Shown here in pieces: positions 1 to 64,000 of a stretch of DNA of 64,000 bases; position 1 is the first letter of the stretch, and each line of letters starts with the position of its first letter. The DNA is taken from assembly GCA_965223265.1 (NCBI GenBank), contig OZ244999.1, positions 2,912,001-2,976,000 on the forward strand, given 5' to 3'. The translations under genes were made by a program, and so were the position numbers. The stretch is from Planctomycetota bacterium (GTDB lineage Bacteria; Planctomycetota; UBA8108; SXIK01). The notes under the pieces were generated by a model. The model was not told the origin of the DNA. It was given only the letters and a program-made list of their open reading frames with translations, and did not search any database.

Positions 1-60
1 GCCGCGGAGGATCTCGCGTGGAGCATGCTTTGTTCGATTGAATTCATCTACCGCCATTGA
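1..60 (+). CDS. 3' end of a DUF1549/DUF1553 (planctomycete PSD1-type) protein, partial
   Basis: Frame 1 reads AAEDLAWSMLCSIEFIYRH-stop, resembling the DL.W.L.NS.EF...H C-terminus of DUF1553 proteins; lies directly upstream of a DUF1501 gene. Confidence 0.75.
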   Translation, partial: AAEDLAWSMLCSIEFIYRH

Positions 61-139
61 AAAAGCTCATGAAACTGACAATGATCACGACAGGAACGAT
101 CTGGACGATCAGGGAGAATGCGATGAAGGAGGCGAAGCT

Positions 140-1438
140 GTGAACGCCCTACGCCCTTTCTGTGATGGAATGCGCCGGCGCGATTTCCTACGAGTTGGTT
201 CTGCAAGTCTCTTCGGAATGAGCATGTCCCTGCCGGAGCTTCTGGCTGCCGAAGCGAAGGTCGCCGAGAATGGTGGCGCATCGAACGATGTGTCTGTCAT
301 TTGGCTCTTTCTTTGGGGCGGGTTGAGCACGATCGATACGTTCGACATGAAGCCAGATGCGCCGCGGGAGATTCGCGGCGAGTTCCAGCCGATCGCTACG
401 AACGTGCCAGGCTTGCAGGTTTGCGACCAACTTCCCAATTGCGCCAAGATTGCCGACAAGTATTCGCTGGTTCGGTCGTTCGCCCATGGCAATTCTTCCC
501 ACGGGCCGGCAGACGAGTTGCTAATGACCGGCTACTTACAGAAGAAGCGCCCCGCCTTTGGGTCAGTCGTAGCTCACGAGTTCGGCGCGCAGGGTGAATT
601 GCCTCCGTATGTGATGCTGCCGCGTATGCATCCGAGCGCCGGACCTGAGTTCCTGGGTTCGAATGCGGCACCGTTTTTGATCGACGCGGACCCGAGCATT
701 CCAGGGTTTTCCGTTCCCGATCTGGCGCCACCGCTCGACGTTGACTCGAACCGCCTGGCGGATCGCCGTGGCCTGCTCGGTAAGGTGGATCGGTATCGAA
801 AGCACATCGAAAAGCAAAGCGCCGCCGGCGCCTTCGGTGAGTTTCGCGATAAGGCGTTCGGTCTCATGACGTCGGATGCAGCGAAGCGTGCGTTCGACAT
901 TCAGTCCGAGCCTGAAAAGATGCGGCAGCGCTACGGCATGCACACGATGGGGCAGTCGCTGCTTATGGCACGCCGGCTTGTCGCCTCGGGTGTCCGTTAC
1001 GTCATGGTCGCGCACAACAACTGGGACACTCACGAGAACAACTTCGGCGATCTCAAGCAGAACCTGCTGCCACATTTTGATGAGGCCTTTCCAACCCTGA
1101 TCAACGATCTCGATGACCGCGGCATGCTCGAAAAAACCCTCGTGATCGTAACAGGTGAGTTCGGGCGCACACCGCGGATCAATAACAACGCAGGGCGCGA
1201 CCATTGGGGCCCATGCTTCACGATCCTGTTCGCCGGCGGCGGTGTTCAGGGTGGTCGCGTGATCGGCGCTTCCGACAGCTGGGCAGCGAAACCGGCGACC
1301 GCGCCGTATGGCCCACACGATTTCGGCAAGACGATTTACCAGTTGCTCGGAATCGACAGCGAAAAGCTCGTGTACACCCCGGATGGTCGCCCAGTCAAGC
1401 TCCTCGACGAAGGGCGCGTCATGCAGGAACTCCTATGA
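140..1438 (+). CDS. DUF1501 domain protein, Tat-exported
   Basis: RRRDFLRVG Tat motif, GGLSTIDTFDMKP, NWDTH, GEFGRTP, GRDHW motifs; GTG at 140 follows GAAGGAGG RBS (ORF track start 38 overlaps the upstream gene). Confidence 0.9.
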   Translation: MNALRPFCDGMRRRDFLRVGSASLFGMSMSLPELLAAEAKVAENGGASNDVSVIWLFLWGGLSTIDTFDMKPDAPREIRGEFQPIATNVPGLQVCDQLPNCAKIADKYSLVRSFAHGNSSHGPADELLMTGYLQKKRPAFGSVVAHEFGAQGELPPYVMLPRMHPSAGPEFLGSNAAPFLIDADPSIPGFSVPDLAPPLDVDSNRLADRRGLLGKVDRYRKHIEKQSAAGAFGEFRDKAFGLMTSDAAKRAFDIQSEPEKMRQRYGMHTMGQSLLMARRLVASGVRYVMVAHNNWDTHENNFGDLKQNLLPHFDEAFPTLINDLDDRGMLEKTLVIVTGEFGRTPRINNNAGRDHWGPCFTILFAGGGVQGGRVIGASDSWAAKPATAPYGPHDFGKTIYQLLGIDSEKLVYTPDGRPVKLLDEGRVMQELL

Positions 1439-3888
1439 CCATGAGTCTCACCTCAAATCCGCTGGACGACTGTCGCTTGCGGCGTCTCGTACGAGCAGTC
1501 GCGCTGCTTTCGTTTTTGTGCAGCTGGCCGCCGCTTTTCGGCCAACCCAACACATCGGTAGAGCCCATCGCCTCGTATCTCTTTCCCGCCGGTGGGCAGC
1601 GCGGTACCGAGGTTGACGTGCGCGTCGGGGGGATGTTCCTGCACGACGCCTGTCACGTCGTCGTCAGCGGCGACGGTGTCGACGTTGGAGCAACGTTGAA
1701 TGCCACCGAAACTCTCCTGATCGACAAGGTGACACCGCCGAAAACCTACTTTCCCCAGGAGACGAAGTTTCCGCGTGATTATGCCGCACACGTTAGTGTC
1801 GCTGCGGATGCGGACTTGGGAGCTAAGTACCTACGGTTGTGGACGTCGCAGGGAGCGACGACGCAGCTTGCGTTCATCGTCGGCGACTTTCCGGAAGTGG
1901 TTGAGGAAGAAGTCGCAGGCGATCCTTTGCCGGAGCACGTCACCCTGCCGGTGACGACGAACGGGCGTATCTATCCACGTGAGGATGTCGACATCTGGTC
2001 GTTTGAAGCCAAAAGCGGCGATACGATCACGTGCGAAGTGCGGGCCGCGCGACTCGGTTCATCCTTGGAGTCGTTTTTGGAGGTGCGGGGACCTGACGGT
2101 GGGCGCATCGCGGAGAACAGCGGCTACTACGGTTCCGATGCGATGGTTCGCTTCACGGCGCCGGTTGACGGCGTCTACGCAGTCCACGTCTCGGACATTC
2201 GTTTTGGCGGGCTGCAAAGCTCGGTGTATCGCTTGACCATGACCGCAGACGCTTACGTCGACGTGACATACCCGCTCGGCGGACGAGCTGGAAGACCCGT
2301 GCAGGTCGAGCTTGTTGGGTCGAGTCTCTCGAAGCAGGCGGTCGCGCTCCGCATGCCGCGAATGTCGACGAGCGCATTTCGAGTGGTCGTGCCGTCGAGT
2401 CGCGCGGCAGGCAGTCGAGTCGAACTCGATCTCGGCCGATTTCCCGAGAAGCTCGAAGTGGAGCCCAACGATGCTCCGTCGACGGCTATGGAAGTTTCGC
2501 TGCCGGTGACGGTGAACGGACGTATCGATACGCGTGACGATGTCGATCACTGGGCGGTCGTCGCCAACAAAGACGAGACGATCGAGTTCGGCTTCTTGGC
2601 GCGGAGCTCGGGCTCGCCGCTTGACCCGCTCCTGGTCGTTCTCGACCCTGAAGGCCGTGAGGTGACGCGGTCGGAGGCATCTGGGAGTTTCACGGCGCCG
2701 AAGCCCGGGCGGTATGAGCTACGCGTCGTCGACGTCTTCGGCGGACGTGGTGGACCGAGCTTCGCGTATCGCCTCGAGCTTAAGTCGCCAGGTGAGACTC
2801 AGGCTGATTACCAGCTGGCGCTGACTCGTCCGTCGGTGACCTTGACGCGCGGCAAACCCGCAGAGTTGACAGTGCGCGTGGTGCGCAGCGGCGGCTTTGA
2901 TGCGCCGATCGATGTGAACGTGGGGCCACTTCCTGCTGGTGTCAGCGTGGATCCAGTCACGATTGCACCTGGCAAGCCTGAGGCGAAGATCATCTTTAAG
3001 GCCGCTCCCAAGACGCGCATTCGTGCAACTCGATTGCAGGTGACCGGTGTGGCGACGGCGAACGGGTTCCGAATGCGGCGCACGGCGTCATTTCCAGTCG
3101 ACTATGACGGCGGTGCGCTCGACGACGTGCTTTTGGCTGTTGCGATGCCGACGCCGTTCAAGTTTGCCGGCAAGTACGAGATACCCTTCGCGCTGCGCGG
3201 GACATACCACTATCGTCACTACAAGCTCCATCGCGGCGGCTTTGAGGGGCCGATCTTCGTGCGGCTGTCCGACGTGCAGATTCGTCATCAACAGGGAAGC
3301 ACGGGCCGAACGATCACGATCCCCCCAGGGATCAATGAGTTCGACTACCCGTTCCGTTTGTCCCACTGGATTCAAGTCGGCAAGACAAGTCGCACGGTCG
3401 TGATGGCGTACGCCGACGTCGAGGACTTCGACGGCTCGCTCCATCGAGTCGCCTACACATCTGGAGGCACGGGCGACCAGATCATGGTGCAGCCGTCGGC
3501 CGAGCCGCTTGGGATTGCGGTTCAACCGAGTGCGATCGAGGCGGACAGTACGCAGCCAGTCCAGGTTCGCGTAAGGATCATCCGCGACTCCGACCTGCCA
3601 CTCCCGGCGCTCATCGAGGTCGTCCCGGCGCGTCATGTGCGAGGCATTGCGGCTGCTCCGGTGCTCGTGCCGGCGGATGCAGACGAGGCGGTGCTGTCGA
3701 TTCGATGCGCGCCGACAGCAGGCCCGTTCAACGCGCCGCTGGTGATTCGTGCGACGATCGACCTGCCGCGCGACATGGACGTCCGTGGGCGTCCTTTGCG
3801 GCGCGGCGATCCGGTGGTCGCGCGCACCGAGCTGGAGATTGTCTCGCCGCCAGAGGTGGCGACGAGTGTGTCGCGGGCGTCCGACTGA
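1435..3888 (+). CDS. Secreted PPC (pre-peptidase C-terminal) domain protein of planctomycete DUF1501 clusters
   Basis: FPAGGQRGT N-terminal motif, EVEPND, NGRI...DVD repeats; ATG at 1435 overlaps the DUF1501 stop (ATGA). Confidence 0.8.
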   Translation: MTMSLTSNPLDDCRLRRLVRAVALLSFLCSWPPLFGQPNTSVEPIASYLFPAGGQRGTEVDVRVGGMFLHDACHVVVSGDGVDVGATLNATETLLIDKVTPPKTYFPQETKFPRDYAAHVSVAADADLGAKYLRLWTSQGATTQLAFIVGDFPEVVEEEVAGDPLPEHVTLPVTTNGRIYPREDVDIWSFEAKSGDTITCEVRAARLGSSLESFLEVRGPDGGRIAENSGYYGSDAMVRFTAPVDGVYAVHVSDIRFGGLQSSVYRLTMTADAYVDVTYPLGGRAGRPVQVELVGSSLSKQAVALRMPRMSTSAFRVVVPSSRAAGSRVELDLGRFPEKLEVEPNDAPSTAMEVSLPVTVNGRIDTRDDVDHWAVVANKDETIEFGFLARSSGSPLDPLLVVLDPEGREVTRSEASGSFTAPKPGRYELRVVDVFGGRGGPSFAYRLELKSPGETQADYQLALTRPSVTLTRGKPAELTVRVVRSGGFDAPIDVNVGPLPAGVSVDPVTIAPGKPEAKIIFKAAPKTRIRATRLQVTGVATANGFRMRRTASFPVDYDGGALDDVLLAVAMPTPFKFAGKYEIPFALRGTYHYRHYKLHRGGFEGPIFVRLSDVQIRHQQGSTGRTITIPPGINEFDYPFRLSHWIQVGKTSRTVVMAYADVEDFDGSLHRVAYTSGGTGDQIMVQPSAEPLGIAVQPSAIEADSTQPVQVRVRIIRDSDLPLPALIEVVPARHVRGIAAAPVLVPADADEAVLSIRCAPTAGPFNAPLVIRATIDLPRDMDVRGRPLRRGDPVVARTELEIVSPPEVATSVSRASD

Positions 3889-3991
3889 ATCGTCCGCTCA
3901 GCGCGAAACCTGTAGCTCTTCCACCCGGGGGGAGCTGCGGGCGTTGACCGGAGGGAAGGCGAGATTCGAACTGTGCGGACGACTCGCCGGA

Positions 3992-6241
3992 CTACTCGTC
4001 GCTGGAGACAATCCATGCTGCCGCGGCGAGCGCCGCGTCGTCTCCTGTTTTGGAACTGATCTCTACGACGCCCGGGCTCCCCGCAGCGTTGTAGCATGCT
4101 GCGATCACGTCTGCAACCGAGCCTGAATTCCCACCGATCCAAAGCGGATGCGGCGCTGCCAGAGAAAGGAGGCCGGGAAGATCCCCATACTTCACGGCGC
4201 CGGGGAAGAAGTTCACGTCGCTATAGTGGCCCAAGGCGGCGAAGCGGAAATCTCCAGCGTCGATCGCCGTCTTTGCGACGGAGTCGCCCGCTTGCGTGCG
4301 CGCCGCAGCGGCGATCGGCCCAGCGCCCCGTACACCGACCACGTGGATCTCGTCTGGCTGATACGAGCTGTGAGACGCAAATGAGATGAGCGTCAGGACG
4401 TCGTGAACGCGCTGGATAAAGAGAGGGGCGTTGTAGCCGAAGGTGTAACCGGCGAATGCGCGCCTTGTTTTGACCATCGGCGTCTGAGTGAGAGGCGCGG
4501 CGCCGGCGTCGAGAAACTCGCCTTGATAGAGAAGGTCGGCGGTGAGTACTGAGCAGCCGCGGTTGAGCAAAGAGGTGATTTCCGGCCGCAGCGAGCCGGT
4601 GTCATCGTAGAGCCCAGCCTTGCCGCTACCGGTGATCCAGATCACCACTTGGCGGTTCCACTCCTTCGGGTAGAACGACAACACAGGGATCTCTTCACCC
4701 CGTGCATCGAGTCGCAGCACGTCCGCGAAACGGAAGTACTCGCCGAGGTCTTCCTTGCTCACCTTTTTGCGAGCGATCGACTTCTTGGGCGAGATTCCGC
4801 GTCCAACGATGACACCGAGTGCGCCGCCGATGACGCGTCGGTACTCCTCAAGAGAGCTGAGGTCGCGTGGTACGAGCGCGGCAATCTGTCGATTGGCGTC
4901 ACGGTCTATCCACCGTGTGAGCGACTTTTCATGATCTGGGCCGCCCGAGGGTGGTGGATGCTCCGCATCCCAGACAGTCCACTCTTGGCTTGAGAGGGGC
5001 TTGTAGTCCTCTTCCACGATTGGTTCTTTAAGCCCAAGATTCATATACTTATTGAACCAGGAATACATCAGCGCGCGAGTCACGTAGTTGTAGTTGTGCG
5101 GGAAGTGAACGAGCGATTTGCAGAAGACGTGCTCCTTGGCGCCGTAGAGTTCGTAGAGCGCCTGCAGTTGTGGATAACCTTTGGTCATCATGTCGCGAGT
5201 CCAGTCGTCCGCTGCGGTCATTCCCTGCGGCTTTGGTGCGAAAAGTGCAGCGAGTTCGACATTTCCGGTGCCAATCCGAAGGAGACTCGCGTTCTCACAT
5301 GTACAGCCGCCTTGCATCGAGGTCGACACCATGCCCTGTGGGAACGCGACGATCGGCCTTGGGTCGAGCGCTCCGATGACGATGGTCTGCGTGCCGCCGC
5401 CGCTGCCTCCGGTGACACCGACGCGTTCGGGGTCGACGTCCGGAAGGCTGCAAAGAAAGTCGAGTGCGCGCAGGGAGTTGTAGGTCTGCAGCCCGAAGAG
5501 GCTCTGCAGGCGAAGCTCGGCTTGGGTTGAGAAGAAACCCCAGCCGTCCGGCCGATCGAGTTCGGGCCGTGGATCGACGATGCGGTGTGAGTCGCGCTGA
5601 GAGATCTGGACGCTGTCAGCGTAGCCCACCATGTCGTAGATAAACGCTACGCATCCCATGCGTGCGAGTTGGGCGCAGCGAGACAGCTTGGGGAATCTGC
5701 CAGAGCCTTCGAAACGTTCGGCACCCTGCACAATGTGCTTCAGCACGCCCTCAGCGCCGAGATCTTGTAGACGGCCACCGTGACCGTGTGGGGAAAGCAC
5801 CGCAGGCCGTGGCGCCGATCCGCTCGTGGGGCGAAAGAGGAGACCGGTGACGAAGTGCCCGGGATAACTCTCGAAGAAGACTTTTTCGACCGTGAAGCCG
5901 TCTCGCTTCGTCCGCCCGTGAATGACAGAGCGTAGCGGTGTGCGTGTGGGCATCGGCCAGAGACCCGAGGAGACGAGAAGGCGGCGTCGAAGCAGCTCCG
6001 CGCGCTCTTTCCATTCCTGACGACTTTTGGGAACGATGAACGGAAAGTCGTCGTTGAGAGTTTTGAGGTGGCCGATGCGTCCATCGGCGGGTTTGACTCC
6101 CTCCGGAAAGACGCGTGGGAGCTCGGCGCTGAAGAGTCGCGCGTTGAGCCCCGCGAGCATGACGGCGCAAAGGACAATGGCTGTACTGGTGCGAGGACGA
6201 AGTTTGGGTGCGGAGATCATCGCGTTGATAGTCGCGCTCAT
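3992..6241 (-). CDS. Secreted two-domain alpha/beta hydrolase (acetyl-xylan-esterase-like)
   Basis: Signal peptide; VLSPHGH; nucleophile elbow GVTGGSGGGTQT; GGCTCEN; HFPHNY; second degenerate hydrolase domain. Confidence 0.75.
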   Translation of the reverse strand: MSATINAMISAPKLRPRTSTAIVLCAVMLAGLNARLFSAELPRVFPEGVKPADGRIGHLKTLNDDFPFIVPKSRQEWKERAELLRRRLLVSSGLWPMPTRTPLRSVIHGRTKRDGFTVEKVFFESYPGHFVTGLLFRPTSGSAPRPAVLSPHGHGGRLQDLGAEGVLKHIVQGAERFEGSGRFPKLSRCAQLARMGCVAFIYDMVGYADSVQISQRDSHRIVDPRPELDRPDGWGFFSTQAELRLQSLFGLQTYNSLRALDFLCSLPDVDPERVGVTGGSGGGTQTIVIGALDPRPIVAFPQGMVSTSMQGGCTCENASLLRIGTGNVELAALFAPKPQGMTAADDWTRDMMTKGYPQLQALYELYGAKEHVFCKSLVHFPHNYNYVTRALMYSWFNKYMNLGLKEPIVEEDYKPLSSQEWTVWDAEHPPPSGGPDHEKSLTRWIDRDANRQIAALVPRDLSSLEEYRRVIGGALGVIVGRGISPKKSIARKKVSKEDLGEYFRFADVLRLDARGEEIPVLSFYPKEWNRQVVIWITGSGKAGLYDDTGSLRPEITSLLNRGCSVLTADLLYQGEFLDAGAAPLTQTPMVKTRRAFAGYTFGYNAPLFIQRVHDVLTLISFASHSSYQPDEIHVVGVRGAGPIAAAARTQAGDSVAKTAIDAGDFRFAALGHYSDVNFFPGAVKYGDLPGLLSLAAPHPLWIGGNSGSVADVIAACYNAAGSPGVVEISSKTGDDAALAAAAWIVSSDE

Positions 6242-6441
6242 CGAGCTGCGAAAGCTCCCTCGAAGCGTGTGGATGGAGGTTCAGACCGCGTCCTTACGAT
6301 ACGAAGCGAGGGCCTACGCATCCAGCCCTCCCCGAGCGATGGCCTCGACACGGCGGCGAACATTCCGCGATCACGTGGTACCATGGGCTGAAGCGCCGAC
6401 TCCGGGGGCGAGGGCTCCCTTTCCGCTCGAATCGAAAGTGG

Positions 6442-8172
6442 GTGAAAACTATGTGTCGACCGCGACCCGTTGCGCTCCTGCTGTTTTTGTTGTCACTTTC
6501 CTCGATCGCCGGGCTTGAAGCTGGAGGAGCTGCCTCCTCCGAGGACAAACCGACTCAGCGGCAAATTCGCGAGGAGTTGGGTCGACTAGAGCAGGCGATC
6601 AAGCGCGGCGAGGAAAACGAGATCTCCTCCGCTCTCAAAGCGATCGCGCGAGGTGGGGGTGTCGAGCGCCTCGCCGCACTTATGAAGTGGGCGAAAAGAG
6701 TGTCCGCGAATCAGCAGACCGTTTACTGGACGCTCATCCGTGGCATCGGGAGCTTTCGTGATCGCCCCTCGCTCGAGCACCTTGGCAAGGCGATTCTGAA
6801 GGACAAGAAAGGGGTGTTGGGGCGCGACGCTCTGTACGCCTTGACGCGCAACTCGTCGCGATTCAGGGTGTACGCTTTCGGGCCAGTATTGCAGCAGGGT
6901 GCGCAAAGCCTGAAGGAGCTCGCAGCCGAAGGACTGGGGAGCGTCAAGTCACCGGTCGCAGTCGACTACTTGGTCGAAGCCCTGCTGGTGGAGTACGACC
7001 GCGAAAAAGAAGAGCAGAGCACGTTGGCGCATCTGATCGTCGAAAGTCTGACGCGATTGACTGGGAAGACGTTTGGCTTCGCTACCTTGAACTGGCAGAG
7101 CTGGTGGAAGAAGAACCGTGACCGACGCTTGCGCGGTGCGTCCAAATCGGGCGGCGGGTCGAAGACTTCTACAGGAACTGCTGTCGATTACCTTGATCGC
7201 GAACGACGCAAGCGATTTGTCGGCGTCGAGAAGGCACCCAAGAGAGCGGTCGTCGTCTTAAGCGCGACGTTTTCCAAAAAAGCTGAAATCGACCTCAACA
7301 ACGACTACATCGAGGTTGCCCTCGAATCCATGGGCGTGCCGCACACCGTTGTACCTCGCGACGAGTTCCTTCGCTTTGATCTATCAAAGACCGGTGCAGT
7401 GTTGATCAACTGCGCGCAGTTCCATCGCCTCTGCATATGTCCCGATTGCAAACAATCAGGAGGGATCAAGAATCGCTTGCGAGAGTGCTCCGGGTGCAAT
7501 CGACATATTCCATTCTTTCCACGCCTGAGCAGCCAGCATGTGAAAAAGCTGAAAACGTTTGTCGCCGGCGGTGGGTTTGTCTTTTGTGAAGACTGGTCGG
7601 TCAAAGAATTCCTCGAGAACGCCTACCCCAAGTACGTTACCAGCGGTGAGAAACTGCGGCGGACGAAGGCCGGTGCGATCAACCTTGACGACGAGCCGAC
7701 GTACCTCAAGAGTTTTTCAGTCGATGTGTTCCCGGCGCGCGGCCAAGCGACGCATCCGTATTTGCGCGGTGTGTTCGCTGGCGATCGGTCTGTCCGGCGC
7801 AAGAAAAAGCTCGTCAAACTGAACTATGAATGGCTCGTCGATGATGAGAGTTTCGCGCTAAAGGTTCACAACAAGTCGCGAGTTGTGCCGCTTCTTGTGA
7901 GCCCCGATCTAGAGGAAGACGTGGGAGACGACTCGCTCGTCGCCTTGGCTTTTCGGCCAGGCAGCAAGGTCCCACCAGGGCGGTTTACTGGGGGTGGCAA
8001 GCTCCCTGGCGTCGTCATGCAGGTGCTGAGCCATTTCGGTCACCAGGAAAGCGTGCTCGACCAGCACAGCATTCAGAACCTGCTCTTGAACTTCCTCATC
8101 GACGCAAACGTCGAGACGCGCTACCGAACAGGTCTTCGCGAGGAAGAAGAGGACGGCGGAGACGAATCTTGA
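6442..8172 (+). CDS. Secreted HEAT-repeat protein with C-terminal GATase-like alpha/beta domain and Cys-rich insert
   Basis: Signal peptide, helical repeats ending LTGKTFG...NWQSWW, then LINC...FVAGGGFVFCEDW; CICPDC and CSGC motifs. Confidence 0.6.
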   Translation: MKTMCRPRPVALLLFLLSLSSIAGLEAGGAASSEDKPTQRQIREELGRLEQAIKRGEENEISSALKAIARGGGVERLAALMKWAKRVSANQQTVYWTLIRGIGSFRDRPSLEHLGKAILKDKKGVLGRDALYALTRNSSRFRVYAFGPVLQQGAQSLKELAAEGLGSVKSPVAVDYLVEALLVEYDREKEEQSTLAHLIVESLTRLTGKTFGFATLNWQSWWKKNRDRRLRGASKSGGGSKTSTGTAVDYLDRERRKRFVGVEKAPKRAVVVLSATFSKKAEIDLNNDYIEVALESMGVPHTVVPRDEFLRFDLSKTGAVLINCAQFHRLCICPDCKQSGGIKNRLRECSGCNRHIPFFPRLSSQHVKKLKTFVAGGGFVFCEDWSVKEFLENAYPKYVTSGEKLRRTKAGAINLDDEPTYLKSFSVDVFPARGQATHPYLRGVFAGDRSVRRKKKLVKLNYEWLVDDESFALKVHNKSRVVPLLVSPDLEEDVGDDSLVALAFRPGSKVPPGRFTGGGKLPGVVMQVLSHFGHQESVLDQHSIQNLLLNFLIDANVETRYRTGLREEEEDGGDES

Positions 8173-8174
8173 GG

Positions 8175-9299
8175 CTAGTCCGCGTCAGCTGCGACTGCTT
8201 CGGCTTGGCAGCGTCGGACTTCTTCGACAAGCTCCTGAACTTCTGGCCATTCTGGATTCGCGCAGCGTTCAAGGACGCGGAGCGCATCTTCGAACGATCC
8301 GGAGCTTAAGAGAAGGCTGGCCAGGTGCAGCGTTGGCGCGTTGTAGCCGGGGTTGAGCTCGACGACACGGCGCAGCTCGGTAACTGCTTGCTCCCTTTCT
8401 GCACCATCGACAAGCAGAAGAGCCAGGTAGTAGCGATAGTCCGGGTACAGGGGGCGCAGAACCACTGCCTGATGCAAACAACGCTTTGCTTCGTCGAATC
8501 GATCGTGATCAGCGTGAATGAATCCCAACTCGACGTACGCTTCACTGCAGAGCCCGTCGACCGTGATGGCGGCTTGGTGCCAGCGGACCGCTTCATCCCA
8601 TCTCGACTGCGTCTGTAGGAACCTCCCCATGTGGTTCATAAGCTGTGTATGCCCCACGGTCCTTGCGTTCGCGTCGAGGAGTACGGATTCAGCGGCTTTG
8701 ACGTCACCTTGGTTGCTGAGTGCATTGGCGTCGAGAATCGATCTTTTGACGGCGAAGGGGTTCGACCATGTCTTGCAAGCCTGCAAATCGACGGCTGCGA
8801 AGAACTCGCGATCGACCTCAAGTTCGCAAGCTAGTTTGTCGTGAAGCGCGGCAATCTGCTCGAGCCGAGCCTTGACAGCGTTTACTTCGCCGGCCTGGTC
8901 CATGGCAGCGGCCACATGGGCAAGAACGTAGGGGGCGTTGGGGCGGATCCTTTGCGCCCGTACGAGTTGGGCGATGCCAGACGACGTCCAGCCGTGCCGC
9001 ATACAGAAGACACCAAGAGGAAAAATGACATTGAAGTCATCGAGATTGCTCACGCGGAGACGGCGGAATTCGTTGATGCTCGAGGCCGTCTTTCCTGCTT
9101 CGGCCAGGGTGAAGCAGCGCGAAATCGCAGGGTCGAGGTAGCGAGGATTGAGGTCGTTGGCTTTTGTAAAAGCCATGAGAGCGTCGTCGTAGCGCTCAAG
9201 CGCAGAGAATGTGAGGCCCAAATGGTACCACGCATCGGGGTACTGAGAGTCGAATCGCGCTGCGTCGCGTACTTGTCTCTCGTAGATCTCGCGGTTCAT
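8175..9299 (-). CDS. Tetratricopeptide repeat protein
   Basis: Repeated TPR consensus (YPDAWYHLG, LNPRY, LRPLYPDYRYYLA, LNPGY). Confidence 0.85.
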   Translation of the reverse strand: MNREIYERQVRDAARFDSQYPDAWYHLGLTFSALERYDDALMAFTKANDLNPRYLDPAISRCFTLAEAGKTASSINEFRRLRVSNLDDFNVIFPLGVFCMRHGWTSSGIAQLVRAQRIRPNAPYVLAHVAAAMDQAGEVNAVKARLEQIAALHDKLACELEVDREFFAAVDLQACKTWSNPFAVKRSILDANALSNQGDVKAAESVLLDANARTVGHTQLMNHMGRFLQTQSRWDEAVRWHQAAITVDGLCSEAYVELGFIHADHDRFDEAKRCLHQAVVLRPLYPDYRYYLALLLVDGAEREQAVTELRRVVELNPGYNAPTLHLASLLLSSGSFEDALRVLERCANPEWPEVQELVEEVRRCQAEAVAADAD

Positions 9300-9667
9300 C
9301 GTTGCGCCTCTTTTTTCTCCTCTTGGTTCTCACGCTCCTCTATCTCCAGGGTCTGCTGCGCCTCGTCGCAAGCATTGACCGCTGACGCGCGTTTCGTGTT
9401 CTCCCACTCTCCGGTCGGACTGCGGCGCCACGACGCGAAATCGAAGAACACTTGGCGGACCGCGGGTATCCGGCGCACCTCGCACTCCAGAGTCTGAAGA
9501 CGCTTTTCATCGATCACGTGGACGCTCGAATCGCCCAGCTGGACTAAGTCGCCGCTGACGCGAACCGTGCCGCGGAAGGAAGAGATCCGGATCTTTTGCA
9601 CGTCAATCCAGTGCCGCGCGAAGACAGATCTCGTTCTCGAATTGATTTGGAAATCTGAGACCGACAC
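9296..9667 (-). CDS. Small hypothetical protein, possible BON-like fold
   Basis: D.QI...R.V......IRISSFRGTVRVSG...RRIPAVRQV pattern; 4-nt overlap with the TPR gene. Confidence 0.55.
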   Translation of the reverse strand: MSVSDFQINSRTRSVFARHWIDVQKIRISSFRGTVRVSGDLVQLGDSSVHVIDEKRLQTLECEVRRIPAVRQVFFDFASWRRSPTGEWENTKRASAVNACDEAQQTLEIEERENQEEKKEAQR

Positions 9668-9879
9668 GTCGTACCGCCGAGGAGTTAGAGTGTAGGTGTG
9701 TTCCCGCGAGCTGCTGAAATCGATCGCTCGTGAGAAGCGTACGACGTGTCGGTCTCCGCGGCGAGCGATCTACGCCCGATTCGTAGATTGTGAGAGGTTA
9801 TCGTCGAGATCGAGGAGCATTATCGACGCGAAACGCCGAACTCGAGGTGAGTCGAAGTCCTATTGCAAAAGGCGACTAG

Positions 9880-10029
9880 TCCGCATTTCTCACAAGATTT
9901 CGTAGCGAGGTGTCGCGAGTCGTGTCGTGGCAAGGAAGGCCTTGCGATTCGACCGTTGAGTCCGACCGAGGAGGGAGGACGAAAGCGCGACTTATGGTGC
10001 CGCAGTAGGAATTTCGTGAGAAATGCGGA
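9880..10029. mobile_element. ~150-bp non-autonomous inverted-repeat element (MITE-like), possibly IS1380-type ends
   Basis: Perfect 16-bp inverted repeat AGTCCGCATTTCTCAC (9878-9893) / GTGAGAAATGCGGACT (10016-10031); flanks CTAG / CTCG; no coding capacity. Confidence 0.55.
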
Positions 10030-10034
10030 CTCGG

Positions 10035-11321
10035 CTACCAGTAGCGCATCGCGTCGCGAAACATCGCTGTGAGGTCCTTCGCTTCAGCAGCGCGGGGCGA
10101 GAGCTTTGTGACGCGGTGCTGCGGTAGGGTACCTTCCACAAGTGACGGAATATCTCGCTCCTCATAGCCGATCGCGCCTAATCCATTGGGGAGTTCGAGT
10201 CGGCGCATCAGTTCGATGATCTTCGTAGCGAGTAGCTCACCGGCATCGGCAAGCGGGACCTGATTCGTATCCGCCCCAAGAGCTGCCGCTGCTTCCAGAT
10301 GGCGTTCGGCACACGCCGGGGCGGTGTAGCGGAACACTGCAGGCGCGTTCAAGATGACCGAGATTCCATGCGGCACGATCGAGTGGTCGGTGGGGTAGCC
10401 GGGTGGATGGAAATCACGGACCAAGCCTGAAACCGGATACGACATTCCATGGCAAAGGTGGACACCGGCGTTGCCAAACCCGACCCCGGCGTAGGCGGCG
10501 GCGAGAAGCATCTGTCCACGGGCCTCTTCGTCCTCGGGCGACTCGACGGCGCGGACAAGATAGCGGCGAACGATGCGAAGCGCCTCCAGCGACCAAAGGT
10601 CGCTCATTGGGTTGGATCCCTGATAGGCCGGGCGTTCGATTGGTCGGGCAGGCCGGGGGCGCGTGTCGAATCTTCGTGCGGTGTACGATTCGATCGCATG
10701 AGCCAGAACGTCCAGCCCGCCGGACGCGGCAACGAGCTTCGGCATACTCCGCGTGTTTTCGGGATCGACGACACCAAGCAGCGGTTTCAGATAGCGGTGT
10801 GCGATTCCTGTCTTGGCGTGCAGTGGCGAGTAGTCGAAGATTGCGACACCCGTTGTCTCGCTGCCCGTACCGGCGGTCGTCGGTACCGCGATCAGTGGCG
10901 GCAGCGGACCGGGAACGGGCTTTCCTTTGCCGATGGGAGCGTTGACGTAGTCGAGAAAGTCGGCGGGATACACTGAATAGAGATTCGCCGCCTTGGCAGT
11001 GTCGATCGAGGACCCCCCGCCGACAGCGATGAACGCATCGAACCCGCCTGCGCGGGCGACTTCGATTGCATCCTGGAAGGATTGATCTGTCGGCTCAATG
11101 CGGACGCGATCGTACACCTCGAAATCGAGCCCCTCGGTCGAAAGCGAGGCCGTGACTTTCTCTACCGGCGATAACTTCGCAACTCGTGAATCCGTTACCA
11201 CGAGGACTCGGCGACTGCCTAAGTCGCGCAGGTCCATGCCGACTTCGCGAGTGACGCCCGGGCCGTAGCGGATACTCGACGTCGCCATCTCGAACGCGGT
11301 GTCATTGGTCATCCTGTTCAC
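10035..11321 (-). CDS. Hydroxyacid-oxoacid transhydrogenase (Fe-ADH family, ADHFE1-like)
   Basis: GGGSSIDTAK, PTTAGTGSETT, RPAYQGSNP, GVHLCHGMSYPV, VPHG iron-ligand motifs. Confidence 0.9.
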   Translation of the reverse strand: MNRMTNDTAFEMATSSIRYGPGVTREVGMDLRDLGSRRVLVVTDSRVAKLSPVEKVTASLSTEGLDFEVYDRVRIEPTDQSFQDAIEVARAGGFDAFIAVGGGSSIDTAKAANLYSVYPADFLDYVNAPIGKGKPVPGPLPPLIAVPTTAGTGSETTGVAIFDYSPLHAKTGIAHRYLKPLLGVVDPENTRSMPKLVAASGGLDVLAHAIESYTARRFDTRPRPARPIERPAYQGSNPMSDLWSLEALRIVRRYLVRAVESPEDEEARGQMLLAAAYAGVGFGNAGVHLCHGMSYPVSGLVRDFHPPGYPTDHSIVPHGISVILNAPAVFRYTAPACAERHLEAAAALGADTNQVPLADAGELLATKIIELMRRLELPNGLGAIGYEERDIPSLVEGTLPQHRVTKLSPRAAEAKDLTAMFRDAMRYW

Positions 11322-11637
11322 TCCGAGTCACGTGGCAATCGTTGAGGTTTTTGTCTGCTGTCAGGTTTCAGCTGAACGAGGGAAAACACCCAGCAACCAC
11401 GCCGCGGCTCCCGGCGCTCACTGGTTGAACACTCCCCTTGCCACATGATGCCTCGACTGAGTGACGATGGGTACCTCTTCCTTGGAGCTCGTAAAGTGAC
11501 GCGCGCGGTCGCTAGGGGCGTTTCTGTGCTGTGGCACTATTGACTGAGAGGTCTCTGTGTGATTTTTTGACGGTTTGACGGCGCAAAAGTCTTTTTTCGT
11601 GCCAGCGCCGTGACGACGCAAACGAACAGCCAACCGC

Positions 11638-12912
11638 ATGAACAGATCCGGATCGCCCCGTTCACACTCGCAATCGACACTAGCCGACCTTCTTGGGCCG
11701 CATGCATTGCGCGCGTGGGCTTTTGCGGTAGTGCTGGCTTGGTCGGGCATCATGGGCTGCACGGGGACGCGTCAGGGTCCCACAGGTGGGGGGCGCGAGT
11801 CAGTACTGTCCGCCGACGACTTGTTGGTTTACTTCGGCACGTACACTCGTGGCGATAGCAAGAGTGAAGGGGTCTACATCTACGCGTTTGACGTCGCGAG
11901 CGGTTCTCTCAATCAACTCGGCGTTGCAGCTGTCGACGACAGCCCATCGTTTGTTGCGATTCACCCTACCGGACAGTACCTGTATGCCGTCAATGAGATT
12001 GCCGAATTCGAAGGCAAGAAGAGCGGTACTGTGAGCTCCTTCTCCATCGACTCGGGCACCGGCATGCTAACGTTCTTGAATCGGCAACTTTCAGGCGGTA
12101 GCGGGCCGTGCCATCTCGTCGTCGATGGCTCGGGTCGATCCGTCCTGGTGGCAAATTACGGCGGCGGGAGCGTAGCGGCTCTGCCGATCCGAGAGGACGG
12201 TAGCCTTGGAGATGCAACGTCGTTCATTCAGCACGAGGGCTCCAGTATCACCCCTCGCCAGCGCGGACCACACGCACACTCAATCAACGTCGACAACTCC
12301 AATCGTATGGTGGCTGTGGCCGACCTTGGACTCGATCAGGTGCTGCTGTATCGCTTCGATTCCGAGATCGGGCGGATGACGCGAAATCATCCGGCGTTCG
12401 TCGCTTTGGAGCCGGGCGCCGGGCCGCGTCACTTCGCGTTTCATCCGAATGGGACGAACGCCTATGTCATCAATGAGCTCGACTCGACGGTCACCGTTTT
12501 TTCCTACGATCAGATCGCCGGATCACTGACCCCGCGGCAGACGGTCGTCACGTTGCCGCCAGACTTCGTCGGCGAGAACTCAACTGCGGAGATTCAGGTC
12601 CATCCGAGCGGACGTTTTGTGTACGGTTCCAATCGTGGTCACGACAGCATCGTCGTTTTTCGTGTCGTTCCTGCGACCGGCGAGTTGATTCGCGTTGAGA
12701 ACGAGCCGACGTTGGGAGCCACGCCACGAAACTTTGGGATCGATCCGTCAGGGCGGTTCCTTTTGGCTGCGAACCAAGGGAGTGACTCGGTGGTCGTTTT
12801 TCGGATCGACGAAACCTCTGGCGAGCTCACTCCGACTGGAGAGCGTGCGTCGTTGCCGTCCCCTGTGTGCGTCAAGTTTCTAGATCGATCGACCGTTCCG
12901 GCGAAGCGATAA
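11638..12912 (+). CDS. pgl: Lactonase family beta-propeller (6-phosphogluconolactonase type), probable lipoprotein
   Basis: YFGTYT, ANYGGG, PHAHS, GAGPRHF, SNRGHDS, PRNF, ANQGSD; lipobox-like IMGC. Confidence 0.8.
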   Translation: MNRSGSPRSHSQSTLADLLGPHALRAWAFAVVLAWSGIMGCTGTRQGPTGGGRESVLSADDLLVYFGTYTRGDSKSEGVYIYAFDVASGSLNQLGVAAVDDSPSFVAIHPTGQYLYAVNEIAEFEGKKSGTVSSFSIDSGTGMLTFLNRQLSGGSGPCHLVVDGSGRSVLVANYGGGSVAALPIREDGSLGDATSFIQHEGSSITPRQRGPHAHSINVDNSNRMVAVADLGLDQVLLYRFDSEIGRMTRNHPAFVALEPGAGPRHFAFHPNGTNAYVINELDSTVTVFSYDQIAGSLTPRQTVVTLPPDFVGENSTAEIQVHPSGRFVYGSNRGHDSIVVFRVVPATGELIRVENEPTLGATPRNFGIDPSGRFLLAANQGSDSVVVFRIDETSGELTPTGERASLPSPVCVKFLDRSTVPAKR

Positions 12913-13024
12913 TGCAGCTCAGAGGGAGATCTCAGAGCGTAGATCTTTGCGCCAACGGTCCGGCTGTGCTGTTGCGAGGATCCCGATCGATGAGTGGCCA
13001 GCACACGCCGGCCCGAGATGAAAA

Positions 13025-13063
13025 CAACGCCCGCAAGAGGTAGACGACCTCGTGCGGGCGTTG
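13025..13063 (-). terminator. Intrinsic terminator-like hairpin between convergent genes
   Basis: CAACGCCCGCA-A-GAGGT/ACCTC-G-TGCGGGCGTTG stem; adjacent AAAA gives a short U-tract on the minus strand. Confidence 0.55.
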
Positions 13064-13227
13064 AGTAAAAGAGAGCGGAAGTCCGCGGGAGGATGGGGGA
13101 GTACGTCTGGAGCCAACGTGAGCAATCACCTGACCCACATCGCTTTCCTCCGCTCTCTTCAGTTGGTTCACGCTGAGTTTCTGCTGTGGCTTGCCTCCTT
13201 TACGTTTCGAATACGACGTTTCCGTTC

Positions 13228-15129
13228 CTACTCGAGGACTTCTTGGAGCTCTGCAGCGAAATCACTTTCGTTGCCGAACTCGTCATACGCGGTCACCGAG
13301 AGGAAGTAGGTTCCAGCCGGTAGATCGTCGAGAGTGGCCTCGTTGACATTGCCGACGTCGGTGACATGCGAATAATCACCCGGCGCTTGCCCGTCGTAGA
13401 CCTTGAATCCTGCCAAGTCAGACAGTGGCAATCCGTTGTTGTCGGTTTCGGGTGGATCCCATTGCAAGCGAATCGAGCGGACGACCGGCAGACTTGCGGA
13501 GGCGATAGCGGAGAATCCAGACTCGTTTCCCGTCTCATCGATGGCGGTCACAGCGTACTGGTACTCGATACCCGCTTCGGCTGTTTTATCGCTGTGGCTT
13601 GTGGTCTCCAGTCCACTCGCCAGGAGATCGAAACTGGCTCCCGTGGAGCGGTAGATCGAGTAGGACGACCAGTCGGCTGCGGAGCTCTCATTCCAGGAGA
13701 TTTGGATGGAACCACCAACGATGCTGGCAGTGACTCCGTCGGGAGCCGGCGGCGGTTGGCTGTCAGGCAGCATGGCCGCGGCTTCGTTCGAGTGTCCAGA
13801 GGAGTTTCCGGAGGCGTCGACGGCAATCACCACGTAGAAATGAGTCACGCCTACCGCCGCGTCGCCGTCGGTATGGTTCGTCGTTTTGACGTCGCTGGCC
13901 AGTACGGAGAAGCCACTGCCCGAAGTGAGGGAGCGCAGTATCTTGTAGCTCGCAACGTCCTCGGCGGTGCTCGCCTGCCAAGAAAGCGTGATCCTACCAT
14001 CCCCCGTCGAGGCGACCAGCCCAGTGGGGGCGACCGGCGGTTCGGTGTCGATGACCGTAGCCGAAACAGCTGTTGACGGCGGCGAACGGTTGGACGACAC
14101 GTCGATGGCAACGACCGTGTAATAGTACGTCGTACCACTCAATACGTCTTTGTCGTGATACGTGTTCGTCGTTTGCGCCGAGATGACATGGTATCCAATC
14201 TCTGGGTTCACGGAGCGAAGTAGTTCGTAGCTCGTCACGTCGCTCTCTGAGCTCCGCTGCCATGAGAGCACGACCTCGCTACTACCAGCGTCGGCAGTCA
14301 GACCCGACGGGGCAGACGGGGCATCCAGGTCGAGCGGTTGAGCGGAGACCTCCAATGAGCGGCTGGATTCGTTGCCCGTCAGATCGCTCGCTGTAATGAC
14401 ATAGAAGTAGGTGGTACCGTTCTCGACCTTGTCGTCGACCAGCCCTGGCGTTGACAGATTTGCCGCGATCGCGCTGAACGATGAACCAGATTGCGACGAG
14501 CGGTAGACGGTGTAACCGGCGAGGTCGGATTCGCCGTTGCGATTCCAGGCAAGTTCGACGGCGGAGTTCTTGCCAATAGCAACGGCACCGGTCGGCGCCG
14601 CTGGCGCGGTTGTGTCCGGCTCCGGCTCCGGCTCTGGCTCAGGCTCCGGCTCAGGCTCCGGTTCCGGCTCAGGTGTGTCCACCCGCTCGAAACGTACGGC
14701 GTCTGCACAAGTTCGGTGCGATCGGCGCGCCGAGAGGATGACCCGCGAATCTGAGTCCAGGTCGAATTCACCGAGGAGGTTCCAGGTGTCGCCGTTGCGT
14801 CGTTGGTTGAGCCGGAAGTCGTGGATCGCACCGGCCGTACCATAGATGACAACGGGCACTCGGTGGGACAAGCCGCTGACGGACGTCCACCGCATTTCAA
14901 CGCGGTATTTTCCAGGCTCGAGCTGCGGCGCGAAAGTGAACTTGCCGCTATTCCCATACGCAGCGTCGCCGCCGTAGGGGGAGCCCTCAGACGAAATCTC
15001 CCACGCCGACGACGATGCTGACGCGTCGGGCGAATTGTTATCGATGACGGTGACTTGAGACTGCACCCCTGTAGTGAGGGCGGTCGAGACCGCAGCCACC
15101 AGCAGAATTGTGCGCCGAAAGCTGTTCAT
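13228..15129 (-). CDS. Secreted fibronectin type III repeat protein with N-terminal golvesin/CBM-like domain and PE linker
   Basis: Signal peptide; VIDN...GKYRVEMRW...NQRRNGDTWNLLG...ADAVRF domain; (PE)9P linker; five FN3-like repeats (L.W...DLAGY.VYRS...Y.VTA.D.SGNES). Confidence 0.85.
   Translation of the reverse strand: MNSFRRTILLVAAVSTALTTGVQSQVTVIDNNSPDASASSSAWEISSEGSPYGGDAAYGNSGKFTFAPQLEPGKYRVEMRWTSVSGLSHRVPVVIYGTAGAIHDFRLNQRRNGDTWNLLGEFDLDSDSRVILSARRSHRTCADAVRFERVDTPEPEPEPEPEPEPEPEPEPDTTAPAAPTGAVAIGKNSAVELAWNRNGESDLAGYTVYRSSQSGSSFSAIAANLSTPGLVDDKVENGTTYFYVITASDLTGNESSRSLEVSAQPLDLDAPSAPSGLTADAGSSEVVLSWQRSSESDVTSYELLRSVNPEIGYHVISAQTTNTYHDKDVLSGTTYYYTVVAIDVSSNRSPPSTAVSATVIDTEPPVAPTGLVASTGDGRITLSWQASTAEDVASYKILRSLTSGSGFSVLASDVKTTNHTDGDAAVGVTHFYVVIAVDASGNSSGHSNEAAAMLPDSQPPPAPDGVTASIVGGSIQISWNESSAADWSSYSIYRSTGASFDLLASGLETTSHSDKTAEAGIEYQYAVTAIDETGNESGFSAIASASLPVVRSIRLQWDPPETDNNGLPLSDLAGFKVYDGQAPGDYSHVTDVGNVNEATLDDLPAGTYFLSVTAYDEFGNESDFAAELQEVLE
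14617..14673 (-). repeat. Coding hexamer repeat encoding (PE)9P linker
   Basis: Imperfect CCGGAG/CCTGAG units in frame within the FN3 gene. Confidence 0.9.
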
Positions 15130-15504
15130 GACAAAACACCTTTGAACGAGTCAACCCTAGTCACGACGAAGCGAAGGATTCGTGGACTTCTCCTCGTCAC
15201 CTGCCCGGCCCGAACGCTTCGCGGCCGTTCACTCGAGCACCACTCGCGAGTCGTGTGCCAGTGTTTGCGTCCCAGGCCTTAACCAACCCGCTTTGAAGGA
15301 ATTACACGCCGGTGCGCAGGTCATGCGGGCGCGAATTGGCACAGCCGTTTATTACACGCTGTGGAGCCTTTACTCGTCGCAGTAGGGGAATGTTCGCGAA
15401 CATCACACTACTCGATCATGTTCGGCGTCATTTAGGGGGTATTTAGGGAAGAGTTTGTGATCGCCCCCCCCACGCCCTGGACTCACGAACGGCCAACTCG
15501 AGGG

Positions 15505-16800
15505 TCAGATCACCATGCCCGCTGCGACGGTGGTGTTCGAGAAGGCGTCGACCAAGATGACGCTCCCCGTGAACCGGTTGCGTCGATAGGAGTCGACGAA
15601 GAGCGGGTTCGAGGTTCGAACCTGGATGCGGGCGATGTCGTTGAGCTCGATCGCTGGCTGATCCTCGATCTTGTGGAGCGTGTTGATGTTCATCTTGTAG
15701 CGCACTTCCTTGACGAGACACTTCATCTCTCGACTGGTGTGACGCAGCGTGTATTTCTTCCCGAGCTGCAGCTTATCTCTCTCGGAGAACCAGCACACCA
15801 TCAGTTCGAGATCCTGCGTGATCTTCGGATGATTGTTGGGCTTCGCAATGAGGTCGCCACGGCTGATGTCGAGTTCATCTTCCAGCGTCACGGCAACCGA
15901 CATCGGAGAGAACGCTTCATCGAGGTCGCCGTCGATTGTGTGAATGCCTTTGATGCGTGACGTAAATCCTGAGGGCAGGACAAGAATCTCGTCTCCCACC
16001 TTGAAGACTCCCCCGCAAACGCGACCCGCAAAGCCGCGGAAATCGTGGAATTCGTTCGATTGAGGTCGGATCACCCACTGGACGGGCAGGCGCGCATCGA
16101 CGTGATTGTATTCGTTCCCGATGTACACCGTCTCAAGAGTGTAGAGAAGAGTTGTTCCCTTGTACCACGGCATGTTGGTAGAAGGTTCAACGACATTGTC
16201 ACCGTGCAGCGCGCTGATGGGGATGAACTTGATGTCGGCGACGTCGAGGCGTGATGCGAAGTTTTTGAACTGCTGTACGATTTCATCAAAGACTTCTTCC
16301 CGGTAGTCGACAAGGTCCATTTTGTTCACGCAGACGACGATGTGCTGCAATCCGAGAAGTGAGGCGATGAACGAGTGGCGGCAAGTTTGTTCGACGACCC
16401 CTTTTCGCGCGTCGATCAGGATGATCGCCAAGTTAGCGGTTGACGCCCCGGTCACCATATTGCGTGTGTATTGAATGTGACCGGGAGTGTCCGCAATGAT
16501 GAATTTTCGTCGCGGCGTCGCGAAATAACGATACGCCACATCGATCGTGATGCCTTGCTCGCGTTCGGCACGTAGCCCATCTGTGAGAAGGGCCAAGTTA
16601 GTGTAGTCATCGCCGCGCTGCGCGCTCGACTGTTCAATGGCGTCGAGCTGATCCTCGAAGATGGCTTTGCTGTCGAAGAGTAATCGCCCGATCAGCGTGC
16701 TCTTTCCGTCGTCGACGCTGCCTGCTGTCGTGAAGCGCAGCAGGTCCATGTCGAGATAGCTTTGGGCGTCCTGTTGGTCGGTCACGGGTTTTTGGCTCAT
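15505..16800 (-). CDS. cysN: Sulfate adenylyltransferase subunit 1
   Basis: LRFTTAGSVDDGKSTLIGRLL, GITIDVAYRYF, DTPGH, NKMD. Confidence 0.96.
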   Translation of the reverse strand: MSQKPVTDQQDAQSYLDMDLLRFTTAGSVDDGKSTLIGRLLFDSKAIFEDQLDAIEQSSAQRGDDYTNLALLTDGLRAEREQGITIDVAYRYFATPRRKFIIADTPGHIQYTRNMVTGASTANLAIILIDARKGVVEQTCRHSFIASLLGLQHIVVCVNKMDLVDYREEVFDEIVQQFKNFASRLDVADIKFIPISALHGDNVVEPSTNMPWYKGTTLLYTLETVYIGNEYNHVDARLPVQWVIRPQSNEFHDFRGFAGRVCGGVFKVGDEILVLPSGFTSRIKGIHTIDGDLDEAFSPMSVAVTLEDELDISRGDLIAKPNNHPKITQDLELMVCWFSERDKLQLGKKYTLRHTSREMKCLVKEVRYKMNINTLHKIEDQPAIELNDIARIQVRTSNPLFVDSYRRNRFTGSVILVDAFSNTTVAAGMVI

Positions 16801-16896
16801 TGATGATCGATGCAAAACTGACAGAGACGCGCCGCATGAAGCAGTCGTGAGGCGCAAGGAAAGCCCAGTGGCGCCTCGACCTGCGTCCAGCTGATC

Positions 16897-17802
16897 CTAG
16901 AAATATCCTTCTTTCTTGCGGTCTTCCATCGCGGTTTCGGAACGCTTGTCGTCCGCCCGTCCACCGCGCTCTGTCACACGTGCTGCAGCTACTTCCTGGA
17001 TGATGTCTTCGAGCGTCGAAGCTGACGACTCTACCGCTCCGGTGCAAGTCATGTCGCCAACCGTGCGGAAGCGTACCACCCTCTCTTCGACGGTCTCAGA
17101 TCCCTTCACTTCGATAAATTCCGAGTCAGCCAGCAGTACGCCAGCTCGATTGACTACACGCCGTCGGTGCGAGAAGTAGATCTCGGGAATCTCTAAGCCT
17201 TCCAGCGCTATGTACTGCCAGACGTCCATCTCCGTCCAGTTGCTCAGCGGAAAGATCCGGAAGTGCTCGCCGACGTTTTTACAGGCGTTGAATAGGTTCC
17301 ACAGTTCGGGGCGCTGATTTTTCGGGTCCCACTGGCCGAATTCGTCTCGGTGGGAAAAGAAACGTTCTTTCGCGCGGGCCTTTTCTTCGTCACGTCGTGC
17401 GCCGCCAAGAGCTGCGTCGAACTGAAACTCCTCGACAGCGTCCAAAAGGGTCGTTGTTTGCAAACGATTTCGACTCGCGTTCGGTCCCTTTTCTTCGACG
17501 ACGCGACCCTTGTCGATCGAGTCCTGTACGGTTCGAACGATCAGATTGGCTCCAAGCGATTCGGTGAGGCGATCGCGAAAGTCGAGCGTTTCCGGGAAAT
17601 TGTGCCCGGTGTCGATATGCAGAAGCGGAAACGGCAGTTTTGCGGGGTGGAACGCTTTTTGTGCCAATCGCACCATCACGATCGAGTCTTTGCCGCCGGA
17701 GAACATGAGCGCCGGTCGCTCAGTCATCGCTGCCGTCTCGCGAAGGACGAAGATCGCTTCCGACTCGAGGTGCTTCAAGTGGGTCAGGTGGTACGCAGGC
17801 AT
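16897..17802 (-). CDS. cysD: Sulfate adenylyltransferase subunit 2
   Basis: FSGGKDS, GGARRDEEKARAKER, WDPKNQRPELW, C-terminal RKKEGYF. Confidence 0.97.
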   Translation of the reverse strand: MPAYHLTHLKHLESEAIFVLRETAAMTERPALMFSGGKDSIVMVRLAQKAFHPAKLPFPLLHIDTGHNFPETLDFRDRLTESLGANLIVRTVQDSIDKGRVVEEKGPNASRNRLQTTTLLDAVEEFQFDAALGGARRDEEKARAKERFFSHRDEFGQWDPKNQRPELWNLFNACKNVGEHFRIFPLSNWTEMDVWQYIALEGLEIPEIYFSHRRRVVNRAGVLLADSEFIEVKGSETVEERVVRFRTVGDMTCTGAVESSASTLEDIIQEVAAARVTERGGRADDKRSETAMEDRKKEGYF

Positions 17803-17806
17803 GACG

Positions 17807-18436
17807 CTATACAGGTTTTCGTGGTGAGATTTGCGGGAGGATAAAACTTTGGAGCTGCGTCATGCTTGACTCGACACTTGCTTCGTTGGTACTGACGACG
17901 AGCTCGGGCGCTTCTCCAGGCTCGAATCCCGAGTCTTTGCCGGTGAAGTCTTTGAGTCCGCCTTGACTTGCTTTCGCGTAGAGGCCTTTGACGTCTCGCT
18001 GTGCGCACGTCTCAAAAGGACAGTCGACGAAGATCTCGATGAAAGAGGATCCAATGATCGCCCGAGCTTGAGCGCGCATCGATTTCTTCGGCGTAATGCA
18101 AGCGACGAGAGTGACGATTCCAGCGTCGCAAAACAGCTTCGCTACTTCCGCGACACGGCGGATGTTTTCGGTCCGCTCTGCGTCCGAAAAGCCAAGATCA
18201 CTGTTGAGACCTGTGCGCACGTTGTCGCCGTCGAGAAGAGCCGTATGGAAATCCCGTTGGTGGAGTTCGTGCTCGAGCCTCGTCGCGAGGGTGCTCTTAC
18301 CAGAACCCGACAGACCGTAGAACCACAAAACCTTGCCGCACTGGTGGAAACGTTCCTCTTTGCTCCTGCGCGAGACGGCAGCGCTGGTCACTGGGAAGAG
18401 ATTCGCCGTCTTTGGTCGGCGCTTGGTCTCGCTCAT
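17807..18436 (-). CDS. cysC: Adenylyl-sulfate kinase
   Basis: GLSGSGKST P-loop, LDGDNVR, RDVKGLY. Confidence 0.95.
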   Translation of the reverse strand: MSETKRRPKTANLFPVTSAAVSRRSKEERFHQCGKVLWFYGLSGSGKSTLATRLEHELHQRDFHTALLDGDNVRTGLNSDLGFSDAERTENIRRVAEVAKLFCDAGIVTLVACITPKKSMRAQARAIIGSSFIEIFVDCPFETCAQRDVKGLYAKASQGGLKDFTGKDSGFEPGEAPELVVSTNEASVESSMTQLQSFILPQISPRKPV

Positions 18437-18650
18437 TGCTTCAATCCTGGATGGGCTCCGTCGCAGCAGAATCATGCATTAACGCACGTAAAGGCTTTGA
18501 AGTCAACGCCTTAGAGGTCTTTCTCAGGTGCTCCTTAAGTCGTTCAACCCGGGCGTGATAGGTTTTTAGCTCTGGCGCTGTCGAGGTATACTCCTAGGCT
18601 TCTCAAAAGTTAGCATAGACCTGAACAACACCCCCCGCAGAGAGCTGCCG

Positions 18651-22331
<3,681 letters not shown>

Positions 22332-22573
22332 ACGTCGAGGCGTGCGTCAGGCTGTCACGAAGACTCACGCGTCGAGCTGCAGGTGCCCAGGCGACCTAGC
22401 GAACCTCAACGCCTCCAAAGGGAATGGTTGAGGTTGAAAGACGAAGAGCGATCGATCGCGGCGTTTGGATACGCCGCGGTACACGGAGCGTACTTCGCTG
22501 TAGGTGAGCGTTGCCGACGCGGTTCGACCGTCGTTCCCGATGCGCTATCGCCGAGCTCAGTCGTTTGCCGCTG

Positions 22574-24859
22574 CTATCTTTCGCAGGCGTCGGCGGCAAA
22601 GTCTGAGAACGAATCTTCTGCTAGGAGCTGCTCCATCGCCTCAGCCGGCTGAGGAGGCGAAAACAGGTATCCCTGTCCGTACTCACAGTTCAGCGACTTG
22701 AGGGTGTGAAACTGATCTTCGCTCTCGATGCCTTCGGCGATGACCCGCATCCCGAGGTTGTGGGCCATCGAGACGATCGTCTTGACGATTTCGTAGTTCT
22801 TGTCCCGTCCAAGCATGCTGCCGACGAAGCTGCGGTCGATCTTCAGGGCACTCATGGGCAATTCGCTGAGATAGGCGAGAGACGAGTAACCCGTGCCGAA
22901 GTCGTCGATTTGCAACCCCACACCAAGGGCGCGAAGTTCGTTCAGCAGTGGGATGCTCGAGGCCCGATTCGTCATGATCAGGCTTTCCGTGATCTCGATG
23001 TGCAGCAGTTTCGGATCCAGTCCGACTTTCTTCACGATGTGTTCAACCCGTGACGGGAGATCCGCATGCGAAAACTGCCGACCTGAGAAATTCACGCTAA
23101 CTGTCAAGGGACGCGGAAGAATCGATTGCCATCGCACCACTTGCGCAGCGGCGGTTTCGAGAACGTATCGATCGATTGGGATGATCAATCCTGTCTCTTC
23201 GGCGAGAGGGATGAACTCGTTGGGCGGGATCAGTCCCTTCGTTCCATGTGACCAGCGGACCAAAGCTTCCACTCCGCTCACCGTCCCGGTGGGAAGGTGG
23301 ATGATCGGTTGGTAATGGATGACCAGCTCGTTTTTCCTGATGGCTCGATGTAGATCCGCCTCAAGGTCCATCTTTTTTCGCATTCGTGCGTGCTGCTCGT
23401 GGTCGAAGACGTGGTGCTTCACGTCTGCGTCCGATTTGGCGCGGTGCATCGCGGCTTCGGCATCACGCATCAGATCTTCACTGTTCGTGTACTCGTCCCT
23501 ACTGAGTGCGATCCCGATCGTCGTCGTGGCGTAGATGTCTTGTGAGTGAATCTTGAACGGCTGTTCGACTTCCTCTTGGATGCGCAGGACTGTGCGCATG
23601 GCTTCGTTTTCGGTCTCGATGTCTTCGAGTAGGATCGCGAATTCATCGTCCCCGAGACGGGCGACGCAGTCCCCCTCTCGGAGTGAGTCCTCTAGTCGAG
23701 CTCCGATCGCGGACAGAAGTTTGTCGCCGATGGCGTGGCCGAACGTGTCGTTGACGACGCTAAAGCGGTCGACATCGATCACGGCAACGGCGATTCTTCG
23801 CTCGGGATGCCGCTTGTAGCGATGAATAGCGCGTCGAACGTAATCGTAGAAGAGGAACCGATTCGCCAAACGGGTCAACGGATCATAGAAGTTCGAATCG
23901 ACCGTCGCTCGCAGGAGAGCTTCGTCGAGCTGCTTGCCCGCTTCGACGACTTTGATGGCGATGCACGCGAAATCTTTGCCCGCGAGTCGAAAGCGACGGA
24001 TCCCGGCTTCGACCGCGAAAGGCCAGCCCTTCTTGGGTTTGCAGTTCGTTTCAGATACGAAGCTGTCGACGTCTTGGAGATCGTGCCATAGACCGACCCA
24101 TTCTTGGCGAGAAAGGTTGTCCAGGATGTCCCACGTCTTGACTCGGGCTAACTCCGAATCGAGATAGTTCAGGAGTTTGCAGGCGCGGTCGTTCACGTGA
24201 ACGATGTCGCCGTCGTGGGTGGCGATGAGAACCGGATCTGTGAATGCGCAAAGACCTTGGTGCAGAAATGCGGCCGACAGGTCTGTCTCGAAGTCCGTGC
24301 TCTTTATGACCATCAGCGCCGCTGTAATCGCTTCAGAGTCTGAGCGGATCGGCAGCGCCTTGACGACGACGCGAAGCATGCGCTTTTTTCCGGGTTGGCG
24401 AAGGAAAAACTCAGCAGGGCCGAACGACGTGCCTTCGAAAGCACGCGATAGGGGATTGTTTCCCGCGCGTATCGGGCGTCCGGTGGAAGGATCGATCAAA
24501 ACCAGATGGGTTGCCCATGTGAGGGCGTCCTGTTGCGGGGGCGTTGAGCTCAGGATTTCTTCTGCTGCAGTATTGACGAATAACAGGTCCCCGGATCGAT
24601 CCACGATGAGGATCCCTTCGTCCACTGCGTCGAACGCAGCGGTGACGATTGCCGGTGAGATTTCGAGATCGATGGCGGTGGACACTTGAACTCCTGAGCC
24701 CGCGACATTCCCTACGTCGCCCAGAATTTGGCTGCGAAGGGTTTCCTCCCAATCCAATCGCGATCCTCCGAGAGAAGTTTTGGTAGTCGATCCAAACTGC
24801 TGCTCGACGGAGCCATGATCGCAACCACTCGGAGGAATTTCGGCCACCATGGTCGCCAT
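22574..24859 (-). CDS. PAS-PAS-GGDEF-EAL protein (probable c-di-GMP phosphodiesterase)
   Basis: Two PAS-like segments, YDPLT.L.NR, RLGDDEF, EALVRW, DDFGTGYSSL, GQGYLF. Confidence 0.9.
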   Translation of the reverse strand: MATMVAEIPPSGCDHGSVEQQFGSTTKTSLGGSRLDWEETLRSQILGDVGNVAGSGVQVSTAIDLEISPAIVTAAFDAVDEGILIVDRSGDLLFVNTAAEEILSSTPPQQDALTWATHLVLIDPSTGRPIRAGNNPLSRAFEGTSFGPAEFFLRQPGKKRMLRVVVKALPIRSDSEAITAALMVIKSTDFETDLSAAFLHQGLCAFTDPVLIATHDGDIVHVNDRACKLLNYLDSELARVKTWDILDNLSRQEWVGLWHDLQDVDSFVSETNCKPKKGWPFAVEAGIRRFRLAGKDFACIAIKVVEAGKQLDEALLRATVDSNFYDPLTRLANRFLFYDYVRRAIHRYKRHPERRIAVAVIDVDRFSVVNDTFGHAIGDKLLSAIGARLEDSLREGDCVARLGDDEFAILLEDIETENEAMRTVLRIQEEVEQPFKIHSQDIYATTTIGIALSRDEYTNSEDLMRDAEAAMHRAKSDADVKHHVFDHEQHARMRKKMDLEADLHRAIRKNELVIHYQPIIHLPTGTVSGVEALVRWSHGTKGLIPPNEFIPLAEETGLIIPIDRYVLETAAAQVVRWQSILPRPLTVSVNFSGRQFSHADLPSRVEHIVKKVGLDPKLLHIEITESLIMTNRASSIPLLNELRALGVGLQIDDFGTGYSSLAYLSELPMSALKIDRSFVGSMLGRDKNYEIVKTIVSMAHNLGMRVIAEGIESEDQFHTLKSLNCEYGQGYLFSPPQPAEAMEQLLAEDSFSDFAADACER

Positions 24860-25232
24860 GATCCGTGCCGCTCGCGGGGTCCACGCCCCCTCGATGCCGC
24901 TTCGAACCGAAGGGCCTCCGCCGATGGGTTGAGACGTTCCTTTCGACCTTCATCGACTAGCGAAACGCTTTCGAGTACTTGGAGCGTTTGCGTGCTCACC
25001 ATTGATCGACCAAAACTGAGTCGAAGGTGAATCGACTAGTTCGAGTAGAAGGCCGGTAAAGGTGGCAGGGTCGGTCTCGACGGGTCGGTGTGAAGGTCGA
25101 CGCGTCGTATGCCCGGCTGCAGCTCGACTTGAGGGCTTGCTACATCGCTGCCTAACGGCACGTAAGGCACACCGGCCGCGCGGAGAGGAGCCGCCCCTCT
25201 CCTTGGTCTGCGACGTTCGAGTTTCCCGGTCG

Positions 25233-26078
25233 CTATTTCGGTGCCGAGAGAGAGAAATCGAGTCGCGCCGTTTTTCCGGCCTCGATCTTGAGCTTTTTCT
25301 GGACCACCTTGCCCTTGATCGGAGCTAATCTCTCGTGCCACGCACGAATATCGTATTCGCCGGGTGGCACGTTGACGATCTTGAACCGCCCTTCGACTCC
25401 GGAGACGTCGAAGAGTTCGTGTGGGAACACCTGCACGTGCGCTGACATCCAGGGATGAAAGTCACACTTGAGCATGAACCAGCCAGGTCGGCGCAGTCGT
25501 CTTCGAGGGATTTCGCCACCGACTGGTACGACGAGGTTGAAGTTGTCGAGGAAGAGCCCTCGGGAGTTGTGAAGGAACGAATCGTTGTTGGTGATTCTGA
25601 GCGTGCTGCCAGCTGTCGTCGCCTGCACGTGCGGGACGAAGGAGCAGTTCTTGTTGTCGATGACGATTTTGCGCTTCTTTGGCCGCTGTGCTGGCTTGTA
25701 GCCGTCGACTGAGACGACGACGTTGGCGACCTCTCGTCCTTCACCCAAGATCAAAATCTCTGACCGGACGTGCTTCGCACAGGCGGAGTGATCTTTGTTT
25801 GTCTTCGGAACTTCGATGGGCGCGATCTCGGGTGGGTCACCTTGTAGTAGAATCGAGCCTTCGATGGCTCCCAACGAAGGATCCTGTTCCGGGTAGGTTT
25901 TCTTAGGGGGCGCCTGTTCGGTTTTTCCGGCCTTCGGAGCTGTCTCTTTCGGCTTGCTGTCTGCCGCCGCGGCTTTTGTCTCGGGTGACGTCGACGTCTC
26001 GTCGGCTTGAACGAGTAGGATTGAGACGAAGCAAGCGATGGCCAGGGCAGCCGTCGAGATGACGCCGATTCTGCTCAT
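25233..26078 (-). CDS. Secreted cupredoxin-like / carboxypeptidase-regulatory-like domain protein
   Basis: Signal peptide; C.FVPHV, LHN, CDFHPWM, G.F.I.NVPPGEY.I.AWHE. Confidence 0.7.
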   Translation of the reverse strand: MSRIGVISTAALAIACFVSILLVQADETSTSPETKAAAADSKPKETAPKAGKTEQAPPKKTYPEQDPSLGAIEGSILLQGDPPEIAPIEVPKTNKDHSACAKHVRSEILILGEGREVANVVVSVDGYKPAQRPKKRKIVIDNKNCSFVPHVQATTAGSTLRITNNDSFLHNSRGLFLDNFNLVVPVGGEIPRRRLRRPGWFMLKCDFHPWMSAHVQVFPHELFDVSGVEGRFKIVNVPPGEYDIRAWHERLAPIKGKVVQKKLKIEAGKTARLDFSLSAPK

Positions 26079-26303
26079 AGGTCGTTCCTTGTCCTTATTA
26101 CGTGTGGCTCGGCTCAATTCAACCTCGTGTCGGATGGGACAATCGTGAGACGCTGGCTGAGCTGATTTCATTCAAAATCACATGGTGTTTGCGGGTCTCT
26201 AACGACCGATCGCGCGGTCTGTCGGTGGCAGCGTGGAAGGAAGCATTCTACAAGCAATACGCCGGCGATTGAAGAGGGGCGTTCCTTGGACGCCGTAGAG
26301 TCG

Positions 26304-27617
26304 CTAGCGCTTCTGGGAGTCTTCGAGGAGCCCCTCCACGGCGGTGGCGGCTTGTTGCCAGATCGGGTCGCCCGAGTTTAGCTGACGGCGCAAGACAGTC
26401 CGGTAGTGCGGCTGTAACCTGAGGCACCTATCGAGAGCGGTCAAAGCCTGGGCGACCTCGCCAAGCCGTAGCCAAATGCGCGCTGCGTCGAAGAGACGCT
26501 GGGCGTCACCAGGTGATCTGCGGACGTATTCCTCGATCACGCGTTCCACAGTTGCGCGGTCGCGGTCTTCGGCCGCAAGAGTAGCTTGCGAGAAGAGTAG
26601 AGCGTCCCACGTTGGATGCCGCTCGAGCGCTTCGCGCAGGAGCTGCCGCGCCGCCGCACGGTCGCCGGCCGCAAAACGAATCCGCGCGCGAGAGATCGGG
26701 TCACGACGAAGGCTCAACTGAACCAGGCGACGTAGCTCCTGGACTGGTCGTGGGTGGTCATCCACGCGCACGTCAACATAGCGATCGTTGAGTCCCGCAT
26801 AGCCACCTCTGAGCCGGACGACCACGCATGCGGCTGACTGCTGCCCACGGACATCGCCGCCAGCGGCCTGTCCGGCTGCGAGCGCTGTGACCAGCCGCTC
26901 CGCCAGCTCGCCGCGGCTTTGGCGGTAGGCCGAGGCCATCGCTTTCACCGTCGCCTCGCTCACCAAGAGGTTTCCTTGCACGGCGAACGCGTCGCCGCGT
27001 TCGTGTCCGGCCCAGGAGTAGCACTCGGCGCCGGTATGGGCAGCCACCCGGCCGTTCGCGCCGACGATGGCGACTTGCCGCTGGGCACTCTGAGGGTCGG
27101 ACGCGAGCAGCGCCTCGAGAGCCTTTTGCGGTGCTTCACCCCTCCTGAGTGCGGCGAGAGCGCGAGGCCCGAACGTCGTGTTGGCGAACGCTTGCGTGGC
27201 GACAGCACCCACCCCGGCCTCCGCCCACGGAACGACCGCGCCGACGGCGAAGAACTTTGACTGCACGGCAACACCGAGGTCCTCAGTCGCGGCGTCGTAG
27301 GCGACAATCGAGAACGTTGCCGTCGGTGTCGTCGTCGCCTGGGGAGATGGGGATGTGTTCGCAGCGTCTGCGGCCGATCGCTTACTGTCGTCACGAACCG
27401 CTGCATGTCGACCGACCTGGCCGCTAGCGGGCGGTGCCCTTGTCACTGTGGCGCAGCTGGCGGCGGTGACGATCAACGCGGCAAAGAGCAGCGCGCTTTC
27501 TGTAACAAAGGCAGCCGCGTCCGAGTGGATGGGCCGTGCTGGACGACTGACACGCGACCAAGCTATAACGTACCAAGTGTCTGGTTGAGTCGCTGAAACT
27601 CGACTTGAATCGTGCAA
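26304..27617 (-). CDS. DUF1028 (Ntn-hydrolase-like) protein with C-terminal TPR-like helices
   Basis: TFSIVAYD, GVAVQSKF.AVG, QGNLL, AGGDVRG.QSA, DVRVDDH; start uncertain. Confidence 0.8.
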   Translation of the reverse strand: MHDSSRVSATQPDTWYVIAWSRVSRPARPIHSDAAAFVTESALLFAALIVTAASCATVTRAPPASGQVGRHAAVRDDSKRSAADAANTSPSPQATTTPTATFSIVAYDAATEDLGVAVQSKFFAVGAVVPWAEAGVGAVATQAFANTTFGPRALAALRRGEAPQKALEALLASDPQSAQRQVAIVGANGRVAAHTGAECYSWAGHERGDAFAVQGNLLVSEATVKAMASAYRQSRGELAERLVTALAAGQAAGGDVRGQQSAACVVVRLRGGYAGLNDRYVDVRVDDHPRPVQELRRLVQLSLRRDPISRARIRFAAGDRAAARQLLREALERHPTWDALLFSQATLAAEDRDRATVERVIEEYVRRSPGDAQRLFDAARIWLRLGEVAQALTALDRCLRLQPHYRTVLRRQLNSGDPIWQQAATAVEGLLEDSQKR

Positions 27618-27637
27618 TCGTAGATTGACTCCTGGCG

Positions 27638-28600
27638 ATGATGGAAGCTTTACCGCTATACAGCGATCTCGGCCATTTGAGTTGTCTTGACTATCTCTGC
27701 CTTCTTTTGCCGGACCGATCTCGTCGGATTCTCGCCGAGCTCTTCGCTGCTGGCAAGGTGCGAAGCAATGGGCGTCCTATTTCGCCGCGTTCGCCGGTTG
27801 GCGAGCTGCGAGACCTCGTGCTGCACCAGACGGTCGAGTCCATCGACACGATGTTTGCGCAGTGTCAGCCGGCAGGCGAGCGTCTCGCCGTAGCGGACCC
27901 AACGATCCTTCACGAGGATGGTCGGCTCGTCGTGCTCGCGAAACCAGCTGGCCTGCCGGTGGTGCCGGCACGAGACCGCGGCTGTGGAAGCTGTCTCGAG
28001 TTCCTCACGCGCCGTGAGATGGCCATTCGCGTTCGCAAGGCGCCAGCCGAGTACGTACGCTACCGCGTCGCGCATCGAATCGACCGCATGACGAGTGGCG
28101 TCGTAATCCTAGCAAAGACTCCGGAGGCAGAGCGCCAGCTCGGTGCGGATTTGGCTGCGCGGCGCGTCGTCAAGGAGTACGACGCGTTATTGAGCGGCTG
28201 TGTCGCCGCGGCCCGCGTACGTGTCCTCTGCCCGATCGCGCCGGGGAGGCGGGGTAAGATGCGAGTCGTCGCAGACGATGTGCCCGCCGCCAAGGCGGCT
28301 GAGACGAGGTTCGACGTCATCGAACGTTTCGGTTGCACCACGTGGGTGCGAGCCATCCCGGCGACCGGTCGTCAACACCAGATTCGAGTCCATGCCTGGG
28401 CGTTTGGGCACCCGCTTGCCATCGACCCGCTCTATCGTGGTGCGCAGGGCTGTCGCGCCGTACGCGACATGCATCGTTTGACCCTTCACGCATCGCGCTA
28501 CGAGCTACCGAGAAGCTGGGCGTTACCGCGCGCGTTCGTCGCGCCGCTCCCTGACGATTTCGCCGCAGCCATTGCAGCTTTGCAAGCGTCAGCTCAGTAG
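27638..28600 (+). CDS. RluA-family RNA pseudouridine synthase
   Basis: KPAGL, HRIDRMTSG (catalytic Asp), TGRQHQIRVH, LHA. Confidence 0.9.
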   Translation: MMEALPLYSDLGHLSCLDYLCLLLPDRSRRILAELFAAGKVRSNGRPISPRSPVGELRDLVLHQTVESIDTMFAQCQPAGERLAVADPTILHEDGRLVVLAKPAGLPVVPARDRGCGSCLEFLTRREMAIRVRKAPAEYVRYRVAHRIDRMTSGVVILAKTPEAERQLGADLAARRVVKEYDALLSGCVAAARVRVLCPIAPGRRGKMRVVADDVPAAKAAETRFDVIERFGCTTWVRAIPATGRQHQIRVHAWAFGHPLAIDPLYRGAQGCRAVRDMHRLTLHASRYELPRSWALPRAFVAPLPDDFAAAIAALQASAQ

Positions 28601-28719
28601 GTTCTCCGAGGCTGAGGGCTCCTGGCGTCGATTGCTGCGCTCATCGGTGACTCGTTCCGCTGCGTTTCCTCGTGCGTGAGTCGCAGCGTGCTGATCCGAC
28701 TGCCTCGGTCCGCAGTTAA

Positions 28720-28878
28720 CAGCCCGTTGAAAAAGTCATTCGGCCGAGAAACTGGCCTCTTCACGCCCAGATCGACTGCGGCGAGCCTCGATAATCTCGG
28801 AGATTACCTACGTTCGCCGCGGCCGATCTGGACGCGAAGCGACCAGTTTTCGACTCGAAGCACTTTTTCAACAGGCTG
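28720..28878 (+). mobile_element. MITE family A, copy 1 (159 bp)
   Basis: TIRs CAGCCCGTTGAAAAAGT / ACTTTTTCAACAGGCTG; flanked by TTAA duplication; homologous copies near 49 kb. Confidence 0.85.
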
Positions 28879-28887
28879 TTAAGCACC

Positions 28888-30144
28888 CTACGGGCGCCAC
28901 TTGCCCTGCGCGACGCTTGGCACAAAGTCGTCGAGCCCCGGCGGCGGGAACTCGAGCACCCTTTTTTCTTCCGAAGACTGGTAGCACGCCATCAATGTGC
29001 GCACAACCTCGTGTCCGTCGTGCCACGTTTCGTCAGGCATCGCGGCGCTGAGAAAGCGCTGGACCATGTGACGGTTTTCAGCCTCGTAACCGTAGTAGCC
29101 TGCCTCGTTGGCCAGGACCGGGCTTAACCCTTGCTCTGCGTTTTGTTTCTCGACCAAATCTTCGCCGGCGTCGCCAGAGACGCGGCGGCTGAAGAACACT
29201 TTCAGATCGGAGTCCAACGAGTTAATCGCCATCGCGTACTCCGGGCCGAGAAGCTCAAATGACAATCGTAGACCAGAGCCGACGAAGCTCCACGACGTGC
29301 TCGCCTCGAGGATGAGCTCGTTGCCGTCGGCGTCGGTGTACGATAGGTTCGCGCGCGCAAAGTCTTCGGCTGGTGCTTGGCTATAGTCCACCCCGCTCAT
29401 GTTCTGCTTGAGTTCGGCGGCATATTCGGGGCGACCCCACTTCAGCACCGCGATCGTCGCGTTGACACTCTTAAGTCGAATCGAATCGCGTGGCTTCGAT
29501 GGGTCGGTCAGAAGAAGGCGACCTGCTTCGACGGAATGGCACAGCATGTCGTTGAGGACGCCGCCTCCCTGCCGCGTTCCATCCCAAAACCAAGGATTGT
29601 GGGGTCCGGAGTGTTCTTCCGCCGTGCGCGCTAGATATGGACGCCCGGCGATGGCTGCACCACGGCGCCAGATGATCTCGCGGCCTCGCACGACCGACGG
29701 TGTGAACACCTGATTCTCAAGATACCCGTGCGGCAGGCCGGAGCTGACAGCGAGATCGAGCATTCGCTTCGCTTCCTTGACGTTGCGTCCGAGCGGCTTC
29801 TCGCACGCGACGCCCTTCAGCTCGGCTTTGCCTTGATCATGAAGGCTGAACACTTCCTCAGCGTTCTCGACGCGTTTGTGGTTCGGTCCGGCGATCCATA
29901 TGGCGTCGATTTCAGGAGCGCAAACCATTTCCTCCAGAGAGCTAAAGGCACGGCAGCGTTTGTCGCCACGCGTTCCGACACCGAGGTCGATTGCCTGCTG
30001 CGCAGCACTGGCGGCATTGTCACGATTCGGGCTCCAGATTCCCAGGATATCGGCGTCACGCACGGCCTGAAAACTCTGCAGATGAAAGCGCGTCATGAAC
30101 CCGCTACCGATAAACCCGATTCCAAGTCGGGGGGCATCGCTCAT
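28888..30144 (-). CDS. Gfo/Idh/MocA oxidoreductase
   Basis: GFIGSGF Rossmann motif, CEKPLG, GGGVLNDMLCH. Confidence 0.9.
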   Translation of the reverse strand: MSDAPRLGIGFIGSGFMTRFHLQSFQAVRDADILGIWSPNRDNAASAAQQAIDLGVGTRGDKRCRAFSSLEEMVCAPEIDAIWIAGPNHKRVENAEEVFSLHDQGKAELKGVACEKPLGRNVKEAKRMLDLAVSSGLPHGYLENQVFTPSVVRGREIIWRRGAAIAGRPYLARTAEEHSGPHNPWFWDGTRQGGGVLNDMLCHSVEAGRLLLTDPSKPRDSIRLKSVNATIAVLKWGRPEYAAELKQNMSGVDYSQAPAEDFARANLSYTDADGNELILEASTSWSFVGSGLRLSFELLGPEYAMAINSLDSDLKVFFSRRVSGDAGEDLVEKQNAEQGLSPVLANEAGYYGYEAENRHMVQRFLSAAMPDETWHDGHEVVRTLMACYQSSEEKRVLEFPPPGLDDFVPSVAQGKWRP

Positions 30145-30355
30145 CGTGAACTCCGAGGAATTGTCTGTGGGGATAGCTTCTTTCGCACTGTGAGGGTATG
30201 AGTGTAACCCGAACTCGCGGGTGGACCTCGCTAAAGGATGTAAGAATGTGAGTAGCGAAAAGCCATCGTTTTTTCGGTCCAACTTCTCGTCATCCGCGCA
30301 GGTCGCAATGAACGTGGGTCGATCGCTTCTTTTCCGGCCGATTGATTGAGTGCAT

Positions 30356-31588
30356 ATGAAAGTCCTTACTTTGACCCGTGAGTATCCTCCGTACGTCTAC
30401 GGTGGAGCCGGCGTCCATGTCGATCACTTGACCCGTGAGCTTGCACGTATCATGGACGTTGAGGTGCGTTGCTTTGGCGATCAGAGTGCGCCCGGTGCAG
30501 CGTCGCCGAGCGTACGTGGCTTCGTGCCCTCCGAGGCGACGCTGGCGCATGCAGACCGCCTCCTGCGGCGAAGTCTGGAACCCCTCTCGGTGGGGGTTTC
30601 TATGGCCGCAACTCCCGTCGATGCCGACGTGCTGCACTGCCACACGTGGTACTCGATGGCGGCGGGGTTTTGGATGAAGCTACTCTATGATTTGCCTCTC
30701 GTCATCACGACCCACTCTCTTGAACCGCTGCGGCCGTGGAAAGCAGAGCAGCTGGGCCGAGGCTACCAGCTTTCGAGTTGGATCGAGAAGACGGCGATCG
30801 AAGCTGCGGATGCGATCGTCGCGGTTTCGAGCGGAACCCGACGTGAGGTCCTCGACTGCTACGACGTCGATCCGAAACGTGTGCACGTCGTCTACAACGG
30901 CGTCGACCCCAGCGTCTATCGACCGACGGATCCAGCTCCAGCGCTTGCCAAGTACGGCATTCCGAGCGATCGCCCTTACCTGTTGTTTGTCGGGCGTGTC
31001 ACGCGGCAGAAAGGCGTCACCCACCTCGTTCGAGCGCTCGAGCACGTCACGCCGCAGCTGAATGCCGTGTTGTGTGCGGGCGCGCCTGACACGTCGGAGA
31101 TCGAACAGGAGATGGAGGCCGCTGTCAGTGACGTTCGGGCTCGCCGCGGCGGCGTCTACTGGGTGCGCGACATGGTGCCGGTCCCTGATTTGGCAGCGCT
31201 CTACAGCGGCGCATCTCTGTTCGTCTGTCCGTCGATCTACGAGCCATTCGGGATCATTAACCTCGAGGCGATGGCGACAGGATGTCCGGTCGTCGCCAGC
31301 AGTGTTGGCGGCATCCCCGAGGTGGTCGTCGACGGTGAGACTGGAGTCCTGGTGTCGTTCGAGCCTCGCGGCAACGGTGATTTCGCGCCCAAAGACCCCG
31401 AACGCTTTGCCGTCGATCTCGCCGCCGCGATCGAGTCCCTTCACGCCGATCCTGACGCGCGCGCTAGAATGGGAGAGGCCGGGCGCAAACGCGTCGCGGA
31501 GCTGTTCACCTGGCCGAGCATCGCGGCTCAGACAAAGTCGCTCTACGAGCGTGTTGTGGCCGCTACATCTGGCGCGCATTCGCGCTGA
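30356..31588 (+). CDS. glgA: GT4 glycogen synthase / GlgM-type alpha-maltose-1-phosphate synthase
   Basis: TREYPPYVYGGAGVHV, HCHTWY, HSLEPLRPWKAEQLG.GY, EPFGIINLEAMA. Confidence 0.85.
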   Translation: MKVLTLTREYPPYVYGGAGVHVDHLTRELARIMDVEVRCFGDQSAPGAASPSVRGFVPSEATLAHADRLLRRSLEPLSVGVSMAATPVDADVLHCHTWYSMAAGFWMKLLYDLPLVITTHSLEPLRPWKAEQLGRGYQLSSWIEKTAIEAADAIVAVSSGTRREVLDCYDVDPKRVHVVYNGVDPSVYRPTDPAPALAKYGIPSDRPYLLFVGRVTRQKGVTHLVRALEHVTPQLNAVLCAGAPDTSEIEQEMEAAVSDVRARRGGVYWVRDMVPVPDLAALYSGASLFVCPSIYEPFGIINLEAMATGCPVVASSVGGIPEVVVDGETGVLVSFEPRGNGDFAPKDPERFAVDLAAAIESLHADPDARARMGEAGRKRVAELFTWPSIAAQTKSLYERVVAATSGAHSR

Positions 31589-31624
31589 CGAGGACAGGGC
31601 AGAATCGCGTCAGTGGTCGACGAT

Positions 31625-32980
31625 CTACGGGCAGAGACCAGGAACTGGCTGAAGGTCCAGCTGCGTCTTGTCGCCCCCGAGCAGCGCTCGCACCCTGCGT
31701 TCGCGTTCCGCGACCTCGTCATCGCTTGTATGGACTGAAAACGTCAGCGAGGCAGTGAAGCTGGCGCCGCCCTCGAGCGTTGGGACGCGCCCGTTTTCGC
31801 GCTCGAACTGTCGGTTGTTGGGGAAGTTAGTCGCTGGCTCGATGCCCGTGACGTAGCCGTCGCCCGTAGCGGCGGTATTCTTCCAGATCGTCAGATGGGG
31901 CAACTCGTGCAGCGAGAATCTGATCGAAGCACCTCGTGAGCCAGCCGCGTTTTTCAGCAGCACCTCGGTCTCTCCTAAATCGTTTCCTTTGAGCGCGAGA
32001 AAATAGACCTGCTCAACGTATCCGGGAGTCGGCGGGTCGTACAGGTGCCAGCTTCTCATTCCACCCTCTGCCGCACGCGGATCGCGCGGTGTGACACGTA
32101 CGGCGGGAGCGACGACTTCGGCACCGCCTTCGAGGATCGTTGGGCCATAGTTGGCGTGGTAGAGGAGTTCGAATTCTTGACGCGAAGCGCCCAGGTTCGT
32201 GATGGTATCGCGGATCGTCAGACTCTTCGAGCCGATGGTTGTCGTGATCTCAGTGGTCATCCTGAGCTGCGTCCCGTACATCATCGTCTCGTCGACGACG
32301 CCGGTCACTTTGATCTCAGGCTTCTCGCCGGGGCCGACCGCGACACTGACATGGCGTGCCGGAACGTAGCTGATTTTGCCGTGGAGGCCGAGCTGAACCG
32401 GGGCGATCGAACCGGTGTTCGTGACGACGTTGTCCACACCAGGCGCGCCATTGGATGCAAGGCCGCAGCGGCACATCCAAGCGCCGAACCCTTCGAGCCA
32501 TCCAAGCCCACCGCGGTCGCTCAGGTTGACGAACTGCGGGTGAACGACTTCCTTGACCGGTGAGTCCCAACCGAGTCTCACATCTCCGCAGCGCGCATCC
32601 CAGATGTCCATGCCGCGCGTTGGAATGATCGTGAACGAGAGAACGCCGTTGTCGACGACGATGCGGTCGACGCCCTCCTGTCGGCCGCCGCGAAGGACGT
32701 CTTTCGTTACGGTCCAGTCCTCGCTCCCGGTCTTCCAGTTGTCGATACGAATGTTTCGATCTACATCGATCAGGACCTGAGTGGAACTGGCCACTGATTT
32801 CTCCTCTTCGGCGCTGAGAGTTGTCGCCATGACTGCAGCAAGGATCGTTGCGGGGACCCATCGAGCGAGGACCCGCGCGACTCGGGCGACGCAAGGTTTG
32901 CCGACAGACGCGGCCGTAGAATCCGCGTACGCCACCGCGAGCGAGGAGGTCGGTTCGGCCGCAGTCGGTGGGCGCTTCAT
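31625..32980 (-). CDS. Aldose-1-epimerase-like DUF4432 protein, apparently with signal peptide
   Basis: PTRGM.I, LGWDSPV, GWLEGF, RCGL, LHG, YHANYG, YVTGIEP; start uncertain. Confidence 0.75.
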   Translation of the reverse strand: MKRPPTAAEPTSSLAVAYADSTAASVGKPCVARVARVLARWVPATILAAVMATTLSAEEEKSVASSTQVLIDVDRNIRIDNWKTGSEDWTVTKDVLRGGRQEGVDRIVVDNGVLSFTIIPTRGMDIWDARCGDVRLGWDSPVKEVVHPQFVNLSDRGGLGWLEGFGAWMCRCGLASNGAPGVDNVVTNTGSIAPVQLGLHGKISYVPARHVSVAVGPGEKPEIKVTGVVDETMMYGTQLRMTTEITTTIGSKSLTIRDTITNLGASRQEFELLYHANYGPTILEGGAEVVAPAVRVTPRDPRAAEGGMRSWHLYDPPTPGYVEQVYFLALKGNDLGETEVLLKNAAGSRGASIRFSLHELPHLTIWKNTAATGDGYVTGIEPATNFPNNRQFERENGRVPTLEGGASFTASLTFSVHTSDDEVAERERRVRALLGGDKTQLDLQPVPGLCP

Positions 32981-33354
32981 CGCCGTGAATCGAGTGGTGA
33001 CGTGCGGCTCACTGAAGGGCTGTGTCACGGTGGAGTTCTCCTCGGTGGTGGTGCCATTGTTGGCTGCAATTGGTGTGGATATCTCTGATGCGCTGGGCAT
33101 AATACGGAGGTGCAGCAGCTCTGAGCACAAAGAATACTGGATACCACGCGTCGAGGCGATGTTTCAAGCTTGGCTGCAGCTTCGGCTGTAACAGAGCAGA
33201 GCGCTGCCAGTGCTTCGCTGAACGGCGCTGCGTGTCGACCCGCAGCGCCGAGGCTCGGAGCTCCATCCGTGAGCGGGTTGACGAACTCGAGCGCGAATGA
33301 ATCTTGCCGAAGGCGAAACGACTCACAGGAAAGACGGTACACAAGGAGAACGTG

Positions 33355-34470
33355 ATGCCCAAGGGCGGCTCCAAGCCTGTCGATGCCGAAGCAGTCTTGA
33401 GTGTCTTGCGGACGGTGCAAGACCCAGACCTGCATCGCGACATTGTGTCGCTCGGTTTCATCAAGGACCTGACGATCGATGGCGGCGTGGTGGCGTTCAA
33501 GGTTGAGCTCACAACGCCGGCTTGTCCTGTCAAAGATCAGCTCAAGGCTGAGTGTGAGTCAAAGGTTGCTGGCCTCCCCGGCGTTGAACAAGTCGACATC
33601 GAGATGACCGCAAACGTTCGTCGCGGTCCACAGCGTGAACCGAGCGATGCGCTCGTCGGTGTGAAGAACGTGGTCGCGGTTGCCAGCGGCAAGGGAGGCG
33701 TGGGCAAGTCGACGACCTCCGTCAACCTCGCATTGTCGCTGCTTGCCTCGGGTGCCAAAGTTGGACTCCTGGACGCGGACGTCTACGGCCCTAGCCTGCA
33801 GATGATGCTTGGAGTCGACGAGCGGCCACTGCCGACTGCCGACAAGAAACTAGCCCCAGTCGAGTCGCACGGGCTGAAGGTCATGTCGATGGCGCTCCTT
33901 CAGGATCCGACGAAACCAGTCATTTGGCGCGGGCCGATGGTGCATGGCCTCTTGCAGCAGTTCCTACGTGACGTGGTTTGGGGAGAGCTCGACTATCTGG
34001 TCATCGATTTGCCGCCGGGTACTGGCGACGCCCAGCTTTCGATCTCGCAGGTGGCCTCAGTCACCGGCGCCGTGATCGTCACAACGCCACAGGACGTCAG
34101 TCTGCTCGATGCGCGCAAGGGTTTGGAGGTCTTCCGCCAACTCAAGATCCCCGTGCTCGGCGTCGTCGAGAACATGAGCTACTTTGTCTGTGGGCACTGC
34201 GGAGAGCGAACCGAGATCTTTCGCCATGGTGGCGGCGCGAAGATGAGCGAGGGTCTGGGAGTACCCTTTCTGGGTGAGATCCCGATCGATCCCGCGATCG
34301 TCGTCGGGGGCGATGCCGGCGAACCGATCGTTGTTCGGGAGCCGAACTCGCCGGCGGCGAAGGCGTATGTTGAGTTCGCCGGCAACGTGGCGGCTCAGCT
34401 CAGTATCGCCGCGGCGGAGAGTGCGCCGGCGCACCCGCCGATCATGCCGGGGCGGATTGAGTGGAAATGA
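33355..34470 (+). CDS. mrp: Mrp/NBP35 (ApbC) Fe-S carrier ATPase with N-terminal DUF59
   Basis: DPDLHRDIV, TTPACP, SGKGGVGKST, WRGPM, DLPPGTGD, ENMS..VCGHC; AAGGAG RBS. Confidence 0.93.
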   Translation: MPKGGSKPVDAEAVLSVLRTVQDPDLHRDIVSLGFIKDLTIDGGVVAFKVELTTPACPVKDQLKAECESKVAGLPGVEQVDIEMTANVRRGPQREPSDALVGVKNVVAVASGKGGVGKSTTSVNLALSLLASGAKVGLLDADVYGPSLQMMLGVDERPLPTADKKLAPVESHGLKVMSMALLQDPTKPVIWRGPMVHGLLQQFLRDVVWGELDYLVIDLPPGTGDAQLSISQVASVTGAVIVTTPQDVSLLDARKGLEVFRQLKIPVLGVVENMSYFVCGHCGERTEIFRHGGGAKMSEGLGVPFLGEIPIDPAIVVGGDAGEPIVVREPNSPAAKAYVEFAGNVAAQLSIAAAESAPAHPPIMPGRIEWK

Positions 34471-34488
34471 TGGCGGACTCGTTCGAAT

Positions 34489-34806
34489 ATGAGTGCTGAT
34501 CCGACAACGCCGACGTCGATTCGACAGTCCGGGCCTCATGAGCTTGAAATCGCGTGGCAGGACGGACACGTCAGCCGCTACCCGGTGGCTTTTCTGCGCC
34601 GCGCGTGTCGCTGTGCTGCGTGCGTCGACGAATGGACCGGCGCTGCCTTACTCGATCCCAGTCAGGTTCCCGATGATGTGCGACCTGTGACCGTCAAACC
34701 GGTCGGAAACTATGCCATACACATCAGCTGGAGCGACGGACATGAGAGCGGCATCTATTCGTTTGAGCACTTGCGGCGGCTCGACACGTCAGCGAAAGAG
34801 GAGTGA
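34489..34806 (+). CDS. DUF971 (GBBH-like N-terminal) protein
   Basis: LRRACRCAAC, VGNYAI, WSDGH.SGIY. Confidence 0.88.
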   Translation: MSADPTTPTSIRQSGPHELEIAWQDGHVSRYPVAFLRRACRCAACVDEWTGAALLDPSQVPDDVRPVTVKPVGNYAIHISWSDGHESGIYSFEHLRRLDTSAKEE

Positions 34807-34868
34807 GCCCACCTCCTCAGCGAATCGAAGGTGAACGCGAAGGTGTCGGCTCGGCCGCGAGCACGAGC

Positions 34869-35291
34869 TCAGCGGACTCCTTCACGCAGAACCTGAACCT
34901 GCACAAAATGTGCCTTCGGCGACGACGAGACGACGCGAATGCTTTCAATGCTGCTGCCTCGAATTTGGGTGCGAGGCGCGGGAAGCTGGTCGTCCACGAC
35001 GTTTCGGGTCTGATCGAAGAAGACCGCTTTGACGCGAATCCAGATCGGATCTGGCGTGCTGTTCTGCAGCTGAAACGTGTACGTCAGGAGACCGTCATCC
35101 GTCGACCCGTACGCTTGCCTGTCGTTCGGGATAGCAAGAGATTCCGCCAGGTAGGGATCCATGACGACCGCAGTCCGCGGTGAATCAACGATGCGCGGCG
35201 ATACTGGAGCGGCGTGTGAGCATGCCGAGACGGCCGCCACCGTCGCGATCAGCAGCACGGATGTCGTGAAGGAATAAGCTCTGTGTGTCAT
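34869..35291 (-). CDS. YcfL/DUF1425-like lipoprotein
   Basis: Lipobox VSAC; LQN......I.VKAVFFD beta-sandwich pattern; last gene of the lipoprotein cluster. Confidence 0.55.
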   Translation of the reverse strand: MTHRAYSFTTSVLLIATVAAVSACSHAAPVSPRIVDSPRTAVVMDPYLAESLAIPNDRQAYGSTDDGLLTYTFQLQNSTPDPIWIRVKAVFFDQTRNVVDDQLPAPRTQIRGSSIESIRVVSSSPKAHFVQVQVLREGVR

Positions 35292-35435
35292 CTCAACTCC
35301 TCTTGCCGGGCGCGTTTGCGGGTCCGTTATGGGCGGCGCGTGTTCCCCTTCGGAGTTCCGAGAGTCGATTCTTCGCGAGGTTCGGCCGGTGGGCGGTGTG
35401 TTCGCAGCGGCCGACGCACTCACGGCGGTCGACGA

Positions 35436-36821
35436 TCAGGTCTCGGGGGGCACACGTCCGGGACCGGACGGCCGGGCTGGTTTGATTGGCGGCGCCCATA
35501 TGCCGCCGCTACGGTTAGGTAAGAGTCTGATCCAATACAAGTTGTTCTCCGGCTGCACCGTCACATTCGTCCACGATTGGGACTGCCCGCCAGCCTTGAC
35601 TGCAAGGGTTCCCGTAGTCGTCGGACCGACGCGTCCGACCCCTAAATAGATGTGGCGCGGTAGGAGACTCCAGGCGCGAGTGTCGGCGCTTGGGTCGACT
35701 GCCGCGGAAGCGAAGATCATCGCCAGGATCCCGGCGCCCATGGCCGCGTATCCGGCGGTGCGAACATTGCGATTGCGGCGACTCGAGCCGACCGAAGCGA
35801 GTACGTGGCCGGTTGCCGCCACGGCGAACCCGGCAGCTTGGATCGCGTCGCGCCGAGCCGCCTTTTCTCGATTCAAGTCGTCCACCTGACGACCGCCGAG
35901 AGTGGTCGCTTGGTCGTAGAGGTCGTCCATGAGAGAAAACGACAACCCCACACCATCGACTTCCAGACGCTGGATTTTTGGAGCGCTGGTTTGCACGTAG
36001 CTGAGGACGGCGCCTTGTGGGCCGCTCTTGCGTTTCTCGGGGGCGCGCCCACTCTCGATCACCATGAGCACGTTGTTACTTGGCTCCATGGCTTCGTCGA
36101 ACAGCTCGGCGATCTGCGGAGCGATTTCCTTGGCCAGTTCTAAATTGCGTCGTGCGTTCTCCGGCTCGCCGAGAAGGGAGTAGCATTTGGCGGCGAAGAA
36201 ACGAAGGATCGCGTAATCGTCGGCGTAAAGCCATCTGCGGGTATTGTCGCCTTCACTCCTGGCTTCTTCGCTATCCACCGGCAAAAAGTATGCGCCGCGA
36301 TCCTTGTTGATTGCGGAGCGAAAAGCCGCGAGCGCGCCTTCGAAGTCCCCGACGCGGTATCGCAGGAGGCCAAGATAGAAATCGGCCATCGCCTGCTCAT
36401 GCGGCTCGCCTTTGAAAGCTTTGTCCTTCTCCTGACCCAGGAGGCTGAGGGCGTCGCGTTCGGCAGAATCTTCTCCAAGGTAGACGTTGCACAGAATCGA
36501 GGCTCGCGTCGCCAACATCTCAGCGTCTTCCCAGCGGCGTTCAGCGATGCTCGCCGAAAGGAGTTTGAGGATGCCCACGAGGGCATTTGGGCCCGTATCC
36601 GTGAGTGACTCGCGATAGCTTTGCGTCACCAGTGCAGTCTGATTGCGGTAGTAGTAGCTGTCGGCCCGTTTGTACTCAGCATGACCGCATCCGGCGACGC
36701 CGAATAGGAGGTGACAGGTTGTGAACAGCCAAAGGGCGTAACGTTGAAACCGAAAGCCCGCAAAAAGCGACAAGTGCGAGCGGCTTCTGATCGCTATGCA
36801 GATTGGGCGCTTCGTCTTCAT
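35436..36821 (-). CDS. TPR-containing lipoprotein (COG3014-like)
   Basis: Lipobox VAGC; FKGEPHEQAMA.FY.G; G.AP.K; ADTRAWSLLP; ATG overlaps upstream stop (ORF-track N-terminal extension to 37466 overlaps another gene). Confidence 0.65.
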   Translation of the reverse strand: MKTKRPICIAIRSRSHLSLFAGFRFQRYALWLFTTCHLLFGVAGCGHAEYKRADSYYYRNQTALVTQSYRESLTDTGPNALVGILKLLSASIAERRWEDAEMLATRASILCNVYLGEDSAERDALSLLGQEKDKAFKGEPHEQAMADFYLGLLRYRVGDFEGALAAFRSAINKDRGAYFLPVDSEEARSEGDNTRRWLYADDYAILRFFAAKCYSLLGEPENARRNLELAKEIAPQIAELFDEAMEPSNNVLMVIESGRAPEKRKSGPQGAVLSYVQTSAPKIQRLEVDGVGLSFSLMDDLYDQATTLGGRQVDDLNREKAARRDAIQAAGFAVAATGHVLASVGSSRRNRNVRTAGYAAMGAGILAMIFASAAVDPSADTRAWSLLPRHIYLGVGRVGPTTTGTLAVKAGGQSQSWTNVTVQPENNLYWIRLLPNRSGGIWAPPIKPARPSGPGRVPPET

Positions 36822-37450
36822 CGATACACCGCCCCGATCATTTGTTGTTTGACGATTTCGTGTGCGTTGGTCCAGATCAGCGTGCCGTCGGAAACCCTTG
36901 TGAGTCCCAAAGTGTATTGAACCGTTCGCCGTTCGAGCTCGCCGCCGCCCGAAGCTGCGTTGCGATAGAGTAGCTCGCGAACCTCCCCGCTCAGGACGTA
37001 TTCGGCGCCCCGCAGGCGCTCGATCGGTTCGCCGCTCACAGTGCGGCTCGCTCTGAGTTCGCGCTCGGCGAGCACGCTCTCGCGTTCGAGGAACGCGTAC
37101 GCTCCCGCTGTGTCGGCGCTCGCCAGTCCGGCGAGGACGCGATTGACAAACAACTCCTTGTCGAAAACCGCGATGCTCGTCCGATGCTTGAATTCGCCGA
37201 CGAGAATGTTCAGCGGTGTGGACTCGTTTCTCAACTCGGAAACTCGACGATTTCGACTCAAGGAATCGATCATGGCTTGCGAGATCGCGCGGATGTCGGC
37301 GACTGAAATCAGCGTGCCTTGATCCGTACCCATTCCGTCCGGGTCCAGCAGGATGGAGCTGGAGTTCTGCGTCCGACAGCCGAACCACGGACTGACGACG
37401 AGAAAAAGGAAGACGGCAAGACGAATGCGCCGGAAACGCTGCAGGCTCAC
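36818..37450 (-). CDS. LpoB/CsgG-fold lipoprotein
   Basis: Lipobox WFGC; DIRAISQAMIDSL; GAEYVLSGEV; L....GTLIW...EI.K. Confidence 0.7.
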   Translation of the reverse strand: MSLQRFRRIRLAVFLFLVVSPWFGCRTQNSSSILLDPDGMGTDQGTLISVADIRAISQAMIDSLSRNRRVSELRNESTPLNILVGEFKHRTSIAVFDKELFVNRVLAGLASADTAGAYAFLERESVLAERELRASRTVSGEPIERLRGAEYVLSGEVRELLYRNAASGGGELERRTVQYTLGLTRVSDGTLIWTNAHEIVKQQMIGAVYR

Positions 37451-37652
37451 GACCTCGTCCGCCCAAGGGAATGGTGGCTAGAGAATCGGGCGTACACTTG
37501 CGATGCTCTCAAAGGTTTTCTCACTGCCGGCTGGTTGAATTCGAATCGCAAAAACGCCTCGGCTGGGCGAGGAAGGCTTTCCGGTGGATTGGACGCGATC
37601 GCTCGCGCTGGTGCGCAGGCGGCGCGCTGTCGGCTCCTGGTACGCTTCGATC

Positions 37653-38198
37653 CTATAGTCGTTTCTTGATCTCAAAGGAATCCGTCCAGACGATGATCCC
37701 GTCGAGGTTCGTCAATCGAAACGTGTACTGAATCGTCTTGCTGGCGTATCCCTGCAGATTGCGCAGCTCGATCTTCAGCGCCATGGCGGCGCCAGCTAGA
37801 AGATCGACTCCTTCGGTTGTGACCTCGCCCGACTGCTGCAGAGCGCGCTCCTCGGCAACGGACGCGCGATCGAGGAAAATCAACTTCTCACTCGTGTTCG
37901 TCAGAGCGCTCAAGAATTTGTTGTAAATGATGTTCTCGTCGTAGTTGGGTTCGCCAGTACGGTTGACGATTTGACTGAGTACGACGCGGTTGTTCTTCTG
38001 CTGCGAGACCTTCGGCGAACGCGCGAGCGACGCCAAAGCTCTCTGCACGGACTCATAGATGTCGTCAGTGCCGCCAGACTCGGGCGACGTCTCGGATGGA
38101 TCAATGAGAATCGGATGTCCGGTCGTGCGCGGACTGGCGCAGCCGATAGCGAGGCAGGTGACTGCTAGACTGGCAGCGATCATGGACAGTCGGTTCAT
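37653..38198 (-). CDS. Second LpoB/CsgG-fold lipoprotein
   Basis: Lipobox AIGC; IVNRT; FLDR..V..ER.LQ; F.LTN..G.IVW...EIKK; similar to neighbour. Confidence 0.65.
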   Translation of the reverse strand: MNRLSMIAASLAVTCLAIGCASPRTTGHPILIDPSETSPESGGTDDIYESVQRALASLARSPKVSQQKNNRVVLSQIVNRTGEPNYDENIIYNKFLSALTNTSEKLIFLDRASVAEERALQQSGEVTTEGVDLLAGAAMALKIELRNLQGYASKTIQYTFRLTNLDGIIVWTDSFEIKKRL

Positions 38199-38559
38199 AG
38201 CCGTTAACTCCTCGGGTTGTTTTCACCTTGATTTTTTGCGGACGTAAACAGTGGCCTCTTTACTCTTTCGGACGTGGCCACGCGTGCCTGAGCCTCAACG
38301 GCCGTTCTTCATCCACACCGTCGGCGACGATAACGAATTCCGAGCCATGGTGTGGCTTGGCCGGCGGCATCTTCTGGCGACGGTGACCAAATTTCAAGCT
38401 TCGCCGCTGACCTCCTGAGCCAGTTTCTGCCGCACGGAAATCGAAGCGTCGGGCTTTCTGCGGTCCACAAAAGAAGATACGATACCCGCTTGCGCAGTAT
38501 TCATGACTTTGCCCGTACTGTCCAAAACTGGTACCACTAACGAGGAGGACTTCGGAGCC

Positions 38560-39618
38560 ATGAGCACCGAGCCGCTGGGAATCGCCATCGTTGGCTGCGG
38601 CATGATCAGTCAGTTTCAGTCGCTGGCCATCAACGCCTTACCGGACGCTCGAGTCGTTGCATACTTTGACGAGGTTCCGGAACGGGCCGAGGCGCGAGCT
38701 TCCGAGCATGGCGCCACCGCGTTCGCCGGGCTTGACGAGCTGCTGCGCTCCGACGCGGTCGACGCAGTTTCGATTTGCACACCAAGCGGGGCGCATCTGG
38801 AGCCAGCACTAGCGTCGATCGCCGCGGGCAAGCATGTGATGGTTGAAAAACCTCTCGAAGTAACTACGGAACGGATTGACCGGATCCTCGACGCCAGCGA
38901 CAGCGCGGGGGTGCAGATCGGCGCGATTTTTCCTCGCCGATTTCAAGAATCCAGCCGCGTCGTGAAACAGGCGGTCGACGCCGGCCGCTTCGGCACCATC
39001 TCTCTCGCTGACGTGTACATCAAGTGGTACCGCACGCAGGAATACTACGACAGTGGCGGCTGGCGCGGCACCTGGAAGCTCGACGGCGGGGGGGCGCTCA
39101 TGAATCAAGGGATCCACGGCATTGATCTTCTGCAGTGGCTCATGGGCGGGGTGCGAGAGGTCTTGGCTTTCACCGATACGCTGTCCCACGAGCGCATCGA
39201 GGTGGAGGACACCGCCGCCGCGGCACTCCGATTCCATTGTGGTGCTCTGGGCGTCGTCGAGGGGTCTACTGGGTGCTGGCCGGGTACCAAGATTCGTGTA
39301 GAGATTGGCGGTTCGGCGGGCTCGGTGGTCATGGAAGACGAGACAATTCTCGATTGGTCGTTCGCGGACGAGCTCCCAGAGGATGCGGCGATTCGTGAAA
39401 AGTTCGGTCCTCGGGAAGGGCTTTCGGGTGGTGGGGCGAGCGACCCGAGTGCGATCGACTTCGAGGGCCACCGCCTCCAATTTGAAGACTTTGTCGCGGC
39501 CATCCGAGCGGGTAGGGCGCCGGCATGCAGTGGCGTTGAGGCGCGTGCTGCGGTCGACATCATCACAGGCATCTACCGCGCTGCGAAGGACCGGCGGGTG
39601 GTCACGCTTGGCGCGTAG
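38560..39618 (+). CDS. Gfo/Idh/MocA oxidoreductase (sugar/NDP-sugar 3-dehydrogenase-like)
   Basis: GCGMI, VEKPL, WRGTWKLDGGGALMNQGIH, EVEDT. Confidence 0.9.
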   Translation: MSTEPLGIAIVGCGMISQFQSLAINALPDARVVAYFDEVPERAEARASEHGATAFAGLDELLRSDAVDAVSICTPSGAHLEPALASIAAGKHVMVEKPLEVTTERIDRILDASDSAGVQIGAIFPRRFQESSRVVKQAVDAGRFGTISLADVYIKWYRTQEYYDSGGWRGTWKLDGGGALMNQGIHGIDLLQWLMGGVREVLAFTDTLSHERIEVEDTAAAALRFHCGALGVVEGSTGCWPGTKIRVEIGGSAGSVVMEDETILDWSFADELPEDAAIREKFGPREGLSGGGASDPSAIDFEGHRLQFEDFVAAIRAGRAPACSGVEARAAVDIITGIYRAAKDRRVVTLGA

Positions 39619-39653
39619 AAATCCTACTGGGCAGAGCTCAAAGTGCGGGCTCG

Positions 39654-39822
39654 AACCTGTGAGGATCAATTCGAACAGAACAGACGAACGCAACGAAGAG
39701 GGGCTTGTTGAGTCGCTGTGAGCTCGAGCGTGCCTGCTATTCTCCTCTGAGGCCAGCGCGAAAATGGCCAGCGCTCGAAAGCGCTCGATCTTTGCGGTCA
39801 AACCTGTGAGGATCAATCGAAC
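39654..39822. repeat. 17-bp exact direct repeat, two copies 147 bp apart
   Basis: AACCTGTGAGGATCAAT at 39654-39670 and 39801-39817, each followed by (T)CGAAC. Confidence 0.8.
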
Positions 39823-39842
39823 GAGGGCAACCAAGGGGGCAC

Positions 39843-39883
39843 AAAAAAAGACTCGAACCCGAAGGGATCGGGCTCGAGTCTTT
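39843..39883 (-). terminator. Rho-independent terminator of the dockerin-like protein gene
   Basis: Minus strand AAAGACTCGAGCCCGA-loop-TCGGGTTCGAGTC followed by T7. Confidence 0.85.
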
Positions 39884-39935
39884 GCCTGAATCTCAGAGGG
39901 TGGGAAGCCGAGGCTTCACACCTTGAGGGCTTCGC

Positions 39936-42287
39936 CTACTGGCAAGTTGGGGTGCAAGTTGAACCGGCGAGCGGAACACAGTTCCCCGATCCGAGCACGT
40001 GGTCCGGGTTGCCGGCACCGACGAACTGGAAGTTGAGGCTTCCGACCGGGTCGGAGATATCGACCGCTTCGTCACCGTTCCAGTCACCGATCGAGACGCC
40101 GGTGGCGTTGAGTGCCGGTGGGTTCGTCCCCGGCGTGATCTGGCAAGCGTCGACCGGAATACCAGTGAACAGGAAGTTCAGCTGTGCGACCGGGTCGGAG
40201 ATGTCAACACCACCGTCGAGGTTGATGTCGCCCGGGTTGTGCGAATTACCGCTGGAGTCCGGCTCGAGGTTGTGCCAGAGCGCCAGGGAGTCGACCGCCA
40301 CCTTGCTGTTGCTGCCAGAGCCGGTGGTCGCGAAACGGATCTTTTCGACCGTTGCCGAGACACCCGGTGAGAGGCTGGCGACCTCATCGTAGATGAAACC
40401 GTCGGTCATGAAATCGAAGCGGTAGATTGGGTAATCGCCCGCGAACGACTGCAGGAGGGAGACGCCCGCGTTGCTGGCGCGCAGCACGAAGCGGGTGTAG
40501 GCCGCCACGTTGCCGTCGCCGAGCTCGCCGGCCGGGCCAACAGCACTCGACGTCGTCGGATTCTCCGCGAGGCCGTCTGCGTTGGTGGTACCACCGATGT
40601 TTACGGTGGTGCCATTGGCGCTGATCTCAGCATAGGCGATAACGCTGCCGTCGCCGCCGAGCAGGATCATTTGATGACGCGCGTCCTGAGGGACGCCGCC
40701 GCCACCGTCGCCGATGTTGTACTCACCAAGCTCAGTGAGCATGGTCACGGCGCCAGCCGTGGTGTCGAGTGATCCGAAGACCGAGTGCGTGATGGCGCCG
40801 GCACTGGTGCTCGTGTTCACGAGCACTGCGTCCTTGACCGTGTCAGTCGTGCAGCCCCAGTCGATTCCTGCAATGTCGTCGCCAGGAGCGTCGACGCGGA
40901 TCTCCCACGGGCTCGGATCGTCGGTACGATCGGCTTCATTGATGATGTTGCCGCGCTCGTCGTGGTCGGCGATACGCGCCTGGGTGCCGTCCAGATTCTC
41001 GTAGTTACCGAGCGACTGGATCTGGCCATTGGGCTCGCCACCGTCCGGACGACGGTTGTAGTTGTCCCAAACGTACATGTTCCGTGCGACGCCATCCTCG
41101 GCGGCATCCGACCAACCACGTGACGCTGTGTTTTCGTCAGCGATGGAGAGCTCGACATTGAGGACGTCGATGCGTGAGATTCGAAGGACCGCGTCGGTCG
41201 TCTTCATCGCATCTCCGTCAGCGCCGTTGGGCTCGATACCCCAGTAGGCAGCCGTCTGCAGCGCATCTTCGTGCACGGCACACTTGTCATACTTGTTGAC
41301 GACGATCGGCTGTTCTTGCTGATAGATCACCAGATGGGTCGCGCCGCCGTCGAGCGAAACGCCGCCACAGCTGAACGTGCTGTCTTCGAACAGGAAGCCG
41401 CTTGACGACACCACAGGCTCTAGCGTGTCACGCACGTAGTCAGCCATGTCGACGCTCTGCCAACCGTGGAGCGCGTCCAGGTCGCCAGTCTGCAGGCCGG
41501 CGATGTCCGCCATCGGAATGATGATGCCGCGGTGCGAACCATCATCGAGGCTCATCCAGTCACGGCCGCGGTTGCTGCATCCCGTGTCCTGCTCGTTGAA
41601 GGGGGTCGCCGGGTCATCGGCGCCTTGGATAAAGCTCGTGAACTTGACGAACTGTTCCATCTCGTCGAACGTGGCGCCAGGGCCTTGATCCATCGAGATG
41701 GTGTAGCGCTTGCGACCGTTACCCCACTGGTTGTCGCGGTCGTTGTTGTACTGCAGGGCGTTTTGGCCCCATTCCCACTCGTAGCGACGCTGGATATCCG
41801 TGAAGCCGCCGCGGTCGTTGTACTCGAGTTCTTCTGCGGATGCCGCGATGTCGGCAGCTTGGTCACGCAGTGGCCCTTCGTTGAGGACCTGCTTGTGGAC
41901 GTTCCAGTCCTCACTCTCGTACAGCAGGCCATATTCCGGATAGCTCCGGGTCGACCATGCCTGCTCGCCGGCATAGCGCGCGAAGGGCTGGTCGCCCTCC
42001 TCAAAGACGCCGTTACCGTTGAGATCGATCCACATGGAGCCGAGGGCTCCCGCCAAGTTGCCGTTCGCCGGGATGGCACCGCCGCCTGCTGCAGGCGTGA
42101 GGTCGTCCGCCGTGTAGGGCAGGCCATCCTCGCCAGCCCAGCTGTCGACGTAAGTATCACCACCAGCTGGCACCCACAAGCCGCCCATAACGTGCGTCTC
42201 ACCTTGCGCGAAGACACTCGCACCGCTGAGAACGCCGAACAAGAGAGCGAGGGCCGCGAACGACCCGCGACGCGTTGTCTGAAGCAT
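39936..42287 (-). CDS. Secreted acidic protein with C-terminal dockerin-like domain
   Basis: Signal peptide (VFA-Q); tandem GDINLDGGVDISDPV..LNFLF / GDWNGDEAVDISDPV..LNF; AGGAGG RBS. Confidence 0.8.
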   Translation of the reverse strand: MLQTTRRGSFAALALLFGVLSGASVFAQGETHVMGGLWVPAGGDTYVDSWAGEDGLPYTADDLTPAAGGGAIPANGNLAGALGSMWIDLNGNGVFEEGDQPFARYAGEQAWSTRSYPEYGLLYESEDWNVHKQVLNEGPLRDQAADIAASAEELEYNDRGGFTDIQRRYEWEWGQNALQYNNDRDNQWGNGRKRYTISMDQGPGATFDEMEQFVKFTSFIQGADDPATPFNEQDTGCSNRGRDWMSLDDGSHRGIIIPMADIAGLQTGDLDALHGWQSVDMADYVRDTLEPVVSSSGFLFEDSTFSCGGVSLDGGATHLVIYQQEQPIVVNKYDKCAVHEDALQTAAYWGIEPNGADGDAMKTTDAVLRISRIDVLNVELSIADENTASRGWSDAAEDGVARNMYVWDNYNRRPDGGEPNGQIQSLGNYENLDGTQARIADHDERGNIINEADRTDDPSPWEIRVDAPGDDIAGIDWGCTTDTVKDAVLVNTSTSAGAITHSVFGSLDTTAGAVTMLTELGEYNIGDGGGGVPQDARHQMILLGGDGSVIAYAEISANGTTVNIGGTTNADGLAENPTTSSAVGPAGELGDGNVAAYTRFVLRASNAGVSLLQSFAGDYPIYRFDFMTDGFIYDEVASLSPGVSATVEKIRFATTGSGSNSKVAVDSLALWHNLEPDSSGNSHNPGDINLDGGVDISDPVAQLNFLFTGIPVDACQITPGTNPPALNATGVSIGDWNGDEAVDISDPVGSLNFQFVGAGNPDHVLGSGNCVPLAGSTCTPTCQ

Positions 42288-43162
42288 CGCATCCTCCTAA
42301 TGAAACCCCGGGGGCCTTTGGCACCCCTTCCTCGAAAAACCTCCAGAGTAGAGGAAAAGCACGCAAGCGAGTCATTCCAAAACGGTCCAGCCTTCGACCA
42401 TGTGCGGTCCACCAACGGCGAGATTCTTGACATCTCGCGCTGGTCCAGACCGCTCAAGATAACCCGCGTCTGCGCGTGGACTCTTCCCTACCCAGTACGC
42501 AGTAACTCCTGAAATCCCAAACGTACTCCACAATGTTTATTGAGCGTACTTGTCCATTTGTACCGATGAAGCGGCGGACTACAAGTAAAGAACTCAGGAA
42601 ATCCTTGTTGACCGAAGTTTCCGCACCTGCGGTCAGACTCGGTTCCCACGGGGATGCACCAGTTTCGCGCTCAGGGTGAGCGTTTTGTTCGGTGCTCGTC
42701 GTTGACTCCCGGGTCGCTAGACCGAGGCACATTCGGCGGCGGGCTTCAAAGGCTCACGGGAATGGGAGCTTGAGCCCAATCATGAGCCGCACTAAGATCT
42801 CTTAAAGCTATTCTTCGCTAAGTGTTGCCGGTCTTTTCGGGGCGCCGGAACACGGTTTGTGCGAGCAGCGAAGCGGGTTGTCGTGATGGCCCGCCAGGTC
42901 TGCTGGAGCTTGTGCGTAGGCATGGGTACGGTCGCGAATGCGAGTGCCACGAGCGGGCGCGCTCCGGAGAAGTTCTTGAAGAGACTGACTTGGCTTACGT
43001 CGTTAACTACAGATGACTTGGAGTGTTGGCCCGAGGCGGCACTCTCCGCACCTGCGGACTGAGCTGCCTTTCGGGTATCGCCGTCGCATCAGCGATCCGC
43101 CTGGGGCGACTATGAGCGTGCGTCCTATGCAGTGCTGCGGGATTTAGGCTAGGTACGGTAAG

Positions 43163-46100
43163 GTGAACGAGAATCCCATTTCCGGCACCGCGGGGGAGGA
43201 CGGTGGCGTGGAGTCGGCGTCGGATCGCCAGGCCAACGATGGGGCGCCCCGCGGCACGAAACCGCGGCAGGCGGGCGGCGACGGTGACAGCGACGCTACT
43301 GTCTCAGAGGCGACGCCGCTGCGACCCGAGGAGGTGGCGGTCGAAGCGGCCGACACCCGGGCGACCGAATCGGTTCACACACCGTCCGCGATCGCTCACG
43401 GCGCTGCGGCAGTCGATAGCAGCGCGACCTCGGACACGTCCACTCCAGGTGAGTGGCGCATCGGACAACTCGTTGCCGAGCGTTTCCGTATCGTCCGTTT
43501 CATCGGCCAGGGTGGAATGGGCAAAGTCTATCTTGGGCACGACGAGGTTCTTGATCGCGCGATCGCCCTGAAGCGCATCCCAGCGGAGATCCTGTTTGAC
43601 GACGACGCACGTGAAGACCTGCGTCAAGAGGCCAACCGCCTGCTCGATCTCGCCCACGACAACATTGTCCGCGTGCACACGTACTACGACGGACCGACGT
43701 TGCCGTTGATTGCGATGGAGTACATCGCTGGCCCGACTCTCAAGGATCTCTTGACCACACGTCGTCAACGCGGCGCCGTGTTTCGCGTCGACGAAGTGCT
43801 CGCGATCGCGCGTCCCGTGGCACGCGGTCTCGACTACGCGCATTCGAAGGCGATCGTTCACCGCGACCTCAAGCCTGGCAATCTTATGCTGAGCGAGGAT
43901 CCTCAGGAGCCAATCACCGACCCGGTCGAAGTGAAGATCACGGACTTCGGAATCTCGCGTGTTGTCGCCGACGGCACGCTGCGCCACACGGGGCGCCGCA
44001 CGGGCACGCTTCCTTACATGAGCCCCGAACAGTTTTGCGGCGAGGCGACCAAACCTCAGAGCGACGTTTACTCCCTGGCGTGCACCCTGTACGAGCTCCT
44101 CAGCGGGCGACCGCCGTTCTTCACCGGCGATATCGGCTACCAGATCATGCACGTCGTGCCGCGTCCTCTCACGGCGGTGCCGCATCACGTCAACAACGCG
44201 ATTCTTCGCGGGCTTGCGAAATCCCCACTTGATCGATTCGAGAGCGCCAGTCAGCTAGTGCACGCTCTCGAGGGCAAGATTACTGTGTCACGACCACGCG
44301 AGCACGGACGTCGTTGGCGGCGCGCCGCGACCGCGGCGGCGGCACTTCTTCTGCTGACGGTGATCTTTTTCGGCGGAATCGGATTCGGTCGCCGTCAGGG
44401 AACCTCCACGAGCGGCGGATCGCCGGCGCGCGGATCCACGGAGCCGATTGGCGCCCTTGCGCCCGAGGACGAAGCCGGCAATGGGGTCAGGTTTTCGCTC
44501 GACTTGCGAGAGAAACTGGAATCGCGGTTTCCGCGCATCCTCGGACCGAAGCACGCGCTCGACATGCCGGTCAGTGCCACAGACGGTATGCGATTTCAGT
44601 TTGAGCTCGAGCCACCTGCCGATCCGGCGCTGAGACGTCACTTCGAATCCCTGTCGATTCGCTGCGTGCTCAAGGACACCGGCGATGTGGAGGAAGCTGA
44701 GGTCGCTGTCGACGCCGCCACGGGCAAGCGACGTTTCGCGTTCGAACGGCTGCGAGACGGCCCCTACGTTCTGGAGCCTTCCGTTCGCGGTGAATCGATC
44801 TTTCGCGACGATGGCTTTGAGTTTCGCGTTGACCTGACGCCTCCCGCCATCGAAATTGCTCCTCTCGACCCTCGCGCCTTGATCGATGCGGGGGCAACTC
44901 TTCTGACGAATAGCTCTGGGGCTTCGGGAGCCGAAGCCGAGCGCGAGTGGGTGACGTTTCTCGATCGGCTCGAAGTCGAGATCCAAGCCAACGAGCCGGT
45001 CGAAGTACGCTATAAAGCGTATGCCGACCCGAGCGCTCCGGCGCTTCCTGTGGGCGACCTGAGGCGCTGGGCGCTGAAGCTGGACGAAGGCGAGAATCAC
45101 TTGCAGTTCGTCGCCTATGACCTGGCGGGCAATCGCAGCCGCGAGGTTGTGCAGAGCATTTGGCGCATGGCGCTGCGAGTGCGTCGACTCGAAACCCAAC
45201 GCGTCGTCGGCGACGTCGCGGAGGTGGGAGGGGAGATCGAGATCGGGAGTGACATGCCGCCGCGGCTTCGTTTCTTCGTCAATGGGGTCGAGTCTCTCAC
45301 CGGTGCTGTCGATCCGTGGACGGGCACCGCAAAGGCGCATGGCCGCCTCTCGATTCTGCCGTTCAGCGCTGAAGTGCGGTTGCCGCGAGCCTCGTCGAAT
45401 GAGATCGAGGTGCGCTTCGACCTGGGCGATGGGGTGGTTCGGCCTTTCTCTGAGCCAGCCCTGGCAACGCTTCCGGGAGTCTCCATGGGGGCGCCGCGCA
45501 TAGACATTGATCCGGTCAGTGAGCGGACCATTCGCGAGTTTGTCGAGATTTCGGGCCGAGTCACGCCGTACATGCCAACGTTGACGCTCGCCGCGGTGGC
45601 GAAAGGGGCACGCAAGCGGCTGGACTTGCGCCCCGACGGCCCAAACTCTGCGACGTTCAGGACGCAGTTTAAGCTCGAGCCGAACGCCGAGCAGGTTCTT
45701 CAGATTCAGCCGTGGGTGTTCGGACAGGAGCTCGAACCCGCGCCGCCGGCAATTCGCATCGTTTGCGACCAAATCCCGCCGACGCTCGCGGAGCCAGTCG
45801 AGTTCACGCCGGTTCGGGACGGGCTGTGGTGGGTGAACATTCGGCCCTCCGAGGATCTCAAGTTTTTGCGTGTGCAACTCGTCTCGGGCGGGCAGGCGCA
45901 ACCCTGGATGGAGGCTGAGCGACAGACGTCTCGGCTGTACCGTGCGTTGATCGCGCTGCCGCGCCGCGCCGCGGAGGTCAAGGTCGAAATGACGGACCTT
46001 GCAGGCAACCCCGGCCTGGAGAGGGCAGACTGCCCCTACCGCGGCGAGACGATCGGACCGGCACCGGGAGAGTCTGCGCCGGCGCCGGCAGTGGGTGCAG

Positions 46101-46843
46101 AGGCCGACCTCGATGAAGTCACTGCAAGTGGTGACGTGGACGCGGCGCCGAGGAACGCTACCGAGCCAGCCGTAGGCCGTGAAGGCGTTGAGTTTCGCGC
46201 ACCGTTTTTGCGACGTATGCGGTTGGTGTTTCGTCCGTTTGGTTCGGATCGACTCGAGATGATGCGCACAGAAGTGCCGAGTCGCGTCTGGCGAGACTTC
46301 TTGATCGCCACGGGGCGCGACGCTGAGACCGAAGTCGCTACCGTAGATGCGATGAACTATCCAAAGGTGCTGTCGGAGGAAGGCGAGCTCGAACTGCTCG
46401 ATGAGTTCGTCGCCTGGTTCGAGCGCGAAGCTGCGGATGGTTTCACCTACGCAATTCCTACACCCGCGCAGTGGCTGAGCGCGTTCACAGGCGCGAGCGA
46501 CCCAAGCTATGCCCGTGGACAGATCGAGGAGTGGTTTCGAGGCGGGCGCCGCGATAACGTTCGGTTCGAAGCGCACCCGAGCGTTCCCTACGGCAGCGGC
46601 GTGTTGAACGAGATCGGCAAGCGACCCGAGAATCGTACCCCGACGACAGAGCTGCTCGACATGGAAGCCAACGCGCGAGAGGTGGTCTTTGACGGCATGG
46701 GGTATCGCGTCATCGGCGGCTCGAATGTCGAGACCGCCGCGGAGCTCGAAGTGGCGTGCCAGAAAACGTACGCGTTCGACGGGGCGCACGCACGCATGAC
46801 CGGCCTGCGTCTGTTGCGGCGGCCGCGAAATCTCGAGCGATAG
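43163..46843 (+). CDS. Membrane-anchored Ser/Thr protein kinase with Ig-like ectodomain and C-terminal FGE/SUMF1-like domain
   Basis: GQGGMGKVY, ALK, HRDLKPGN, DFG, YMSPEQ; TM helix; D.TPP / DLAGN Ig-like motifs; TEV...IPT..QW...DM..N.RE...GGS...TGLRL. Confidence 0.85.
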   Translation: MNENPISGTAGEDGGVESASDRQANDGAPRGTKPRQAGGDGDSDATVSEATPLRPEEVAVEAADTRATESVHTPSAIAHGAAAVDSSATSDTSTPGEWRIGQLVAERFRIVRFIGQGGMGKVYLGHDEVLDRAIALKRIPAEILFDDDAREDLRQEANRLLDLAHDNIVRVHTYYDGPTLPLIAMEYIAGPTLKDLLTTRRQRGAVFRVDEVLAIARPVARGLDYAHSKAIVHRDLKPGNLMLSEDPQEPITDPVEVKITDFGISRVVADGTLRHTGRRTGTLPYMSPEQFCGEATKPQSDVYSLACTLYELLSGRPPFFTGDIGYQIMHVVPRPLTAVPHHVNNAILRGLAKSPLDRFESASQLVHALEGKITVSRPREHGRRWRRAATAAAALLLLTVIFFGGIGFGRRQGTSTSGGSPARGSTEPIGALAPEDEAGNGVRFSLDLREKLESRFPRILGPKHALDMPVSATDGMRFQFELEPPADPALRRHFESLSIRCVLKDTGDVEEAEVAVDAATGKRRFAFERLRDGPYVLEPSVRGESIFRDDGFEFRVDLTPPAIEIAPLDPRALIDAGATLLTNSSGASGAEAEREWVTFLDRLEVEIQANEPVEVRYKAYADPSAPALPVGDLRRWALKLDEGENHLQFVAYDLAGNRSREVVQSIWRMALRVRRLETQRVVGDVAEVGGEIEIGSDMPPRLRFFVNGVESLTGAVDPWTGTAKAHGRLSILPFSAEVRLPRASSNEIEVRFDLGDGVVRPFSEPALATLPGVSMGAPRIDIDPVSERTIREFVEISGRVTPYMPTLTLAAVAKGARKRLDLRPDGPNSATFRTQFKLEPNAEQVLQIQPWVFGQELEPAPPAIRIVCDQIPPTLAEPVEFTPVRDGLWWVNIRPSEDLKFLRVQLVSGGQAQPWMEAERQTSRLYRALIALPRRAAEVKVEMTDLAGNPGLERADCPYRGETIGPAPGESAPAPAVGAEADLDEVTASGDVDAAPRNATEPAVGREGVEFRAPFLRRMRLVFRPFGSDRLEMMRTEVPSRVWRDFLIATGRDAETEVATVDAMNYPKVLSEEGELELLDEFVAWFEREAADGFTYAIPTPAQWLSAFTGASDPSYARGQIEEWFRGGRRDNVRFEAHPSVPYGSGVLNEIGKRPENRTPTTELLDMEANAREVVFDGMGYRVIGGSNVETAAELEVACQKTYAFDGAHARMTGLRLLRRPRNLER

Positions 46844-46888
46844 CGGAGGCAGAGGCAGCCGGCGGAGGCAGAGACAACCGGCCCCCGC

Positions 46889-46965
46889 GAACGGGAACGG
46901 GAACGGGAACGGGAACGGGAACGGGAACGGGAACGGGAACGGGAACGGGAACGGGAACGGGAACG
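46889..46965. repeat. Intergenic microsatellite (GAACGG)x12.8
   Basis: Perfect hexamer tandem between convergent genes. Confidence 0.97.
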
Positions 46966-47111
46966 AAGAGTCGGGGCGAAGTGGACGCCCACGCAAAACG
47001 CCCACGCGAAACGCAAACTCGCGCAGCCCGTCCCGGCACCAGGCACACACCGCCGCGAACACTAGCTGGAACGGTTTGCAGATGTGACCTGGCGGGATTG
47101 ATGCCGCGAGG

Positions 47112-49004
47112 TTAGTTGCCCGCCGGCGCAGCGTCACGTGACACTCGGTAGAGCGTAACGTCCGTGTCGCTGTAGAAGGGACGACCACAACGTGCTACGA
47201 GTTCTTTTTCGATCGCGTGCAGCGTCGCTGCGGGGATTCCTTTTTCCGGGTTGTAAAGTCGCCTCTCTTGGTCGCTCGCCTGCGCACGGCGTTCGTTGAG
47301 GAGTTCGCGTACGCGCTGCCGATGGACCACCACAGTGGCGACGTCGAGCTCGTCGAGAACACGCGGGAGCTCTCGCTCGATGATCTCCGGTCCGACCTTT
47401 GGACGGCCCTCGAAGATGAGCTGCAAAAACGGAAGATCGTGTACGCGTTCGGCGACTTCTGGCAGCACACAGGAGGTGTATCCGCCGACGATCGGGCGAC
47501 CGTGGAGCGTTTGCAGGTAGAGGTCCTCGGCGCCGCGAGCGCGGTACCCTCCCGGCACGTTGAGCACGAGTCCGCGATCGCTTTCGGCAAGGACTTGTGT
47601 CCACGGCGGCCGCGGCAGCGGGCGCATCGACAGAGGGGCGAAGGCGAAATCAACGGCCACTATGCTGGCGATCAAGCACGTAGCTAGGCGTGGGCGGCAT
47701 GCGCAGCACGGTCGGCTCAGGAGGGCGCGCGTGCCGAAGGCAGCTAGCATGGCCAGAGGCAACATCGCTGGGACGATGAACCGATTGGCGACGCGTAGGC
47801 TGCCAGCCAGGGGGACATCTCGAAGCAGGCTGAACGGGAGGGGGATGGCGAACGTCCGTCCCGCGCAGAGCAGTTCCGCCCCAAGTGCCAGCAGTGCATA
47901 GCCGAGAAAGAGGACGCTCCACAGGCGCACGGGAGGGCGGTGTGGCGAGCCTACGCCGTCGGCGTCGAGCGCCGGACGTCGCTTCGAGGCGCAAAGAGCG
48001 AAGAGTGCCAGCGCCAACGGCGTCCAGCCGAGATAACAGGTGAAGCCGACCGAGCCGTAGGACTGGAGCGAGCGGTAAAGCGGCGAGGCCAGACTTCCCC
48101 ACAGCGAGTGGTACGCCGGCGGTATGAAGAGAAACGCCAGGTCGACGCCTTTGTTCACCGGGGGCTTGATGAAATAGCGCGCGCCACTGGCGATCTCTAC
48201 GAGTTTCGGCCAGAGAAACGGCAGCAGAATCGCGGTCGTCAGGAGCGCGGCGACAGCGACGTCGCGCACGAGCCGCAGGCGCGGCCGCGGCGGGCGCACG
48301 ATCGACGCGGCGAAGAGGATGACACCAAGCGGGACGATCATGAGCCCGCTGTGCCAGGAGTAGAGAGCGTTCCAGGCGAAGGTCACCCCGCAAAGAGCCG
48401 CGTTGCCGAGACCACCGAGCCGCAAGAGCCGAAGAAGGCTGTAGGCGAAGAACGGCATTGCCTGATAGCTCGCTAGGTTGATGTGCTCGAAGCTCTGCTC
48501 CACGTGTTGTGGGAAGAAAGCGAAGACAATCCCAGCGACGAACGCACCGCCGCGTGAGGCGCCAAGCTCGAGCGCCAGAACGAACGCGCCCAGCGCGGCG
48601 AGGAAGAAGCCCAGGAGGAGGCACGCGTTGTAGGCAGCCGCGACGCCCAGGATTCGGGTCAACGGCGCGGCCGTGAGCACGTTGAACTCGGAGTGGGTGT
48701 GAAACGCCAGCGAGACCTCGAGCGGGTCGGCAGAGGTTTGGAAAAGAGCTGTTGTGGTGTAGGGACTTCGCCACTGTGCGAGCGCTTCGGCCCAGGCGTG
48801 AAAGTTCCAGAGGTTCTGCCAGAGGTCGTTGTTGCCAGCCGGGACGTGATCGACGAACGTCACCGCCAGCGGCCAGGTCATGGCGACGGTGAGCGCCGCG
48901 TAGATGCTGGCCGCGAGCAGTCCGCCCGGCCATCCATCCTGCCGCCGCTCAGACTCCCGTGGGGCCGTGCCTGAATCCCTGCCCGCGCGGCTTGCGTGAT
49001 CCAT
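47112..49004 (-). CDS. Polytopic membrane protein, GT-C-fold glycosyltransferase-like (YfhO/PMT-like)
   Basis: Many TM segments; TWPL...D..QNLWN first-loop acidic residue; YN...LGF; LR...RF; QTLHGRPIVGGY soluble C-terminal domain. Confidence 0.6.
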   Translation of the reverse strand: MDHASRAGRDSGTAPRESERRQDGWPGGLLAASIYAALTVAMTWPLAVTFVDHVPAGNNDLWQNLWNFHAWAEALAQWRSPYTTTALFQTSADPLEVSLAFHTHSEFNVLTAAPLTRILGVAAAYNACLLLGFFLAALGAFVLALELGASRGGAFVAGIVFAFFPQHVEQSFEHINLASYQAMPFFAYSLLRLLRLGGLGNAALCGVTFAWNALYSWHSGLMIVPLGVILFAASIVRPPRPRLRLVRDVAVAALLTTAILLPFLWPKLVEIASGARYFIKPPVNKGVDLAFLFIPPAYHSLWGSLASPLYRSLQSYGSVGFTCYLGWTPLALALFALCASKRRPALDADGVGSPHRPPVRLWSVLFLGYALLALGAELLCAGRTFAIPLPFSLLRDVPLAGSLRVANRFIVPAMLPLAMLAAFGTRALLSRPCCACRPRLATCLIASIVAVDFAFAPLSMRPLPRPPWTQVLAESDRGLVLNVPGGYRARGAEDLYLQTLHGRPIVGGYTSCVLPEVAERVHDLPFLQLIFEGRPKVGPEIIERELPRVLDELDVATVVVHRQRVRELLNERRAQASDQERRLYNPEKGIPAATLHAIEKELVARCGRPFYSDTDVTLYRVSRDAAPAGN

Positions 49005-49022
49005 CTCTCCCTTGACGCTTGA

Positions 49023-49182
49023 CAGCCCGTTGAAAAAGTCATTCGGCCGAGGAAACTGGCCTCTTCACGCCCAGCTCGGCCGCGTCAATACTCGAAAATC
49101 TCGAAGATTGCCTGCGTTTGCCGCGGCCGACCTGGACGCGAAGAGACCAGTTTTCGGCTCGAAGCACTTTTTCAACAGGCTG
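49023..49182 (+). mobile_element. MITE family A, copy 2 (160 bp)
   Basis: Same TIRs as copy 1; flanked by TTGA duplication. Confidence 0.85.
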
Positions 49183-49321
49183 TTGAGGTCGACTTGAACC
49201 GGCGCGGTCGCAGCGACCGGCTGTTGGGCGCATTCTGGGCGTTTGTCGCATGCGAGTCCACACCCCCTGGCGCCCTTTTCTGACGTTTTCGTACGCCGTC
49301 GTCTTCAATTGTCGAACGGCA

Positions 49322-49386
49322 CTCGCCGCAGCTGCCTGGGCGGGAAGGAGCCGGTTTCTCAGCCGAAGGACTTCTTCACCGGGCGC
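49322..49386 (-). mobile_element. MITE family A, decayed left-half fragment
   Basis: Minus strand GCCCGGTGAAGAAGTCCTTCGGCTGAGAAACCGGCTCCTTCCCGCCCAG..CTGCGGCGAG aligns with the left arm of copy 1. Confidence 0.7.
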
Positions 49387-49399
49387 TTGAGCCGGCGGA

Positions 49400-49573
49400 T
49401 CAAGCCATGATGCCGGTCTGCACTCCGGTGAATCGTGCGACGACCCAGGCGCCTACCGCGGTGATGATCGCAATGGTCCCGGCGACAATGATCCCCATGA
49501 TGATCGAGAATTCAATGACTTCCAATCCTTGTTCATCACGCAGGAATCGACGAAACCATGAGTGACAGAGCAT
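49400..49573 (-). CDS. flp: Flp family type IVb pilin (57 aa, absent from ORF track)
   Basis: MLCHSWFRRFLRDEQG|LEVIEFSIIMGIIVAGTIAIITAVGAWVVARFTGVQTGIMA; F.RDE.G leader, Glu at +5, hydrophobic helix; AAGGAG RBS. Confidence 0.85.
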   Translation of the reverse strand: MLCHSWFRRFLRDEQGLEVIEFSIIMGIIVAGTIAIITAVGAWVVARFTGVQTGIMA

Positions 49574-49865
49574 GTGCAGGCTCCTTTTGGCACGGCCACC
49601 GTAGCGGCGAATTGGGGGGAGGGTCGCGAAGAATCCGGTAGGTCCAAGTCGACGTCCGCCGCTCGCTCACGAGCGGGCGAAACGATCCGTGCGGCTGCGT
49701 CACCAGGAGGGCAGTTTCGACGTGTCGCTCAGCCGGGGGATTCTTCCGCGGATGGGAACAGGTGGGAAGGGAAAGCGCGCCCCGCACGTGACGGGTTGCT
49801 AACTCCGACCCTATCCTACCATCGCCCTTCGGCTGTGAATACGCTGCATATTTCAGAAGCGTTAG

Positions 49866-49948
49866 CAGCCTGTTAAAAGGTGCTTCGAGTCGAAAACTGA
49901 GCGTGAAGAGGCCAGTTTCTCGGCCGAATGACTTTTTCAGGCGGGCTG
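49866..49948 (-). mobile_element. MITE family A, internally deleted copy (83 bp)
   Basis: Both ends retained, centre missing; flanked by TTAG duplication. Confidence 0.8.
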
Positions 49949-50168
49949 TTAGCTCGAGTTTGGCCGTTTCGCGTCGAGCCCAAGGAGCGACGACAACGCG
50001 ATCCCGCCGCGATCGTGGCGGAGGACGGGCGCAGGCATCGGCGCTCCTGGCCGGCGCGAAATGGCCAAACTGGCTGAGGATTTGGGCGAGCGAAGCCGAG
50101 TCCAAATCCTGAGTTCAACTCGAGGATAGGTCGGCGTGTTTGCGAATTCCGTGCCCGTCTCCCAGGGC

Positions 50169-51212
50169 TTAGTTCGTCGCGGCAGTGTTGACCTTCATGC
50201 GCTCGATCACCGCGTCGGCGAATTCCTCGGTTGTCAATTGACCGCCGAGATCGCGGGTCTTTTGCTCGGCCGCCAGAGCCTCGTCGTAGGCGGCGCGGAT
50301 CGTCTGTGCGCTCCGCGCCGCAGCTTGATCGGAGCGTGTCTCGGCGATGTGATTGAGCATCATGACAGCAGACATGAGAAGTGCGAGTGGGTTCGCTATC
50401 CCCTTTCCAGCGATGTCCGGAGCGGAGCCGTGAACCGCTTCAAAGACTGCGTGCTCGGCACTGATATTGGCTCCCGGGACGACCCCCAGACCGCCGACAA
50501 GCCCGGCGCACAGATCGCTCACGATGTCGCCGTAGAGGTTTTGCAGCAGGAGCAAGCCGAAGCGTGATGGATTCTGGACGATGTGCATGCAGCCGGCGTC
50601 GATGATGAGCTCATCGTATTCGAGTTGCGGGAATTCGCTGGCGTGAATGTCACGCGCGCAGCGAATGAACAGACCATCCGTAAGCTTCATGATGTTCGCC
50701 TTGTGGAACACCGTGACCTTTTTGATGTCGCGTTTCATCGCGTAGTTGAAACTCCAGCGAGCGATGCGTTGGCAGGCTTTTCGCGTGGCGATCTTGAGAC
50801 TGGTGACGACGCCGTCGGTGATCTCATTTTCGATGCCGCTGTAAAGGCCTTCGGTGTTCTCGCGCACAATCACGAGATCGACGTCGGTGTAGCGGGTTTG
50901 GACGCCGCTCAGCGATCGCACCGGGCGGACTGCTGCGTAGAGGTTGAGTTCCTTGCGCAGCTGAACGTTGACCGACGAGAAACCCTCGCCGACAGGTGTC
51001 GTGCAGGGTCCCTTGAGAGCTACTTTGTGACGCCGGATCGCTTCCAGGGTGCTCGCCGGCAGCAGATCGCCGTCGGCGTCCAGGGCGGCGAGGCCAGCTC
51101 GGTGCACGTCCCACTCGACGGGTGCACCGCTCGCCGCCAAGATGCGTTTGACCGCCTCCGTGACTTCTGGACCGATTCCGTCTCCGGGAATGAGTACAAC
51201 GGTGTGTGGCAT
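50169..51212 (-). CDS. Isocitrate/isopropylmalate dehydrogenase family (NAD-IDH-like)
   Basis: GDGIGPEV, SVNVQLRK, RENTEGLY, HKANIMK, NLYGDIVSD, EAVHGSAPDIAG. Confidence 0.9.
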   Translation of the reverse strand: MPHTVVLIPGDGIGPEVTEAVKRILAASGAPVEWDVHRAGLAALDADGDLLPASTLEAIRRHKVALKGPCTTPVGEGFSSVNVQLRKELNLYAAVRPVRSLSGVQTRYTDVDLVIVRENTEGLYSGIENEITDGVVTSLKIATRKACQRIARWSFNYAMKRDIKKVTVFHKANIMKLTDGLFIRCARDIHASEFPQLEYDELIIDAGCMHIVQNPSRFGLLLLQNLYGDIVSDLCAGLVGGLGVVPGANISAEHAVFEAVHGSAPDIAGKGIANPLALLMSAVMMLNHIAETRSDQAAARSAQTIRAAYDEALAAEQKTRDLGGQLTTEEFADAVIERMKVNTAATN

Positions 51213-51543
51213 CGAAAGTGTCTCCTAACAGGAATCTCAGCCGCTGCCCAAATACGAGCAGGAATCTCTGTCTTGTATCGTCGATCGGTTTGCGTTCCCA
51301 CAACCAGAGTCGCGGTCATCCGTTTTTTTCGCCACGTGAGCGTTCGCGCAGGGCGGCGAGCGCATCGTCAACCGTAACGATCGGCACGCGTTGCTGCGTC
51401 GTTGCAGGGTCGGTCGGAGAGCCGTTTTCGGAACACTTGAGCTTGAAGTGGGCTCACAGCACCCCTGCGCAGGGAGCGCGTTGCCGCCGCGGTTTCAGCG
51501 CAGCTGACGGCGTTCGGTGCGCCGATCCGAGTGTCTCTTGACA

Positions 51544-52125
51544 CTATTCCTTGCAGGCGTTGGGGGCGGAATCTGGGAGCCGCGCCAGTTCGTCTTCCAC
51601 CGCGGCGGCAACGTGTTGCCACGCCGGCGGCAGTCTTGGCTTCAGAACGGCGACGACTTCTCGCGTGCGCCGCATCAGCCGTGCCCGGGCGGTCGCGGAA
51701 ATCGAGTCGGAATCGAGGAGATTGTCGAAGCAATCTGCTAGCTTGCAGATTTGGACCTCGGTCGACGCGGCCGCAAGCGCTTCAAGGTACGCCGTCTCGC
51801 GGGCGCTTTCCGGCAGTCGTTTGTCCTTCGTCAGCCGGCTGACGTACTCTCCGACACGCCGGCCGAAGGCCGACTCGATCTCGTCGCGGTCGACGGTGGT
51901 GTCCTCGATGGTGTCGTGGAGGAGCGCTGTGGTCAAAACCTCGGGGTCGGTGACGCCGAACACCCGCATCAAAATCAGCGCCACGCGCGTTGGATGCGCG
52001 GCGTAGGGAGTCATCCCGTCTTTACGAAGCTGCCCCTCGTGGGCTCGCGCCGCGTGCGAAACTGCCCTCAGTGTCCGCGCGAAATCGGGGTCGAGGCGGC
52101 GAGCCTTGTCTTCGTTCATATTCAC
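51544..52125 (-). CDS. Stand-alone RelA/SpoT-type HD hydrolase (small alarmone hydrolase / Mesh1-like)
   Basis: H.GQ.RKDG..PY..HP, LLHDTIEDT, LTKD, KLAD..DN. Confidence 0.8.
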   Translation of the reverse strand: MNMNEDKARRLDPDFARTLRAVSHAARAHEGQLRKDGMTPYAAHPTRVALILMRVFGVTDPEVLTTALLHDTIEDTTVDRDEIESAFGRRVGEYVSRLTKDKRLPESARETAYLEALAAASTEVQICKLADCFDNLLDSDSISATARARLMRRTREVVAVLKPRLPPAWQHVAAAVEDELARLPDSAPNACKE

Positions 52126-52189
52126 GCCGAGACGAGACTGACTGTGCGTGCAGGAAGGTTGCAGAGGCGAAAGTCTGTCAACTCGGCTG

Positions 52190-52411
52190 CTAGCGCCGTC
52201 TGCGACGCTGCAGAGCGCGTTTCAATTCCTTCATCGCCTGACGCTTCGCTTCTTTCGACCGGCGGCGCTGCTTGTCGGAAGGTTTCTCGTAGTAACGTCG
52301 CCGTTTGATCTCTTTGAAGACGCCTTCTTTAGCGCATAAGCGCTTGAAGCGCTGAAAGAAGCGTTCCGGCGGCTCGCCGTAGCGAATCGTCACCTTGATC
52401 ACGCTGTTCAC
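52190..52411 (-). CDS. rpsU: 30S ribosomal protein bS21
   Basis: RFKR...KEG...E..RRRYYEKPS. Confidence 0.93.
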   Translation of the reverse strand: MNSVIKVTIRYGEPPERFFQRFKRLCAKEGVFKEIKRRRYYEKPSDKQRRRSKEAKRQAMKELKRALQRRRRR

Positions 52412-52562
52412 CTCTTCGGGGAGTTGTTGATGGAGGGCTGGGGGGAGTCCTTGAGAGACGCGTCCTGCAAAGCCCGAAACCTACTCTTGTACCTTTTTGG
52501 CGACCATTTGACAACCCGCAGGGTTCAGGGCCGGCAGCGCCAACCGCGCTCGGCGCTGTTTG

Positions 52563-53039
52563 TTACGACCGGGAGGTAGGGGGCGCGTCAGCTGCCACGA
52601 CGGTCAAAAGGCCTTTTGCTGCGATTTCCCCTGCCACGGTTGCCTCGACTGCGAACCGCGCCAAGCTGCCAAAGGCGGCGTCTAAAGTGGCGGAAAGGTC
52701 AATCGACTCCCCGGGGCGAATCAGTCGCAGAAACCTCATGCGGTTGACCTCGGCAAGGTAGCCCCGGATCGGGCTTCCTCCCGGTGCCATGAGCGCCACG
52801 CCGGCGACCTGTGCCAGCGCCTCGATCAGAGCTACGCCCGGCACCAGTGGATTTCCAGGCAGGTGCCCGTCGAAAACGCGGTGGCCTGGCGGAAAGGTGA
52901 CACTGCCGACGACCGACTTGCCGACGCTGACCTGATGGATCGTGTCGACGAGGAGCGCCGGTGGGCGCTGCGGGAGATTGCGGAGAAGTTGAGCTGGCTG
53001 CGTGAGTGCCGCAGCGTCTGGGGGGTCTGGCATGCTCAT
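52563..53039 (-). CDS. FabZ/FabA-like hotdog dehydratase
   Basis: LPQRPP.LLVD, FDGHLPGNPLVPGVALIEALAQ, RF...IRPG; 4-nt overlap with hcrB-like gene. Confidence 0.8.
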   Translation of the reverse strand: MSMPDPPDAAALTQPAQLLRNLPQRPPALLVDTIHQVSVGKSVVGSVTFPPGHRVFDGHLPGNPLVPGVALIEALAQVAGVALMAPGGSPIRGYLAEVNRMRFLRLIRPGESIDLSATLDAAFGSLARFAVEATVAGEIAAKGLLTVVAADAPPTSRS

Positions 53040-54034
53040 GGCGTCGTCCCCAGCGAGCGTAATCCGTCGCGTGCCATGAGTCCAACACGCAGGCGCCGAT
53101 GGGCTGGGCTCAGAGGGCCCCCGGTGTTGAGAGGTGTGGTGTGGCTACGCACAAGCTCCGCCGCCGCTGCGAGGCGTTCTTCGTCGTCGAGGCGCGCGTT
53201 TTCGAGCTCGGCGGCGGCGGCGCGCACAAGAAATGGTCTCGGGGCGACTGCGGTGAGCGCGACGCGCACATCACGCATCGTGACACCTCGCTCCAGGCGC
53301 GCAGCGATTGCGACCCCCGCCAGAGGAAAATCGATGGCGCCGCGACGGCGAAGTTTCTCGTAACGTCCGCTGAGCGATCGACGGCGCGGTGGGATCAGAA
53401 GGTCCGTCAGGATTTCGTCGGCCCCGAGGTCGAACTTCGCGATGCCATCGTCGACGAAGAAGGCGTCCAGCGGCACGACTCTTGCCTCATCTCGTCGCCG
53501 TAGCTGAACGCTCGCATCCAGAGTGAGAAGTGCGGGCGCCAAGTCGCCCGAGGCGACAGCCCAGCACAGATCGCTTGCCGGCGCGACGTGGCAGCGATCG
53601 CCATCTTTCTTCAGGCAGAAGCCGCACGCCTGACGCCAACCATACGGCTGGTTGTACCAATGACACCGCGTCTCCAAGCAGACATTACCACCGATGGTGC
53701 CCATACGTCGTAGCGTTGGCGCTGAGATCGTCTGGGCAGCCTGGGCCAGCACCGCCAGCTCGCGGCGTACGAACTCGTCGGCAGCCAGCTGCGCAATGGT
53801 CGTTAGCGCGCCGATTCTCACTGTTCCATCCCTGAGCACGGAGACACCTCGCAGCTCTGTGAGGCGAGCCAGCGAGATCAGAGCGCGTGGTGTCTCGAGT
53901 CGTTGTCTGAGGTTGACGACGAGGTCGGTGCCGCCGGCGATGAGGCGCCCCGAGGCGCCGAGGTCGGCACGCTGCGCCAGCGCCTCGTGGAGCGACTTGG
54001 GACGCAGCAGCTGAAACGATGGTAGAGTCGCCAT
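53036..54034 (-). CDS. hcrB: 4-hydroxybenzoyl-CoA reductase beta-like subunit (FAD + [4Fe-4S])
   Basis: AGGTDL, TIGGN, and insert C-x15-C-x7-C-x8-C (RCHWYNQ...CLKKDGDRCHV...C) characteristic of HcrB/HbaD. Confidence 0.75.
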   Translation of the reverse strand: MATLPSFQLLRPKSLHEALAQRADLGASGRLIAGGTDLVVNLRQRLETPRALISLARLTELRGVSVLRDGTVRIGALTTIAQLAADEFVRRELAVLAQAAQTISAPTLRRMGTIGGNVCLETRCHWYNQPYGWRQACGFCLKKDGDRCHVAPASDLCWAVASGDLAPALLTLDASVQLRRRDEARVVPLDAFFVDDGIAKFDLGADEILTDLLIPPRRRSLSGRYEKLRRRGAIDFPLAGVAIAARLERGVTMRDVRVALTAVAPRPFLVRAAAAELENARLDDEERLAAAAELVRSHTTPLNTGGPLSPAHRRLRVGLMARDGLRSLGTTP

Positions 54035-54037
54035 GGC

Positions 54038-56443
54038 CTATCCGCTCACATCCGACACTGGTGCTCCGCGGCGCTGCGGACTGGCTGCGGGGCGGCCGCA
54101 ACCCGACGTAGCGGGATTGCGCAGAGCTCGAAGGATTCGCTCAGGTGAGAGCGGCAGTTCGGTCACCCACACGCCGATGGCGTCATGGATCGCATTTGTG
54201 AGCGCTGGGAGGATCGCCGCGAGCGAGCCCTCTCCTGCCTCCTTGGCGCCGAACGGACCCTCGGGGTCCGAGCTCTCGACAAGATGAATCTCGATATCCG
54301 GTGAGTCGACGCTCGTTGGCATCTTGTACTCGAGCAGACCTGGATTGAACGACAAGCCCTGGGGTGAGAAGTGCTGCTCTTCCCAGAGCGCTTGACCGAT
54401 TCCCATCCAGATCGAACCGCGCACTTGGCCCTCGACGGCGAGAGGGTTGATCGCCTTGCCGCAATCATGCGCTGCCCACACCTTGACGATGGAGACTTCG
54501 CCGCTTTCGACATCGACTTCGACCTCAACGACCTGGGCCGCGTAGCTGTAGGCGACGCCGGGACCGACGCCAGCACCACGAAACGTGCCGCCCTTCGCCG
54601 CGCGTGGGGGAGAGTAGGAACCGGTCGTGACCAGCGGCCCATCCGCCGAAACTGCGAGCCTGACTGCGTCGCGAAACGACAGCGACCGCGCCCCGTCTTG
54701 CCAGCCGACGATGCGGCCGCGTTCGAGCCGTAGCTCATTCGTAGGCACGCCAAGCGCCTTTGCCGCGGCGAGTACCAGGCGCTCTCGCATGCGATTGGCC
54801 GCCTCCAGCGCGGCGTTGCCGGCCATGAAGGTGACGCGGGACGCGTAAGTGCCGAGGTCCACCGGCGTCAAGAGGGTGTCGCCTGAGATGACCCGGATAT
54901 CGTCGCAGCGCAGCGCGAGGGCCTCGGCCGTGATCATCGCCAGCAGCGTGTCACTGCCCTGACCGAGCTCGGTTGTGCCGACGAAGAGGGTCAACTTGCC
55001 GTCGCGATCGGTCTCGAGTTTCACCGTCGAGTGGGGCTGCGATCCACGAACGATTGCGTTGGACGCGCCGCTGACGTAGTGGCTGGCGCCGAAACCGATG
55101 CCGCGGCCGTATGGCAAGCGCCCGCGACGATCTTTCCACTTCGATGCGCGCTCAACGACTTCGATACACTCGGGGAGACCATAGCTAGTGACGCGGAGAT
55201 CATTGATGGTTCGCGATCCGGCGGTGAGGAAGTTGCGGCGCCGTAGTTCCAGTGGGTCCATACCCAGTGCGACCGCGCCGCGATCCAAGAGTGACTCGAA
55301 GGCGTGGCGTGCGGCAATCGTTCCGTGCCCTCGCATCGGACCGCAGGCAGGCTTGTTCGTGAGCACGCGGTAGCCATCGAAGCGTAGGTTGTCGACCGCG
55401 TAGAGAGCGCAGAGCAGAGCGCCCGAGTAGAGAATCGTCACCACGCCGTAGCTGCAGTAAGCGCCGCCGTCTTGAAACGTCTCACACTCGACGGCGCGAA
55501 CGCGTCCTTCTTTGCTGAAGCCGACCCGCATGTGAATTCTGCTTTCAGGTCGACCGCGGTGTAGGAGAAACACCTCGTGCCGGTCGAGTATGAATCGGAC
55601 TGGCCGACCCGTCCGACGAGCCAGCAGCGCGGCGGCAACATCTGCGGGAAACGTTTCCGACTTGCCGCCGAAGCCGCCGCCGACGGCGCATGGAATGACC
55701 CGAATGGACGGCTCGGCGATCTCGAGCGCTCGGGCGACACCCCGTTGAACGTGCCGAGCCGTCTGCGTCGAGGTCCATAGGGTATAGCGGTTGCCGTCTT
55801 CGTAGCGTGCGACCGTGCCGTGCGGTTCGAGTGCTGCGTGAGTAACCCGCGGGTGAAAGAACGTGTCCTCAACGATGACGTCAGCCGCATCAAACTCAGC
55901 AGCTGGATCGCCGAAGACGTGATGGTACGACTTTTCCACGTTGCGCGGCCGGTTTGCGTGAATCGGCTCGGCATCGACTTTCAGGGCGGTGTCAAGATCG
56001 AGATAGGGCGGAAGAATCTCGTAGGCGACCTGCAGTTGTTCGACTGCTCTCTCCGCTGCCTCAGCACTTGTCGCTGCGACCGCCGCAACCTCCTGCCCGG
56101 CATAGCGGACCTTGTCGGTGGCGAGAGCGGTTTCGTCGTGTCCCACTGGAAGGACTCCGTAGCGCCGTGGAGTGTCGCGGCCGGTGATAATGGCTTTGAC
56201 ACCGGGGACGCGGAGAGCTGCGCTTGTGTCAATCGAGACGACCCTGGCGTGGGCATGCGGGCTGCGAAGGAACTTCCCCTGCAGCATGCCAGGCAAGCGA
56301 ACGTCTTCGACGAAGGTGACGCCACCGCTGGCTCGTGCCGCCCCGTCGAGCAGGGGCGCGTCCGCACCGATGTTTCGCGTTCGGCGCCCGACGTCGTCTT
56401 GGTTCCGTTCTCCTTCCTTCTCCTCTTCGCGCCTCATGCTCAC
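54038..56443 (-). CDS. hcrA: 4-hydroxybenzoyl-CoA reductase alpha-like molybdopterin subunit (xanthine oxidase family)
   Basis: GGGFGGK, YGVVTILYSGALL, CGPMRGHG, ELGQGS, GTYASRVT, GPFGAKEAGEG. Confidence 0.72.
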   Translation of the reverse strand: MSMRREEEKEGERNQDDVGRRTRNIGADAPLLDGAARASGGVTFVEDVRLPGMLQGKFLRSPHAHARVVSIDTSAALRVPGVKAIITGRDTPRRYGVLPVGHDETALATDKVRYAGQEVAAVAATSAEAAERAVEQLQVAYEILPPYLDLDTALKVDAEPIHANRPRNVEKSYHHVFGDPAAEFDAADVIVEDTFFHPRVTHAALEPHGTVARYEDGNRYTLWTSTQTARHVQRGVARALEIAEPSIRVIPCAVGGGFGGKSETFPADVAAALLARRTGRPVRFILDRHEVFLLHRGRPESRIHMRVGFSKEGRVRAVECETFQDGGAYCSYGVVTILYSGALLCALYAVDNLRFDGYRVLTNKPACGPMRGHGTIAARHAFESLLDRGAVALGMDPLELRRRNFLTAGSRTINDLRVTSYGLPECIEVVERASKWKDRRGRLPYGRGIGFGASHYVSGASNAIVRGSQPHSTVKLETDRDGKLTLFVGTTELGQGSDTLLAMITAEALALRCDDIRVISGDTLLTPVDLGTYASRVTFMAGNAALEAANRMRERLVLAAAKALGVPTNELRLERGRIVGWQDGARSLSFRDAVRLAVSADGPLVTTGSYSPPRAAKGGTFRGAGVGPGVAYSYAAQVVEVEVDVESGEVSIVKVWAAHDCGKAINPLAVEGQVRGSIWMGIGQALWEEQHFSPQGLSFNPGLLEYKMPTSVDSPDIEIHLVESSDPEGPFGAKEAGEGSLAAILPALTNAIHDAIGVWVTELPLSPERILRALRNPATSGCGRPAASPQRRGAPVSDVSG

Positions 56444-56485
56444 TTCTCATGCTTCGCGGCCTGTAGTGGCCGGCGGTCTCGGGTC

Positions 56486-57016
56486 TCAGCTGAGTGATCG
56501 GTCCGGCGGGTTGACCGTCGCCGGCGGTGAAATCCTTTCAGAACGTTGAAGCCTCTGGGCCGCTTCGCGTACGGCTTCGACGATTGGAGTGTAGCCGGTG
56601 CAGCGACAGAGATTGCCCGCGAGCGCCTGGCGAGCCGCCGCCTCCGTGAGTGTGTCGCCGCGCTCGACGAGCGCCGCCGCAGTCATGATGATGCCGGGCG
56701 TACAGTAGCCGCACTGAAGCCCGCCGGACTCGACCAACGCGCTCTGCAGCGCGCTGAGTCGCTCGTCGTTGTTGAAGTTCTCGACAGTGGTGACGGCTGC
56801 CCCTTCTGCCAAGAGCGCCAGAAACACACAAGCCAACACGGGTTCGCCGTCGACGAGGACGGTACACGCGGCACAGCTGGCATCATCACAGCCTCGCTTG
56901 GTCCCAGTCAGATCAAGCTCGTCCCGCAGCACCTCGAGGAGCGTCTGCTGATGCTGAACCGCTACCTGCTGCGCGTCGCCGTTGACTTGGAAAGAAAGCA
57001 GCTCCTTTCCGTTCAT
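56486..57016 (-). CDS. hcrC: [2Fe-2S] gamma subunit of the xanthine-oxidase-family enzyme
   Basis: GTKRGC...CAACTV, QCGYCTPG, NLCRCTGY. Confidence 0.75.
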   Translation of the reverse strand: MNGKELLSFQVNGDAQQVAVQHQQTLLEVLRDELDLTGTKRGCDDASCAACTVLVDGEPVLACVFLALLAEGAAVTTVENFNNDERLSALQSALVESGGLQCGYCTPGIIMTAAALVERGDTLTEAAARQALAGNLCRCTGYTPIVEAVREAAQRLQRSERISPPATVNPPDRSLS

Positions 57017-57184
57017 GGCCGGGCATGTTAACAGAAACCAGTTACGGTTAGAATTGTCGATTCACAGGAAATCGGCGCCGCGAACGAGCAGAGTGACGCA
57101 GCGAGATCGGCTGCGAGAGACGTCTTGACGCGGCGATAGGCGACTGGTCGCATCGTGGTCGGAGCCACGTGGGAGGGAGATGAG

Positions 57185-59224
57185 ATGGCTATGTCCGTGA
57201 CTTCGGTGGTCGTGTTGAGCGTATTCACGACGGCGGCAGCGCCAGACCTTTCGACTCTTGTTTTCACGGACACTGCGGTCGAGAGGGTCGCAACAGGTTT
57301 CTCGTTTGTCGAAGGGCCGGCGTGGAGCCCGGACGGATATTTGCTCTTCAGTGACATCCCCGCCAGCCGCGTCCTGCGTTTCGTGGGTCGTAACGAGGTG
57401 GCGAGTGTGCTCTCACCTTCCGGCAAGGCGAACGGTTTGGTGTTCGATTCCGGTGGCAACCTCTATTTGTGCCAAGGCGGCGCGCGCCGCGTCTCTAAGC
57501 TCTCTAGCGACGGCAAGCTGGAGCCGCTCGCGACGGCGTTCAACGGACGTCGATTCAATAGTCCGAATGATCTGGCGCTCGACGGTGCCGGCGGCATCTA
57601 CTTCACCGATCCCCGGTACGGAAGTAAGGACGGCATGGAGCAAGAAGTCATGGCTGTCTACTACATTGACCGCCGTGGCAAAGTCACACGGGTGATCGAC
57701 GACTTGATCCGACCCAACGGCATTTTGGTCAGCCTCGACGGGCAGCAGCTCTACGTCGCCGAGCCTGACCTGCGGCAGCTGCGAAGCTACCCCATCGAAA
57801 GGGCTGGGGTTGTGGGCGACGCCATGGTGCTCTTCACTGGGGATGCAGAGATCGACGGGTACGGTCCCGACGGTATGGCTCTCGACGTGCTCGGCAACGT
57901 CTACACTACGTATCGCGGCGTCGTCGTTCTCACGGCAACCGGGGAACTGGTCGGTCGGATCGATATTCCCGAGAACCCAGCGAATTGCACCTTCGGCGGC
58001 GAGGAGTTGAAGACATTGTTCGTCACCGCGCAGAAAAGCCTCTATCAGGTGAGGATGCGCGTCGCCGGGGCCCAGGCTGTTTCTTTCGAGATGGCGAAGG
58101 AGTCGCAGCGACCGGCGCCGCGATTTGAATCGGTCGTCATAGACGCTGGGGTCGGCATAGGTTACGGCGTTGCTGCCGAGGACGTGAACGGCGACGCTCT
58201 CACTGACGTGGTTCTGGTCGATCGCGACGTGGTGGCGTGGTATCGCAACCCTACGTGGGAACGGCAAGTCGTGGCGCAGCGACTCTCCGCGAAAGATCAC
58301 GTCTGTATCGCGGTGCGCGATACAGACGGCGACGGACGGGCCGAGGTGGCGGTGGGTGGCGAGTGGAATCCGCGCGACACGGTGACCAGCGGCAGCCTTC
58401 ACTACCTTCACCGCGGCGCTGACGCATCGGCGCCTTGGTCGACCGTCGATCTGCCGGCGGAGCCGACGGTCCATCGCATGCGCTGGATTCGTCGCGAGGA
58501 CGGCCACATGGATCTCTTGGTTGTGCCGCTCCACGGACGGCGAAATGTCGGCGGCGAGGGCCTCGGTGTGCGGACGTTCCTGTATGAACGTCCCGCGGAC
58601 CCGCGCACTCCGTGGGGCCGCACCCTCGTCTCCTGGCAGCTGCACATGACGCATAACCTCGACCCGGTCCAATGGGACGAGGACTCTGCCGAGGAGTTTG
58701 TCGTTGCGGCTCGCGAGGGTCTTTTTCTCTTCGATCGAACCGATGGTGGCTGGAGGCGGCAGCAACTGGCGGGCGGCGCGGAGTTTTCGGGAGCTAGCGA
58801 GGTGAGGGTTGGACGTCTTGCGAGCGGCCGGCGATTTCTTGCCAGCATCGAGCCGTTTCACGGCAATCAACTCGTCGTCTATACCCCGCCGGCCGTGGCT
58901 GGCGGCTTGTGGGTGCGCCAGGTGATCGACGACGGGCTGAACGGTGGCCACGCCGTCGCTTGTGGAGATTTCATCGGCGCCGGCGGCGACCAGATCGTGG
59001 CTGGGTGGCGACTTCCTAACGCGGACGGCGAAGTGGGGATTCGTCACTATACACCGCTGGATGCCGACGGCCGTCGCTGGCACGCCGCAGCGATCGATCG
59101 CAACACCATGGCTTGTGAAGATCTGAGGCTCGCAGACTTCGACGCCGATGGTCGGCTCGATCTCGTTGCCGCAGGTCGCGCGACGAAGAATCTAACCATC
59201 TATTTCAACCGGTCAGGCCGCTGA
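57185..59224 (+). CDS. Fusion of SMP-30/gluconolactonase and FG-GAP-type (aldos-2-ulose dehydratase-like) beta-propeller, secreted
   Basis: N-half EGPAW, NSPND, PNG, PDG, NCTFGG; C-half DVNGD, WYRNPTW, HRMRW, EPFHGNQ, DFDADG. Confidence 0.75.
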   Translation: MAMSVTSVVVLSVFTTAAAPDLSTLVFTDTAVERVATGFSFVEGPAWSPDGYLLFSDIPASRVLRFVGRNEVASVLSPSGKANGLVFDSGGNLYLCQGGARRVSKLSSDGKLEPLATAFNGRRFNSPNDLALDGAGGIYFTDPRYGSKDGMEQEVMAVYYIDRRGKVTRVIDDLIRPNGILVSLDGQQLYVAEPDLRQLRSYPIERAGVVGDAMVLFTGDAEIDGYGPDGMALDVLGNVYTTYRGVVVLTATGELVGRIDIPENPANCTFGGEELKTLFVTAQKSLYQVRMRVAGAQAVSFEMAKESQRPAPRFESVVIDAGVGIGYGVAAEDVNGDALTDVVLVDRDVVAWYRNPTWERQVVAQRLSAKDHVCIAVRDTDGDGRAEVAVGGEWNPRDTVTSGSLHYLHRGADASAPWSTVDLPAEPTVHRMRWIRREDGHMDLLVVPLHGRRNVGGEGLGVRTFLYERPADPRTPWGRTLVSWQLHMTHNLDPVQWDEDSAEEFVVAAREGLFLFDRTDGGWRRQQLAGGAEFSGASEVRVGRLASGRRFLASIEPFHGNQLVVYTPPAVAGGLWVRQVIDDGLNGGHAVACGDFIGAGGDQIVAGWRLPNADGEVGIRHYTPLDADGRRWHAAAIDRNTMACEDLRLADFDADGRLDLVAAGRATKNLTIYFNRSGR

Positions 59225-59520
59225 GCTCCTCGAGGCACGATCACGGACGGTCCGCAACGGCTCGAACGAGCACTCCGCCGTGATCTGGACGGCGCCGCGG
59301 TGCTCCCGGTCTGTCCCGCCTACTACGGCGCGGCGAGCGGCTGGACGTCTAAATCGGACCTTTGGTGCGGTTGTAAGGTTCTCTCCCCATTATGGTTACA
59401 TAGTAAGGTCGGTGGAAGTTGAACTACCCAACGCGAGTCGAACAGATAGAATGACCGATACAGGAGTCGATACGGAGTCTCGACAATTCGGCGCACCCAG
59501 GCCCGCGAGAGCGACAGACC

Positions 59521-60723
59521 ATGCGAAGACGATTTGGCAATCACACCTTAACGGATTCGGCTTCTCACGCATCAGCACTGACGTTCTTCTTCGTGGCGCT
59601 TCTGCTCCCGGCCGCACCCGTCGTCAGCGCCGACGATGCCGCTGCGGCGACAGCGGCTCCAACGACGGAGGCGGATCGCGAGATTGGCAAGAAGGCCGCA
59701 GTCAAAAGCGAGTACATTCGCTTCATTCCCGGTCGACGTGGCGAGGGTGTCCTGAGCACTTCGATCGTGACCCTCGAACGGCCAAACGGGGTGCGGGTCG
59801 ACTTGGTGGCTGCGATCCACATCGCGGATCGTTCCTACTTTTCGCAGCTGCAGAAACGCTTCGAGTCCTACGATAGCGTCCTCTATGAGATGGTGAAGGA
59901 TCCAGACGTCGATCCGGGGCGTCGCCCTGCTGGCGGTGACAGTCTCCTCAGTCTCCTGCAACGCGGAATGAAGGAAACTCTCGAGCTCGAGTTTCAACTC
60001 GATGCGATCGACTACTCCGCCGCCAATTTTGTCCACGCTGATCTGGATCCCAAGACCTTCTTTCGGCTGCAGCGAGAACGCGGCGAGAATGTGCTGACGC
60101 TTTTGCTTCAGGGAATGAGGGCGGAACTTGACGCCCGTAAAAGCGGCGCGATCGAAACCGTCGGACCGGGGCAGCTTCTAGCGGCTCTTGCGAGCGAGGA
60201 TAGCGCCCGCGCCTTGAAGTTCGTATTCGCGAAACAGATGCAACACGCCGAGCTGATCCTCGCCGAGTTCGAGCCAGACACATCGCCGCAGGCGGCCGAC
60301 GCCGACGACCCGCCGGGGCCGGCTCGAGGCGCTGGCTCCGTACTTCTCACCGAGCGCAACAAAGCGGCGCTCCGCGTTCTCGAGAAGGAGCTGGAGAGTG
60401 GCAAGCGGCGGATTGCCATCTTCTACGGCGGTGGTCACATGCCGGATCTGCACGCACGACTCGTTCGGGAGTTCGGTTTTCGGCGCGTAGGGATTGAGTG
60501 GGTTGATGCGTGGAATATTCGAAAGAAGCCAAAAGCCTCACGATCCAAAGGGCTTTTCGGACGACTGTTGGGTGGCCGGGCGCGCCGCGACGACGATGCC
60601 GAGAGCGCCGATGTCGGCGAGGAGACGAAAGCGACCGACCCGGAGCAGGAGAACGAGGAGCCGACGGGGACGAAGCCGGAGGCGCGAGAGCTCCCGCCGA
60701 GCGCTGGGGCCTCTGCGAACTGA
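59521..60723 (+). CDS. Secreted hypothetical protein, TraB/GumN-like metal-binding motifs
   Basis: VDLVAAIHIAD..Y, VLYE, ERN, IFYGGGHMPD; acidic disordered tail. Confidence 0.55.
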   Translation: MRRRFGNHTLTDSASHASALTFFFVALLLPAAPVVSADDAAAATAAPTTEADREIGKKAAVKSEYIRFIPGRRGEGVLSTSIVTLERPNGVRVDLVAAIHIADRSYFSQLQKRFESYDSVLYEMVKDPDVDPGRRPAGGDSLLSLLQRGMKETLELEFQLDAIDYSAANFVHADLDPKTFFRLQRERGENVLTLLLQGMRAELDARKSGAIETVGPGQLLAALASEDSARALKFVFAKQMQHAELILAEFEPDTSPQAADADDPPGPARGAGSVLLTERNKAALRVLEKELESGKRRIAIFYGGGHMPDLHARLVREFGFRRVGIEWVDAWNIRKKPKASRSKGLFGRLLGGRARRDDDAESADVGEETKATDPEQENEEPTGTKPEARELPPSAGASAN

Positions 60724-60793
60724 GTGCGCTATTTCAGAAGTATTGATCGATGTGTTGGGGGCGATGCGAGTTGAAGAGATGAGGAAGGGCGAC

Positions 60794-61705
60794 ATGAGGA
60801 ACGACGTGACCCGCGCGAGCCAAGCCGGTGGTTGGACATTTATCATACTAGCGCTAGTGACTCTCGGTGGTGGCTGTAGTTCGGAGGCGCCACCGGCCGG
60901 AGTGTCGCCGGACGTCCAGCTCTCTGAGGTGATCGCGCACGTCCAAGGTGGCCGGCTCGCGGCTGCTTACGAGGCGTGGCTGCCCGCGTCTTACCGCTCC
61001 GATCTCGATCGAACGGTACAAGCGGTGGCCTCGCTCATCGACGCTGATGATTTCGCCCAGGTGACGGGGAGTCTGCGGTCGTCAGGGCGCCAACTCGCCG
61101 CCATGCTCAGTCTCAGTACGGAAGATGATGCTCTCGTTGCGCTCGCGAAGGCGAAGCTGGCCGATCTGCCTGCGACGCTTGGGCTGACCGAGTTCATCCG
61201 ACTTAAGGACCTCACGGCTCGCGACGCCATCGCAGCGCTTGATACGACTTTTTTTGGCGAGTTGATGCAGCTCGACGTTGTGCGCGAAAAGTTCGGACGA
61301 ATCGATGTACAGTTGAAGAAGCGGGAGCGCGATTGGGCTCAAGTTCTTGTCGTTTCGCACCGCGGGGAATCGCCGCAGGAGGAAGTGGTCGAACTGATTC
61401 GAGTCGACGGCAAGTGGCTTCCCAGTGGGTGGAGTCTCGATTGGGACAGGCAGGTGGAGGGCTGGCATGAAGCGATCGGCAAGGCGAAGGAGCTCAAGGA
61501 GACACAGCCCGAAGTTTATCGGACACATCTTGGCGAGGTCTGCAAGCGCCTTGCGAGTCCGTTCGAGTTGATGCAGGATTTCTTGCCCCGGATTGGCGAT
61601 GCCCTTGGCGTTGCGCCGTCCGAGGCTCCTGTGGCGGAAGCCTCGGGCGGCGAGGCCGTCAGGAAGCTGCCCGTTTGGCGGCCGAATCGAGTCGCAACGG
61701 AATAG
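60794..61705 (+). CDS. Hypothetical lipoprotein
   Basis: Hydrophobic stretch then GGGC lipobox; LPASY..D and VDGKWLP motifs. Confidence 0.55.
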   Translation: MRNDVTRASQAGGWTFIILALVTLGGGCSSEAPPAGVSPDVQLSEVIAHVQGGRLAAAYEAWLPASYRSDLDRTVQAVASLIDADDFAQVTGSLRSSGRQLAAMLSLSTEDDALVALAKAKLADLPATLGLTEFIRLKDLTARDAIAALDTTFFGELMQLDVVREKFGRIDVQLKKRERDWAQVLVVSHRGESPQEEVVELIRVDGKWLPSGWSLDWDRQVEGWHEAIGKAKELKETQPEVYRTHLGEVCKRLASPFELMQDFLPRIGDALGVAPSEAPVAEASGGEAVRKLPVWRPNRVATE

Positions 61706-61714
61706 GAGTGATGC

Positions 61715-61954
61715 ATGGACCAGCCAAAAATCGCAAGCACGAGCCCGACCGTCATCGAACTGGAACCTGGAACCTACTGGTGGTGTCACTGCGGCCTCTC
61801 CAAGGATCAGCCATTTTGCGACGGCTCGCACAGCGGGACGTCCTTCGGGCCAATGAAGGTCGACGTTGACGCGAAGAAGAAGGTCGCGCTGTGCAACTGC
61901 AAGCGCACCGGCGCGTCACCTTTTTGCGACGGCGCCCACGCACGGCTGCCCTGA
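61715..61954 (+). CDS. Two-motif CDGSH iron-sulfur protein
   Basis: WCHCGLS..QPFCDGSH and LCNCK....PFCDGAH; AGGAG RBS. Confidence 0.92.
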   Translation: MDQPKIASTSPTVIELEPGTYWWCHCGLSKDQPFCDGSHSGTSFGPMKVDVDAKKKVALCNCKRTGASPFCDGAHARLP

Positions 61955-62516
61955 TCCGACACTGCGCGCGGCGTCGTCCGTGGAGCTGCGGCCCTCAGGT
62001 GGCAGCGAGTCACCCGAGGTCCCCCCAACGTCGTGAGCTCCCGCACCGGGCGTGGGGCGGTTTTTCCGACGCCGGGGTTTACAGCCGCTCCAAGCTGCCG
62101 TTACAATCAATCGTTTCCCTGTTCGCGCGTTTCAGCGGAAATTCCAACGACCGTAGGGAGTATCGATGAGACTCCGGAGCTCGATTCTGATGACGCTATG
62201 TCTTGATCACAAGCATCATCTTGGGCCTCATCGTCGCTGCACGGCAGCCGTCCATGGCGATCCTGCCCATGGGCATCATCGAGCTCATTCGTCGCACCAT
62301 CGCCATCGCCCCTAATGGCGTCTGCGATGTTTGTGGACGATCCACGGCGAGCGTGGTGCTTCGCACTCGCCGATCCGCCAGCGAGCGGCCTGACGCCTAA
62401 AACGCTGCGCGGGTGCTCGCGGACGGTTTGATGGCACCGCGGCCGACCTTTCCGATCGCGTACGAGTGATCGCGTTTATTAACGAACAACTGAGTGATGA
62501 ATCGAGGCGAATCGTG

Positions 62517-63386
62517 ATGAAACTGCGTTTTGGTCTTCCGAAGGGCAGCCTCCAAGAGGCGACGTTCGGGCTCTTTAAGCTGGCTGGTTACAAGTTTAGC
62601 GTGTCGTCACGCTCCTATTTTCCGTCGACCGACGACGATGAGCTTGAGGCCATGCTCGTTCGTGCCCAGGAGATCGCGAGATATGTCGAAGATGGCATTT
62701 TTGATGTCGGACTGACAGGTAAGGACTGGATCATTGAAAACAGCGCCGACGTTGTCGAGGTGCTCGAGCTTTGCTACTCCAAGCAGTCCATGCGGCCGTG
62801 TCGCTGGGTTGTTGCGGTCCCCGAGAGTTCCGAGATTCGGACCGTCGCCGATCTCGCGGGCAAACGCATTGCGACCGAAGCTGTCAACCTCACGCGTCAG
62901 TACCTCGGCGACAACAACGTCGATGCGGAGGTCGAGTTCTCCTGGGGGGCGACCGAGGCGAAGACGCCGGAGCTCGTGGACGCGATCGTTGAGATCACCG
63001 AAACGGGTTCGTCGTTGCGTGCGAACAAACTGCGGATCGTCGACACGATCTTGACAACGACGCCGCGCCTGATCGCTAACAAGGCGAGCTGGGAGAGCGG
63101 CGAAAAACGCGCGAAGATTGAGAATATTGCACTTCTCCTTAAGGGCGCCCTCGAGGCGGAAGGGAGAGTTGGTCTCAAGCTCAACTGCCCGCGAAGCAAG
63201 GTCGACGAGATGATCGGTATTCTTCCAGCAATGAAGAGACCCACGCTTTCGGCGCTGGTCGAGGCTGACTGGGTGGCGCTGGAAACGATCCTGCGAGAGA
63301 CGGAGGTGCGCGAGATCCTGCCGCGACTGAAGAACGCCGGCGCCACGGACATCATCGAGTACCCTCTCAACAAGGTGATCTACTGA
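62517..63386 (+). CDS. hisG: ATP phosphoribosyltransferase, long form
   Basis: GLPKGSL, RAQEI, D.GLTG.DW, SWGATE, ETGSSL..N.L, C-terminal regulatory domain. Confidence 0.95.
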
Positions 63387-63410
63387 GCGCGATCCGCTGA
63401 AGGTGGACTC

Positions 63411-64000
63411 ATGGCCGAGTGCCGCGAAGAACGAAACATTACGACCATCGTCGAAGGTGTCATTTCGAGCGTTCGAGATCAGGGCGACGACGCTCTGTGC
63501 GAGTTCGCGTCGCGTTGGGACGGTGTGAGGTTGACGCCGAAGATGCTTCGCGTACCGTCTGCCGCGATCGGGTCAGCATCCGTCGACACTGAATTCGCCG
63601 CGGCATTTCGCCACGCGGTTGACCGTATTCGCAAGTTTCATGAGCAGGTCAAGCCACGGAGCGTTTTCGTTGAGGATGCCGCCGACGGAGTGCGCCTTGG
63701 GCTGCGCTGGACGCCGGTCCGATCCGTCGGCCTTTATGTTCCCGGTGGCAAGGCGAGCTATCCGTCGACATTGGCGATGACTGCGGTGCCGGCACAAATC
63801 GCGGGCGTGCAGCGCATTGCCGTGGTGTCGCCGCCGGGGCCGAATGGCGAGGTCTCGGATCAGGTGCTCACAGCGGCACGGATTCTTGGTCTCAAGGAGA
63901 TCTACCGCGTCGGTGGTGCACAGGCAGTGGCGGCGCTGGCGATCGGTACTGAGGCGATACCACGAGTCGACAAGATTTTTGGGCCTGGAAATGCTTTCGT
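63411..64000 (+). CDS. hisD: Histidinol dehydrogenase, 5' part (runs off window)
   Basis: VRDQGDDAL, VGLYVPGGKASYPST, VPAQIAGV, GGAQAVAALA.GT, DKIFGPGN. Confidence 0.95.
   Translation, partial: MAECREERNITTIVEGVISSVRDQGDDALCEFASRWDGVRLTPKMLRVPSAAIGSASVDTEFAAAFRHAVDRIRKFHEQVKPRSVFVEDAADGVRLGLRWTPVRSVGLYVPGGKASYPSTLAMTAVPAQIAGVQRIAVVSPPGPNGEVSDQVLTAARILGLKEIYRVGGAQAVAALAIGTEAIPRVDKIFGPGNAF

Follow-up and report, generated by a model that had tools for sequence, protein, structure and literature searches.

[quoted passage not shown] The hcrC-like gene (56486..57016) encodes a 176-aa gamma subunit predicted to hold two [2Fe-2S] clusters (Pfam Fer2_2 and Fer2), the hcrA-like gene (54038..56443) encodes an 801-aa molybdenum cofactor-binding alpha subunit read from a GTG (Ald_Xan_dh_C, MoCoBD_1, and MoCoBD_2), and the hcrB-like gene (53036..54034) encodes a 332-aa FAD-binding beta subunit (FAD_binding_5 and CO_deh_flav_C). 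The fourth gene (52563..53039) encodes a 158-aa FabZ-like hotdog dehydratase paralogue (FabA). The first-pass annotation had described this arrangement as hcrCAB-like, with its subunit order, an extra cysteine-rich insert in the beta subunit, and a beta stop codon overlapping the hotdog start, and each of these points was borne out. The same gamma-alpha-beta order is found at the Thauera aromatica locus (L108), and the junction sequence CCATGAGCATG contains an ATGA (53036..53039, read directly in the sequence) in which the beta TGA (53038-53036) shares bases with the hotdog ATG (53039-53037), yielding a 4-nt overlap. A second ATG is present two codons downstream of the hotdog ATG. Just 3’ of the hotdog stop, an inverted-repeat search and inspection of the sequence placed a hairpin-forming inverted repeat (I18, 52535..52558), which is possibly the operon end or a terminator; ~150 nt lie between it and rpsU. 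A consensus terminator scan of 51400-57400 returned four terminator-like sites versus 4.4 expected and none at the operon end, a promoter scan of the same interval returned zero promoter-like sites, and a search for inverted repeats around the hotdog gene as the trace of an inversion revealed nothing convincing. A search for sequencing runs covering 52300-57200 returned four runs of one study, which contain the DNA as contigs, and no RNA run.

The alpha subunit is by far most similar to Thauera HcrA among solved structures (1rm6_A, 696 bits; next structure, 298 bits), and its top NCBIfam family is TIGR03194, for which it scored 925.4 bits compared to 536 for the best other family, yet this score is still below the equivalog cut-off of 994.55. 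Homology to HcrA begins only at about residue 24, so the position of the true alpha start codon is uncertain. Residue E738 (54230-54232) aligns with the catalytic Glu of HcrA, which we take to be the catalytic base of the family, and a Glu occupies this position in 19/19 aligned sequences of the window clade, 29/29 of its sister group, and all eight of the true HcrA clade, whereas a wide clade of Hcr-like proteins has Gln in 17/19. Next to the active site, the window protein has the GGGFGGK motif found in generic members of the family rather than the GGGFGAR of true HcrA. At 79 columns that are diagnostic for the true versus the wide clade, the window protein has the true residue in 11, the wide residue in 37, and neither in 31. 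The beta subunit matched 1rm6_B with 189.5 bits and TIGR03195 with 296.2 bits (cut-off 404.55), while the gamma subunit matched Fer2_2 with 97.5 bits, scored 158.1 bits against the HcrC family TIGR03193 (cut-off 257.8), and had XdhC_XDHase as its best NCBIfam match (170.8 bits). Within the beta subunit, the four cysteines C124-x15-C140-x7-C148-x8-C157 (53564..53665, codons checked), which constitute the [4Fe-4S] insertion of Hcr-type enzymes, align residue by residue with the cysteines of 1rm6_B at exactly the spacing first reported. This loop is tied to the inverted, reductive electron flow of Hcr, according to a 2004 paper in Structure as it is cited in 10.1101/2025.01.17.632430. All four cysteines are kept at 76/76 true-clade, at least 66/69 wide-clade, and 3/3 window-clade loci, and a similar insert also aligns in 5y6q_B. 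Thus, the loop is common to the whole superclade and does not discriminate among its members.

In our trees, the alpha subunit lies inside the Hcr superclade, but outside of its characterized proteobacterial HcrA clade. The window clade received a support of 100 and its union with the sister group 97-98, while a support of 99 was obtained for the branch parting it from the wide Gln-variant clade. The joining of the window clade and its sister to true HcrA received only 68. All of these values are SH-aLRT or FastTree supports, which do not settle the base of the superclade, and the trees were computed without R. palustris HbaC or other genetically proven enzymes placed by name. The stem of the window clade is long (0.32-0.37), and its nearest relatives are all Hcr-type. 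Scores against TIGR03194 separated the same groups relative to the cut-off of 994.55: all five true-clade proteins (1225-1389) and all ten sister-group proteins (1004-1071) exceeded it, whereas all eight window-clade proteins (900-937) fell below. The first-pass annotation had named an alpha subunit outside of the HcrA clade as a finding that would refute its reading. Half of this applies: the alpha subunit is outside of the characterized clade in the trees, and all three subunits are below the family cut-offs, but the superclade includes it. The window hcr lineage was present in 4/21 genomes from its order and in 2 of 401 genomes of a phylum sample, although related genomes are kin and counts over relatives are not independent. 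As judged from these comparisons, the lineage is rare and divergent, belongs to the branch of the Hcr superclade in which the Glu is retained, and is confined to one order among the genomes searched. One database protein with 67% identity carries the name Planctomycetota from its source. In the accessible portions of the literature on 4-hydroxybenzoyl-CoA reductase, including that concerning Planctomycetes and Acidobacteria, we found nothing on this lineage or on a link between hcr and fabZ.

Comparison with the three neighboring groups indicates what is shared and what is particular to the window lineage. T. aromatica HcrCAB (PDB 1RM6/1SB3) has the same gene order, the same three subunits and domains, the four-Cys loop of the beta subunit, and the catalytic Glu. 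However, the window alpha subunit is only ~45% identical to its counterpart (tblastn) and is outside of the proteobacterial clade, whose members are 69-100% identical. The sister group is uncharacterized and mostly from Acidobacteriota, and its proteins, named 4-hydroxybenzoyl-CoA reductase alpha by NCBI/JGI, are 53-59% identical to the window alpha subunit and share its GAKEAGEGS motif with the Glu. Unlike the window operon, the sister loci (n = 80) form a conserved cluster with genes encoding enoyl-CoA hydratase-family (ECH, 67), TetR (60), Amidohydro_2 (57), PaaA/PaaC-like (53), and rhodanese (40) proteins, none of which is found beside the window operon, while a hotdog, methyltransferase, or ketosynthase gene was found at 0/80 of them. 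We considered whether the ECH genes at the sister loci might be an analogue of the hotdog gene, but they are found with PaaA/PaaC-like genes at a distance of 1-8 kb upstream of hcrC, which fits a box-like ring-opening set better than a hydratase partner. The wide Gln-variant clade is distributed over many phyla, including members of the same class as the window organism, and shares the three subunits, the beta Cys loop, and 44-49% identity. It differs in the catalytic residue and in the presence of a MobA-like gene downstream at 15/72 loci.

The first-pass annotation had also noted the absence of genes for a CoA ligase, a benzoyl-CoA reductase, or a Moco chaperone from the neighborhood. Whole-genome family searches agreed, placing no match inside the window. 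The nearest AMP-ligase to hcrC is 11 kb off and outside of the window, with his genes in between, and XdhC is located ~0.5 Mb from the operon. This ligase was considered as an aryl-CoA ligase and rejected, as its family match identifies it as a ligase for long-chain fatty acids (479 bits, cut-off 476). The operon neighbors are housekeeping genes, namely rpsU, an HD-domain gene, an isocitrate/isopropylmalate dehydrogenase gene, and his genes, whereas an AMP-ligase is found within 7 kb at 24/77 true HcrA loci. Over the whole genome, family searches returned zero matches to HGD-D (BcrB/C-type, class I benzoyl-CoA reductase), AFOR_N (BamB-type, class II benzoyl-CoA reductase), and BoxB, as well as no match for a PaaA/PaaC-like gene. 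No aryl-CoA ligase scored above cut-off in the genome either; the best benzoate-CoA-ligase-like gene reached 272 bits versus a cut-off of 375 and is itself a fatty-acid CoA ligase. Since the genome lacks a match to either class of benzoyl-CoA reductase, to BoxB, and to an aryl-CoA ligase, anaerobic aromatic catabolism is unlikely in this organism, judging by its gene content. Consequently, the earlier suggestion of an unreported anaerobic aromatic metabolism is not sustained.

The hotdog protein has a FabA-like Pfam match (PF07977, 48.8 bits) and aligns with solved FabZ chains (best E 9e-17), but is below both FabZ equivalog cut-offs (NF000582, 88.5 versus 113; TIGR01750, 84.7 versus 155.15). 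Like FabZ, it belongs to the hotdog fold family and has the His/Glu dyad in an HxPGxPxxPGV...IEAxAQ motif. H59 (52863-52865) and E73 (52821-52823), the predicted catalytic His and Glu, fall on the GH and IEA motifs in the alignment with the solved FabZ chains and are invariant in 13/13 family members, in agreement with the original report that both residues are kept. The protein is predicted to be a catalytically intact dehydratase. Of the three FabA/FabZ-like genes that the genome carries, the window gene scores lowest and is not the housekeeping FabZ copy, the strongest being a FabA-like copy (103 bits) at 3.99 Mb within a 466-aa open frame. Its own family is small (12 proteins at E<=1e-10 in a word-indexed search), with orthologues that are 48-64% identical to the window protein. 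An ApeI-like (aryl polyene) identity was considered and dropped (E=0.032; 14.9 bits, cut-off 28.5). A faint match of the hotdog protein to the cispentacin protein AmcE (33.5 bits, cut-off 140) and another of the ketosynthase described below to AmcF (108.5 bits, cut-off 325) are leads only.

A different genomic home for the hotdog gene became apparent from its orthologues. A methyltransferase gene is immediately upstream on the same strand at 4/6 hotdog loci of relatives and immediately 5’ at 17/19 metagenome loci having at least 500 nt of upstream sequence, with genes for a ketosynthase and a further protein located beyond it. We refer to this set as the cassette, which we define here as a FabF-like ketosynthase, a protein X with no Pfam match, a Methyltransf_12-type gene, and the hotdog gene at the 3’ end. 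The full arrangement is present in the genomes G016 (hotdog frame L013:3157-3564), G014, G002, and G003. In the window genome, the ketosynthase, protein X, and methyltransferase genes (45%, 50%, and 41% identity to those of the relatives, respectively) are found by themselves at 4953888-4957753 of the contig, ~2 Mb from hcr and with no hotdog gene behind them, while the hotdog orthologue occupies a displaced position behind hcrB. A FabG-like reductase gene and a glycosyltransferase gene are located beside the cassette in this genome, and the cassette itself showed neither an ACP gene nor one for aryl activation. The membership of the hotdog protein in this cassette family further distinguishes it from FabZ. 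The first-pass annotation would have taken a FabZ-like gene that follows rpsU rather than hcr in relatives as refuting its reading; in relatives, the gene was found behind the methyltransferase gene instead of behind rpsU or hcrB.

The cassette and hcrCAB are nevertheless often close to each other. The whole cassette converges on hcrCAB in G016, G014, and five metagenome contigs, which corresponds to 2/3 of the other genomes with this hcr lineage and 5/26 metagenome hotdog loci; in the latter five, the convergent stops are ~40-220 nt apart. Wherever hcrB and the hotdog gene are adjacent elsewhere, their orientation is convergent (7/7), and the co-directional overlap was seen only in the window genome. 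As for the co-localization of hcr and fabZ, it is the frequent abutment of the two units that stands, whereas the translational coupling to hcrB was seen in the window genome only. All four genomes with this hcr lineage also carry a hotdog orthologue, although in G002 the two units are on different contigs. Conversely, G003, G005, and G009, which are 80-91% complete, have the hotdog gene without this hcr lineage (G003 with the cassette as well), and hcrB is absent from 12/17 metagenome loci whose sequence extends for 500 nt or more past the hotdog gene. Since the home of the hotdog gene is the cassette, its pairing with hcrB represents a local rearrangement, from which a new pathway cannot yet be deduced.

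Overall, we lean toward the explanation, with a confidence somewhat better than even, that the locus combines a divergent Hcr-type enzyme with a dehydratase displaced from a separate cassette by a lineage-specific rearrangement. The hcrCAB product would comprise all three subunits of an enzyme with the architecture of 4-hydroxybenzoyl-CoA reductase. By analogy with Hcr, low-potential electrons most likely enter via the cluster of the beta subunit and then most likely pass through FAD and the [2Fe-2S] clusters to the molybdenum, where a hydroxyl group would be removed from (or, in the reverse direction, inserted into) an aryl-type thioester. That the substrate resembles a 4-hydroxybenzoyl thioester is plausible, although we would place its probability slightly short of even. 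As there is no genomic route consuming benzoyl-CoA, the enzyme is not expected to serve a classical pathway of aromatic degradation. With respect to the fourth gene, the hotdog gene normally closes the cassette and the remainder of the cassette is 2 Mb away, which argues that the coupling is a lineage-specific rearrangement of two neighboring transcription units. The FabZ-like gene would have been split from its cassette and now lies downstream of hcrB in the same direction, overlapping it by 4 nt. There, the hcr promoter probably drives its expression, while its product most likely still serves the acyl-thioester chemistry of the cassette. Several observations fit this explanation less comfortably. 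Of the cassette genes, only the dehydratase gene remained next to hcr when the others moved, the abutment of hcr and cassette together with the retention of the dehydratase would fit a functional link as well as inherited synteny, and an overlap as exact as this ATGA would be the expected outcome of selection for co-expression. A functional link between the cassette and the enzyme is possible but unproven.

Such a link would make the Hcr-like enzyme and the cassette one functional unit in a single biosynthetic route, in which either a 4-hydroxyaryl thioester is dehydroxylated to provide an aryl starter or a phenolic acyl product is tailored, and the move of the dehydratase into the hcr operon would represent a tightening of the association. 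The immediate convergent neighborhood of the two units at seven loci and the hotdog orthologue in every genome with this hcr lineage are consistent with this scenario, as are the ATGA overlap, the FabG-like and glycosyltransferase genes adjoining the cassette, and a genome in which no catabolic sink for benzoyl-CoA was found. However, the units are separated in G002, the hotdog gene occurs without the hcr lineage in three genomes and without hcrB at most of the informative metagenome loci, the cassette has no visible ACP or aryl-activating gene, and the adjacency may simply reflect inherited synteny within one order. Consequently, we regard a single functional unit as unlikely, and we are equally doubtful that the enzyme is a non-catabolic tailoring or starter-supplying reductase for the cassette, with an aryl-primed or phenol-derived lipid or polyketide as the product. 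The earlier proposal of a repurposed reductase, with a CoA/ACP thioester as its substrate and a role in a lipid-type route, nonetheless gains one new hint, which is that the cassette of the FabZ-like gene often abuts hcrCAB.

[quoted passage not shown] The long stem of the window clade, the 31 diagnostic columns that fit neither consensus, the generic GGGFGGK motif, and the loss of the aromatic-CoA context of the sister group all point in this direction, but the [4Fe-4S] loop is fully kept and the closest relatives are without exception Hcr-type, making an altered substrate of this kind quite improbable in our estimation. Finally, the enzyme could be a genuine 4-hydroxybenzoyl-CoA reductase for anaerobic phenolic-acid degradation, as every structural hallmark of Hcr is present and the sister group is both above the HcrA cut-off and located amid ECH, CoA-transferase, PaaA/PaaC-like, and aldehyde dehydrogenase genes. 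Given that alpha, beta, and gamma are each below their equivalog cut-offs, that the genome has none of the benzoyl-CoA-processing genes or aryl-CoA ligases searched for, and that the operon is surrounded by housekeeping genes, we consider this highly improbable. A displaced dehydratase beside a divergent Hcr-type enzyme remains our preferred interpretation.

According to 10.1101/2025.01.17.632430, Hcr and Ucdh are the only known reductive dehydroxylases of the xanthine-oxidase family. Ucdh, the urolithin C dehydroxylase of Enterocloster bolteae, is described there as reductively removing a phenolic hydroxyl group para to an electron-withdrawing group while being only ~33% identical to Hcr. It shows that Hcr-like chemistry is not restricted to CoA thioesters. 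Across thousands of genomes and metagenomes, Hcr look-alikes carry the name 4-hydroxybenzoyl-CoA reductase and are then tallied as markers of anaerobic aromatic degradation. The window clade represents a third lineage, in which the catalytic Glu and the iron-sulfur loop are kept in a genome without a way to use benzoyl-CoA, and which recurs in the vicinity of a biosynthetic cassette of fatty-acid-like type. If the link to the cassette is false, the locus would still caution against inferring function from a name or from a 4-nt gene overlap. If it is true, the Hcr enzyme type would have a wider range of uses, and under the biosynthetic reading this would be the first biosynthetic role of 4-hydroxybenzoyl-CoA-reductase chemistry, with the dehydratase in the hcr operon as a snapshot of two units merging.

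The minus strand carries four consecutive ORFs in tandem (52563..57016), encoding an hcrC-like gamma subunit of 176 aa (56486-57016; Pfam Fer2_2 and Fer2, 2x[2Fe-2S]), an hcrA-like, molybdenum cofactor-binding alpha subunit of 801 aa (54038-56443; Ald_Xan_dh_C, MoCoBD_1, and MoCoBD_2), an hcrB-like FAD-type beta subunit of 332 aa (53036-54034; FAD_binding_5 and CO_deh_flav_C), and a FabA/FabZ-like hotdog protein of 158 aa (52563-53039; assigned by Pfam). The hcrCAB-type gamma-alpha-beta order noted in the first-pass annotation matches the Thauera aromatica hcr locus, and the proposed C-x15-C-x7-C-x8-C insert of the beta subunit was likewise borne out, with C124, C140, C148, and C157 falling on cysteines of 4-hydroxybenzoyl-CoA reductase chain B (1rm6_B), to which residues 4-305 can be aligned (189.5 bits). 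The overlap described between the beta stop and the hotdog start is also present: at the junction CCATGAGCATG, the ATG and TGA share four bases, and a second ATG lies two codons after the first. The catalytic His and Glu said to be kept in the hotdog protein are H59 and E73, which sit on the GH and IEA motifs of solved FabZ proteins and are invariant in 13/13 family members. The sequence shows an Hcr-type enzyme that is complete, retaining the catalytic Glu and every cofactor-binding feature, as well as a catalytically intact dehydratase gene that overlaps the last hcr gene. The MCD cofactor of this enzyme type, the reductive nature of its chemistry, and the part played by an electron-withdrawing group in the para position are described in 10.1101/2025.01.17.632430. 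By analogy with Hcr, the beta-subunit cluster would take up electrons and pass them on to the molybdenum; the substrate may be a hydroxyaryl thioester or a derivative of one, and the dehydratase would be translated from the hcr transcript.

GC content across the operon region is even (0.59-0.66). On the 3' side, the same strand carries rpsU (52190-52411), an HD-domain gene, and an isocitrate/isopropylmalate dehydrogenase gene, while his genes lie further to the right of the operon. A hairpin follows the hotdog stop, with a gap of ~150 nt to rpsU, and a scan of the operon region for consensus terminators found nothing above chance. Upstream of hcrC and divergent from it is an SMP-30/gluconolactonase plus FG-GAP protein (57155-59224, plus strand), whose orthologue (56% identity) in G003, a related genome having no close hcr orthologue, is located 2 kb away from the methyltransferase-hotdog pair, a sign of old synteny in this region. 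Elsewhere in the window, a histidinol dehydrogenase ORF (63411-64000, continuing to ~65723) extends 770 aa past the window; given that the Pfam Histidinol_dh profile spans just 411 positions, this much longer ORF may include a second, fused domain. Three further ORFs gave no Pfam match at E<=0.001, namely 47112-49004 (minus, 630 aa), 59521-60723 (plus, 400 aa), and 60494-61705 (plus, 403 aa); since the latter two overlap, at most one is likely real.

The alpha subunit is Hcr-like, because it scored 696 bits against Thauera HcrA versus 298 for the next-best solved structure, and 925 bits on the NCBI HcrA model versus 536 for the next family. Its 925 bits lie below the curated HcrA cut-off of 994.55, and the beta and gamma subunits are similarly under their own cut-offs. 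Searching a large protein collection with the alpha subunit returned ~19 proteins at 63-68% identity and >100 at 53-59%, many of which the source databases label 4-hydroxybenzoyl-CoA reductase subunit alpha. For comparison samples, we used 80 loci of Thauera-type HcrA (69-100% identity) and 80 loci of a widespread variant (44-49% identity, many phyla), for which 672 of the 678 listed pattern matches held up, giving at least 672. The first tree set comprised 159 HSPs of >=650 aa, with 13 left out for an internal stop; phylogenies were built twice with FastTree (106 and 85 rows) and twice with IQ-TREE (55 and 50 rows; short searches, PMSF mixture model). All four trees agree in placing an Hcr superclade apart from the other xanthine-oxidase-family paralogues of this genome (support 99). 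Within it are the characterised proteobacterial clade (support 100, long stem), the widespread clade (support 99), which takes in Hcr-like genes from other families of this class, and a third branch (support 97-98) uniting the clade of the window protein (support 100) with a sister group, mostly Acidobacteriota. The third branch joins true HcrA with weak support (68) in the 50-row IQ-TREE, a relationship that the 55-row IQ-TREE and 85-row FastTree leave without resolution. Thus, the suggested HcrA affinity holds at the level of the superclade, but the protein falls outside the characterised clade and under the HcrA cut-off.

Scores on the HcrA model track the branches of the tree, with the true clade (1225-1389; 5/5) and sister group (1004-1071; 10/10) above the cut-off and the window clade (900-937; 8/8) and widespread clade (790-915; 14/14) below it. 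The catalytic Glu (E738 here) is Glu in 19/19 window-clade, 29/29 sister-group, and 8/8 true rows, and Gln in 17/19 rows of the widespread clade. At 79 columns diagnostic of true versus widespread proteins, the window protein agrees with the former in 11, the latter in 37, and neither in 31. The four-Cys loop of the beta subunit is kept in 76/76 true, at least 66/69 widespread, and 3/3 window-clade loci, so it marks the superclade rather than function. The window clade is rare, occurring in 4/21 genomes of the order and 2/401 in a phylum-wide sample. The operon enzyme represents a rare side branch of the Hcr superclade that has retained the Glu; it scores under the curated thresholds of the family and has an unusual genomic setting.

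Other Hcr branches keep different company. True HcrA loci have an AMP-ligase gene within 7 kb in 24/77 cases, along with ECH, acyl-CoA dehydrogenase, and ferredoxin genes, while loci of the widespread clade have a MobA-like gene in 15/72 and otherwise housekeeping genes. The sister-group loci (n=80) form a conserved cluster in which ECH is found in 67/80, usually as two copies and always upstream and co-directional, together with TetR (60), Amidohydro_2 (57), PaaA/PaaC-like (53), rhodanese (40), and aldehyde dehydrogenase (24) genes, and some loci have CoA-transferases. The gene order in the Acidobacteriota cluster (L199-L278) is TetR, two ECH, PaaA/PaaC-like, rhodanese, hcrCAB, and Amidohydro_2. 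This cluster resembles a ring-opening set of the box type to which an Hcr-type reductase has been added; none of its companions accompany the operon studied here.

The first-pass annotation had raised anaerobic aromatic metabolism, which found no backing in the genome, a single contig of 9.18 Mb with a marker-gene completeness of 91.65%. Family searches across all of it gave no match to HGD-D (BcrB/C type), AFOR_N (BamB type), or BoxB, tblastn found no PaaA/PaaC-like protein in the genome, and no aryl-CoA ligase exceeded its cut-off. The best benzoate-CoA-ligase-like gene, located 11 kb from hcrC past the his genes, reached 272 bits versus a cut-off of 375 and was rejected, being in fact a long-chain fatty-acid CoA ligase. 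The only XdhC-type chaperone gene adjoins a third xanthine-oxidase-family paralogue at 3.47 Mb (C1:3466878-3471419), and MobA-like genes are located elsewhere. As benzoyl-CoA has no known sink in this genome, a catabolic role is unlikely.

The genome has three FabA/FabZ-like genes, among which the window hotdog gene scores lowest (49 bits); a 103-bit copy at 3.99 Mb is part of an open frame of 466 aa. We regard the window gene as a FabZ paralogue because it is under both FabZ cut-offs. It belongs to a small family, 12 of 367 candidate proteins reaching E<=1e-10, with orthologues of 48-55% identity in 6/40 related genomes (G014, G016, G002, G003, G009, and G005); the remaining matches are <=36% identical and resemble the housekeeping copy. 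The gene rpsU, which the first-pass annotation had considered as an alternative neighbour, was found beside it in no relative's locus, and in G016, G014, G002, and G003 it lies immediately 3' of a SAM methyltransferase gene (~370-500 aa) on the same strand, with an overlap of 4 nt in G014. Further 5' are a protein without a Pfam match (X) and a divergent FabF-like ketosynthase. A metagenome scan returned 26 orthologue loci (49-61% identity), which may overlap the genomes already counted; the methyltransferase is immediately 5' in 17/19 with >=500 nt upstream, and the ketosynthase and X are present wherever the contig extends far enough. The orthologous ketosynthase-X-methyltransferase set of this genome is at C1:4953888-4957753 (45%, 50%, and 41% identity to relatives), outside the window, with no hotdog-like gene behind it, indicating that the dehydratase has detached from this cassette. 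This conserved set (L197:8889-12754) consists of a ketosynthase of 136 bits versus a cut-off of 494, X (318 aa, no Pfam/NCBIfam match), and a 415-aa methyltransferase, and is adjoined by GT4 glycosyltransferase and FabG-like reductase genes. It should be noted that in G016 (L013:3151-3564) hotdog homology begins directly after an in-frame stop (3151-3153), and the first listed start (ATG 3226) would remove ~23 conserved residues, suggesting that the start is unusual, that the sequence contains an error, or that the gene is decaying. In G009 and G005, genomes of another family, a ~355-aa protein without a Pfam match (L025:5549-6628; L026:5115-6179) precedes the hotdog gene instead of the methyltransferase; its homologues here are at 8.73 Mb and 3.82 Mb.

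The whole cassette is convergent with hcrB and meets its 3' end in G016 and G014. The same convergence occurs in 5/26 metagenome loci (4/17 with >=500 nt downstream and a fifth for which 217 nt are available), with stops ~40-220 nt apart and hcrA pieces 65-66% identical to that of the window. In G002 the cassette and hcr are on separate contigs, and G003, G005, and G009 (80-91% complete) have the hotdog gene without a close hcr orthologue. In G014, hcrB and the hotdog gene are separated by a gene for a C_GCAxxG_C_C "putative redox-active protein" (L015:3998-4438), with a weak relative near the hotdog gene in G005 (L026:4375-4893) and a homologue here at ~8.06 Mb. No other genome or contig showed hcrB upstream of the hotdog gene in the same direction, seven metagenome loci with <200 nt upstream being uninformative. 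The hcr-fabZ co-localisation stands insofar as the cassette often abuts hcr, but it is convergent elsewhere, and the co-directional overlap was seen in this genome alone. In the simplest history, a cassette convergent with hcrBAC would be ancestral, and in this lineage the dehydratase would have flipped or re-inserted behind hcrB, leaving the remaining cassette 2 Mb away; no repeat scars of relocation were found. We consider the dehydratase and hcr to be probably rearranged neighbours.

A literature search on Hcr, covering Planctomycetes and Acidobacteria, found no paper on the window clade or the displaced FabZ. Both the separate clade within the Hcr superclade and the recognition of the "coupled FabZ" as a displaced member of a cassette often abutting hcr are new here. 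That the hcr enzyme and cassette constitute one pathway seems to us rather unlikely, yet their repeated adjacency leaves room for a biosynthetic role of an Hcr-type enzyme.
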